From: Mytilus edulis
Lineage: Eukaryota
Direction of reading: 5' to 3'
Assembly: GCF_963676685.1 (NCBI RefSeq)
Contig: NC_092352.1
Coordinates: forward strand, 85,622,001-85,686,000
DNA: 64,000 nucleotides
Shown here: piece by piece, positions 1 through 64,000 of the stretch
Layout of the letters: every line of letters begins with the position of its first letter
How positions within the stretch are numbered: the stretch's first letter is position 1
Notes under the pieces: model-generated
What the model was told of the DNA's origin: nothing
Database searches by the model: none
The model's input: the letters and a program-made list of their open reading frames with translations, nothing else
Made by a program: the position numbers and the translations under genes

Positions 1-2585
1 GGTCCCCTTGGTTTTCTTCCGAGACAGTACAACCTGTGCTGAAATTGGGTGTTCGTTTGGCTATGATGAATGTCTTAATTAGCCAACACGTTCGTTTAGA
101 TTTGTGACATTCACTCCGATGACCCGCATTGATAGTGCCCTGCCATTTGCATGTTAAAAGAATTCGAATCACTACAACAACTCTTTGTGGACCCAATAAG
201 TGGCACTTTTAAGGGCCAGTCAATCCCCCTACCACCACTATCTCATCCCGATCAAATTCGATCATATGACGTTTAAACTGTATTTGTTGGCAATTATTAA
301 AGTACTTGTATACTTTATTAACCATAGGACGCTAGGAAAACATCAATCATTCTAACTACACGTGCATGATTTAATCCATTTCTTATGTCTATCCTATTTC
401 TTAATTTGAGTATAAATATGAAGGAACGTGCATGGGCTTAATATTTTAACGCTTTTATATTCTTATATATATGCTGACAATTTACAAATGGCAAATGTTA
501 AGAAAATCAAAAAGTTTTTGTGTTTCTAAATACTGATAGATACTGACATTGGTAACAGAATTTTGCATTTCACCAGAAATACTACATATTCCACACTTTT
601 TTTTTTCGAATGATCGTTCAATCGGACTAAACCATTCCGGGGATCGAAAAATCAAGACCACTGAGTTTGTCGGGTTCTCGATATCCATCTCCTAGAGAAC
701 ACTTCCAGATCGTTGGTTCTTCAGATAATTTTTGTGTGTGTGGTTTTTTTTTCATGAAGATAAGACGGTATAAAACACATAAGTCAATATTTGAATGAAA
801 TTCATATCGATGGGTATAGACTTTTTAAAAGATGCTTATAATATACAGAACGACAAATCCGTTAGATTTCGGCACACAGTAAAAAGAGCAAAGCCCATAC
901 CACAAAGTCAGCTACATGTATTCAAGTACCCGAAATGACAACTGTAAGTCAATTCAAAAGAGAAAACTAATGGCCTAATTTTATGCAAAAAAAAAACCGA
1001 ACGAAAAACAAATATACATATCCACTGAATTACACGCTCCTGACTTTGGACACGCAGGCACATACATAATTTGACAATGTTGAACATGTTAGCGGGCAAC
1101 CAACCCTCCCCGAACCTGCATGGGACAGTGGTGCAACAGTACATTGAGTGTGACTATTTGTTGTAAAGTGGACGTTTTAAAAAAAATGCTAAGTGCAAAA
1201 TACCCTCAAGAGTGTTTCAACAATACAACAGATATTATAGGTTGATGTAATGGTTGTAAATTAATTTTGTAAACCAGAATATTAGTTAACATCATATCAA
1301 ATAGACATAGGAAGATATGGTGTGAGTGCCAATGAGACAATTCTCCATCCAAATAACAATCTTAAAAAGTAAACCATTATAGGTCAATGAACGACCTTCA
1401 ACACGGAGCCTTGGTTCACAACGAAAAACAAACTATAAAGGGCCAAAAAATTACTTGTGTAAAACAATTGAAACGGGAAAACCAACGTTCAAAGCATACT
1501 TTAACACATGCAAAATTCATTGAAAACTTGCATCAACGAAGCGTAGTATAAAAAAAGTGTAATGACGAAGAACCGTACACAGAATGAAAATAAAGACACT
1601 TTAAAACGTGTATTTTATGTTTTTTTAGATACCATTTTAACTCACGATCTTTATAAGTATGGTACTTTTGAACAATGAAATTTTCAAAAATGTATGTTTT
1701 AAAAACTATGAGACACGATAAACAGAAGGTTTTTAATTAGTATAAAAATACCCAGCCTGCTTTAATCAGTGGCATTGTTTTTTTAATGTTTGCCTATAAA
1801 ATGTCACATATTTGAAAACCGTTGTACTAGTTTATTTGATTTTGATATACAATCAAAATCTTTGTTTTCAAGTTACTATTGAAAGTCTCTCTTGAATAAA
1901 AGTATATTTTTTTTATATAAATTTACTTGTATTATTGGCGCAAATAAAAAGTTTTATTTTGGCGCAAATGAAATCTTAAGGTTGTGTCGTAAATGAAAGA
2001 TTATTTTGGGGCAAATAAAATGCGAATAGGCGCAAAAGTAAAGCAACGCTTAAAATAAAACACATTTGTTTTCATTATTTATGATTTTTATCAAGTGAAA
2101 CAGGCTGGGTTAATTATCCAAGGCTGAACTCTCGATGAATCAAGGCACTGCAATTTTAATCTGAACTAGTTTACGACCACACCAATTGCAACAATACCAA
2201 AGATCAGATGTATTGATAACAAAATCTTACAGGGATTCCTCAGTTTAACTGTTTAAAAATAGAAAGTAATATAGATAAAACATTTCCGAAAAGATACCTT
2301 TCCTATATCTGTATTATGAATATTCTTTGTACAGTGCACCATACTATATGTATTTGTCACGTTTTGTAGATTTTAAAATAATATTTTTTTTTAACATTAA
2401 TATAAAAAAAATAAAGATGTGATGTGATTGCCTATGAGAAAGCCAGCAATTGAAATTTATTATATAAAGAACCTTCAACAACGAAGAAAACAGAAACCGT
2501 ACTGTAAGGAATAAAATGGTTGACTTGTCGTCTGTTTATGTGGTTCATAATTGTTTCTCTTTTCTCGTTTTTTATATAAATTTAA

Positions 2586-2744
2586 CAGTGGCGGATCCAG
2601 AATTTTTCATGAGTGGGGGCCCACTGACTGACCTAAGAGGGGGCCCGCTCCAGTCACGCTTCAGTGATTCCCTATATAAGCAACCATTTTTTCCCAAAAA
2701 AGGGGGGAGCGGGCCCCCTGGGCCCCCTCCTAAATCCGCCTCTG
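2586..2744. mobile_element. Small GC-rich MITE with CAG..CTG termini (hAT-like)
   Basis: cagtggcggatccag / ctaaatccgcctctg; degenerate relatives near 13243-13368 and 38103-38266. Confidence 0.65.
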
Positions 2745-3104
2745 GATTAGACCGTTGGTTTTCCCCTTTGAATGGTTAAATACACTAGTACTTTTTTTTA
2801 GTATAACAGTCCTATAGCATTAATTGTTATATACCCTTTTATTAATGTAAATTTAAAAGCGTTAGCATTTCTCTACAAGTCTTTCCCTTTAAGCATTAAC
2901 GTCGGATTTAGGGAGCAGGGGACCGGGGTCCTCCCTTATTGAGCTTCGAAATTAATATATGTATTAATACATATACTTTTTTACAAGTATCACTTCCAAT
3001 GTTGGCTTTACACGCCCAACCTCCCTTTTCCAAAAATATTAGATCAGCACGATCTAAGCATGGCTTTCACTGAATGATAGAAGGTTAAGAAAGACCAATA
3101 TATG

Positions 3105-3425
3105 CATCCCGCTAACATGTTTAACCCCGCCACATTATTAATGTATGTGTCTGTCCCAAGTCATGAGCCTGTAATTCAGTGGTTGTCGTTTGTTTATGTG
3201 TTACTTATTTGTTTTCGTCCATTTTTTTACATAAACAAGGCCGTTAGTTTTCTCGTTTGAATTGTTTTACATTGTCTTATCGGGGCCTTTTATAGCTGAC
3301 TATGCGGTATGAGCTTTGCTCATTATTGAAGGCCGATCGGTGACCTAAAGTTGTTAATGTTTGTGTCATTTTGGTCTTTTGTGGATAGTTGTCTCATTGG
3401 CAATGATACCACATCTTCTTTTTCA
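3105..3425. repeat. Abundant interspersed repeat (ttgtctcattggcaatcataccacatcttc family); copies also ~880-1142, 1305-1490, 6040-6240, 9940-10080, 49141-49572, 49850-50095, 54808-55128, 60000-60330
   Basis: High identity between 3105-3425 and 49200-49572, in both orientations across the window; class unresolved. Confidence 0.8.
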
Positions 3426-4344
3426 TATAGTAAAAAATGTCAGGAAAAACTAACCGTAATCAATTCCAATATATAAAATTATAATTCGTCTAAATAACAC
3501 CCCAACAATTTAAGACCTGCAAAGCGAATGCAAATTTTTATTCTTCCCTGGCTGGGATTCGAACTGACATGCTAAAGAGATATCGTGGTACCAAATCTCC
3601 TTGCGCTAGACCACTCGAGCACTTAGGCTCGACAAAAATCAAGCTTTTGGTTGCCGAGTGTTACCTTTTCTCGTCTGTTTTTATCTAGCGTCGTAACAAA
3701 AAACATGAGCCCTCGTGAAATATGAATATTCTAATCTTTGTTGAACAAATCTCTACCTGAGGCATGGGAAATATATGTATAATATATAAGGCATGAATAT
3801 GGAATATCAAAAATCAGCTGAATTATCTATCGTAGAGGATCTTGCAAATTAATGTAGGATGCAGTCACATAAATAATTATATTGTTATATAAGCTACGTC
3901 TGAGCCAGTGACAACTCTACGACAACTCGACTCTATTATATATAGTATTTTTTCTATGACAAATATACAGGTAGTGGTCCGTTGGTTAGTGTCAGAATTT
4001 TTTAAACGATTTTATACAATACTACAAAAAAGCATATAATATCTGATCGTTTGAGATGTCGAGGGAAAATATATTCTTTTTTGATAACTCTATCGCATTG
4101 TTATTTCCCTCTTTCACTATTTATCAAAATATATGTTGTATATGCATTTACTGCAGTAGTCAAAGTATTCATGACGACAAACGCATCAAACACTGGTGTG
4201 ATTAACTTGGAAGGTAGATAACTATTGAACCGGTTTACCCACTGTTAAAAAAATAGACTGATCTTCTTCTAACTAGTTAAATTTTAGATTCTATTTCAAA
4301 CAAGACGGCACACACAGGTCGAGGTCAGGTGAACTCTGACAGAC

Positions 4345-4957
4345 ATCGGCGGAGGACATTTTAGCGCATTGAAAGGAAATTTGAGAGAGAAAAATCGGAC
4401 GTGTTAGCGCCAAAGTAGAACCCATTTTAGCGCCTGGTTTTTAACCCATTTTAGCGAAAAATTATAGAATATATGATGTCTTTCAGATACAGCACTAAAA
4501 GTCTTGCTCTAGCCTGGAATTTATATCCTAGAGAACGTACATAATAGGCTCCGGATATACCCCATGTACAAAATTGTTGAATTGCATTAGGAACTGTTCT
4601 TTCTCTTTATCTTGTCTAGATTAATGTGGTGCATATAAATTGTCTATACTTCGTATTTTTATATATGCTATTCCTTGCAATTCGATAAAAGTATATTAAA
4701 AAAAGTATATAGCTGGATGATAACTATAAAGTTGCTCATTATAATGTCATGGGACGACTCAGATCCATTATTAATTCGCTTTGAATTACACTCAACTTCT
4801 GGCCAAAGCTTAAAGCGAGTATTATTTAATCAGGTAAGTAAGTTTTCGCTAAAATGAACTATCGAAAATACAGGTGAACGGATTAATCCCGCGCTAAAAT
4901 GGGCTCTATTGTCTCCTTGTAGTTCAATTTTTTTTTCGCTAATATGTCCTGCGCCCA
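4345..4957. mobile_element. Fold-back/MITE-like element with reiterated cattttagcg subterminal motifs
   Basis: ggacattttagcg and cccattttagcg x2 on the left; cgctaaaatg x2 and cgctaatatgtcc on the right. Confidence 0.55.
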
Positions 4958-6910
4958 CACCCACCCGACGGACATATAGACATTGTAAGGAAACCATATA
5001 CCAATTATAATTCTTCTTTTTCTCATGATACCGTAAATGAGAAATGTACATGACAACTTTATTAAGTAGTTGCTGAACCATGATAAAATATGTCTAGGAC
5101 AATGTATGGACACATGACAGATGACTTCGTAACATAATGTACCTGTTTACTAGATATGAAACATCCATGTCTTCTTCCTGCTAAATTATATATGTTTCAT
5201 AAAAATAGTTTACCCCATTACCACCACCGCCGCCGAATACCAATTCCTATATCTCGAAAACTGCGAGAGAACAAATAATTAGATTAGAGGTTTCACTTGT
5301 TTGCATTGTTTTATATTTGTCGTATCGGGCCTTTTATGTAGCTAGGTGTGCAGTATATCTTTGCTTATTTTTGAAGGCCGTTGATATCATGAAAGTTGCT
5401 AAGGGAGCTACCGTTTGATTTTCATGGGGGGGGGGGGGGGGGGGCTAGGATGAAATTTGAATAAAAATAGGCAGGACAGGAGTTTTGAGTAAAAAAAAAG
5501 GCAGGATGGGACACTTGCAAAAAAAAAGTCAGGATAAACTAAAAAAAAAAAAGGACCGGATAGAGTGAAAAATAAAAAGGCAGGACAGAGATAACAACTA
5601 AAAATAAATGCAGGACAACATTTTTCATCCTGTGTTCAAATGTTCAATTCACCGATTGGATAGGTTTATTGTTTTTAAACATTATGGTGTATTTGTGTAC
5701 ATTAATAAGGAGCTTTATAAACAGGCAGACAATTGAAGCTTTGCTGTCCATACATTTTCACGTTCAGTCGTTTCAATTCCAAACAAACTTGTTCAATTTG
5801 CATTAATATTAAAATATGTCATTAGTGTATAGTATGCTTTACACTTGTAAAATATCTCCCTTTTTCCACTAAGGTCGCATCAAAATCCGTTAACCCCGAC
5901 ATCAGGATTCTCGCAATAAAAAAAAATATTCAAGTTAAAGAGCTGCGTATATCACTGCCTGATTATTTCTGTATCAAGATAAAGCCAAAAGTTCAGTCAC
6001 GTGTATTCTTAAAGATAAAAATTGAATGTATGCAATTATAGGCAACCGGACAGCCTTCAACAATAACCAAACCATACCATATGGTCGGTTATATTAGTCC
6101 CCAACATGAAAGATGTAAAACAATTCAAAAGAAAAAAATAACGGCCTCATTTGTAACAAAACATGACAGACATAAACCTGACTTATAGGAAATGCACATT
6201 AAGAATGTGAGAGATTGAAAAAAATACACATCCAACGGCCTTCCAAATTTATCGGACAGTAATTGCATAAATAACAATTCATCGAAACTTTATCGGGACT
6301 ACAGTACCGATCATGGTTATCAAGTTGTGAAATATGCATGTACATAGGAGAAAGGGGCTTAAGGAAAATCAAAGGGAAACATGACAATTTAGTACGAAAA
6401 ATTGTCTATTTTGTCGGTTAGTGTAGTGAAATATTCAAATCTAGAAAAAGGACAGGTATTGCTGTCTGTATTGTATTTACTGTGCTCCTTGTCTTCTTAA
6501 TTTATATATATCAGATACCACAGTATTATTTTATTCGGTTATGCTCGGGTTGTTACATGTATTGCTATTTTTTTCTCGGGTTATTTGTCATCGACATCGA
6601 TCTCACATATTCTTTTATTCTTAAATATACCAAAGTACCGTAAAATAAACACTCCCCTCCCCAGACGCTTATAGCAAAATAACTTATTTAGTAAATTTGT
6701 AACTTGAATATCACATAATCCGAATAAAATAACTTGTTTAAGTGATCATGATTTCATAATGTATTTTCTATATTGATAAGGACCTATCTTAACTCAAAAT
6801 CTAAGACCAAAAAAGAGGGATCCAGGGATTCGTACGAATCCCAGGCTTTGAAAACGAATAAGCTCATTTTAAGTCGACGTTCTGTTTGAACTGTGACTGT
6901 TAAATTTGAA

Positions 6911-9487
6911 AAGGAGTAGGTCCAGTAAGAGCCTTTTTTGGCCCCAAAATATAGCAGTTTTACAAAATTGATAAAATGTAAACTTTTAGTTATTTATTGA
7001 ACAGTAGAGTGCTTCTGCTACATAAATATGGGCTATTTTTGAATATACAATGAACATATATCGGGTACTGGCACCTTAAAGTTGTGCTAAATTACTCGGA
7101 ATTCTTCACAATTCCTACATTTTAGTTAAATTTTAGACGGTTTTCGTGTAAAACGAAAGTGTTCATCCATACTATTGAAATGGAAGTTGTATTTTATGAT
7201 AATACATAACGTATATAAAGGTTGAGAATGAACACGGATGCGGCCACTTTCATTTTTGCCAAAAACCATCCAAAAGTGACATTTTTCGGCATATTTGGTT
7301 GATTTTTATACGACCGCAAAATTTGAAAAATTTTTCGTCGTATATTGCTATCACGTTGGCGTCGGCGTCGTCGTCGGCGTCGTCGTCGTCGGCGTCGTCG
7401 TCGTCGTCGTCGTCGTCCTGCGTCCGAATACTTTTAGTTTTCGCACTCTAACTTTAGTAAAAGTGAATGGAAATCTATGAAATTTTAACACAAGGTTTAT
7501 GACCACAAAAGGAAGGTTGGTATTGATTTTGGGAGTTTTGGTCCCAACATTTTAGGAATAAGGGGCCAAAAAGGGCCCAAATAAGCATTTTCTTGGTTTT
7601 CGCACTATAACTTTAGTTTAAGTTAATAGAAATCTATGAAATTTTGACACAAGGTTTATGACCACAAAAGAACGGTTGGGATTGATTTTGGGAGTTTTGG
7701 TTTCAACAGTTTAGGAATTAGGGGCCAAAAAAGGGCCCAAATAAGCATTATTCTTGGTTTTCGCACAATAACTTTAGTTTAAGTAAATAGAAATCAATGA
7801 AATTTAAACACAATGTTAATGACTACAAAAGGAAGGTTGGTATTGATTTTGGGAGTTTAGGTCCCAACAGTTTAGGAATTAGGGGCCAAAAAGGGACCCA
7901 AATAAGCATTTTTCTTGGTTTTCGCACCATAACGTTAGTATAAGTAAATAGAAATCTATGAAATTTAAACACAAGGTTTATGACCATAAAAGGAAGGTTG
8001 GTATTGATTTTGGGAGTTTTGGTCCCAACAGAATAAGGGGCCCAAAGGGTCCAAAATTAAACTTTGTTTGATTTCATCAAAATTGAATAATTGGGGTTCT
8101 TTGATATGCCGAATCTAACTGTCATGACTGTGTATGTAGATTCTTAACTTTTGGTCCCGTTTTCAAATTGGTCTACATTAAGGTCCATAGGGTCCAAAAT
8201 TAAACTTATTTTGATTTTGACAAAAAATGAATCAGTTAGGTTCTTTGATATGCTGAATCTAAAAATGTACTTAGATTCTTGATTATTGGCCCAGTTTTCA
8301 AGTTGGTCCAAATCGGGGTCCAAAATTAAACTTTGTTTGATTTCATCAAAAATTGAATAAATGGGGTTCTTTGATATACCAAATCTAACTGTGTATGTAG
8401 ATTCTTCATTTTTGGTCCTGTTTTCAAATTGGTCTACACTAAAGTCCAAAGGGTCCAAAATTAAACTTAGTCTGATTTTAACAAAAATTGAAATCTTGGG
8501 GTTCTTTGATATGCTGAATCCAAAAATGTACTTAGATATTTATTATGGGCCCAGTTTTCAAGTTGGTCCAAATCAGGATCTAAAATTATTATATTAAGTA
8601 TTGTGCAATAGCAAGTCTTTTCAATTGCACAGTATTGCACAATGGCAAGAAATATCTAATTGCACAATATTGTGAAATAGCAAATTTTTTTTTAATTAGA
8701 GTTATCTTTCTTTGTCCAGAATAGTAAGCAAGAAATATCTAATTGCAAAATATTGTGCAATAGCAAGATTTTTTTTTAATTGGAGTTATCTTTCTTTGTC
8801 CAGAATCAACTTAAATCTTTGTTATATACAATATACAATGTATATTCACTTTTTACTACCAACTGATAAATTAAAATAATCTTTACCATTCAGTGATAAC
8901 AAGCAGTTTTTTGACATCTTAATATTTTATGATGTATTTAAATGAGTAGTTATTGTTGCAAACTCCATTAGAAATTTTAATTGAGATTAGTTTTGGAATA
9001 AGGGAAAGGGGGATGTGATTAAAAAAATTGGGTTCAATTTTTCTCATTTGAAATTTCATAAATAAAAAAGAAAATTTCTTCAAACATTTTTTTGAGAGGA
9101 TTAATATTCAACAGCATAGTGAATTGCTCTAAGAGAAAACAAAAAATTTAAGTTCATTAGAACACATTCATTCTGTGTCAGAAACCTATGCTGTGTCAAC
9201 TATTTAATCACAATCCAAATTTAGAGCTGAATCCAGCTTGAATGTTGTGTCCATACTTGCCCCAACCATTCAGGGTTCAACCTCTGCGGTCGTATAAAGC
9301 TACGCCCTGCGGAGCATCTGGTTCATATTTGAGCTTGAATCGGATCGTTTTAATGACTTAATCAGTTCAAATCTTTCACATAAACTAATTGATTCAAATG
9401 AAATAGACACTGAAGTGTTTAAAAAATGGTCAAAATCATTTGTCAGATGAACCTGAAATATGAGGCCAAAATCGGCCCTTACTCCTT
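6911..9487. mobile_element. MITE with termini aaggagta..tactcctt, interrupted by the 7303-9323 element
   Basis: Left aaggagtaggtccagtaag..ttttggcc, right ggccaaaa..cttactcctt; right TIR internally deleted. Confidence 0.55.
7303..9323 (+). mobile_element. Helentron-associated (HINE/DINE-1-like) non-autonomous element with internal satellite
   Basis: Subterminal IR tttatacgaccgca (7305-7318) / tgcggtcgtataaa (9285-9298); (GTC)n at ~7358-7417; ~160-bp tandem x~3.8 (7438-8050); alternating ~126-143-bp units (8047-8585); short GC-rich 3' end; T-rich insertion site. Confidence 0.75.
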
Positions 9488-12400
9488 TGTTGGAACAACG
9501 ACTACAATGTATTAACGAGTAGATGTAACCCTCTTAGGAAATTCCTGGCTACGAACTTTGTTAAACAAAATGTGCGGATATAATTCCATTATTATAGATA
9601 ATTACCATTAAACACGTATAATTTGACAAGACATAAATATAGAACGAAGTGGAAATTATCAATAGATCAATAGTTGCAATTTATATAAATGACTGAAATC
9701 TTCATTTTTGTTATTTAACCTCTTTATACGGCTGCAAAAAATGTATTATTCTATCATGATCATGAATATCATGATTTTTTTCATCATATGTGAAATAACC
9801 CCTATAGTTACCGAACCCAACTTGCTTTTAGAAATATGTTCACCATTGTCTCGTGGATCTGGCAATAAAATCTGTGTCGAGCCGAGGTCGGATGACTTTT
9901 GTTTAGATGCCGTTTAAGTAATTTATATACATACAAAAAAGAAGATGTAGTCATTGAGACAACTCTTCACAAGAGACCCAATGACACAAAAAAATATAGG
10001 TCACCGCACGGCCTTCAACAATGAAAACGCCCATACCGCATAGTCAGTTAGAAATCACAAATGTAAAATAATTCAAACCAGAATATAGCCGGTTACTGTA
10101 CCGTGTTAGGTTATAACCTACATTCGGTTGTAGCTTTAGACTCCCGTTGAAGTGAGTATAGTACGCACTTGTTTCTGTCAATATTGCCCCTTAATCAATA
10201 AAACAATTCATGGTTACAGTTAAAACCAACATCAAGTCTTTATTCTTGATCTTTACATACATTTTCAATATATTAAAAAAAAACGAATAGATGGCTGATC
10301 GTAATTTTCTGGATTCACGGGAGCTCGTTCGAAAACTGAAAGATTTGCATACGATTTCAAGAAGAGTGCTTGTATACAGACTATAATACAAAGTCAGACA
10401 GCGGTAAACATAGAAGATGGAAAGACAAAAGGTAGGTAAAACTTTAAAACAAAAATTTTGGTTTAAGGAACCTCTTTGATCTTCAACACGTCGGTTGTCT
10501 CGTAATTCTTTTCGTGTGCGTGCTATATCATGCCTTAAAAAGTCGTAAAGGGCGGGGGGTGGGGGGGGGTTGATTTATAATTTACATGCAGTACATCGAA
10601 TCAATAAAAAAAATATCAAATCATACCACATCTCTAGTCTAGTTCTACGGTCTACATCTTGAGTCCATTAAAGCATAAAGGGGAGGGACTTTTTTATGTT
10701 TTTCTTGGGGGGGGGGGTTATAATTTTACCTGTTTCTGATCTTATAAAAAACAGTTCATCGAATCAATAAAAACAAATTCAGTCCTACCACATCCCTTTT
10801 TTTTTTATTTATCTTGCCTAAATGATATGTGTATTTTTCTTCCTTTCAAGTCACCGATCTTAAAGCTTGCTTGGTACTCCATGCATTACTTAAAAAAATC
10901 ATGGGTACAATTTCATCAAGATAAACTTTAATCTTTTTGTATAAAGAAGACAATGAACTGTTTTCCCTGATTCAGTTCCACAAACATGTATTTGCTTATT
11001 TTGTACACAACATTTAAGTTGTAAATTTATATCGGTTTACATAAAATTTTAAACAGGTTTTCTTATAAATGTAGAAGACTAGTAAATGTTTGCGTCATAT
11101 AGATAAAGTATAGTCCAACCGTCAAATGAAATATTCAGGAAATGACAAAAGAGTAACATAAACACGGGTCCAACGTAAATTCTGCGGTAAACGCAGATCT
11201 TCAGAAGAATTGTTGTTGTGAGTCAAAGTATATGAGAGTGAAAGTAATTCAGCCAGAAACCCAACAGCACAAAACCAAAAAAGTCATCGCAAGCGATGTT
11301 GATATGGATACGATTTTCAACAAACAACACAATGAACAGAGTCCCAATAATGACAATACACAAGCGCAAGTTTAATTCACTAAAAGTGAAAAGAAAGTTG
11401 TGAATATGTTTATTGTATCTGCATGTCACTCAGTTTTTTCGCAGATGATAGCTCAATTTCGTTATATATAATATAAATGTCCTAAATTTGACATTTTCTG
11501 AACAATTTCTGAAGCGACATTTATGTGTTTGTCCTATCCAAGGAAACGACCTGAGATGCTTTGATTTTTTTTTGGGGGGAACAGGGGGGGGGGGGGGGAG
11601 AGTGGTGGTATTGAAATGCTGTGAATTTTTACTTAAAAAACTGCAGAATAAGCCAGCTTAGAAACTGGAATCCTCTTCAAAATCGTGCTATTTAAATTAT
11701 GAGCTAACGTTATGTCTACAAATCTCAAGAGTTTCAAAGTATAAATGGGAAACTTGTATTTAGTTAAATAACAATAAAACCAACGATATTTATCACATAA
11801 TTTGATATAACTTATCATAAGACATAGTTTTGTTAATATTGCTAAAGATACATTAACATCATAAATAACTTAGTATAGTAATAACTCAGTTTGAATCTCC
11901 ATTCATTTTTATTTTACAATATTTAATGCTGAATCAGAAATTTTTAAGTGACCTTGTTATTATCTTTACTTGGATCTTGTAGAGTTGCTCTTGACCTCAT
12001 TAAGGTTTAGTCATTCATCGAAATTCCGTAACACCCATCCCAATGTTCGCAACTGTAATAAATCATAGGTTGAGGTGCAAAGGTTAAGGTTATTTAAATG
12101 TAACCTATTTGTAAACAAGATTCCGCGCTTAAAATTTTGACAGGAAGACGTTCAATTAAAAATTAAATACAGACGTTGATCTTCATTTTGCAGTTTCCTT
12201 TTCTACACAAAATGAGCAAAGTTAGATGTGTATTCGTCGTTAGGGACATACCACACCTGTCCTTGCGCTAGTTCTCTGAAATAGGTAAGAATTCAACAAT
12301 CCGTCTTTTATATCACAAAACTTTTTTTAAGGACACTGAGTTTCTTTAATTTCTGAGACGTTAGATTTATAAAACACATGTAGACTTTTTAAGGCGTGAT

Positions 12401-14564
12401 GTAGCACGCACACGAAAAGAGTTTATACGAGACAACCGACGTGTTGGAGATCAAAGAGGTTCTTTAAAAAGAAAAACACCTATAAAGACCATTTGTGACA
12501 TATTATATTTCAGGACCCCTGTATTTCTTTTGGTTATAATTAAACTCTTCATATGTACACAATAAGTATAGGATATTTCATTTTTAAAAATCTCAATGTT
12601 GTCATGTGTTTACGCTGTTTGAAAAGCGCGCTTTATTTATATACCAGATGATACACTCCAACCAGTATTGAGATTTTAAAATACAAGACAAGACAATTAA
12701 AGAAATCTCTCAAAACTGAAAAGGAATTTTAAATATCAAATCAATAGTCGACGGACAAATTTAGGAATGAAATCTGAACTTTTGAAAATGATATTGTTAG
12801 TATGTATCGAATACAGTAAATTATAAGCCTTTCACGTATACTGTGGTTATACTGTAATGAGATGCGCAGACAGATTTATGATGATATAATCAAAGATAAA
12901 ACTTTGACGGAGGAAGGATAAAATCTAGGACGTTTTCCCAAAATTGACAAAGACCTTTATCGGACAAGATAGTCGCATCGAAGAAAATTAATTCTTTCCT
13001 TTTTCATAGTCGCTAATCAGCAAGAATATGTGATTATGTAATAATAAAAACAACTCATCAGAGTATCCTATAAATAGTACGGGAAAGTCCAAGTCAGTGA
13101 ACTTATATTATAAACTCTGGGTAACATTTTGTCTCTGCAGGTCTTTCAAACAATAAATTCAAATTAAAAAATCACTCTAGTCCATTTCTAGCTCCAAAAA
13201 AGTTTTCACAGCGAACGGTAAAATACTGCTTTTGGGACAAGCGGCGTATCTAAGGTGGTGGAACCCCCCTTTTTGACGATAAATGCGTCTGATTAGGTAT
13301 ACATAAGGCTGTCCCCCCCCCTTTCGTCCTGGGTTTGAACTCGGGCCCTTTTAAAAATGGCTGGACCCCAATTATATCAAAATTACAGAAAGGACTTGCC
13401 AAGCTATATGTAAAAATATGGATAATTCTTTATTAAAAATGGGGGGGGGGGGGGGGGGGGGGGGGGTGTCTTTTTTGCTTAGGTTGATTAGGTACTTTCA
13501 TACTTTTGTTAACTGGTATTTAGAAAATATGTGTGTTGTTAACTGTTATTCAAATTATCAAATAACAATTAAGGAATTTTTATCAATGCTCGATCTCCTT
13601 GTTTTTTTTCGATCGATATAAAGTATTTTGCCCTATATTGACCCTATTTTCTTAGGTAAAAATCATTAATCAATTATATAAGTCGTACTGAGATTTCTTC
13701 CGGCATCACTGACATCTTAATCCAGCCTTCTATTTCGTAAGCGTTAGCTTATACTCGATCTATGGTTAAACAGTGGCCCAGGATCACAGGCTATAGCAAT
13801 CAGTGAGCCAGGACCCGAGGCTACGACAAATCATACAAACTTATAGGTTAGCGAATTCAGTTTCTGCAGAGGTTTACCGCTTGTCGAGTTTTAAATTTCC
13901 GCACCTTCTATGCAGGATCGAAAGTCAAACATATATTGTTTGCAATTAAGTTACAATTTTGATTTTATATTTTTATCATTGTCAATCAAATTTTTGTTAT
14001 TTCATTATTTTAATAAATATTTGAATGATTGAAAGTTGTGACCTCAGTTTACATGGTTTACAACAATTTAACATTTATTGTTGCAATTTTCATTAATCAT
14101 GTTGATGCAAATTCATTTCCGGAATTTTGGATTCTTTAATATGAAATAAATGTATAGAGAGTTGTCCTTATGTTTTATGTTAACCGGACTTTAACCAAAT
14201 GCCTTTGATTTATGATTTAACAAAAAACCTGGGATATGCATCCTACTGTCTAAACATAAACCAATTGTGAACTTGTGGTACATGTTTTGATAATTTGCAA
14301 ACAAAGAGTCTAGTTCTATGGTCTACATCTCGGGTCCATTAAAGCATAAAAGGGGGGCACTTTTGGGGGGGGGAGATAATTTATAATTTTACCTGTTTCT
14401 GATCTTATAAAAATATGCAGTATATTGAATCAATAAAAACTTATTTAATCATACCACATCTCTTTTTTTATTTATCTAAAATATGCCTAAATGATCTGTG
14501 TATTTTTCTTCCTTCCTAGTCATCGATCTTAAAGTTTGCTTGGTACTTCACGCATTACTAAATA

Positions 14565-16240
14565 AACAGCTGCGCCATGAGCTCATGATACGCCCGTCGT
14601 TTTATGCAATAATCATAAACAGTTTCTGAGATACAGCGTGACATGTGAAAACACACCCTTTTTTTTAACAAAAAACTCAATAACTCTTAAATAAAATTTT
14701 GAATTATTACCATAAAGTATACAGATCTTACGATCAATATAACTAAGAAGTGAGTAAAGTTTTAACCGATAATCATAAATTGTTTTTGAGATACAGCGCG
14801 ACAAGTGAAAACATACTTTTTTTAAACAAAAAACTCAATAACTCATAATTAAAATGTTGAAGCATCATGATTACCAAAAAGAATACAGAACCTAAGATTA
14901 ATATAACTAAGAAGTGGGTAAAGTTTTAAACAATAATCATTAATTGTTTTTTGAGATACGGTGCTACATGTGAACCCCCTCCCCCCTTAAAAAACAAACT
15001 CAATATCTCTAAATTAATATTTTGAATCAAAACCAAAGAGTATACAGATCTTTGGATTAATATAACTTAGAAGTGAGTTAAGTTTTGAGCAATAATCGTA
15101 AATTGTTATTTGAGATATGCGGAATGTAAAAAAAAAACTTCACCTTTTTGTCGAGCCTTTGACTTTAGTCGAAAAAGCGAGACTAAGTGATCCTACATTC
15201 CGTCGTCGTCGTCGTCGTCGGCGGCGTCCACAAATATTCACTCTGTGGTTAAAGTTTTTGAAATTTTAATAACTTTCTTAAACTATACTGGATTTCTACC
15301 AAACTTGGACAGAAGCTTGTATATGATCATAAGATAGTATCCAGAAGTAAATTTTATAAAATTAAATTAAATTTTTTCCGTATTTTACTTATAAATGGAC
15401 TTAGTTTTTTCTGCGGGGAAACATAACATTCACTCTGTGGTTAAAGTTTTTAAAATTTTAATAACTTTCTTAAACTATCCTGGGTTTGTACCAAACTTAG
15501 ACAGAAGCTTATTTATGATCATAAGATAGTATCCAGATGTAAATTTTGTAAAAAGATCACTCCATTTTTTCTGTATTTTACTTTTAAATGGACTTAGATT
15601 TTCTTCCATTTAACATTACATACAGTCTGCAGTTAAAGTTTTCAAAACATTTATTAGATTCATTAACTATCCTAGATTTTTACCAAACTTGGACAGAAGC
15701 TTCTTACAATCATAGATAGTATCAAGAGGAATTTTTTTTGTTTTGATTTTTTTCCTCATTTTTGTTGAGCCTGCGATTTACAGCAAAAGTAGGCGAGACA
15801 CTGGGTTCCGCGGAACCCTTTCAAATTGTTTTTTTACAAAATACTAAATAATTCAAATATAATTTTTTTAATCATGATTAAAATGTATTCAGATCTTTAG
15901 ATAAATATAACTAAGAAGTGTATTAAGTTTTAATCAATTATCATAAATCGTTTTTAAGATACAGCGCGACACAGGAAAAACACACCCCTGTTTTAGTTAC
16001 TAAGTCCCGTAACTCAAAAAATTTAAATCGATTAATTTTCACCAAAAAGTATACAGATCTTTTGACCATCATAAGAAACAACTATATTAAGTTTCGTGAA
16101 ATTTGGAAAAAGTGTTCTCAAGTTACGGTGCGACATGTTAACACCGGATAGACAGACAGAAAGACGGACGGACGGACGTACGCCGGACATTTGTGTACCA
16201 TAATACGTCCCGTCAAAATTCATTGGTGCCATTTATACAA
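14565..16240 (-). mobile_element. HINE-like element with ~160-bp internal repeats and (GACG/GACA)n
   Basis: gagatacagcgcgacatgtgaaaa unit recurs ~14627, 14788, 14953, 15111, 15957, 16120; microsatellite 16150-16180; splits a sequence that is contiguous at 10860-10965. Confidence 0.65.
15145..15827 (+). mobile_element. HINE-like element nested in the 14565-16240 element
   Basis: (GTC)n at ~15200-15227, ~192-bp tandem x3, perfect 3' palindrome gggttccgcggaaccc at 15803-15818. Confidence 0.7.
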
Positions 16241-16937
16241 AAAGACAATGAACTGTTACATTTACTTGTTTTATACACAACATTTTCATCATGATGTACT
16301 TTATGTAGCTGCATAATTATAATATAACTAATTTTCATCTAATCGAAGGGAAGATTTATTTTTACATTTGACGAGAGTACATCTAGAAGCCTTGAATCAT
16401 AATAAAACCATTTCGTTCCTCATGGAAGATTTTTATGTCTGTCATCTCCAGTTGTATGGAAGATTTATATACGTATGCAATGGAAGGTTATTTTCCGAAC
16501 AGTTATCAATTATTTCCCTTTAATTTCTCAAATAAAAAAAAACAACGTATGAAGTTCTTTGATTGGTCATATTCAGGTGCAATTTTTTATGTAAGTATGC
16601 GTTCCTTCTTCAGTGAATATTGTGGTTCATCTCTTATCTCTAAGCCAAATGTCAATTGTATTTGATGTAAACATGGTAAAGTGTGTCACCTTAAAACAAC
16701 CTATCCAAATTCTAATAATTATTTTTAAAGCTTGATTTTACTTGAATTCAATAAATGATCATGATAAAGGTCTAGATATTCATATGTAAAGATAACTAGT
16801 GTCTTTATAGTCGTAAATTGTAAAATATATGCACAAATAACATCAAATTTAAAGATAAAATTTCTTTGAAGGTAGAAGAAGCTTTATCAGCAATGGACAA
16901 CTTAGAGTCATCAAAGGTATCAGGATTATAATTTAGC

Positions 16938-16981
16938 ACGCCAGACGCTCGTTTCGTCTACATAAGACTCATCAGTGAATC
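16938..16981 (-). ncRNA. Minimal hammerhead ribozyme motif in repeat copy ~16905-17080
   Basis: Reverse complement reads ATTCA CTGATGA GTCT TATGT AGAC GAAA CGAGCG TC TGGCGT. Confidence 0.65.
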
Positions 16982-17489
16982 TCATACGAAAACATTCATA
17001 AAGCCAACCAAGCACAAAGTTAATGAACATTGAGGATCCGAAATTCCAAACAGTTGTGCCAAATACGGCCAAGGCAACCTAGAAGTTAAGATTGACAATT
17101 AATTGAGAATAAAAATGATATAGAGATCAAGATAAATAAGAGAGGAAAATATTTAATCGTAGTTACAGGGTTTTTTTTATAAATAGTAGCCTCACTAATC
17201 ATAATGAAAAAGACAGTTTATCACAAGCATTACTACCAATCGATCTTGACCCAGTCGTGGCTATATATATCTGTTTTGCTATCAACGCTAATGATATTGG
17301 GATTGTCTATATAACACTGTTTCTAAAAAGAATATGTTGCTGATAGAAGTACGCCTCCTATTAGTAGTAACATCAGAAGATTACCTTACTACGCTTAAAG
17401 AAGTTTCAAGGAATAATAAACAGTCAATAGGAATATAGACCAACTGTTTTGATGTCTGAAAACTACAAGATCACTTATTAAACATATAT

Positions 17490-17975
17490 GATGTGGATAA
17501 AAACAGCGAAAATACCATAATGTATACGACAGAACGATAAAAGCATGTGACTGAATTCAGTCATAGACTTAGATTTAAAATGTGTTTGTATATATTGTAT
17601 AGATATTTCTACTGTACAAACCGATGTACTTGATAATGTCAATGACTAATGGTGCCAGTGACTGAATTCAGTCAAGATTTTCGTTATTGTTAACATTAAT
17701 ATGTATAGTTTTGAAAAAAGGAAGATGATTCTTGATGTTTGTAAATTGACTGAATTCAGTCAACAGTTTTCTTATGCACTTCTGTAAAAACTGTATATAT
17801 CCCTCAGAGCATTTACTTGTTGTGTAGGATATTGCACACACCCAACTGCTACCAATCTCTAATTTTTAATGTATTATCAATTGAATATTCAAATAAATTA
17901 AGATGAAAGTTGTAGTGCAAGATGACTGAATTCAGTCATGACTATGGTGTCACATATGCAGTTTTTATCCATACA
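17490..17975. repeat. Cluster of four identical 16-bp palindromes TGACTGAATTCAGTCA inside short inverted termini
   Basis: Copies at 17548-17563, 17659-17674, 17747-17762, 17923-17938; flanking tggataaaaacagc / gcagtttttatcca. Confidence 0.8.
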
Positions 17976-18649
17976 GATAACTGGGACAAACAGATTTTCA
18001 TTAAAAAAATAGTCACAATTTAACAGTTTGAATAAAACGTATATTCTCATTTATTTTGTTTTTGAACATGCTAAATAAAAGCTTCAGATTACACAAAAGG
18101 AAGCAAGTACCCATTGTGCCTAATATATTTTTTCCAAACAGAGACCGAAATCTTCAGACTAACAAAATAGTATATGCACATTTGCAATCGTGTACTTCTA
18201 AGAAAATAGCTGAAAATACGTAAGGACACGATTTGCATCAACATGTGTCAATTTTTTCTAAGATATGGGGAGAAACCTCAGTTATCTAAATTTTAAGGAG
18301 GTGTTATTAAGCAGATTCTTGCATACTCTCCATATTTGACAAATCAGAATATTGACAAGTTGAAACAGAATGTGTTATAAAGGAAAAAAGGAGAAACAAT
18401 ACTGAATCAGTCACCGTTTTTTTTGGTAAAATACAGATGAGACAGTTTCGTAGTAGCGTACTAGCCTCGAGTACGCGGTGTCGTGAGTGATCTATCATTA
18501 ATCCAACAAAAATGTATATTTGATAATGATCGGCACATTGAAGAAAAGTAGTAGTATTATGTGGTCTTAGAAATTGTGAACGTGGAAACAGTCTGAAAGT
18601 CCAATTTTTTCTTCTTTCTTCATAGTTTACTTTGGATCATGTATTTGCA

Positions 18650-18711
18650 TAGAACTAGAGATAAATATTTAACAGATACAGTTAAGTCTGCCTCATATCT
18701 TGACTTACATT
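18650..18711 (+). mobile_element. Short Penelope-like RT fragment (TDTVKSASYLDLH)
   Basis: gtctgcctcatatcttgacttacatt nearly identical to 60476-60501. Confidence 0.6.
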
Positions 18712-18788
18712 TTTTTTGTCTACGTCTAAAATGCATTCCTTGTGATGCATAATTCTGAAAAGAAATGATGTCTTTTATTGAATAAAAT

Positions 18789-21700
18789 CTATACACTTTT
18801 CATATAATGATAGCATGTCACTGGAACAGATCTTCTAGATAACGCAAAGGATAAACATTCTGTATTCTGGAATGCATCTAGTCTTTGGGAAAGACAGTTT
18901 TCGAGAAAGGTTTTTAAGTGCTGTACATGTGTTTTATTATGGTGCCAATTGGTATGGAAGTCCTCCACTAAATGAAATAATTTATCAGGTATAGGCAACA
19001 CACTTTTATCTATATAGCTCGTCCTTTCTGAAAAATATTAAGAGCAGAATATCAATTCAAATGGAAGTATTATTTATCCATGAAGCTCAAACCTGATAAA
19101 CAAATTCAGATTCAAAAAGCCTTTCGGACGTTTTTACATGTTAATGTCTGGTATCAGTAGTATTCGTTGTTGTTATGACCCTACAATTGTTCGTTCAAAG
19201 TTCACATTTAGGATTTGGTACACTTTTATAATTTTAGCTTTTTATTATTATTCAGAGTCCTCATTGCGTTTTAATAATTTATTAGTTCATGGTATTTTAC
19301 GCTATTTAAAAAAAACTTGTATTTTACACTTAACTATAATCCTTTCATTCAGATTAAATATCAAAGATTTATATCCGTCTTTAAGATAAAAGGTTCTGTA
19401 AGAAAGAACATAGATAAATTGAAACTAAGTGATAACTGCCGAAAGCCATTCTTGACAAATTTATACGAAGCATGTTTTAATCCGTAATGCCCGCTTTCGG
19501 CAAATAATTCGAATTACTATTATTTAATAAAAATATATTTGATTGGTTCATTTACTGTATGTCAATCAGTCTTTTGAATTTGTATTTTATATTTGTTTTT
19601 TTCAGTTATGTTTTAATATTTGAAATATATGGATTTGAAATAAATATGTAAACTTTCCAGCGACTTGGTCTTTATCTCAACTACCGCTAGTTTCCCCCAG
19701 AAACTAATTAATATGACAGAGGTGAGCAACAACCTGGTCATATTGTTTCATTGTTATAAAACGACATATGCATCTTTTGCCTACCTTTGACATGTTTTTG
19801 GAAGTCCTTTCAAAATCTTTCTGATTGTCTTACCTCCTGGCGATTTAAACCTTTACCATTTTGTTGAAGATATTATATTGATATGTTTTTTGTAGTATAT
19901 ATGTTGTAAGGTTATTATATCGACGTAAACACTAAATTAGTCAAACTCATTACTAAGGTAACATCAGAATAGTGTTTTTGACGAGAGGTAAGATACAACA
20001 AGAGGGCATAATTCAAACTCACAAGTCGAAAACAAACCGACCATGCCAAGAAAAAAGGAAAAGAAAAACGACAAATCGACAAACAACTGCTTACAAAACA
20101 TCTTAAACAAGAATGTGTCTATAGTACACGGATGACCCACTTGCACTATGATTTTACATGTTCAGTGGACCATGAAATTGGGGTAAAAACTGTAATTTGG
20201 CATTAAAATAAGAAAGATAATATCATGAGGAACATGTGTACTAAGTTTCAAGCGGATTGGACTTCAACTTCATCAAAAAACTACTTTGACCAAAAACTTT
20301 ATCCTGAGGTGGGAGGAACGGAGGCACAGACCAGAAAACATAATGCCCCTCTACTATTGTAGGTGGGGCATAAAAACAAAATATTGTGCCATAAAGAGAT
20401 CGTTAAACATTTCTGCCATTCACATCAGTTTATGCTTCCTTTAGGAAATCTTATCCTTTTCGAATGGTGACCATATGGTATCTTTTGCCAAACATAGACA
20501 ACAAATATGGCCCAGAAAATGTTTCATTTTCTTACCCCAGGAGTAGATTACCTTAGCCGTATTTGGCACAACTTTTTGGAATTTTGGGTCCTCAATGCTT
20601 TCAACTTTGTATTTGTTTGGCTTTTTAACTATTTTGATCTGAGCGTCACTGATGAGTCTATTGAAGACGAAACGCGCGTCTGGCGTATAAAATTATAATC
20701 CTGGTATTTTTGATAACTATTCATTCATTTATTAAGTAAAAAAGGCTTATGCCATCAGGAAAAGTTACTAGTAGCTAGATCAGCTCTCTAATAATCCGTT
20801 AGAGCAGTTCTAGATGTCGACAAAGTTAAACGCAGAAAACTTAAACCCCGTCGATCAAAATCGTATGTTATAACAATAATAAGAGTATATTCGTCAAAGT
20901 TAAAGCCGTATTTGAACGCTTATAACGTAAATGATTGCAATGGGTTAAACACTTACGGATACAATGTACCTCAAGCTTTCTCGATGGTTAGTCAAAGACC
21001 ATAAAAGATTATTAGAAATGTTTTGTAGAGCATTATATCTCATAATTGCCTGCATAGAATCTCATAATTAGACTCAATTTAACAGATGTGTATTGCGCAC
21101 TTTATAATCTCTTTTTAAAATGAGTTCGATCCACGAACGTCAAACCAAATTCTTCAAAACTGCTGATTACAGAACAAGCAGATGGTACTTCGGAGAAACT
21201 GATATGGCTACATACTCTTTATTGTCACTATCAGAACTTTACAAAACCAAATAAGTAAGTAAAAATAGGAACACAAATATAAGACATTCTGTAATGTTTC
21301 AAGAATCATCATTAAGTTGATTACAAAAAGTAAGTTTTATATGAATTTATGAGTTTTGAACAGCGTTATACTACTGTTGCCTTTATTTGTATAAGGTTTG
21401 AAGAAATGGTTGCAAAATTCGGAGAAGTGGAAAAAATCTCCCTCAATCATCCCATTATGACATGTAGACAATTACAACATGAATGCAATTCTTTTGCGGA
21501 GTAACAGTTCACAGGGTTAGTATATATTAACTACATAATTTCTGTGTACTTTTATCTGTTGTGTCATATTATATTTGATAAAATATAGATTATTATTATG
21601 AAATGATAAATATGGATAGGTTAAGCGTCCTTGAATGAGAATTATTAATAAAATTAAATATTCTTGTAATTATACCTTATGATTTTTTAAATTTTTTTTT

Positions 21701-24700
21701 TTTTATAAAATTTGGTCTGTTGAAGCAGCCTTCTTTGTCAAAAGTAGTGTTTAATACTTATTAATCTTGGTATATAAGTGCAAGATCTGTAAAATTGTAT
21801 GCAAATGTAATTTTTTTTTAATCATACCATTGTACAATGATTTGGTTTAAATAAGGTTGCAACAACATTAGAAATGGAGATTCATTTCCACTGGGGCCAT
21901 CTTGCAATTTACCTGCTTCACATAAGAATATATATTTATACGAAATATATAACATTTATATATACACGTATATACCATTTGAATATCATATATAAGAGGC
22001 CGTACGGCCTAAGTCTCCAGTGGAAAAAAAGTCTCTGTTATATTTTTATGTATATGTATGAAATCAGAGAAATAAAACAACGAATTTTTTTTTCTCAGGC
22101 CGATTTCTGTACATCGCCAAAATTGTCTCTCTGTAAAAGTGGTATGCCAATTTCTCTTTTTTTTAATTGTCATTTTGTTTAAAAACATACCATTACAACT
22201 GTTTTTATTACTCATGAAAAAGGTAATTCAATTTATTCATGAATATATTATATGTTCTAGTGATGTGAATTCTGTTATATTAACTCGAAAGAGCCGGTAT
22301 CGATCACCAAACACAACTGATATACAACAATAAAATTTGTGTTGAATACAACTCATGTCTTTCTTTCCCTTTTTGCTAGACAGAGATTTGACTATCATTG
22401 ATAGTTGCATAAGGTACAAGATTAAAGCTAGTATTAAAAAAGTTGAAATTGGGATTTCGGGCCTCATCTCTGCTGAAGGTGATATTGACTCTAATAAAAT
22501 TGCCTCATTTCAATTTATTGTGTTTTGAGTGCCCTTTATTCCACAACTATATTCGCGACCAAAAAGATTGAGATTATTATTATCATTTTTTGTTGTTGTT
22601 GTTATCTGTTTATCTTTTGTTATCAACACGAAGTTGTCTGTAATTGAATTCTGGGTTTGAATATCCCTTTGCTATTTTGCTACATCTCCAACATACATTT
22701 TTGAAAATATATAATAAAGAAGTAATACTAAATTATAGATTCACGACTTACTTGGAGGGACGTGGTAGAAGTATAAAACCGGATGTAAAAAGTTTGATAG
22801 ATGTGCATATCTCGGTTCTGTAGCTGCCCTGTCCTCTCTGAATACATCCTCTGACGGACCATGGTAATCCTCTCCATATTCCAGTCCCAAAACTATCATG
22901 CTCTTATTGGATATCGATTCTCCAGTTATTTGACCAAATTGTCGAATTAAATTAACAGGAAATTCCTCAAAATATTCAAATGAAATACTGTAATATAATC
23001 AAGATGTACAAATTTTATAAAAATGACAAAGTATCTTCAAAATGTCATTTTAAATAATTAATATTTTGCTAATTTTTCCATAATTTTGAAATATATTTAA
23101 ATTGGAAATACAAAGCTAGCATTAAACTTTAAGGGGATTTCATAAGTTGTTTGCACTCTTGTTATCAAACGAACATTGCAGATTAAAAAAAAACTACTTT
23201 AAACAAATTGTGAAAGGAAACAAATAAATTTAATGATCAAATTCCGATCATGAAAACATCGTAATCGTGTAGCATCTTGTTAAAATATATGTGAACCAAA
23301 ACATCCCGACATGCATTGCGTTTGGTGACAATTTAATTTAGAGAATACTTTGAAAAATTAATTAGAAAAAACGGGTTTTAAACAAAAAAGTTATAATGAT
23401 AGCTAAATTTTAGAGTTACAATTCTAAATAAAACCTTGTTTAAACTTCACCTGTTTATCAATATAACATCTACCAACTGTCCAAACATTTGGTATATTCC
23501 AGAAGCCTCATTTATCCTTTTCACTGTAACCGGAAGCAAGTTAAAAATACTGTATGCTTGTTTTGGCCACGTTTCACCATGATATCGCAATGATAAGATA
23601 TTGTTTAAAGCACGAGCTGAAAAGAAAATAAAAGCTCAAACAAGTTAATCATTTGTTTTAGGAGAAACACGAACGATCTTTCTAAGTGGTAACCAATAGA
23701 ACTATCAAATTGAATGTATTTTATAGCAATGCCTGTTGTTGGATTTTATATATTATTTTATTTCAATCTTTAATATATGTATAAAAATATTAAATATTAC
23801 TAGAATATGTATACGGCCGTATCGGAAGTTCATATTGGTGTCACAATCAGACAGGAACAGATCAAAAAGGGGTCTATGAACTTTTTTTCATAGAAACATT
23901 CACAAACATTCACAGAGGGTGCAATAACTTTTTAAAAAGTTTGTTGAAATAAGCTAGTCTCAACTATATGTTTTTAAATGAATCCGTAATTTCAATATGC
24001 ATGTGTGTATCTGTTTTTTCAAATATATAGCAATTATTCTACATATTGCGTTTTGTAAGAGAGAGAAAACATAAAGTTACCTGAATACCGGAATCCGTGT
24101 ATGAATCCTCCAGCTGATTTTCTGTGATCAAGTGAATGGGTAGCAGTGCCAACAATATAGATGCCCGGTATTTCCGTAGACTGGTAATCAGGGGAAATTA
24201 ATGGATACTTTCCTTTATAACCACCAGATAGCTGACTTGTGTAAAGGAAGAACCCAAATGTTATTATTAGAGTTCGACAGTCTATATAAGGTTAATTATC
24301 AAGAGACAGATAGCAAGGGACAACGATAAATATGTCAATAAAATCTTCGTATAATAAATTCAAACAAGAATATGTCCATAGTACACGGATGCCCACTCGC
24401 ACTATCATTTTCTTTGTTCAGTAGACCGTAAAATTTGGCATTTAAATTAAAAAGATCATATTTTAGGGAACATGTTTACTAAGTTTCAAGTTGATTGGAG
24501 TCATCAAAAACTACCTCGAACAAAAAAATAGCCTGAAGTGGGACAGACGGACGAACAAACGGACCCAGAAATCAGAAAAACATAATGCACCTCTACTTTA
24601 ATAGGTGGGCATACAAAATTCAAACTTTAAACGGTTACGAAAATTATGTAAATTTCCCCCCAGTTCATACCCCACTGTCATCCGATATCAAAATAAATGC

Positions 24701-25001
24701 GATACAAGTGCAATTGGCTGATTTTATTTTGGTTCTCCTTAAGATAATTTCTGTAAATACTCACTTTGAAAATATAGAAGTATCAAACCGGAACCCGAGA
24801 CAACGAATAATTTGATCGTATGGCTTTTGTAATGGATCATTTTCAAACTGTCCCCATATTTTTGCTGCTTCTTCGTCAGCATCAGTCAAATATAGACCAT
24901 CTTTCTTTCTGACTATCATATAATCTTCTATATTTCCATATTCTAAAAACCCATCCAAAGATTTCAGCTGGTAAGTGTCTAGAATTTCATTATTGATTGC
25001 C
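18789..25001 (-). CDS. FOXRED2: Tandem partial duplicate (copy B) of FOXRED2-like exons 6-10; intact frame, no own exons 1-5 (alternative 3' cassette or young pseudogene)
   Basis: Exons 25001-24765, 24235-24081, 23616-23451, 22987-22752, 19027-18789 have the same lengths as copy A (237, 155, 166, 236, 239 nt). GT-AG intact, no stops or frameshifts, ends CYHYMKSV-TAG with AATAAA at 18779-18774. Confidence 0.75.
20106..20376 (-). mobile_element. Short HINE-like element (aacaagaatgtgtc..agtacacggatg); also 24363-24617 and 34831-35107
   Basis: Three related copies with (GGAC)n-like tract and terminal hairpin; the latter two occupy the same position in intron 6 of copies B and A. Confidence 0.65.
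20643..20686 (+). ncRNA. Minimal type I hammerhead ribozyme motif (best-preserved copy)
   Basis: GCGUCA CUGAUGA GUCU-AUUGA-AGAC GAAA CGCGCG UC UGGCGU: full core, helix II 4 bp, palindromic helix III, helix I GCGUCA/UGGCGU with two G-U pairs. Confidence 0.8.
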
Positions 25002-25875
25002 CTGAAAGAATACAATATTTCATTTAATAGCAAGACAAATAATGTGCTGTATTTAAAACGTCTACGTTAAACGGCAAGCTACATTTGTATAAATAAACAA
25101 AAGTTCTGAAAAGCAGTGAATACATTTAACAAAATCTAGCAAGTCCAAATATGAAATACACCAATAACAAAGTCCTCTACTGGAATTATTGCAGTACTGC
25201 AAAGCAAGACACAGATAGAAAGGACTTATCAAACTGGATACATTAAGTTCTTCTCAAGATTGTTACGTATGCAACACAAAACGATCAGATTGAACAACCT
25301 ATTGTGGCATTCCTTTTCATACATGGTCTTTTTTCGTGTTCTGAATATGAAATTGATAAGCCAAATAATCTAGTTTGGGATATTCCTGCTTCGACTCAAT
25401 GCACGGCTTGTTTTGTCTTCTTGAAATAAATCCTAAATACGAAAGTTTTTCTACTCCAGGATAAGGTACTTTCAGTCAAATCTGTCACAATTTTCTTTAT
25501 TTTTTAAGCTATAGTAACTTCGTCATTCGTCCCTGTTTTGATTCTAACACCACACGCGAGTCTAATAAACGTTATTCTCATGATGGTAGCTTTAATTTGA
25601 ATCTATTGTTTCTTTCTAACTGAACAATTAATGCTGAATAAAATAGTTTCATAAATAAAGATCCCGAATCGAAAAACAATGTTCCACTTTGTGTTGGCTT
25701 GAAGTAAAAGCATAAGTCCCCAGTAAAAGATTATCTCTGTTTAATTTTTACACCTAGGTTTATGTACAAGAAAGGAAGACTAAAACATTATGTCCACAAA
25801 GGAAAAACTGAAATATCAAAACATCATTTGTCTCTATCATCTTTTGTAAGACCGAAATATAAAATATGTATTCGA

Positions 25876-25919
25876 GCGTCACTGATGAGTCTTTTGTAGA
25901 CGAAACGCGCGTCTTGCTT
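25876..25919 (+). ncRNA. Minimal hammerhead ribozyme motif, helix I partly mismatched
   Basis: GCGTCA CTGATGA GTCT TTTGT AGAC GAAA CGCGCG TC TTGCTT. Confidence 0.7.
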
Positions 25920-26355
25920 ATATACAAAACTTAGTCCTGATATCTATGATGAGTTTATTTACAATTACAACAACTCTCAGTTGAATATAAAACATTCTCA
26001 TAGCGACATTTCAGTGATACAAAACTGTATTTGATTTTGTTACGAAGAACCTTATGAACATGATAAAATATTTTTATCATTATGTATTTGTTGGGAGTCG
26101 AAAAAACCATATAGTGATTGCGAGCATCAATTAATGACGAGTCACATAAAAATGAAAAACGTTGTATAAATAAGATTATCAATACCAAATTTATTGCGTC
26201 ACATGATGCACATTTTCAAAAATTGATGTCTCTTCAGTGATGTATTAAGTCAAAATATTTGAAAATCAAATACAAAATTTATAGTACAGAAAAAATAAGG
26301 AAGGACCAAAATAAATCAAGAGCCGTACTTTTGCTTGCATTCCTGGTTTCAAAAT

Positions 26356-26790
26356 CAAATAAAGGCAACAGTAGTATACCGCTGTTTAAAATTCACAAAT
26401 CGATAGAGAAAAACAAATCCGGGTAACAAAGTAAAACTGAGGGAAAAGTATCAAATATAAGACAACTACGACACAACAGAGACACAACGCCGAAACGTAA
26501 CCACAGAAACGAACTATAATGTAACAATGGCCATTTTCCTGACTTGGTACAGGGCATTTTATGAAAAAATGGTGTGTTGAACCTGGTTTTGTGGCATGCC
26601 AAACCTCCCGCTTTAATGGTAGTGTTATTTATAACATTAATTTGACAACATTACACGACAGGGTTACAATAAATAAACAGATAAATGGGAGAAAATATAG
26701 GACCGAGAAACAAACGAATAATAGCCATCAAAAGGTAACAGGTTAAAAAATATTTTTATACGCCAGACGCGCGTTACGTCCACACAAAAC
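26356..26790 (-). mobile_element. Interspersed retroposon family ending ...ctactgttgcctttattt (also 41860-42205, 27505-27610, 21340-21388, 30215-30430)
   Basis: Multiple near-identical copies with a constant end; this copy adjoins a partial hammerhead (26760-26790). Confidence 0.7.
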
Positions 26791-26976
26791 AATGCTCAGA
26801 ACATTTTCAGAGGTAACACTTTTTGTATTTAGTTGATAATTAACCTGGTATGAAATGAGACTTTCCTCGTGCAAACGCAAAATTCATTCGTTTCAAGATT
26901 AAGATTTTAGAACGCATCGTATGCAGATTAGAACTTACGAAATTAGTTTTGCTTTAGAGTCTCAGAAAAGTATTAA

Positions 26977-27212
26977 GGGACGACATCAAAAGAACGATGT
27001 AGGATAAAAAAAAACTTAAATCAAATAGTTGGGGGTGGAAAGGGGAGGAGGCAACATAGCTGCAAGTTTTGTTAATCCAAAATCGATTTTACATATATCC
27101 ATATAGATAAATCAATTTTTCCCAAATTAAGTTAAGAGGGGGATGGGGGGTCAGTGAAAAAACTATATGAACTAAGTTTTTTTATCCTACATTTAACTTT
27201 TGATGTCGTCCC
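26977..27212. mobile_element. Tourist/PIF-Harbinger-like MITE with TAA target duplication
   Basis: TAA-gggacgacatcaaaag..atgtaggataaaaaa ... tttttatcctacat..cttttgatgtcgtccc-TAA; TIR ~40 bp. Confidence 0.75.
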
Positions 27213-29069
27213 TAAACATGTAGCAAAACTGATTTATCAATTTAGAGGATTTTAACAGGACAGGTCACAAAAAATTAAGCCTTTTATATTATATATATAT
27301 ATATAAAAAATTCTAATTTAATTTAATGCTTTGTAAATAATTTATAGTTAATAATGTGATCGAAAAGTTAGTATTCTCTATATCTTTATATGTTGCAGTG
27401 TTATATACGATAACATTAAAAATACACGGTTGAATTGTTATACAAAAGTAATCGTTCTTTAATTCGTTATAATTTGAAAACAAAACATTTGTAGTTGTTT
27501 TAAATTTATATTTAATGCGTTTCCCTCGGTTTTAGTTTGTTACCCCGATTTTGTTTTTTGTCCATGGATTTATGAGTTTGAACAGCGGTATACTACTGTT
27601 GCCTTTATTTTAAAGAAAAGGAAAAAAAAAAACAATAAGGACAACATTATAACTTCTAGAAGGAGTTTATTTTGTCAAAAGATTTTTTTATTCATACATC
27701 ATTTTATTCTATTTGTTCACGATGTTTTGAAAATTTTGCAAATATATTTTTTTGGGGTATAAAACTAACGTGATATATATTAATTTAAATTGAAACACGA
27801 CTGTATTGGATAATGGAGATTTTATTTCACTGGGGCCACCACTTTTACAATTTTCAATTATAACCATGTTTAAATACTTACCTTAAAGAATATTTATGTT
27901 AATACCCTAAGCGTTCTATTTCTTTATAATGGCCTTAAGTATTTGCCTCAGTCTTTAGTGGGACATGTATCTCCGTTTTGTATGCCTAAATTATTTATTT
28001 ACACGAAGGAAAAACTGGAGAATCAAAACTTGTTAATTTTGCTATTATGTATTGAATGACCGACATATAAAGCATACATATGTTTTATGTACAATATTTT
28101 CTGCGTTTAAATAACAACACTCAAAGCGACTTCCAAATTGTATAAATAACATTCACAATACCATTTATAAATTACATTGCAAAATACCCATTCCTATAAC
28201 TTATGTCTCTTTCGTTATCCTCGAGGCAAAAATATTAAAAAGTTCATAATCGATGAACAACGTTGATTCTGAGGAAGGCGGCAAAATATAAAAGGTAAAA
28301 AAGTACAGCCAAAAACGGACCTTTAATAACATTCATCATTTCAAAAAACAAACATCCTCTCAGGCTATACGTATTTTAATAACATATTTTATTAACTAGA
28401 AAATGTAATAAAAGTGAAAAGATTGAAATATAGGTCTGTTCACATTCTATTCAGAAACCGATGTATGTATTTTTTTTTTACAATTTTATACCTTTTGATT
28501 CATGCAACAATTTATGCGGGAGTCATTATAAACTCAATATATTTAAACGTTGTATATGTTGCAGGCATTTAGAAAATGTTCTTAATTTAGTCATTTTGTA
28601 AAATTTTGAAACAAAATTCCACAATTGAACTGTCCAGTTTCAGGCAATTTGTAGAAGATTAATATCATTGAGATGTATATGACAAAAGTAGAAAAAACAC
28701 AATATCTTGCAAAGCAAATAACTAATGGTTCGGTAGAATTAATTTATTTTCCAAAAAATCATCTGGGAAGGTTTGTATGTCATATGATGAGATTTTTTTA
28801 ATTGTGAATCTACGTAAAGTATGTACTCACTCAGGATTTCAGATAGTGAAATTATAATTATTTAGTCAAAATGACAGGAGGACAAATTGTTCTTTCATTA
28901 GAACAAACTATCTAACGATATTTTAGAAAGTCCAGAATCAATACAGTGAAGTGAAACATATGAAACAGACAAATGGAGGTTTGTTTATAATTGATTGTTT
29001 GCTTATTTCATACATTCTTAAGATGAGAATGATTTGGTTATAATTTATATGAGTATGTTCTGCAGTGGA

Positions 29070-29264
29070 AAGTAAAATCACAAAAATACTGAACTCAAAG
29101 GAAAATTCAAAAAGGAAAGTCCCCAATCAAATGACAAAATCAAAAGTTCAAACACATCCAACGAATTGATAACAACTGTCATATTCCTAACTTGGTACAG
29201 ACAAGTGTCTAATGTAGAAAATGGTGGATTGAACCTGGTTTTATAGCTAGCTAAACCTCTCACT
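29070..29264 (-). mobile_element. 5'-truncated retroposon copy with 9-bp target-site duplication (family also at 33954-34157, 36017-36160, 38515-38600, 54090-54520)
   Basis: tgcagtgga at 29061-29069 and 29265-29273; shared end aagtaaaatcacaaaaatactgaactc. Confidence 0.75.
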
Positions 29265-31609
29265 TGCAGTGGATTATTCTGAATAAAGGACAGGAATTAC
29301 CAGTGCCGCTTTCCCATTTATACAATGGGTTTCGCGATACGAAGCGGTTTATGATTGTGATGCCAATATATGAGTATCTTATATTCACTGCGTCCAGTTA
29401 TCGATGAATCACACGTTATGGGCAGATCTGATTCACTGAGTTCTGTCCGTTAAAAGCTATTAGCCAAAAGATACAAGTCAATCTAATCATGATAATGTAC
29501 TTTGAATCTTCTGGGAACATATAATTTTTTTTAAAAAAGATGCATATGTGACGTTTGTGCTCATTGCGAAACCCAATGTTGTTGAATGTTAAGTGTTTCT
29601 CAGAAATGGTAATGGAAGTGCATAATTAGTGCTAATCCAGGTTTCTCCAAATGTGGTAGAAGTGCGGAAACCAGACAAATCAGGACAAATAGTGTGATCA
29701 GTTGTATCATCCAAACATTTTGAGAAACTACAAATAACTGTGCTTGTGTTAATTTGGAATTATTCAGTAAAATTTATTCTTGATTATTTAAAATCTTATT
29801 TCTTATTTCAGTAATTATCATAAATAGAACTGCTCCGGTGTTCAGGGCTTTCAATTGTTTTTTTTTTTTAATTTACATATTATTCTATAAACTAATTTCA
29901 GGCTTTACAAAATGCCTAAATTTAGAAATGCCTGTAACATATACACAGTAATAAGCTAACTTTCCGTAATCAATAGGAATACACTAGTGAGACTGGATAA
30001 ATTATGAATTGTATTGTTTTTCGTATGAAGTATAGTTTCTGTGCATAAAAGGTCGCGTTAGGGGAGCATTTCACTAAAATTGAGAGATCAGTTTATAAAC
30101 ATTACGATGAAATTAACTGTGCATGTGATTTAGAAACAAATTCTACCGTTATGGTTGTCAAGATGGATGGAAACACCAACAGATAAATATAATTGAGTAA
30201 CTTTTGCAAAAAATCAATTAAAAGCAACAGTAGTAAATCAATTAAAAGCAACAGCAGTACACCGATTGAGAGAAAGCAAATCTTGGTTACAAACTAAAAA
30301 CCAAAAACACTAAAAAAACTATAAGAGTAAAAAAACAAAAAAACTACAGAAACACTGATTTTCAACAAAAAACAAACGACAATGCAACACACAAGAAAAC
30401 GAACTATAAGGTAACAACTGTCCTTTTCCTGAGTTGGTTGAAATGAAATGACAGGAATACAACACAAATGAATGCAAGAACTCTCAGGACAGAAAAAAAC
30501 ACAAATAGACAATGCAATAATACATTTCGACGTGTTAACAATAGAATAAAAACGAACACGTAAAACAACCTATGTAGGACAGCACAACAGAACCAGAAAT
30601 ATTTGGGTAGTTTGGGTATCAAAGGAAAGCTTTTTGGATCACTTTAGAACCCTTAGTAAAAGTTTATTTTGAATAATAAAGATGTATATAGAATGTTGAT
30701 AGGAGGGCACATTTGCCCTGTTGTTCAATTAAGAAGAACCTGTTTTTTTGTACTATCGAACTTCTGGGAACCAGTACTCTCTTATATGAAATTAAAGGTA
30801 CAGGTATGTTGAATTTTTCAAAACAAGTCATGTTAAGGTACTAGTACAGTTTAGACATTAAATAACTGTCCCTATATTTGAACTTAAGACAAAGACTCCA
30901 TTTATGCTTGAAATTGCAGAATTTAAAATAGAAAGCAATGGGGCCATTTATTAGTGTTTTTTTTTTACCATGAGTGGTTTTCTGTTTTGAATTTTCGATA
31001 TTTTTGATTTTACATTTTTTGTAACGATAACATATTGTTTATGGAGTCGATGTTTGTGAATGTACTGAATAAATATGAGACAATAATGATTTTTCTGATC
31101 TAATGATAGACATCTTTGCAAGGCAAGTGTTAAGATCAAGTCTCACCCTCTCTGTGGATCGTTACCATTGGCGGGCAAAGACGAGGGATTAATTGCTTAT
31201 CCACATTTACCATAATTTGGCATAAATAGAATACTAGTACTTGTTTGTTTTTAATGATTTTCACATTCGTTATTAATTTTGTTTTTCAAACATTTTGGTT
31301 CTAACTCCACTGGTGAACCGCGTGTATGCGGACATTACATTACCGGCCTTCTCAGTTAAAAGGGGTCGGTTTCACAAAAAAAACTTACAACTAAGATTGG
31401 TCTTAAGTCATGAACAAATCAATATACTTACGATTAATCTTAGTCGTAAGTTTTTTTTGTGAAATCGAATTCTGGTTTCTTGTTCAGTCTTTCATCGGCA
31501 GCAAATCGAGTAGATAACACAAGCATCACTGATGTTTTTCTCATCTTATAATGACATAGATTATGCACAATTTTTAAAATGATATTATTTTTTTTTATTG
31601 AAATCGTTC

Positions 31610-31848
31610 TTATGCACTTTTCAAATAGTGATAGCATGTCACTGGAACAGATCTTCTAGATAAGGCAAATGATAAACAGTCTGTATTCTGGAATGCATCT
31701 AGTCTTTGCGAAAGACAGTTTTCCAGAAAGGTTTTTAAGTGTTGTACATGTGTTTTATTATGATGCCAGTTGGTATGAAAGTCCTCCACTAAATGAAATA
31801 ATTTATCAGGTATAGGCAACACACTTTTATCTAAATAGCTTGTCCTCT
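31610..31848 (-). CDS. FOXRED2: FOXRED2-like terminal exon 10 (copy A)
   Basis: TTTCAG|AG; [27 protein letters not shown]...CYHYLKSA, then TAA at 31612-31610; AATAAA at 31599-31594. Confidence 0.9.
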
Positions 31849-34800
31849 CTGAAATATATAATTAGGAGCAAAATATAAATTCAAATGGCAGTATTATTTA
31901 TCAGATGAAGCTTAGACCTGATGAACAAATTCAGATTTTCATGCACGTTTTTCATGTTTAAGGTCCGTAATCAATAGTTTTTGTTGTTGTTTTCTGGAAA
32001 TAAATTCTAGTCTATAACAGTCAAGTTCTGTAAAATTGTATGCAAATGTAATTTTTTTTTATCAGATCAATGTAAAATGTATTGGTTTAAATAAGATTGC
32101 AACAACATTGACAAATGGAGATTCAATTTCACTGGGGCCACCATGCAATCGTGTCTGCACGTAACAATAAGATAATAGTGACGATCTATTTCAATATGTA
32201 TATATACCATTTCAAAACACAAGGCAGAGGCTGTACGGCCTAAGTTTCCAGTGGAAAAGTAATCTCTGTTATATTTTTTTTTTTTTTTTATATATATATA
32301 TGAAACCATAGAGTATAACAACGAGTTTTTTCTCAGCCGGGTTTTTCTACCTCGCCAAAATTGTCTCTCTATCCAAGTAGAGTAAACGTTTCGGCCGATT
32401 TCTCTTTTTATATTGTTATTTTGTTATTCAAACATATTATTACAACTGTTTTGATTACTCATAAAAAAGGTACTTCAATTAACTCATGAATATATCATAT
32501 GTTCTGAATATCATTATATTAACCCTAAGAAGCATGTATAGATCACCATACATTTTTGTAAACAACTGATACACTGTACAATACAACATAGAGTTTGTGT
32601 TGAATAGAAATTTTTTTCCTTTCCCTTTCTGCTAGGCTAGACAGAGATTTTGACTATCATTGATAGTTGCACAAGGTACAAGATTAAAGCTAGTATTAAA
32701 AGTTGAAATTGGATTTCGGGCCTCATCTCTACTAAGGGTAATATTGACTTTAATAGAATTGCCTCATTTCAATTTATTGTGTTTTGAGCGCCTTTTATTC
32801 CACAACTATATTCGCGACCAAAAGGATGAAGTTTATTCGTTTTTATTTTGTTTATGTTGTTTTTTGTAATCTGTTTATCTTTTCGTTGTTATCGCCATGA
32901 AGTTGTCTTTAATTGAATTCTGAGTTTGAATATCCCTTTGCTATTTTAGTACATCTCCAACATACATTTTTGAAAATATATAATAAAGAAGTAATACTAA
33001 ATGATAGCTTCGCGACTTACTTGGAGGGACGTGGTAGAAGTATAAAACCGGATGTAAAAAGTTTGATAGATGTGCATATCTCGGTTCTGTAGCTGCCCTG
33101 TCCTCTCTGAATACATCCTCTGACGGACCATGGTAATCCTCTCCATATTCCAGTCCCCAAACTATCATGCTCTTATTGGATATCGATTCTCCAGTTATTT
33201 GACCAAATTCTCGAATTAAATTAATAGGAAATTCCTCAAAATATTCAAATGAAATACTGTAATATAATGAAGATGTACAAATTTAAAAAAAAATGACAAA
33301 GTAGCTACAAAAATGTCATTTTAAATAATTAATATTTTGCTAATTTTTCCATAACAATTTTGAAATATATTTGAATTGGAAATACAAAGCTAGCATTAAA
33401 CTTTAAAGAGGATTTCATAAGTTGCTTGCACTCTTGTTATTAAACGAACATTGCAGATTATAAAATACTACTTTACACAAATTGTGAAAGGAAACAAATA
33501 TATTTAATGATCAAATTTCGATCATGAAAGCATCGTATTGTGCAGCATCTTGTAGAATATATGTGAACCAAAATTTCCCGACATGCATTGCGTTTGGTGA
33601 CCATTTAATTTAGAGAATACTTTAAGAAATTTATTAGAAAAAATGGGTTCTTAACAAGGAAGTTATAATGATAGCTAAAATTTAGAGTTACAATTCTAAA
33701 TAAAAGCTTACCTGTTTATCAATATAACATCTACCAGCTGTCCAAACATTTGGTATATTCCAGAAGCTTCATTTATCCTTTTCACTGTAAGCGGAAGCAA
33801 GTTAGAAATACTGTATGCTTGTTTTGGCCACGTTTCACCATGATATCGCCATGATAAGATTTTGTTTAAAGCACGAGCTGAAAGAAAATAAAAGCTCAAA
33901 CAAAATTTAATCATATTTTTAGGAGAAACACGAAAGATCTTACTAGGTGGTAAAAAGTAAAAACACAAAAATACTGAACTCCGAGGAAAATTCAAAAAGG
34001 AAAATCAAAAATCAAAAGGCAAAATCAAAAGTCCAAGCACATCAAACGAATGGATAACAACTGTCATATTCCTGACTTGGTACAGGCATTTTCTAATGTA
34101 GAAAATGGTGGATTGAACCTGGTTTTATAGCTAGCTAAACCTCTCACTTGTATGACAGTAACCAACAGAACTATCAAATTGAATTTATTTATAGCAATGC
34201 CGTTGTCAGCCTGATGTTTGATTCTACATATTATTTTATTGAAATCTTTAATATATGTATAAAAATATTAAATATTACTACAATATATATATACGGCCGT
34301 ATCGGATGTTCATATTGGTGTCGCCATCAGACAGGAACAAGTCAAAAAGTGTCTTTGAACTTTTTTTTCACAGAAACATTCACAGAGTACACCAAAACAA
34401 TTTAAAAGTTTTTAATTATAAAACTGGTCACTTTATATGTGTCTTTAAACCGTAATTTCAAAATGCAAGTGTGTGTGTGTTTGGTGTCAAATAAATAGCA
34501 ATTATGCTACATATTGTATTTTGTAAGATAGAGAAATAGTATGTCACCTGAATATCGGAATCCGTGTATGAATCCTCCAGCCGATTTTCTGTGATCAAGT
34601 GAATGGGTAGCAGTGCCAACAATATAGATCCCCGGTATATCTGTTGATTGGTAATCAGGGGTGATTAATGGATACTTTCCTTTATAACCACCAGATAGCT
34701 GACTTGTGAAAGGGAAGAATCCAAAATTATATTATTAGAGTTTGACAGTCTATATAAGGTTAATTACCAAGAGACAGATAGCAAGGGACAACAATAAATA

Positions 34801-37800
34801 TGTAAATGAAATCTTCTTATAAAAAATTCAAACAAGAATGTGTCGATAGCACACGGATGCCAACTCGCATTATCATTTTCTATGTTCACTAGACCGTAAA
34901 ATGGGGTCAAAAATATAATTTGGCATTTAAATTAAAAAGATCATATTATAAGGAACAGGTTTACTAAGTTTAACGTTGATTGGACTCCAACTTCATCAAA
35001 AACTACCTCGAACAAAAAAATAGCCTGACGTCGGACAGACGGACGAACGAACGGACCTAGAGATCCGAAAACATAATGCACCTCTACTATAATAGGTGGG
35101 CATACAAAATACAAACTTTTAACGGTTAGGAAAATTATGTAAATTTTCCACCAGTTCATATCCCACTGTTATCCGATATCAATGTAAATGCGGTACAAGT
35201 GCAATTGGCTGATTTTATTTTGGTTCTCCTTAAGATAATTTCTGTAAATACTCACTTTGAAAATATAGAAGTATCAAACCGGAACCCGAGACAACGAATG
35301 ATTTGATCGTATGGCTTTTGTAATGGATCATTTTCAAACTGTCCCCATATTTTTGCTGCTTCTTCGTCAGCATCAGTCAAATATAGACCATCTTTCTTTC
35401 TGACTATCATATAATCTTCTATATTTCCATATTCTAAAAACCCATCCAAAGATTTCAGCTGGTAAGTGTCTAGAATTTCATTATTGATAGCCCTGAAAGA
35501 ATACAATACTTCATTTTATAGCATGGAAGTCTCGAAGAAATAAAGGATAATTTGCGATATACACGGTGTCGACGTAAAAAGCAAGCTAAGAATAAACAAA
35601 AGGTCGGAAAAAGCAGGGAATTATTTATGTAACTCATGGTATCAAGTTGAAAATATATTTATGTTACTTGGCGAAAAAAAAAAAGTGGCGAAAAATATAA
35701 TGTTTTGGCGAAAGAGGTGGCGAAAAAAATAATTGACCCCGGGGAAACCCTGGTATCAACTCTAAATTCCTAACTTTGACATAAAATACACGAGTCTTCT
35801 ACTGGAATAATTGCAGAACTACGAAACAAGACACACAATGCAAGGAGTTATCCAACTGGGCATATTTAGTCTTTTTATGTATGCACCAATGTAAATATCC
35901 ACAACACAATCACTATATTTCACAAAACAAAAGACTTAGATTTTCGACATAGCTTTTACTTCTGTAATAGGAAACCGAAGAACAAATTTTACTGTCGTTA
36001 AATATCATTTACATTTAAAATGCCTGTACCAAGTCAGGAATATGACAGTTCTTGTCCATTCGTTTTTGATGTGTTTTGTCATTTGATTTTGCCATGTGAT
36101 TATGGACTTTCCGATTTGATTTTCCTCTGAGTTCAGTATTTTTGTGATTTGACTTTTTACTTAAAGCACAATTAAAACATTTGCAATTCAAATCAGATTG
36201 AACAACCTATGTCTGCATTCGATTCCTTAAGTATTGTTGCTTTAACAAACATTCAAAGATGTTAAAAATGAAATCCATAAAAATTGAATCCATATGAATG
36301 AAATAGTACATATAAATTAGTAAACACAGTCTCTCTTCATACTATGAAATTTCTTGTCTTCATAAAAAAATTAAAATAACTAAAAATAGAATAAATAAGC
36401 CAAAAAGGTATAGTTTGTGAGATTCTTGACTAGATTTATTAGATTTTGATGGTCTAGCTTAATAGAGAATAAAGTACATCCATCTCCATGCAAACAAACT
36501 GACGGTTACATAAATGCATAATCAAAGTGAAACTAGCAGATTCACATAGATTAGAATAAATTATCTGAACCAAGTTTATTTAAATGATGTAACCTTCTTT
36601 TAATACACAATTTGATACCATTTTCTGCTAATACATACTGCACCAAAGATTTGATATAAACTGTTTTTATTGAACGACATAAAGCCGAAAATTTCGTTTT
36701 CATCAGATTTGAAAGAAAAAAAAATATTCATGAGAAGAACATAATGTTTGTTCACCACTCCAATAATATATACCCCGCTCCCCCATCCCTTCCCCCCAAA
36801 AAATATACTTAAACGAAATAATTATTAAGTTGTCTACATCTTGAATACATTGTTTATTATATTACTGTAATAAATATTTCAAACCAGGAAATATTGAAAC
36901 AATGTTGTAATCTTTACTCATAAATATGTTTTACGATATTTTTATTGCAATATCTCGAGAAAATAAAAATGCAAATTAACCAATTTTCTTCTGCTCTCCG
37001 TGAACCACGCTTTTGTTGCTTTTCTAATATCAGAAATTATGAAGCGCACAAATAAAATTATGTATTAATTACAAAATAGAAGTAGCGGAGACTACAATCT
37101 ATTGAATTGCAATTAATCGTGATATTGTTTGTTGACGAAAATTCTTTTTAATTGGCATTCGAGTGTCTATTAATGACAAAATTAAGGGAGATAATTTGCC
37201 CATTTTATTCATTATCTGCAGACGACAAAAAACATTCATGACTGATTGACAGATAGTTGTGTCTTGTGGTATAAATATAGAAAAAGAAGATACTAAAAAT
37301 TCAATATCAGACGAATTAGTTGTTGGAGCATATTTTGTAGACGAAAATTTGAACTTTGATAAGGACGACCTGATAATTAGAAAACAATAAATGTCCATTG
37401 ATCACCATAAATAAGTAATGTCAAATAAACATTTACAAATACATTGTTTTTTCAAGGAATTATTTTCTTAAGATTGCACAATCATTTTACACTTTTTTTC
37501 ATTTATTACTTTTATTCCTTTTGGTATTTGATATTCGTTTTTTCTTGTAGACAGAAAATTATGTTATACAATTATACAATTTCAAAAGAAAATAAACAAT
37601 CAGATTTCTTTATACTATTTTCTATACTAGTATTTTAATCCATTTGTGATAAGTCTCCCTATTCATCCAATTACTTGAAATGAAATATGCGTCCAAACTA
37701 ACGAAGAAAAATACTCCCCCCTTAACAAAAATTAAAAAAAAATATAAAACCCAACCGAAATACCTAAAGTAAACCCCCAAATGTTAAGACCAACATAAAA

Positions 37801-40800
37801 ACAAACAAAAATCGACGTTAGGAAACCAATAATCAATCAATCCTTTTTAGCAATTCAATGTATAAGATTTTCCTCCCATTACAATAAATACTCGTTTTGT
37901 TTTATAAAATATATCAAAAACATACCTTATATCTCCAACATAATGGGTTTCCCATGCTAAACGAATCCTGTGTCGCCCAATCATATGAACATAGTTAGTT
38001 CTATCATAAATTGCCTGAGCTGTTTCAAAAGCTGAGTTTCCTCTACCTTTGAAAAGAAATAATACAATGTATATCATACAATGTTTTCCATTTCTTAAAC
38101 CTCAAGCCTGTAGCCAGGGATTTCCAAGGGGGGGGGGGGGGTATCTGGACTTTCGAACTCAACTTTAACATTCACAATCAAACAGATCGTTGACTTTAAC
38201 AGAGCTCATTTGTTTTCAAGGGGGGGGGGGGGTCATACGAACCCCGCCGAACCCCCCTGGCTAAGGGTATTATCCTTGAATATACATTACTAAACGTTCC
38301 GTTAGAAGTTCTAACAGTATGGCCACAGCCTATGTTAGTTAACGTTTTGGGCAACCTTAAGGTATATGAGGTTTTTGTAAACCGCTTTTTTATTTTTGTT
38401 CGTGGATTGTTTTTTGCCATGATTGTCTCTATCTTTTAAGATGATAAAACAATTACTTATTACACTTGTAGATATAAAAATGTTTCTCAGGAAAACAAAT
38501 CTACTCTCGTTTCACGTGTTTGGTCATTTGATTTTGCCATGTGATTAGGGACTTTCCGATTGAATTTTCCTCTGAGTTCAGTATTTTTGTGATTTTACTT
38601 TTTTTCTTTTTCATACCTCAAGTGTTTGGCCTTGAGCTTTCCTTATATAAAAAAAAGGATAGCACTTCGGACGCCGACAATTATGATGTTTTGTTTTCAT
38701 GTCAACAACACTGGGTCCGTACTGTTCTTATTGGACTATCAGTTGGCACAGTGGTCAGTTCTTTGGTACTGCAGTACTGACATGATTTGCAGAAAACCTT
38801 TCTAAAAAGAGGGACGAAAGATACCAAAGGGACAGTCAAACTCATAAATCTTAAATTGTCCGTTTAGAAATGCATGTATAAGAAACTAAGATTTCATCTC
38901 CCTAAGCTCTTCTAGCAATTTAGATACATAAAAAGGTGTTGTTTTAATTTATTTGTACATGTTTAATAAAATCCCCAAATACTAATATCAGATGCAATCA
39001 AACAATATGAATTACCTAGTATTAAAACAGATTTCCCTTCATAATCAGGACCAAATGTTGATATGTCTTCATATCCGTCCGTAAATTCGATTCCAGTTAC
39101 ATTTGGTTTCAACGGTAAAGACAGTCCCGTTCCAACTATAACTATACTGTAATCGTAAAAAGTTCATTAGCATTTAAAAAATAAAATAAAACTGTAGAAG
39201 AACATATAGAACTGCGACAACTTAAAAAAGACAAAAACATTCTATAACCAAATTTAAAATAAAACGTATATGCTATATATCCTTGGCTTTTTAATATTCG
39301 GCTTAAACAGTTTCTGATGATGGTTAATAAAAAAACGCTTCGGACGCATGCATTTTATTATGAGTTGTATTCATCATTTCCCGTGAAAAACGTTATCGTT
39401 TGTCAAAAAAAGAAAAGATTTTGAGAACTAGGCCAGAAGCCATTTTATGAATGTTGTCATCCAGTAAACTAGGGTGGAATAGCTACCATCTTATACGAAT
39501 TTTCGTTTGAATTCTTTCTAAAAATCTTGTGAACAAAAATTCAGTTTTAATCGATTTCTTACACCCAATGATATCTACTTATCATTCTAAACAGAAATCA
39601 TCCATTCCTTTCGATACTTTTGGTGCTTTTGAATTTTACAGATAATGTTAACGGACAGACAGACAGATGAACAATATGAATCCCGCATCCTTGATGTGAT
39701 GCCCAATCTTACCTAGTTTCTACTTATGATAATTCGACTTCGAATATGCTTTGGGCTTTCGTCTTTTGTTTAGTATCTTGTGCCGGCCTCTAGCTATATT
39801 CTCTGATTTTATTTGGCTGTTCTGTTGCAATTTCAACAGTACGGTATTTTTTTATTACGACAGCATCAACTGGAAATCCTTTTATTTTCGAAGTTTTCTG
39901 GATAATGCAAGAGACTTTTGAATTTTGACAAGTCAAATTTAATATTCTAGAAAAGAACATTAAAGTCCAAAGAAATGATAATAATTTCATCAAAACGTCT
40001 CATCCTAATTTAATTTTATTCATCTAAGCTTCCACTAAAATTGCCAATACTAATATATTTAAAATCTTCAAAATATGAACACGTACTTGCAATGTGTTAT
40101 GTTGTTATGTTGATCTTTTAGAAGGAACCACATGGGCTTCATCTTTCTGATATTCTTTATTTCTATATTGTATCGGATATTCAGTTTGTAATATGAAGCA
40201 TATGTGTTAATGTAACTGAAAGAAAATAGGATTATATTACTTTACCTTACATGATTTGTAATCAATATTCAATAATAAAGTCTGATGAAAAAAATTGTAA
40301 TATAAAAAAATGAATCCTTTATTGAAATTGGTTGAATAAGTCTGTTTTTATATGACAAAAAAGAAAAAAAGTATAAAGAAAGTGCTGTATTTTTTAAAAA
40401 AGGCAGACAGTTTGCGTCAATCCTTATAAAAGTCCTACATTTAAATATATAGTTGAAATACTATATGATATCAGGGCAGCAAGTAGGAATATTTTTTCGC
40501 TTACTTTTTTCTATAGAACATTTGTTCTTGCGCCTTACCTTTTTGACGAAAGTTGTAGTATCGTAAAACTTTCCTAATTTCATAAAAATGTATAAATATA
40601 TAAATATATTTATATATGATTATCACGTATCATGAAACTACTAAGGACTTGATCTTTATTCATATGTTTCACCTACCTCATATTTTGTTTAAAAAAAAAT
40701 ACAATTATAAAGATTCTAACTCAACTGAATGTCATAAGATCGTCTACCTGATGTAGCTGTCAGCTGTTGGAAACATTTCTTTTGAAAATTCCTTAAATAG

Positions 40801-41824
40801 CATTTGATCATCGTCACCCAAAAGAGAGTTCCAATCATGGCGTAGGTTAAACTCTTTGTTTGTACTTCCTGTGTGTCTTTTGTTGATGCTTATTAGTTTC
40901 CGGTGCCGTGGGTATTTCTCAAAGAAACTTCCTAAAAGATCAATGAAGACCAATAGTTACGTTAAAAACGAAAGTGAAATAAGAAAAAAACATGCGCTTA
41001 AAGCATTGCAAACAGTGTAAAATTTTGAAGTAATTTTTTAACTAATTATATAGAACGGATGTTCGTTTGTTAAGATAGAGCGGGCATTGCTGTTAATTTT
41101 GTTAATAAAATAGCTATAGCCAAAGCTCATTATTGAGACATCATTCTTTCATTTTGTGCTGTTTGATATTTAAAGCGATTATATATACAACAAGCAATGA
41201 CCTGACTATTAGCCAAAAATATTACAAAGACCATTCGAGCAACGTTTCCGCAGCCAATAGAATACATAAAAGAGTGAATAATATGGTAAGTTGAGACACG
41301 GAAACGTTGTTGTAACAATGCTCAAAATGTTTTAATAATTATTTTATGTTTAGATATAGAAAATGGTAGATTTTAGATTCGGTTCGATGATGTTTCTAAA
41401 TTGTAGTAGATGAATATAACATTTTATAAAAGTGCTTCCGAAGATCTTTTCTGCTATTTCTTTCACCAAGAATACGACAAGATTTAAAAGGATGTGTAGA
41501 TAAGTCCTTGGAGCTACATGACCAAAATGGACCTAGACAGAACAGTTAAATTAATCAAAGGACAACTTTTCCTGAGGGAACTTACATGCATTAAATTAAA
41601 TGTTGGAGAAACGTGCATGATCGCACCCATTAAAATGACACATTGCGTGTTATGTTAATTCACATACCTGCTTGGTTAGACCTTTCAAAGATGATGTAAT
41701 CTCGACCGAGCTTCTGGAGATAGAATCCAATCTGTACCCCACCGGGGCCCGCTCCAATAACACAGTACTTATAACATTGTGCAACAGACATAAGGCATAG
41801 GAAAGGCACTATATATTCTACCAT
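31610..41824 (-). CDS. FOXRED2: FAD-dependent oxidoreductase domain-containing protein 2-like (copy A, full gene, 10 coding exons, 584 aa)
   Basis: Exons 41824-41668, 40931-40748, 40215-40087, 39146-39016, 38046-37926, 35492-35256, 34702-34548, 33877-33712, 33256-33021, 31848-31610 sum to 1755 nt. All are GT-AG with matching phases. Product has a signal-peptide-like N-terminus, GAGPGG FAD motif, second dinucleotide motif [10 protein letters not shown], and FOXRED2-family motifs [57 protein letters not shown]. Confidence 0.92.
33021..33256 (-). CDS. FOXRED2: FOXRED2-like coding exon 9 (copy A)
   Basis: TTACAG|T..A|GTAAGT; FEYFEEFP...[20 protein letters not shown]...[15 protein letters not shown]. 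Confidence 0.92.
33712..33877 (-). CDS. FOXRED2: FOXRED2-like coding exon 8 (copy A)
   Basis: TTTCAG|CT..AG|GTAAGC; [18 protein letters not shown]...[23 protein letters not shown]. Confidence 0.92.
33954..34157 (-). mobile_element. Retroposon insertion in intron 7 of copy A, absent from copy B
   Basis: Flanked by gtaa (33950-33953, 34158-34161); copy B shows the empty site gtggtaaccaa at ~23686-23696. Confidence 0.8.
34548..34702 (-). CDS. FOXRED2: FOXRED2-like coding exon 7 (copy A)
   Basis: CACAAG|T..G|GTGACA; [44 protein letters not shown]. Confidence 0.88.
35256..35492 (-). CDS. FOXRED2: FOXRED2-like coding exon 6 (copy A)
   Basis: TTTCAG|G..AA|GTGAGT; [17 protein letters not shown]...[18 protein letters not shown]. 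Confidence 0.92.
37926..38046 (-). CDS. FOXRED2: FOXRED2-like coding exon 5
   Basis: TCAAAG|GT..AG|GTATGT; [41 protein letters not shown]. Confidence 0.92.
39016..39146 (-). CDS. FOXRED2: FOXRED2-like coding exon 4
   Basis: TTACAG|T..G|GTAATT; [43 protein letters not shown]. Confidence 0.9.
40087..40215 (-). CDS. FOXRED2: FOXRED2-like coding exon 3
   Basis: TTTCAG|T..AA|GTACGT; [42 protein letters not shown]; phase 2/2. Confidence 0.85.
40748..40931 (-). CDS. FOXRED2: FOXRED2-like coding exon 2
   Basis: TTTTAG|GA..AG|GTAGAC; [18 protein letters not shown]...[11 protein letters not shown]; lies within ORF 40744..40953. Confidence 0.92.
41668..41824 (-). CDS. FOXRED2: FOXRED2-like coding exon 1 ([52 protein letters not shown])
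   Basis: ATG at 41824-41822; acceptor TTTAAAG 11 nt upstream (exon starts 41835); donor G|GTATGT; contains GxGxxG. Absent from the ORF track. Confidence 0.88.
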
Positions 41825-42980
41825 CACAGAAGATCCTTTAAAAAGACAATCTAGTGTGATGGTATTACTTGTATTATAGTTCGTTTCTGTGTGTGTTACA
41901 ATTTAACGTTGCGTCGTTTGATTTCTCTTATTTTTGAGTGTAAATTGACATTGCAATAAGACGTTTCACGGTACTTGTCTATCCCAAATTCATGTATTTA
42001 GTTTTGATGTTATATTTGTTATTCTCGTGGGCTTTTGTCTGATGCTTGGTCCGTTTCTGTGTGTGTTAGTTACATTGTAGTGTTGTGTCGTTGTTCTCCT
42101 CTTATATTTATGCGTTTCCCTCAGTTTTAGTTTGTTACCCCGATTTTGTTTTTTGTCCATGGATTTATGAGTTTGAACAGCGGTATACTACTGTTGCCTT
42201 TATTTAAAATGAAATATTATAGTTACTATGCATTAACAATGGAGAATACAATATATAAACTATTCATGACGCGCCGCAAATAAAGAAGTAGTTAAAAAAT
42301 GAGATAAGCTTTAGCGCCAATTAGGCATCAACCTAAAGACACAAAAGCAAAACGTAAACTAGAGGTCAATATATGGTCTTTATCAATAAATCAGACTATT
42401 GAAGTTTTGAAATCTTCCCTAATATAGAAAAGTTCAAAATTGTTTCTATATGAGGAAGTGTATGGGGGTTTACAGAATGGAAAAAAATGGGCAAAAAATA
42501 CAAAGAATAGAGAATAATAGTCCTTAAAATAACGAAAAGAGAATATTGATGTGCTACTCTATAAAGAGTAATGAATTATGTGCAAAAAGTAAGAAAATTA
42601 AGAAAGGCGGCATAAAAAATTAAAGAATGCAGAAATCCCAAATCCAGTGAAAGTATGGAACTGTATCTCGGTTAATTGACAATAAAACACAAAACAATTA
42701 TAAAAATAATGTTGTATCAATGACTGATATTAATTAACACCACCGAGAAGCCATGTACGTGGGGTACAAAATGAGACAATATCTTTATGTATGCAATAAA
42801 ACAAGATTAAATGTTAAGTTCTTAAAGAAGATTATTAGAAAATAACATTCATAAAATTTGGATATAACTAAGTCACACTAAAAACATATTTGATCAAAAC
42901 GCATAAATTGCAAGGCTATGAAAACGATAGACAAAAGTGAAGCGAAACATACCAAAGGGTTATTAAAAATCTAAAGTCGA

Positions 42981-43080
42981 AAACTAACTAACAATGTTAT
43001 GGCAAATTAAAAAAAACTAACTAACAATGTTATGACAAATAAAAAAAAACTAACTAACAATGTTATGGCAAACTAAAAAA
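42981..43080. repeat. 33-bp tandem repeat x3
   Basis: ctaactaacaatgttatg at 42984, 43017, 43050. Confidence 0.85.
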
Positions 43081-43415
43081 ACAAACCCGACTATCTAAGT
43101 GTTTAAACACAGACAAAAACGTAAAAAAAAATTACGGAAGAACTTTAAGATAAAATTGGAAATGGAAATTTGGATATGCAAAAGAGACATCAACCCGACC
43201 AAAGAGAAGAAAACAGCCTATTCAACATTTTGAAAAATGTACACAAGCTGTCCCATTAACCTATCACTTTAAACATTACAATATTTTAACAAACCTAGTT
43301 TCACTTTGAATGAAAGCAAACACTTTAATAGCTTATTAGCAGACTGAATTGTAAGAGAAAAAAAGGATGTATACTTCCTTTCATAAAAAAATCTCAATTA
43401 AAGAAATAGACTTAC

Positions 43416-43520
43416 CTTTTTTCAATTGCCTCAAAGTATATACTGTTGTAAACTTTGCAACGAGTTAAGATGAAGTGTATTCCAAATAAACTCGTTGTGT
43501 AATATATATTTCCCCAGTTA
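43416..43520 (-). other. Putative non-coding first (5' UTR) exon of FOXRED2-like gene
   Basis: Consensus donor AAG|GTAAGT (intron starts 43415) upstream of the acceptor-bearing ATG exon. The 5' end is not determinable from sequence. Confidence 0.4.
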
Positions 43521-44288
43521 TCATTTATTATTTAAGTCTGTAGTTCCTATCTCCGTTAATAATTCCCCTTTCCCATTTCGTAACCAGTATCCTATCTCTA
43601 ACCCCCACAAAAGTCATTCCATTTCATTTGCTGTTAATTTCCGTTGATGTGTATTGATCTCCACAGGAAGGAAATTGACAAACAGAAACCCCATTGGAGA
43701 TTTAGCTTATTAAATAAACCATTTTTATGTTTTCTAAAAAGAAAAATAATAATTAGACATTTGTACTGTGTGGAGAAGAGAAGAAATATTTTATTAAAAT
43801 AATTTAATGTTAAAAATACAAAATAACCATAATAATAAATAATAGTTTTAACCAAAGCACTTTTTGAGACGAAGTGCAATGCTATATTGAAAAAAATCAA
43901 GATGTGCTTATCTTGTAAACAATTCAATATTACAATATTCTCTATATCTCAAACTTGTCTCAAGAATATTTTTCTACGGAAGACATGTAATCTACGTAAA
44001 ACAATAAACACCTCGTCTGAGACCAATAATTAGATCAAAAGTGCTAGTAATAAGACATTTATAGAAACCTTTTATGAGGTAATTTGCCACGAAATATTCA
44101 GCTACGACAAAATTATTCAATTACCAAATATTACATGACGAATTTCGTCAAATAATGAAATTGGTACATGAATAATTTAGACATAATACGTAAATTGATT
44201 AATCAATTGAGTATTGTGAAGTATAAAACGTTGTTTGATGTATATATGGTATGTCCTGAGAGGTTGTTTTCATTAGCCCTTTCAATTT

Positions 44289-46649
44289 TAAAAACGAATA
44301 AACTTCATCTTTTTGGTCGCGAATATAGTTGTGGAATAAAAGGCACTCAAAACACAATAAATTAAAATGAGGCAATTCTATTAAAGTCAATATTATGCTC
44401 AGTAGAGATGAGGCCCGAAATCCCAATTTCAACTTTTTAATACTAGCTTTAATCTTGTACCTTGTGCAACTATCAATGATAGTCAAAATCTCTGTCTAGC
44501 AGAAAGGGAAAGGAAAAACAATTCTATTCAACACGAACTCTATGTTGTATTGTACAGTGTATCAATTGTTTACAAAAATGTAAGGTGATCTATGCATGCT
44601 CCTTAGAGTTAATATAATGATATTCAGAACATATAATATATTCATGAGTTAATTGAAATACCTTTTTTATGAGTAATCAAAACAGTTGTAATAATATGTT
44701 TGAATAACAAAATAACAATATAAAAAGAGAAATCGGCCGCAGCGTTCACTCTACTTGGATAGAGAGACAATTCTGGCTAGGTAGAAAAACCCGCCTGAGA
44801 AAAAACTCGTTGTTATACTCTATGGTTTCATATATATATATATATATATAAAAAATATAACAGAGATTACTTTTCCACTGGAGACTTAGGCCCTACAGCC
44901 TCTGCTTTGTGATTTTGAAATGGTATATATACATATTGAAATAGTTCGTCACTATTATCTAATTGTTACGTGCAGACACGATTGCATGGTGGCCCCAGTG
45001 AAATTGAATCTCCATTTGTCAATGTTGTTGCAATCTTATTTAAACCAATACATTTTACATTGATCTGATAAAAAAATGTTTACATTTGCATACAATTTTA
45101 CAGAACTTGCACTTATATACCAAGATTAATAGGTATTAAACACTACTTTTGACAAAGAAGCCTGCTTCTACAGACAAAATTTTATAATTATATTTTTTAA
45201 TTTTTTTTTTTAGTATAGCTACAAGAATATTTATTTTTACTAAAAATGAATATTCAAGGACGCTTACCTATTCATATTTGTCATTTTACGTTAATAATCT
45301 ATATTTTATCAAATATGACACACATCAGGTTAAAGTACAACGAAACGTATAGATTATATATACTAACCCTGATAACAGACACCCCGCAGAAGTATTGCAT
45401 TCATGTTGAAATTGTCCATATGCTCTTTTGCAATAATTATTGTTGGGGGATTTTTTCCTTTTATCAGAGTTTTGTTACTTCGTTATTATTTTATCAAATT
45501 TACATAAACTTATCTTTTTGTAATCGACCTGTAGTTCTCGATCAAGATTCTTGAAATATAACAGAATGTTTACAGAAAGTGGTGCAATGACTGTTATAGA
45601 CTAGAATTAATTTATTGAAAGATTTGTTTCCCCATTTCCAGAAAACAACAACAAAAACTATTGATTACGGACCTTAAACATGAAAAAAGTGCATGAAAAT
45701 CTGAATTTGTTCATCAGGTCTAAGCTTCATCTGATAAATAATACTGCCATTTGAATTTATATTTTGCTTCTAATTATATATTTCAGAGAGGACAAGCTAT
45801 TTAGATAAAAGTGTGTTGCCTATACCTGATAAATTATTTCATTTAGTGGAGGACTTCCATACCAACTGGCATCATAATAAAACACATGTACAGCACTTAA
45901 AAACCTTTCTCGAAAACTGTCTTTCGCAAAGACTAGATTCATTCCAGAATACAGACTGTTAATCATTTGCCCTATCTAGAAGATCTGTTCCAGTGACATG
46001 CTATCACTATTTGAAAAGTGCATAAGAACGATTTCAATAAAAAAAAAAATTCATTTTAAAAATTGTGCGTTATCTATGTCATTATAAGATGAGAAAAACA
46101 TCAGTGATGCTTGTGGTATCTACTCGATTTGCTGCCGATGAAAAACTGATCAAGAAACCAGAATTCGATTTCACAAAAAAACTTACGACTAAGATTAATC
46201 GTAAGTATATTGATTTGTTCATGACTTAAGACCAATCCTAGTTGTAAGTTTTGTTTTGTGAAACCGACCCCTTTCAACTGAGAAGGCCGGTTGTAATGTC
46301 CGCATACACGCGGTTCACCAGTGGAGTTCGAACCAAAATGTTTGAAAAACAAAATTAATAACGAATGTGAAAATCATTAAAAAACAAACAAGTACTCGTA
46401 TTCTATTTATGCCAAATTATGGTAAATGTGGATACGCAATTAATCCCTCGTCTTTGCCCGCCAATGGTAACGATCCAATTTAATCCACAGAGAGGGTGAG
46501 ACTTGATCTTAACACTTGCCTTGCAAAGATGTCTATCATTAGATCAGAAAAATCATTATTGTCTCATATTTATTCAGTACATTCACAAACATCGACTCCA
46601 TAAACAATATGTTATCGTTACAAAAAATGTAAAATCAAAAATACCGAAA
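44289..46649 (+). pseudogene. Inverted duplicate (copy C) of FOXRED2 distal intron 9, exon 10 (45787-46025) and 3' flank, with premature stop
   Basis: Reverse complement of ~30993-32845. Acceptor TTTCAG at 45781-45786 intact; Leu codon TTA changed to TAA at 45960-45962, removing the last 21 residues. Confidence 0.88.
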
Positions 46650-46658
46650 TATATTTCG

Positions 46659-47903
46659 TTTCAAAAGTTTCCAGCGATAATGTAATTTTTAGGTAATACA
46701 CATCGATTATAAATAAAAAGTTTAACTTTCATTGGACGCGAATCCACATGCTGTTAATTTAAGTAAAAAATAACAATCTAATTAAAATATATATCTCTTA
46801 TTTCGTTAATACTCGACGAATAAGAGAGTTTCGATGGATCTAAATTTATAATTAGATAAGGCAGATTATTTTGATGCTGTGAAATAAACTTGATACAAAC
46901 TTATGATATGTTTGTGTTCGTCTATTTGCTCATTAAAACATAATAACAGAAAAACTGCAGTTCTGTTAACTCTAATATTTAGTTGCGTTTGCAGGATTTA
47001 AAACAAGTAGATTTCTTTTAAAGGTTGAATTGGAAACAGTTTCTACTATCGCCGCCCATTTGCGTTTGGTTATCGTGAACCGAAGTAACTTCTTTTTTAA
47101 TATTTTTTGTGATGTTTTATGTTTTATTTTGTTTTCATGTATGCCTTCAACCCCAGATGCATTTTGGTATTATAGTGCATTCTTTTCAATGAATTAACAA
47201 CGAGGGAGAAACTTATTCCAACAGAACAAATGCAGTTTATAACTATAAATATTATTAATAGAAAACCATTTTGAGGGGCGGGAGGACATATTTCGGCACG
47301 TCGTGATTATGTTAAAATTGTGGGAAATCGGGATTTATACACTCGGCTATTAATGAATAATTTTAAGAAGTCCGGGAAAGAATATTTTAATGTGTCGAGA
47401 ACTCGGAATGGCACCCTTCCAACCAGCTCTAAATGGTTGAATATGAAGAAAATGGAAGCATTATAGGGCCAGGGTAAAATCGGAATAATGAAAAAGAAAT
47501 AATATTAGTGTTGTAACTAAAAGTCTCCTTTCTTCGACACGCGCCTGATGATCATGTTTATAAACTAGTCTTGGTAGTTCAATTAATGATATGCGTATAC
47601 TTGTAGAGTCTCAATTTCGAGAGTGTTATCTTGATAAGAGTTGGGAGCAAGTGTCGCAGAACTTATTTCACAGCGTGGCAATTAAAAATAGAATCTGCCT
47701 TATCTAATAACTAATAATAGATTTAGATCCATCGAAACTCTCTTATTCGTCGAGTTATAACGAAATAAGAGATCTAATTTTAGATTGTTATTTTTTACTT
47801 AAATTAACATCATGTAGATTCGTGTCAAATGAAAGTAAAAACTTTTATATAAAATCGATGTGCATTACTTAAAAATTACATTATCTCTGGAAAGCTTTGG
47901 AAA
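46659..47903. mobile_element. Element or fold-back with ~230-240-bp inverted arms
   Basis: 46659-46890 is the diverged reverse complement of 47662-47903 (e.g. ctcgacgaataagagagtttcgatggatctaaat / atttagatccatcgaaactctcttattcgtcgag). Confidence 0.7.
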
Positions 47904-50443
47904 AGACTAAGATCTTTTGAAGCGATTATAGTGTAGGTACTATAGGATCTAACAGCATTGTCGTATGCTTCTGAACATATAACCTTAGTTTACTTTAACA
48001 AATTGCGACTTGGATGGAGAGTTGCTACTTGATGCCATTTTCTGATATCTATTGTCAATTCTTAATAGTGATTTTTTTCTAGTAGTTTTTACATAAGAGT
48101 GACACAAAATTGGAATCTGGAGAATATAGACGAATATTTGACAATCATTGTTTTTTTTGCTAAAACAAAAACTCCATTGACCTCAACCATGTTTTGTTTT
48201 TCAGATTCAAATGAATTCATGAAGTCCTTAAATTAAGTGTCGTTTGTTTTCGCTTAAAATTATAAATGTTCCAAGAAGTCAAATGTATTTACACTATACA
48301 GTTGTATTGAGTAGCATTTGGGTTTTCATTAATCTGCGCTTCTACTTATAACAGTTTCATTTCCTCTTGTCATTTGAAGCAACACATTGATAAAAGCATT
48401 CAAGCGGCTGTCAACGTTTCATTAAGAAAACGTACAAGTTTATAAGTGTTAATAAAGTCTTCCTTACAGATAAAAAAGAACTTATCTGAAACGTTTTGCT
48501 GATTATGATCCCAGTTGAAATATCAGCAGGAAATTGACATTGTCAATTGTCAGTGGTGTTCATTTCCCCGAGGTCACAATCAAAGAGTGTAGATTTCAAC
48601 GTTTGCTAAATTAAATTTCTCTTGGTGTTTTGAAATGTTTTCAAGAAATTACAAAGACAGTTGATTTTAATCAGGAAACTGAAGTTAACTTCAACGGATA
48701 CTTCAGAACTGTCACATAATTTCAATTATTTGTATAACTATCTACAGACTAACATGCATGATGTGTTATTTTAATGTTGATTCTAATTTAATCTGGATCG
48801 TTTGAAAGAAAAGGATTAATACAAGTTTCATTTATCAACAATACTGAACAATAACATAGTAAAGATTTAATTTAAACATATTTATTTATAGTGGAAACAA
48901 GTTTTGCAACTTATATTAATCCCTTTCCAGTAAAGATTTGTCTATCATATTGGAACGATTGAAATTTTTACACGTTAAATGTTCATTAAATTTCTTTATG
49001 TAATTGTACGTAATATGAGGTTTCAACTCTTTCGGTCATTATTGACCTAAGAACAAAATAGAAGAAAAGAAAAGAGTAGAAATTAAAGTTACATATATAA
49101 GATATGTAGAGCTTCTTGTCGACATTAATAACAATAACATAGTTCGCTCTTATGTTGTACTGTTATACCACTGTCCCAGGTTAGGAGGAGGGTTGGGATC
49201 CCGCTAACATGTTTAACCCCGCCACATTATTTATGTATGTGTCTGTCCCATGTCAGGAGCCTGTATTTAAGTGGTTGTCGTTTGTTACATATTTGTTTTT
49301 CGTTCATTTTTTTACATAAATAAGGCCGTTAGTTTTCTCCTTTGAATTGTTTTACAACAACAAATGGAAGTTTTTAACGACCTTGACTGGCTATACAGCC
49401 CTTGCACGGTCGGTTTTACATGGTCTTATCGGGGCCTTTTATAGCTGACTATGCGGTATGGGCTTTGCTCATTGTTGAAGGCCGTACAGTGACCTATAGT
49501 TGTTAATGTCTGTGTCATTTTGGTCTTTTGTGGATAGTTGTCTCATTGGTAATCATACCACATCTTCTTTTTTATAATATTAAAAACATATATGTATTAG
49601 ACACATACATTAGACATACAAAACAATTTAAGACATCTCTATATAAATATTTATTTTATTAAAGTGTCACCATCCATCACAGTATCTATATATATATATA
49701 CACATGAAGTCATAAGAACCTAACCTTTAGTAAAAGGATGTCAGTCGAAAAAGACTTATGAAAGACTAAGTACTTAGGCGTCATTTTTTGTTGGGATGTA
49801 CAAGTACCCAGCCATTTCCACACCTATTTTTTGTTAGATGAATTTCTATTTGTATCCCTCTGATGAGTTTAGTCTTTTTCATCTAATTTTTATTGTTATT
49901 TCTTGTGTTGTAAGGAGGGTTGGGTGCCCTCTAACATGTTTAACTCCGCCACATTCTGTATGTGTCTGTCCCAACTCAGGAGCCTTTAATTCAGTGTTTA
50001 TCGTTTGTTGCAGTGTTACATATTTGTTTTACGTTCATTATTTTGAACATATATTTGGTCGCTGTCTCATTGGTAATCATACTACATTATATTTTCTTTC
50101 TAATATCTAACGAGCTATATTGCATAAGCAAAATGTTCATTAGATGGATTTGAATATAAAAATAAAGTTCATTTGGTTATGTAGCTCTTCAAATGTTTTT
50201 GCATCAAAGATTGCAACACAGAAAGATGTAAGTGATACCAGTTGTACATTTAGTACTCATACGGGTTATAATAAAATTTAACAACCAGTCTTATTTATCT
50301 TAGCTTTATATGATAGGGACGGAAACATGGAATTGTCAAATCTTGATACTCAATTTTCTGCCTTTTTCTTTTTTTTCTCAGCCTATTATAAGCTTATTAC
50401 CTTTAGACCATTAAATATTTTGACCTCACTGAAAGGACATTAA

Positions 50444-50716
50444 GGTGGTACCTAACACTACAGGGAGATAACTCTGTAAAATCATCTAAACGTTTTAATT
50501 AGGTTGCGTTGTTAAGGGAATATTAAGCTTCTCAATGATCAATATTGGTGTTTGTCAAACTGCTATATAACCAGTGTAATTTTTCTGATAAAACGGTTGG
50601 TTCAAAAATTTTTAAATTTTTATATTTTTGTCAAAGGGTCAAAGTAAATACTTTGTCAAAATTTTATGAAAATTAAACGAGCCAAATTAATTTTAGTGAA
50701 AGTGTTGGGTACCATC
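50444..50716. mobile_element. MITE with TTAA target duplication (Kolobok/piggyBac-type target)
   Basis: TTAA-ggtggtacctaacact ... agtgttgggtaccatc-TTAA. Confidence 0.75.
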
Positions 50717-51784
50717 TTAATTGATGAAATTTGCATTTGATGTAATTCTATAGATATTGTGAATGTTATTTTTCAACTAAACATATTAAATATTCTACAA
50801 TTTTATGTTTATGTTTTATTCTTATTTTCTTTTTGGCTTTCTTTTTATATATGTTTTCAAACTTTAATTCTTCTACGTTCTGTTTCATTGCATTAAAATG
50901 ATGGAGTTGTTTCCCTTTGATTTGCTTCTAACTATAATATTTGTAAGTGAACGTCGATTTTGAGTATGTGTTTGTTTCATCATTGGCTTGTTCAAATACA
51001 TATTTCGCTTCCTGCCCAATTCTGTGAAATACTTATATGTTAAAAACCCAAATGATTTTAATTTCAGAAAACTATCTTTGATTTAGTTCTATTATGTTAT
51101 CAGTAACTAAGTGCTCCTTGATAGATTATACAAAATTTTAGACGTACATGAAGATCGTATCTTATGTGTGATGCATATGGTCTCTTGTACAAATTCATAA
51201 GATCAAAAGAATGTGTCATATATTTGGTAAATACTTGAAAATTATACACAAGATGTTGTTTGTTGCTGCTATTTCATAAAACCGATTTCAATACATTAAG
51301 TAGGCAGTAGTTTTTTAGCATTATTATTATGTTCTATTATTATTAGAGGAAAGAGGAGATTGTCTTTTTTTATTTACTTTAACTTTTGCTTCTTACATTA
51401 TATTCGAATTTAAAAAGACAAAGTAATATAAAGTATTTTTCATTTGTTAAAAACTGTGCTCAAAATAGCGTAAAGGGACCCTTTGAAGGCTGTACTATAC
51501 ATAATCAAGCAAATTCAATAAATGACAAGAACTAAATATTAAAATATTGGTAAATCAATAGTGAGAACTACTCTTTTGAACAGCATAGCCTGTCATAGGC
51601 GCAAATTAATGTTTTAAAAAGTCAAACAGATTAAAAGTTTAACAGATGCAAATTATTTCTTTAATAAACGAATGGCAAATTGATAACAACGTTATTTTAT
51701 ACAAAATAATAAAAAACCAAACTAAATATCTAACTTATAGTAGACAATAATGGTTCATTAGAGTTATGAAGTTTGATGGTATAT

Positions 51785-52303
51785 GAAGAACAAAACATTT
51801 GCGAAAGCAAATTTACAAACCTAACATTGTTGGGTTGATGTTTAGACGAGTTGTATTTACGTAATGTACACAGCCATATATCACCATCATTGCTGGTGAT
51901 CTGATGGATAAATCTGTTGTACAGTTGGCACTGACTCAGACGTACTTATAAATATCATTATTTTCTGTGACTGTATCTTGCATTAATTTGTAGGATCCTT
52001 TACTATAGATAATTTAGCTGATCTGTAACAATAACATCTCCATGTCTTATATATCATGTACTGTAGTACGGTACGACGCTAGATTAAAACTGACGAGGAA
52101 AGGTAACACATGGCCACCGAAAGCTTTATTTTTGTGAAGCCCAGGTGGTCGTGTGGTCTAGCGGGACGGCTACAGTGCAGGCGATTTGGTGTCACGATAT
52201 CTCAGTAGCATGGGTTCGAATCCCGGCGAGGGAAGAACAAAAAATTTGCGAAAGCAAATTTACAGATCTAACATTGTTGGGTTGATGTTTAGACGAGTTG
52301 TAT
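51785..52303 (+). mobile_element. tRNA-related repeat with ~72-bp terminal direct repeats; second diverged copy ~3495-3920 (-)
   Basis: Direct repeats 51785-51856 and 52232-52303; Pol III A-box-like tggtcgtgtgg (52146-52156) and B-box gggttcgaatccc (52212-52224). Confidence 0.7.
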
Positions 52304-55199
52304 ATATATAAGAAAATTATTAAAAGATAATAACGGTTTTAATTCACTTTTACTAGTACTTTCACTGCTTTCACAAATCTTCAGGTAATGTGACTTGTAT
52401 ATAAAACAATTGATTGACGTTAACAATAGCATGACGTTAACAAATACAAGGATACAAAGGAGACTACTAAGGTCATTTTAAGTCTTTAAAATGTAACGTT
52501 AAAATACGATCCGGGTTGAGACTGTTGATGAATAATTCTTCTTTCTTCCTCCGGAGAAAATCATTTTTACGATTGACCATATACAATGAAAATACTTTAA
52601 ATCGTCCATTAGAACAAAGATGGAAATGGTCGTTTGCCCTGATGAGTGTTACAATAGTATTTACTTAATCATGAAAAGAAAAGTAAACATTAATGTAATT
52701 TGTTTATAGAAATACAGCACTATTTTAAAAAATTTAGACACACCTTCATCATCCTCATAATTCAGATGAGGTCTGATTTAATAATAAATTCTGATTTCAA
52801 CATAAGAACAAAGGTCAAAGTCCATGGTTGTACAGGATGCCTAAAACCCGTCCCCCATTCTTGGGAATGGACATATATGATCAGATTGTGTTTAGATAGT
52901 GCCACGCTCTAATCACAATAGGTCGACACCTTCCCAATCAATGATTATAGCGTAGATGCATTGATGGTCGGTACTGAAGCTTTAAAAGACCCAAATAGTC
53001 TAACTTTTCGTATATTTTTTGTGACAGTTAGAATATGTCGAAGTAGTGTAATATTTCCCTACTTTTTCGAATTCCTTTCCAATTGCTGCTTATGTAAACT
53101 TTCCAAATGATTCCCATGGAAACTATTGAAGTTTTATTGTTATTACCTTATTAAGTACAAGCACTTAATGAAGACACGATATACTAAAGATTGGTCAGGT
53201 ACAATTCTAATACCGTTCTTTTCAAAATCTTCCTGGTCTGGTATGTAATGACTATTATAAATCATATCATTTTTCACTTTTTTTTTTACAGAATTAGGTA
53301 AATCCCCAAATGATATGTTCTTTGTTGTTTTATGTTAACAAATATTAGTTCACAGTGACTATTAAAAAATCTATATATCTGTAGAGGATTATATTCATAT
53401 CCTACTTGTAGATTTTTTTTTATGAAATATATAATTGACTTTGTTTTACTTCTTCCTTACATGAAACTGATTACAGTTGAATGTACTATCAGTTTTATTA
53501 TCTGGAGGACCACTTTACACTTAATTCTATCGATCTTATTAATCATCATATACTTGTCTAGTACTTCGTGGTGTTATATAACATGTTAAAGGAATCCCCT
53601 ATATTGTTCTCATTTTCTATATTATAGGGACTATTTTACTGACACATTAGTCATAGATTTGCCGCACGTAAAATTCAATTTTTTTAAAATACTGAAATTC
53701 TGAGAAATGAAAATAGTGTTTGTCAATTGAGAACAGTTCAAAGTTGTTAAGGAATAAAAGGTCGTGCTATCATGATCACGGTATCTCTTTTATGTCTTCT
53801 AGAGTATTAGTCTTTATGTTTTTTGTTGGGAAACCAATGAATTGTACCCAAATGAAATATAGTGGTACTCAAGTCAATGAAGAAAAACCAAAATTCTGAA
53901 AATGCCTGAACAATATATTAACTGGATGCCAATTCAATTTCAATATGCCTAAATATTATCAATGTCAATTCTGTAAAAGCTTAGATGAAAGAGAATACAA
54001 TTTTAGTCAACATACAACATGGGTGTCACATATGGAGCAGGAACTGCTTACCTAAATCAATATATTAGTAGTGTTAACATAGTTACAAAAAGTAATAGAA
54101 CAAAAAACGGAACTCCGAGGAAAATTTTAAACGAAAAGTCCCTAAGCAAATGACAGAATCAAAAGCTCAAAGTAGTTAGGGCAACATAAGCTGTCGAAGT
54201 CTAACCAAGGCAAAAGACAAATTACAATATATTAAACACGAATGAAAATCAAGTGTCAAATTCCTGGATTGGTAAAAGAGGGACGAAAGATACCAAAGGG
54301 ACAGTCAAACTCATAAATCTAAAACAAACTGACAACGCCATGGCTAAAAATGAAAAAGACAAACAAACAACAGCACACATGACACAACATAGAAAACTTA
54401 AGAATAAACAACACGAACCCCACCAAAAAACTAGTAAAGGTATTCTTTTAATTATGAAATGGTAGATTGAACCTGGTTTCAATCTAGCTGAACAACTTTT
54501 CTGAATGATAGTCACTTTAAATTCCGTTATATTGACAATGTGTCAGAAAATCAAATATATCAGGTAAAAAGGTGAAAAATTTAGGTACAGCAGTCAACAT
54601 TGTGTTATAATTTTATCACTATAAAAACCTAAACAAAGCACATAAACACCAAAGTGGAAAAGGATTAATATGAGTTACCAATTGCCAACTTGCTTCCCAA
54701 TCCACTATAAATGTTTAAACTAAACAAAAATTAAAGACAAGAAAACAAAAGATGACCATGACACAATAACATCAAAAGACGCCAAAAGGATATTTACAAA
54801 AAATGAATGTTTAACCCCGCTGCATTCTGTGTGTATGTGCCTGTTCAAAGTCTGAAGCCTGCAATTCAGTGGTTGTCGGTTGTTGATGTGTAACATATTT
54901 GTTTTTCGTTCATTTTTTGTACATAAATTAGGCCGTTTGTTTTCTTGTTTCAATTGTGTAACATTTGTCATTTCGGGGTCTTTTCGGGGTCTTTTATACC
55001 TGACTATGAGGTATGGGCTTCGGTCATTGTCGAAGGCCGTATGGTGACCTATAGTTGTTAATGTTTGTGTCATTTGGTTCCTTGTAGAGAGTTGTCTCAT
55101 TGGCAATCATTATTACATTTTCTTTTTTTAGATAAACAGTAAAGGATAAAAATTTACAAAACAAATAACAAGAGCACTATTACACGAAATTAATATAAC

Positions 55200-55565
55200 A
55201 AACAACATCAGTACCTTGATCTATACTTCCCGAAATCATGTATTATTTGTTGATACGGAATATTTATCAACAATTTCTTTACATCTTCTGAAAAACTTTT
55301 GTTTACAAAAAGGATGAGACGGTCTTTGGCTTAACCCTTGTTCATTAACCATCTGCTCAGACACTGGTGAAGTTTTAATAAATACTAGTAGTAGCTGCAA
55401 GCACTTGAATACCGAATGAGTAAGGACATGTATACCTTATAAACTGACGAAGTTTGTATATTGCTGCTAATGTTGGTGAATTTGATATTTTTCAAATTAA
55501 AATGTCTCGTTTGTCAAATATTCTAGTACTAATGTGACAAATTATATCAAAACTGAGGTATAGAA
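55200..55565 (-). mobile_element. Second, more diverged Penelope-like RT C-terminal fragment
   Basis: Minus-strand translation with frameshifts: CHISTRIFDKRD..FTNISSNIQTSSVY..LIRYSSACSY..HQCLSRWLMNKG. Confidence 0.6.
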
Positions 55566-55656
55566 ATGCCAACAATTTGTATAGTCTACCGCTTAATTCA
55601 ACAAATAGGTTGCCAATAAGAAACTGATTACTTTTTTTTCTCAGTGTAGCGAAAAC

Positions 55657-56565
55657 GAACTAGGGGCTCTCAAGAGCCTGTGTCGCTCTTTTTGGTCTAT
55701 GTGCATATTAAACAATGGACACAGATAAATTCATGAAACAATTGTGTTTTGGTGATGTGTTTGTCGATCTTACTTTACTGAACATTCTTGTTGCTACAAC
55801 TATCTCTATCTATAATGAACTGGTCCAGTAATTACAGTGGAAAATATTTGGTAAAAATTTAAAAAAATTTACAAAAATTCATGAAAATTGTTGAAAAATG
55901 ACTATAAAGGGCAATAACTCCTTAAGGGGTCATTTGACAATTTTGATCTTGTTGACCTATTTGTAGATCTTACTTTGCTGAACATTATTGATGATTACAG
56001 TTAATCTCTATCTGTAATAATATTCAAGATAATAACCAAAAACTGCAAAATTTCCTTAAAATTACTAATTCGAGGGCAGCAACAAAACAATGTAGGCCAA
56101 AATCTACATTTTACCCCTATGTTCTATGTTTAACCACGGCGGCCATCTTGGTTGGTTTGCCGGGTCATTGGACACATTTTTAAACTAAGAAAATCCTTAA
56201 TTTTTCGAAAAATTCAAAAGTTTTGTAAAAAGGAAATTTATAAAAATGACCACATTATTGATATTCATGTCAACACCGTGTTGACTACTGGGCTGGTGAT
56301 ACTCTCGGGGACGAAACGTCCACCAGCAGTGGCATCGACCCATTGGTGTAAATAAGTATCAAAGGTACCAGGATTATGATTTAGTACGCCAGAGTGTGTT
56401 TCGTCTCCATAAGACTCATCGGTGACGCCCATATCAAAATATCTATAAAGCCAAACAAGTACAAAGGTGAGGAGAAGATGTTTGTAAAAGATTACGAACG
56501 ACGACGAACGACGGACGCCAAGTGATGAGAAAAGCTATCTTGACATCTCAGATTAGGTCAGCTTA
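55657..56565 (-). mobile_element. HINE-like element with ~180-bp internal repeats and nested hammerhead-family insertion
   Basis: Terminal hairpin ggctctcaagagcc; gatcttacttt.ctgaacatt repeated at ~55766 and ~55966; (GAC)n at ~56495-56517. Confidence 0.55.
56386..56428 (-). ncRNA. Hammerhead motif with core mutation (CCGAUGA) in repeat copy ~56190-56470
   Basis: Reverse complement reads GCGTCA CCGATGA GTCT TATGG AGAC GAAA CACAC TC TGGCGT. Confidence 0.5.
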
Positions 56566-56844
56566 AAACGAGAAACACTTATGAACCACTTCAACAAACG
56601 ACAAACCCTAAACGATCCTGAACAACAGGTATTTATCAATCAATTGTTCTACTATTTAATTCATCAATTGATCGTATGCATATATCATATATTATAAAAA
56701 AAGAGCGGGGAAATATAGTTAAGAGATATTTAATTTAAATGTCATCAGTCGAAAACAAACTAAACGAATTCTCGTTTGAATTGTTTTACACCTGTCATTT
56801 CGGAAATAAACTCATCATAGATATCAGGACTAAATTTTGTATAT

Positions 56845-56888
56845 ACGATAGACGCGCGTTTCGTCTACAAAAGACTAATCAGTGACGC
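56845..56888 (-). ncRNA. Hammerhead motif with core mutation (CUGAUUA) in repeat copy ~56805-56995
   Basis: Reverse complement reads GCGTCA CTGATTA GTCT TTTGT AGAC GAAA CGCGCG TC TATCGT. Confidence 0.55.
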
Positions 56889-57294
56889 TCGAATCCAAAA
56901 AAGTGAAAAAGGCCAAATAAAGTACGAAGTTGAAGAGCATTAAGGACCAAAATTCCTAAAAGTTTTGCCAAATACAGTTAAGGTAATATATTCTATTATT
57001 GCTGACTATGCGGTATTGTCTTTGATCATTGTTGTAAGTTGTTCAATGCCATAGCAAGAAAAGAAAAAACTAAAGTGTCCAGATTATATAATAATTTTTT
57101 TTTAACAAATCTTATATGATTTTCATTGGTTTGATTTTTTTCTCAATTAAAGGTTCTAAATATCATGGCTTTCATCATACCTTACTCTAATTGTTCGTTT
57201 CTCAACATTCAAACTAATAATTCAGCCATATGATGTGAGAATTTACAATTATGTTAACGTTAAAAGATCTATTTGTTTAGCTTAGTACATGCAA

Positions 57295-57453
57295 AAATAC
57301 AGTACATCAATATGGTAAATACAGTACATGAATATGGTAAATACAGTACATGAATAGGGTAAATACAGTGCATAAATAGGGTAAATACAGTACATGAATA
57401 TGGTAAATACAGTACATGAATATGGTAAAACAGTACACGAATATGGTAAATAC
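57295..57453. repeat. 22-bp minisatellite (aaatacagtacatgaatatggt) x~7
   Basis: Period 22 read directly; explains repetitive ORFs 57269..57475 and 57282..57482. Confidence 0.9.
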
Positions 57454-60451
57454 CCATCATAAATAATGGTTTCATTTATCAAGTAAGAAGATCTTCTAAA
57501 TCAGGTTTCCCCCTTATTAACAATTCAGCCAAAATATTATATGAGTATGATATCTCAAGACTAAACTTTGTTTAAATAACTTAAAGAAATTCACACTTTA
57601 TTAAAATGAATTACACAAAATTAAAATAAGCACTAAAGTAAAACACCATACTTAAGTTTGGTCAGTCTATATATTATTTAATTTTACTGACGTCAATGCT
57701 ACTTAAGAAATTAAGATTTATAACATAGTATCTGTATTTAAATTTAGAATTATCATAAAGATCAAAGTTTGAGCAAATACCTTAATAGAAATTAAAAGGT
57801 CGGGCACTTCGCTTAGCAGCACTTCATTTACAATATAGTTTATTATGAAGGATCATGTTTCATATTTCTATTCATTCATAAAATCTAAATATATATTATT
57901 ATATACAAACATGTATCCTTCATACTATACAAAAAAATGAAGTGGAATAAATGAAAAATGCAGTGTGTTTTTCACACGGTATATACAGTTAACTAAATGT
58001 TTTTGAAAAAAAAGTTATTTACTATGACTTGAATTTGCACTGTTAAATATAATCTTATCGTGTACACATTATTGTTAATTTTGTCTGTTTTAATTGCGTG
58101 TTTATATGTTAAATTATTCTGTTTTTTTTCTTTTTATTTATTTACCAACTCAACAGCTTATATCTTAAATTGGTCGTTGTATAATATATATCATATATTA
58201 TAGAAGACATGCAATATATACCAATTGGTTATTCAAACTCTTAAATCAATACAAGTAAAGATGCCAAGGCAAAAAACAAAATTTAACTACATCTCCGAAA
58301 ATAATAATTTTTTTTCACAGGAACAACAAAATTTCAAAGCCAAATCTTTATATATATATAGTCAAGATAACGGTAAGTGTTGTAGAATGTATCAATTAAA
58401 TGCAATTTAGACGGGGCTTTACTGAGTTTTTTTCATAAACTGTGATTCAGTCAAGATATGAGGTTGAGTAAATGTATCAGTTGTATCCTTTCAAGTTTTA
58501 GTGTATTTAGAGATGAAGTATAACTTTCTTGGTATCGTATATTTATTGTTGTTTCATTTTATATTTCATGATTTCATAATTTTTCAAATTATGATTTATA
58601 TGTCCTCTCTCTAGGGCTTGTGCTTTATTACAAAGCAAGGGGTTATCATTATCTTACAAACAATAAACTTTTCTTAAAATTCTTGAAACCCTACTTTAAT
58701 TCAAAGCGGATGTCAACCTGGTTTTTTTTGGATTTTTTTTTTAAATTTTTGTGTTATATTTTAACTTCAAGTCATAGCAAATATTAATCATAAAAAACAT
58801 TGACAGTATTGATCTTTAGAAAGAAGAAATATTTACATTAAGAAAGATATAAAATCTAGATAAGTAGAATACATAATGGTACAAATAACAAAATGGTTAG
58901 AATTTACTGCAAATTGACTTTATCGAGTCACAACAATGAATGCAAGATGTAATGCACAAAAATAAAAGTTATGCAGGGGTGTATGTTTAGCTCAAAGTGA
59001 ATTCTGCTATTATTTGAAAACAATATCAGCATGTTTAGAAGCAATATATATATTTATATATTCCAATACATTTTGTACGAGCATTTTGAATCGACAGGAC
59101 ACATACAGCCAATAATACACAGTCTTACATCTTTGCACACAATTCAATATATGTGTTAATAAATAGGTCTTTAATAAACATTTTATATTAGTATTCAATA
59201 TAAAACTCCTGGTATATTTTTGACTGTTTATCGTCGTATTTGAATATTTTTATATTCGAATTTATTTTTTTTGCATCAATCATTTTTCGCACCTGGTCAT
59301 TTGCAAAACAAAGTCATTTCTGAAGCAAAAATGGCGTTGTAATTTTGCGAAAATGAAATCATACTTCCAAATATTTTCAATTAACGATAAAACATTTCTA
59401 GCTAAACAATAACAAAACGATTTTTTTGAAGAATAACGTCACATTGAAAAGTGATCGTGTTTGAACTTTTATATCAAATAAGATAAAATATATTTTTTTA
59501 AATCAAATTTTATGAATTAAGAAAAGCATCCTAGCAGATATAAATGTATGTAACGTTTGTGGTGATTTGAAACTCAGTAAAATTCACAATGATCCCCAAG
59601 ATTGCTTAAAACGTAAAAAGGAAAATCGGAATTTCCTTAATTTGGAAATGATATTGCACCATACCAATTTGATTATAAAACCAATAGAATATATTAAAAT
59701 GTACCGGAAGAAAATGTATATACAAAGTTTTCAATTCGACGTAATACAGTTATAGAAATGATTCTTAATTCAATTGGATATATTTAAATGTTCCGCAATC
59801 TTTAATTGTATTAATTTTTTTCAATGAAATATGTGGGTCCTATGACAGACACCTACGTCTTTTCTCTATACTGTTAAACGTTAAAGGGAAGTCATAATGC
59901 ATAAACTTTATTCGTATACAGAAATTTACTAAGCAACACTACAATCGGTGATATCAAACGCATTCCATTAAAATACCCTATTCATGCATAACAAATTCTG
60001 ATGATCTTATGTTGTACTGATACACCACTGGACTAGTTAAGTTACATGTAGGTGAAGATTGAGCACTCAAATACATGTTTAACCCCGCCACATTCTTTAT
60101 GTGCCCGTCCCAAATAATGTCTGTAGTTAGGTGGTTCATGTCTGTCATATTTTTATTCGTCTTTTATTTGACATACGTTTCAAGTCGGGGTCAATTAAAA
60201 CCGACATTACGGTATGAGTTTCTATCATTGTTTAAGGTAATACAGTTGACTATAATGAAAACATCTACTTTATTTGAGCTTTGGTGGATAATTGTGTCAT
60301 TGGCAATCATACCAAATCTTCTTTTTTTCATATTAAAAAGACGTAATTTAGGTCTACATCTTCTTGTACATGAAGACATAAAAAATCTGTTGCGACAATC
60401 AAATTAAATATGAATTACTGCTAAAAATAATTGATCTATGTTAAGCATAAT

Positions 60452-61129
60452 GAGGTAAAGGACACACAAATAGGCGTCTGCCTCATATTTTGACTTACAT
60501 TTAGAAATTGAAAATGAGGGCTGGTTGTAAACAAAACTTCCCAACAAAAAGATGATTTCAGCTTCCCAATTGTGAACTTTCCTTTTCTATGTAGCAACAT
60601 TCTAGCAGCGCCTGCATAAAGAGTATATATCTTCCAATTGATACGAAATATCATGATTTACATTATAGGGGATTGCAGCTCACAAGGAAGCTATTTAACC
60701 AACAGTTCCAAATGGTGAAGTTGAAGTCACCCCATCGTAAATTTTACGGACGCCATCACGAGGTGGTTGACCTTTATGGAATAACCGTTTCACAGATGAT
60801 ATCGGATATGTTCCTTGTGTCGTAACTTCAATACTTTTCCCTTTTCACGAATGTGATCTATCGAATTAGACTATTTACCGGATTTGTAATAACGTAAGCA
60901 ACACGACGGGTGCCACATGTGGAGCAGGATATGCTTACCCATCCGAGCACCTGAGATCACCCCATTATTTGTTGGGGTTCGTGTTGCTTAATCTTTATTT
61001 TTCTATGTTGTGTCTTCTGTACTATTATTTGTCTGATTGTCTTTTCATTTTTTAGCTATGACATTGTAAGTTTATTTTAAATCTATGTATGAGTTTGACT
61101 GTTCTCCTGGTATCTTTCGCCGCTCGTTT
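60452..61129 (+). mobile_element. Decayed 3' fragment of a Penelope-like retroelement (RT C-terminus/thumb plus 3' UTR)
   Basis: Interrupted translation SASYFDLHLEIENEGWL*TKL..DDFSFPIVNFPFLCSNILAAPA*RVYIFQLIR..LTRKLFNQQFQMVKLKSPHRKFYGRHHEVVDLYGITVSQM, matching the yLD..K..dF.F.ivnfP...SNip pattern of PLE RT C-termini. Confidence 0.8.
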
Positions 61130-62614
61130 AGACAGTTAGTGACTGAAAAGGAACAATAAAACGATAGTGTAATGATTCAAATAAAGTGGTTATCTTATTT
61201 ATCCTAGGTCAATACGTGACTTTGAACAGACTACGAAATTGATGTAGTTGTAACTTATTTCTATCTTATAATTCAAAATATTTATATTGGAGGTTTGTAT
61301 CTTTTTGTTTATTAACGCTCGAATTGACAAAATAAAAATTCCGATAACTTTTTTCATAACGTCATTTTTCTTTAAACAAAACTTTCAATGAAAGATACTA
61401 TAGACATTATAAAAGCTGAAAACAATAATGTTGAAGTTTAGTTATTTCCATGTTCTTCCTGATAGATAAAATTTATGATAATAAATATAAGATAAATGTT
61501 ACGGATGAATCACCTTTAATCGACCAATATTATCATCAAATTGTAAATTGTGATACATTATCTTAACAGATAAAAGCATGAACTAAAATTAAAAATAAAA
61601 CAAACAAAAACATTAAGAATACATGGATTACAAGTAAAATGAATATTTTAGCTTTTAGAATATTTAACAATTAATTCCATTGCAGGATGGTGCAGTGGTG
61701 TTTAGTCCTGACCATTAAGGTTTAAAGACACGTCTTAAAATTGGAGTTAAAAAGAAACCATAAGGTTAAATTTCATTTTTTTTTTTTTTAATAATTATTC
61801 AGTTAATGACACTATTGGTTGTTAACAAATACCCTAAAAGATACGACTATCCCAAATAGGTTTATCCCTATGTGTGAATTATCAAATGAACCAGGAGATT
61901 CACAAGATAAACTTATTATAAGTTTCAGAAGTGGTTAATAGACTATGACAATCTATATAGTTTATAAAATCTGCATAGCAATAAATCCGGAAAACATACG
62001 TTCTCTCTGTTTACGTTTTTCTACTTATTTTAATTGTATATCACGTTAATTTCAATTTAAACATTTGTAACAGTCAAAGTACGAAAACAATTAACATTTA
62101 TATAAATCCCCAAGGTAAAAAAAAATCATGAATTCCGTCAGAAACGTTAAACTTAAATGTGTCTGATCATTCGTTTAAGTTCTCATTTGGTCATTTTGTT
62201 TTTCCTACATACGGAAATTTATACATTATTGGACCTCAGATTGTTTTTGGTTTAAGCGCTCCTGATAAATAGAAGTGCTGAAAAACTCTTCAAATGCAAT
62301 GTTTAGCAAGTGTTATTTTTTTTCAAATACATAAACTATGTTTTCTTATAGTAAATACTGTTGTATTTTACTATCCGAATTAGTAGAGCATATAGTAAGT
62401 TCTCAATAAATTTCCTCATAACCGTGACTAAAACCAGCAAGTTGGTAACAATATTAGACACACCTTCCTTCAACAAGTTTTCACGAGATTGGAACATTGG
62501 CAAACTACAGTGGCCTTAATCTATAACTGCAACATATGTATATATATATAAAACATAGTATGAATTGAGATCTAAATTATATTATAAAATGCGATAACTA
62601 AGTGAATAATCAAT

Positions 62615-62890
62615 AAAAGAGGGACGATAGATACCAAAGGGAAAGTCAAACTCATAAATCCAAAACAACTGACAACGCCATGGCTAAAATCGAAAAAGAC
62701 AAACAAACAGCAGCACACAAGACACAATATAGAAAATCAAAGAATAAACAACACGAACTCCACCAAAAAACTAGGGGTGATCTCAGGTGCTCCGGAAGGG
62801 TAAGCAGTTCCTGCTCTACATGTGGCACCCGTCGTGTTGCTTATGTTATAACAAATCCGATAAATAGTCTAATTCGGTAGGTCACATTCA
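62615..62890 (-). mobile_element. 5'-truncated 3' end of the PLE at 60452-61129 (further copies 54273-54435, 38805-38850)
   Basis: aaaagagggacgaaagataccaaagggacagtcaaactcat is the reverse complement of the 61085-61129 terminus; constant 3' end, variable 5' end. Confidence 0.75.
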
Positions 62891-63571
62891 AGATGTTGAT
62901 CTTTATTCATTGATAGAGACATTAACATCAACACATTAGTTATACACTAAGTAACCTCTTTAAAGAAGTTTCTAAAATTCAATTCATTTGTCATTAAAAA
63001 AAGTTAAAATTATAATTTAAAAACCATTTGACTAAATATATATTATATCAATGTTTCACAAGAGTGACTATAAATAACTTTTAATTCTACGAAGGACCCA
63101 TCCTGTTCTGTTCCACATAATGTTCCTGGTTAAAGTTCAAAGTTAAATGTATTGTTATCGTGGTCTGTGTGCTCAGCAAAAAATTAGTACATAGCAACAA
63201 GGTGTCAAGGAATAATAAATAATTTTTGCAATAATCTAAAATTTTACATTGCAACTTCGTGATGCTGTTCATATTTTGCCTCTGCTATAACATGGGTTTC
63301 TTAAACCGGTGCCTAAATTGCAACTTAAATGTACTTTCACTACTAAAAGACAAATATTCTTTTCATATCAGTGACATTTTTATACATATTACAGAAGTAT
63401 ATTTAACAACGGGAAATTTTCATACTTTTTGGTCTTTACTGATTGGGTTACTGGTTAGTATAAAACAATGGATCTACCGGTCAATCGACCATTCACCATT
63501 TTAGTGCATATCTGGCAATACTTGTTGACACACAGTAAGTATATGTTTTAACAGTGAAAAATCTCTAGCCA

Positions 63572-63650
63572 ATAATAATAATACTAATAATAATAGTAAT
63601 ACTAATAATAATGATTATTATAATAGCAATAATAATATAAAGATATTAAC

Positions 63651-63701
<51 letters not shown>

Positions 63702-63730
63702 AAAGATGTTAACAATAATAATGATAAGTT
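63572..63730. repeat. (AAT)n/(GAT) microsatellite
   Basis: Direct reading; source of the poly-Ile ORF 63618..63857. Confidence 0.9.
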
Positions 63731-64000
63731 GTATCAATTTAATTATGATAATGAAAAAATAAAAATGATTATGATAAAATGTGTATTTGTTTCCAAATGT
63801 GAAGTAAATGGTTATTTCAATCCTGGTATTATGATGTTCTTGACTCATTTTTTTCATTTATTTATTATTATATCAACGTCAAATAACTTAAAAAACTTTA
63901 AAGACTTATGAAATGATTGTCTTTTTCAAAGAAAGTAATTCGGTATATCGTTTCTATAGTATTAAATAACTTAGGATTCTCTTTTCCAGAACTGTGAATG

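Follow-up and report, generated by a model that had tools for sequence, protein, structure and literature searches.

A FOXRED2-like gene of the blue mussel, Mytilus edulis, consists of ten exons on the minus strand and is followed by an intact copy (copy B) of its exons 6 to 10 (copy A). The two halves probably behave as structural alleles that recombination swaps between animals, a reading favored over a choice between them by splicing. The window, that is, the whole stretch of 64,000 nt that was analyzed (GCF_963676685.1, NC_092352.1:85,622,001-85,686,000), contains no assembly gap (0 N). Its features are listed by window position.

41668..41824, minus strand: exon 1, coding part, with the ATG, hydrophobic N-terminus and FAD-binding glycine motif; translation that of named protein P0046
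40748..40931, minus strand: exon 2; one close copy in G000
40087..40215, minus strand: exon 3
39016..39146, minus strand: exon 4
37926..38046, minus strand: exon 5, phase 2 donor; one close copy in G000
35256..35492, minus strand: exon 6A; 2 of 237 bases differ from 6B, with an exact shared run of 188 bp
34548..34702, minus strand: exon 7A
33712..33877, minus strand: exon 8A
33021..33256, minus strand: exon 9A
31610..31848, minus strand: exon 10A to the stop (TAA); AATAAA at 31599
25313..31562, no strand assigned: linker of ~6.2 kb without N, with A's 3' flank (30993-31562, common to copy C) and dispersed repeats
25299..25324, minus strand: nine-codon first exon given to B by named model P0039; non-consensus donor, overlapping the intron-5 remnant
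25002..25312, minus strand: decayed remnant of distal intron 5 before B; ~84% of aligned bases match A's intron 5, with many deletions
24765..25001, minus strand: exon 6B
24081..24235, minus strand: exon 7B; 9 differences from 7A
23451..23616, minus strand: exon 8B; W381L and S396F, not in the B-type contigs of runs X1 and X14
22752..22987, minus strand: exon 9B
18789..19027, minus strand: exon 10B to the stop (TAG); 16 differences from 10A
18400..18788, minus strand: 3' UTR of B-type transcripts, continuing past 18400; next AATAAA at 18055
44289..46649, plus strand: copy C, a fragment in inverted orientation that contains most of intron 9, exon 10 and the 3' flank of A, with 94-96% similarity to A

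Exons 6 to 10 were compared between A and B. Their lengths are equal (237, 155, 166, 236 and 239 nt), all splice sites are GT-AG with identical phases, and exons 1 to 5 joined to either half give an open frame of 584 aa. The preliminary description had claimed that B keeps exon lengths, splice sites, frame and stop, and each of these was verified. In the named models, A is the gene, its spliced product being identical to P0046, and B is a separate model. The two products differ by 13 amino acid changes; every difference reported earlier is genuine, and L511I and D562E, both in exon 10, are additional. The AATAAA attributed to B does lie about 10 nt past the stop, as in A (18779 and 31599), but a spliced B-type contig runs past it to beyond 18400. 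The hexamer at 18779 is therefore not the only transcript end.

The 584-aa protein is predicted, from its domain match and modeled structure, to contain FAD- and NAD(P)H-binding domains in a two-dinucleotide-binding fold. PF13738 covers residues 22 to 349 (134.5 bits), the predicted structure has a pLDDT of 85, and the best fold matches are FNR/Bdr/FMO (E ~1e-17). The earlier picture of a duplicated tail on an FAD-binding N-terminus is too simple: the duplication break, at residue 241, cuts PF13738. Over its whole length, the protein is 41-55% identical to the 72 non-Mytilus homologs in a 75-row alignment. The 13 A/B changes fall in none of the 82 strongly conserved columns, i.e., they are at variable positions; sparing the strongly conserved ones, they would leave the A and B proteins near-equivalent, and the differences are small and probably carry little functional weight. 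The mussel protein resembles FOXRED2/ERFAD, as far as described in excerpts of PMC3040216, in its named homologs, PF13738, hydrophobic N-terminus and flavoprotein reductase/monooxygenase fold, and differs from it in being 584 aa long and in lacking, in both A and B, a KEEL-type C-terminal signal. KEEL is also absent from the other three Mytilus proteins and the two clam homologs shown. A role in ER-associated degradation is described for FOXRED2/ERFAD in the same excerpts (PMC3040216), and the literature search found no paper on FOXRED2 in Mytilus. A second mussel paralog lies on C9, so there are two candidates for the true ortholog.

Between A and B, dS is 0.109 and dN is 0.016 (dN/dS of 0.15), and introns 6 to 9 diverge by 7-12%. 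On the B lineage, 6-9 nonsynonymous changes were counted against about 11 synonymous ones, far below the neutral expectation (p<0.001, assuming that synonymous changes are evenly split between the lineages). B is intact, was under purifying selection in its past and is spliced in RNA-like contigs, and it is therefore not junk. The A/B divergence of 10% is neutral as to whether the assembly is in error here, because both types appear as full-length alleles. Exon 6 with its flank (24700-25000) differs by only ~1%, compared with 7-12% in the introns, a figure that constraint on the exon lowers too. I265 is common to A and B, and L is found at this site in X1, X14 and three of the five named congener proteins that cover it. 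Both observations may reflect patchy local homogenization of A and B around exon 6. The private changes of B number only two, W381L and S396F, neither of which appears in the B-type contigs of X1 or X14; at position 381, L occurs in 0 of 119 homologs and W in 56. These two changes make it possible that B is decaying in this haplotype. A itself has three changes absent from other A-type proteins, namely, L401, I438 and W460 (W in 1 of 119 homologs). Among the named Mytilus proteins, those of full length are either A-type or mosaics of A and B.

According to the window and G000 searches, the duplicate B has no 5' exons of its own. As claimed before, exons 1 to 5 are absent between the copies, with no trace found in 25003-31613 by tblastn with the full protein (E<=10), and no independent 5' end for B was found by tblastn in the window or in 10 kb of flank on each side. 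Searches of G000 with exon 2, exon 5 and intron 5, which score the best candidates only, returned, besides the gene, a 67-74% paralog that lies on C9 with a twin on C1840; for each of exons 2 and 5, there is one close copy. The exon 10 of copy C (45787-46025) is broken by an internal TGA; this third copy had not been mentioned earlier.

Next, other mussels were examined in five runs (X1, X2, X4, X14 and X16) among 24 listed, all as contigs. Three further runs on the list consisted of raw reads and bore the label miRNA-Seq; the list named no RNA holder on record, from which nothing follows about expression. X1 is a DNA run. The runs had been selected for holding B exon 10 and are thus biased towards B; contigs show presence but not absence and drop variants, and splice joints were read only among the pieces listed. 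A 653-bp contig of X1 aligned with B over 24535-25012 with 5 differences, in a segment where A and B differ at 19 places, and left B at 25012. Over its entire length, the same contig could be aligned to 35033-35678, at the cost of 24 differences and 3 gaps, its first 175 bases fitting the gene's own intron 5. Both placements were counted as one contig on the grounds of equal length, depth and strand. In this one contig of one DNA run, intron 5 of the gene is joined directly to a B-type exon 6 and intron 6. These 175 bases of intron 5 beside exon 6 are ~4% off the reference, more than the other pieces of X1, and they do not fit the decayed ~300-bp remnant before B. De Bruijn contigs break at branches, and the contig would therefore point to a single exon 6 in X1. 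The X1 contigs flanking this bridge match the 5' half and B at >99.5%; among the pieces listed, there were 16 differences in ~3830 bp of the 5' half (5 pieces) and 12 in 5074 bp of B with its flank (7 pieces). The bridge and its flanks together suggest that the B-type is the working 3' half of other, single-copy alleles, and B is likely the ordinary 3' half of such alleles. The arrangement is, on the evidence of this run, not fixed across individuals. The longest X1 piece in the linker was 110 bp among the matches listed.

At the nine listed sites of exon 10, the B letter was found at 9 of 9 in X1, 9 of 9 in X4 and 7 of 9 in X2. In X2, an A-like contig of intron 6, with 10 differences over 649 bp, occurred alongside a B-type exon 9 and a B-like exon 10; such a mixture could come from a mosaic, from a heterozygote or from an animal with both copies. 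Among the matches listed for X1, X2 and X4, there was no A-type or C-type exon 10 contig, which does not imply absence. Spliced B-type contigs were present in all three RNA-like runs examined, runs picked for B. From their length alone, the 808 upstream bases in X16 were taken as exons 1 to 5. The reality of the A+B arrangement itself depends on the assembly.

The best explanation, to which we give about an even chance of being correct, is a partial tandem duplication of some age, segregating alongside alleles of hybrid or deletion type as PMS2/PMS2CL does. In this account, a stretch reaching from distal intron 5 to shortly after the stop would have been duplicated in tandem long ago, producing a proximal A and a distal B. 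A crossover in the near-identical exon-6 regions would then delete A and the linker (10.5 kb) and leave the 5' half with B, the structure found in X1; alternatively, an unequal crossover between diverged alleles could have come first. In alleles made of the 5' half and B, B would be the only 3' half and under purifying selection, and in spliced contigs, the 3' flank of B serves as 3' UTR. Recombination among alleles would renew B within A+B haplotypes and keep it intact there. In such haplotypes, the nearer A is likely to be spliced and polyadenylated, with B largely a passenger. Large indel polymorphism is described as the norm in Mytilus in the available part of PMC7653742.

The preliminary description had instead proposed a splicing choice within an A+B haplotype: exon 5, or one of the A donors after it, would be joined to A when polyadenylation occurs early and to B upon read-through, giving mutually exclusive or chimeric C-terminal halves. 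We consider this unlikely. It would agree with the intact splice sites, frame and stop of B and its dN/dS of 0.15, with the spliced B-type contigs in the three RNA-like runs, and with the fact that A retains only ~45 bp of the shared 3' flank whereas B has a long UTR seen in RNA, which makes read-through past A plausible. C-terminal swaps are also overrepresented among tandem-exon substitutions (77 of the 236 human events in the excerpted PMC9741552), and multiexon swaps are known, as for NECTIN2 (PMC8373072, in part). However, single-copy B alleles account for both the selection signal and the B-type RNA, five canonical exons and a terminal exon would have to be skipped across 12.9 kb, the named models keep A and B apart, and changes at variable positions would bring little functional gain. 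The contigs revealed neither an exon 5-6B joint nor an A/B chimera in any known carrier of A and B, and none of the runs examined is an established carrier of both. Phase compatibility had been put forward for splicing; the phase 2 donor of exon 5 does fit both 6 and 6', and later A donors fit B, but this carries no evidence of splicing, since every tandem copy has it automatically (on paper, 13 joins from exon 5 or an A exon into B would be in frame). Slightly less probable still is a mutually exclusive multiexon cassette in the making: the same two C-terminal halves would exist as single-copy alleles in some mussels, and A+B haplotypes would present both for a choice by splicing or polyadenylation. 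The turning of an allelic polymorphism into an isoform switch is part of this reading and shares its low standing. Homologous exons do lie consecutively in the genome with intact sites and phase. Nothing pertinent joining partial duplication with alternative last exons was found in the literature.

It is also improbable, though about as credible as the splicing choice, that the assembly placed the sequenced animal's two alleles one after the other as A and B, a false exon gain that the preliminary description had also raised as an uncollapsed haplotype. In X1, B-type sequence behaves like a whole-gene allele, heterozygosity and hemizygosity are high in mussels (PMC7653742, in part), the assembly has at least one redundant contig (C1840 matches C9:20.07-20.08 Mb at 99.9% over 10 kb), and false exon gains are a known class of error (excerpts of PMC9516828). 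Against this, the window has no N gap, and false duplications are mostly separated by gaps according to those excerpts (PMC9516828). A fused haplotype should carry exon 5 and intron 5 before B, and what was found is the decayed 300-bp remnant, to which the intron 5 of X1 does not correspond. A single intron 5 is present in G000, the linker has no long match to either flank, and copy C indicates that the locus does duplicate its own pieces. We regard it as very improbable that B stands alone as a gene truncated at its 5' end and starting from a short first exon of its own, the form given by the named 352-aa model P0039. This model exists and its last 343 residues are those of B, and the B-type contig of X4 spans only the end of exon 8, exons 9 and 10 and the UTR, with no listed cover on exons 1 to 7. 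Contigs with 3' bias are common in RNA assemblies, however, and could explain the X4 cover. The first exon of P0039 lies partly in the intron-5 remnant, and its donor is not of the consensus type. Its product has no hydrophobic N-terminus and misses most of PF13738 (20.5 bits against a cut-off of 30), and it would not be expected to fold as a two-dinucleotide-binding flavoprotein.

The proposed recombining structural alleles were compared with three known systems. PMS2/PMS2CL in human, as far as covered in excerpts of PMC3398144, is similar in that only the 3' exons are duplicated and the copies exchange sequence, and hybrid alleles in which the gene bears the other copy's 3' part are common, comparable to the X1 contig (a single run). 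The same excerpts place PMS2CL in inverted orientation at a distance of 0.7 Mb, with frameshifts in its exon 11, whereas B is in direct tandem, 6 kb downstream and fully intact. Unlike PMS2CL, B could also be reached by splicing, and its direct orientation permits deletion by crossover. Tandem-exon C-terminal substitutions such as NECTIN2 share homologous 3' exons in tandem behind common 5' exons, with mostly conservative changes (PMC8373072 and PMC9741552, both in part). Those events are described there as fixed, mostly ancient and in transcripts of one allele, whereas the A/B pair, known here from its genomic arrangement, appears polymorphic and young (dS 0.11), with its break inside a domain. 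The presence-absence variation and large indels of Mytilus (excerpts of PMC7653742) likewise involve a structural difference among individuals at a coding locus; here, the difference affects half of a gene, and either form appears to specify a whole protein.

If the account based on recombining alleles is true, a constrained and intact duplicate cassette is kept by recombination with alleles that use it, without alternative splicing. The locus would then be a clean example and a warning for genome scans, and the separate 352-aa gene model and SNP calls at the locus would be unreliable. If a cassette is in the making, the locus would offer a testable step on the way from allelic variation to alternative terminal cassettes. 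For the M. galloprovincialis isoform P0040, the short ending was not located near the gene. The M. coruscus models P0041 and P0042, considered as a second duplication, are really the two halves of one split model.

The window, on contig C9 of the 1.37-Gb Mytilus edulis genome, consists of AT-rich animal DNA with 0 N. It carries a ten-exon FOXRED2-like gene and two further copies of parts of its 3' half:

41824-37926 (exons 1-5) and 35492-31610 (exons 6A-10A), minus strand: FOXRED2-like gene, 584-aa frame
25001-18789, minus strand: copy B, exons 6-10 repeated, with equal exon lengths, GT-AG sites and phases and an intact frame
44289-46649, inverted relative to the gene: copy C, comprising the larger part of intron 9, an exon 10 interrupted by TGA, and the flank of A

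The 584-aa translation of exons 1-5 and 6A-10A was identical, letter for letter, to the M. edulis protein P0046, a [quoted passage not shown] A PF13738 match spans residues 22-349, and the AlphaFold model of the product (pLDDT 85) matches FNR/Bdr/FMO-type flavoproteins. Human ERFAD/FOXRED2 is outlined in PMC3040216 as an ERAD flavoprotein of the ER with the C-terminal end KEEL. A hydrophobic N terminus is present in the mussel forms; a KEEL-type ending, sought at their C termini, was absent. A second FOXRED2 paralog lies at 20.08 Mb of C9. An unplaced contig, C1840, aligned with this paralog region (C9:20073000-20082999) at 99.9% over 9973 aligned bases, with 0 mismatches and 1 gap opening; it would be either redundant or the product of a very recent duplication. 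A strong donor-like site on the minus strand at 43415-43416, 1.6 kb upstream of the ATG, may mark a 5' UTR exon.

The comparison of A with B bore out the intact five-exon copy of the preliminary description. Their exons differ at 36 bases, 22 of them synonymous, 13 nonsynonymous and 1 in the stop codon (dS, 0.109; dN, 0.016; ratio, 0.15; Fisher P of 6e-8), and 7 to 12% of the aligned bases differ in introns 6-9. At one end the homology takes in 300 bp of decayed intron 5 preceding B; at the other it ends some 45 bp beyond the stop codon. To judge from the sequence, this layout is that of a tandem duplication, with the upstream intron kept by the proximal copy and the downstream flank by the distal one. 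The break falls at residue 241, within the PF13738 domain. Dispersed repeats are present in the 6.2-kb linker between A and B, and a search there for a remnant of exons 1-5 found none, as the earlier account had stated. One close copy each of exons 2 and 5 and of intron 5 is present in the assembly. In the annotation, B is a separate 352-aa model (P0039), the 9-codon first exon of which overlaps the intron-5 remnant. A high-copy repeat family is inserted at 33950-34158 (intron 7 of A; missing in B), 29069-29266 (linker), 36010-36160 (intron 5) and 38507-38603 (intron 4). The only AG/GTRAG site of the linker, a strong donor-like site at 27881 on the minus strand, could act as donor if transcripts read through from exon 10A to B.

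Replacement changes on the B lineage were far below the neutral number, and none of the 13 A/B amino acid changes fell at the 82 strongly conserved columns. W381L and S396F, found in B of the assembled genome, were missing from the B-type contigs of DNA run X1 and RNA-like run X14; L at residue 381 occurred in 0 of 119 homologs. These two changes fit a recent relaxation of B, the numbers being tiny, and A likewise has odd private changes, such as W460 (1/119 homologs).

Sequencing runs were sought with exon 10 of B, and 5 of the 24 listed were compared, all as contigs; the RNA status of runs is a guess, though the pieces end at exon boundaries. In X4, a 1227-nt contig joined exon 9B (3/3 diagnostic sites of B type) to exon 10B (16/16), with a UTR extending past 18400. 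X14 contained exon 7B (2/2 sites) joined to exon 8B (3/5), as well as exon 10B (12/12), and X16 contained B-like pieces of exon 7 (6/7) and exon 10 (6/7). Some mussels therefore transcribe and splice B-type exons. The RNA-like runs were chosen for holding B and are uninformative on animals with both A and B. A 1018-nt contig of X16 has 808 bases preceding exon 6, which by length alone fits exons 1-5 plus the UTR. Within 17549-18415, just downstream of B and in or close to the 3' UTR of B-type transcripts, the palindrome GACTGAATTCAGTCA occurs four times (17549, 17660, 17748 and 17924), with a variant at 18401.

Contigs of X1 tiled B and its flank (12 differences in 5074 bp; 7 pieces) and also the 5' half (16 differences in ~3830 bp; 5 pieces). 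A 653-bp contig was B-type in intron 6 and exon 6, where it had 5 differences from B against 19 between A and B; it departed from B at 25012 and then followed the gene's own intron 5 for 175 bases. The simplest reading would be a single-copy allele composed of the 5' half and B, the expected product of an exon-6 crossover removing 10.5 kb; the exon-6 regions of A and B share 188 identical bp. DNA run X2 was less clear, its intron-6 contig being A-like, its exon 9 of B type and its exon 10 similar to that of B. Among the named full-length proteins, P0001 (M. galloprovincialis) and P0045 (M. edulis) are A-type and P0044 (M. trossulus) is a mosaic, and I511 and V584 are common to B and M. californianus, suggesting two old types between which recombination occurs. 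P0002, an M. edulis model on a record other than that of the A-type full-length model, combines exons 2, 5 and 6 with an exon 9 that is either B-like or ancestral, exon 2 being in another frame; it is possibly a second full-length allele. In P0004, from M. galloprovincialis, changes occur in conserved motifs of exon 7 and the end is frameshifted; it resembles a non-B-type copy or allele of the gene undergoing decay.

Two intact halves in the assembly, spliced B-type contigs and the join of the 5' half to B in one DNA run were seen directly. We give about an even chance to a reading in which an old partial tandem duplication of the gene's 3' half would be followed by crossover within exon 6, yielding hybrid or deletion alleles; B would stay intact through selection in those alleles and allelic recombination, and A would be the default 3' half where A and B co-occur. 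The preliminary description had proposed that the shared 5' exons could be spliced alternatively to the A or B half. The phases on which it relied do match, but this is automatic, with 13 in-frame joins possible on paper, and no such junction was seen in the contigs of runs picked for B; we regard it as doubtful, even with the shared 3' flank mostly absent from A and read-through past A plausible. A low level of splicing to B might occur alongside the structural alleles, the readings being not fully exclusive. It is similarly unlikely that A and B are two haplotypes fused in the assembly, a case for which PMC9516828 outlines criteria: B behaves as an allele and a redundant contig exists in the assembly, but the window has no gap and the sequence preceding B is unlike what a second haplotype should carry. 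That B is a stand-alone truncated gene is highly improbable.

The closest system in its working is PMS2/PMS2CL, for which PMC3398144 describes a partial duplicate of the 3' part and frequent hybrid alleles, and large structural variation in mussels, as outlined in PMC7653742, forms the background to the locus. The locus also resembles the tandem-exon C-terminal substitutions described in PMC8373072 and PMC9741552. However, these need both halves to be spliced from one allele, whereas B-type splicing is known here only from B-selected runs, and they need a fixed arrangement, which X1 contradicts. A search on Mytilus together with FOXRED2 found no paper in the literature collection covered.

Exon 10 has three matches in the assembly, all within the window, because copy C also holds this exon. 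About 515 bp lost from A are retained in C. The 3' end of A (30993-32845) and copy C (44289-46649) are inverted repeats, 94-96% alike, with exons 1-9 and the probable promoter lying between them. If the two recombined, the gene would be inverted and exon 9 would come to stand before the stop-broken exon 10C. The 3' flank common to A and C contains a MITE-like 100-bp imperfect inverted repeat (31366-31468 and 46165-46267).
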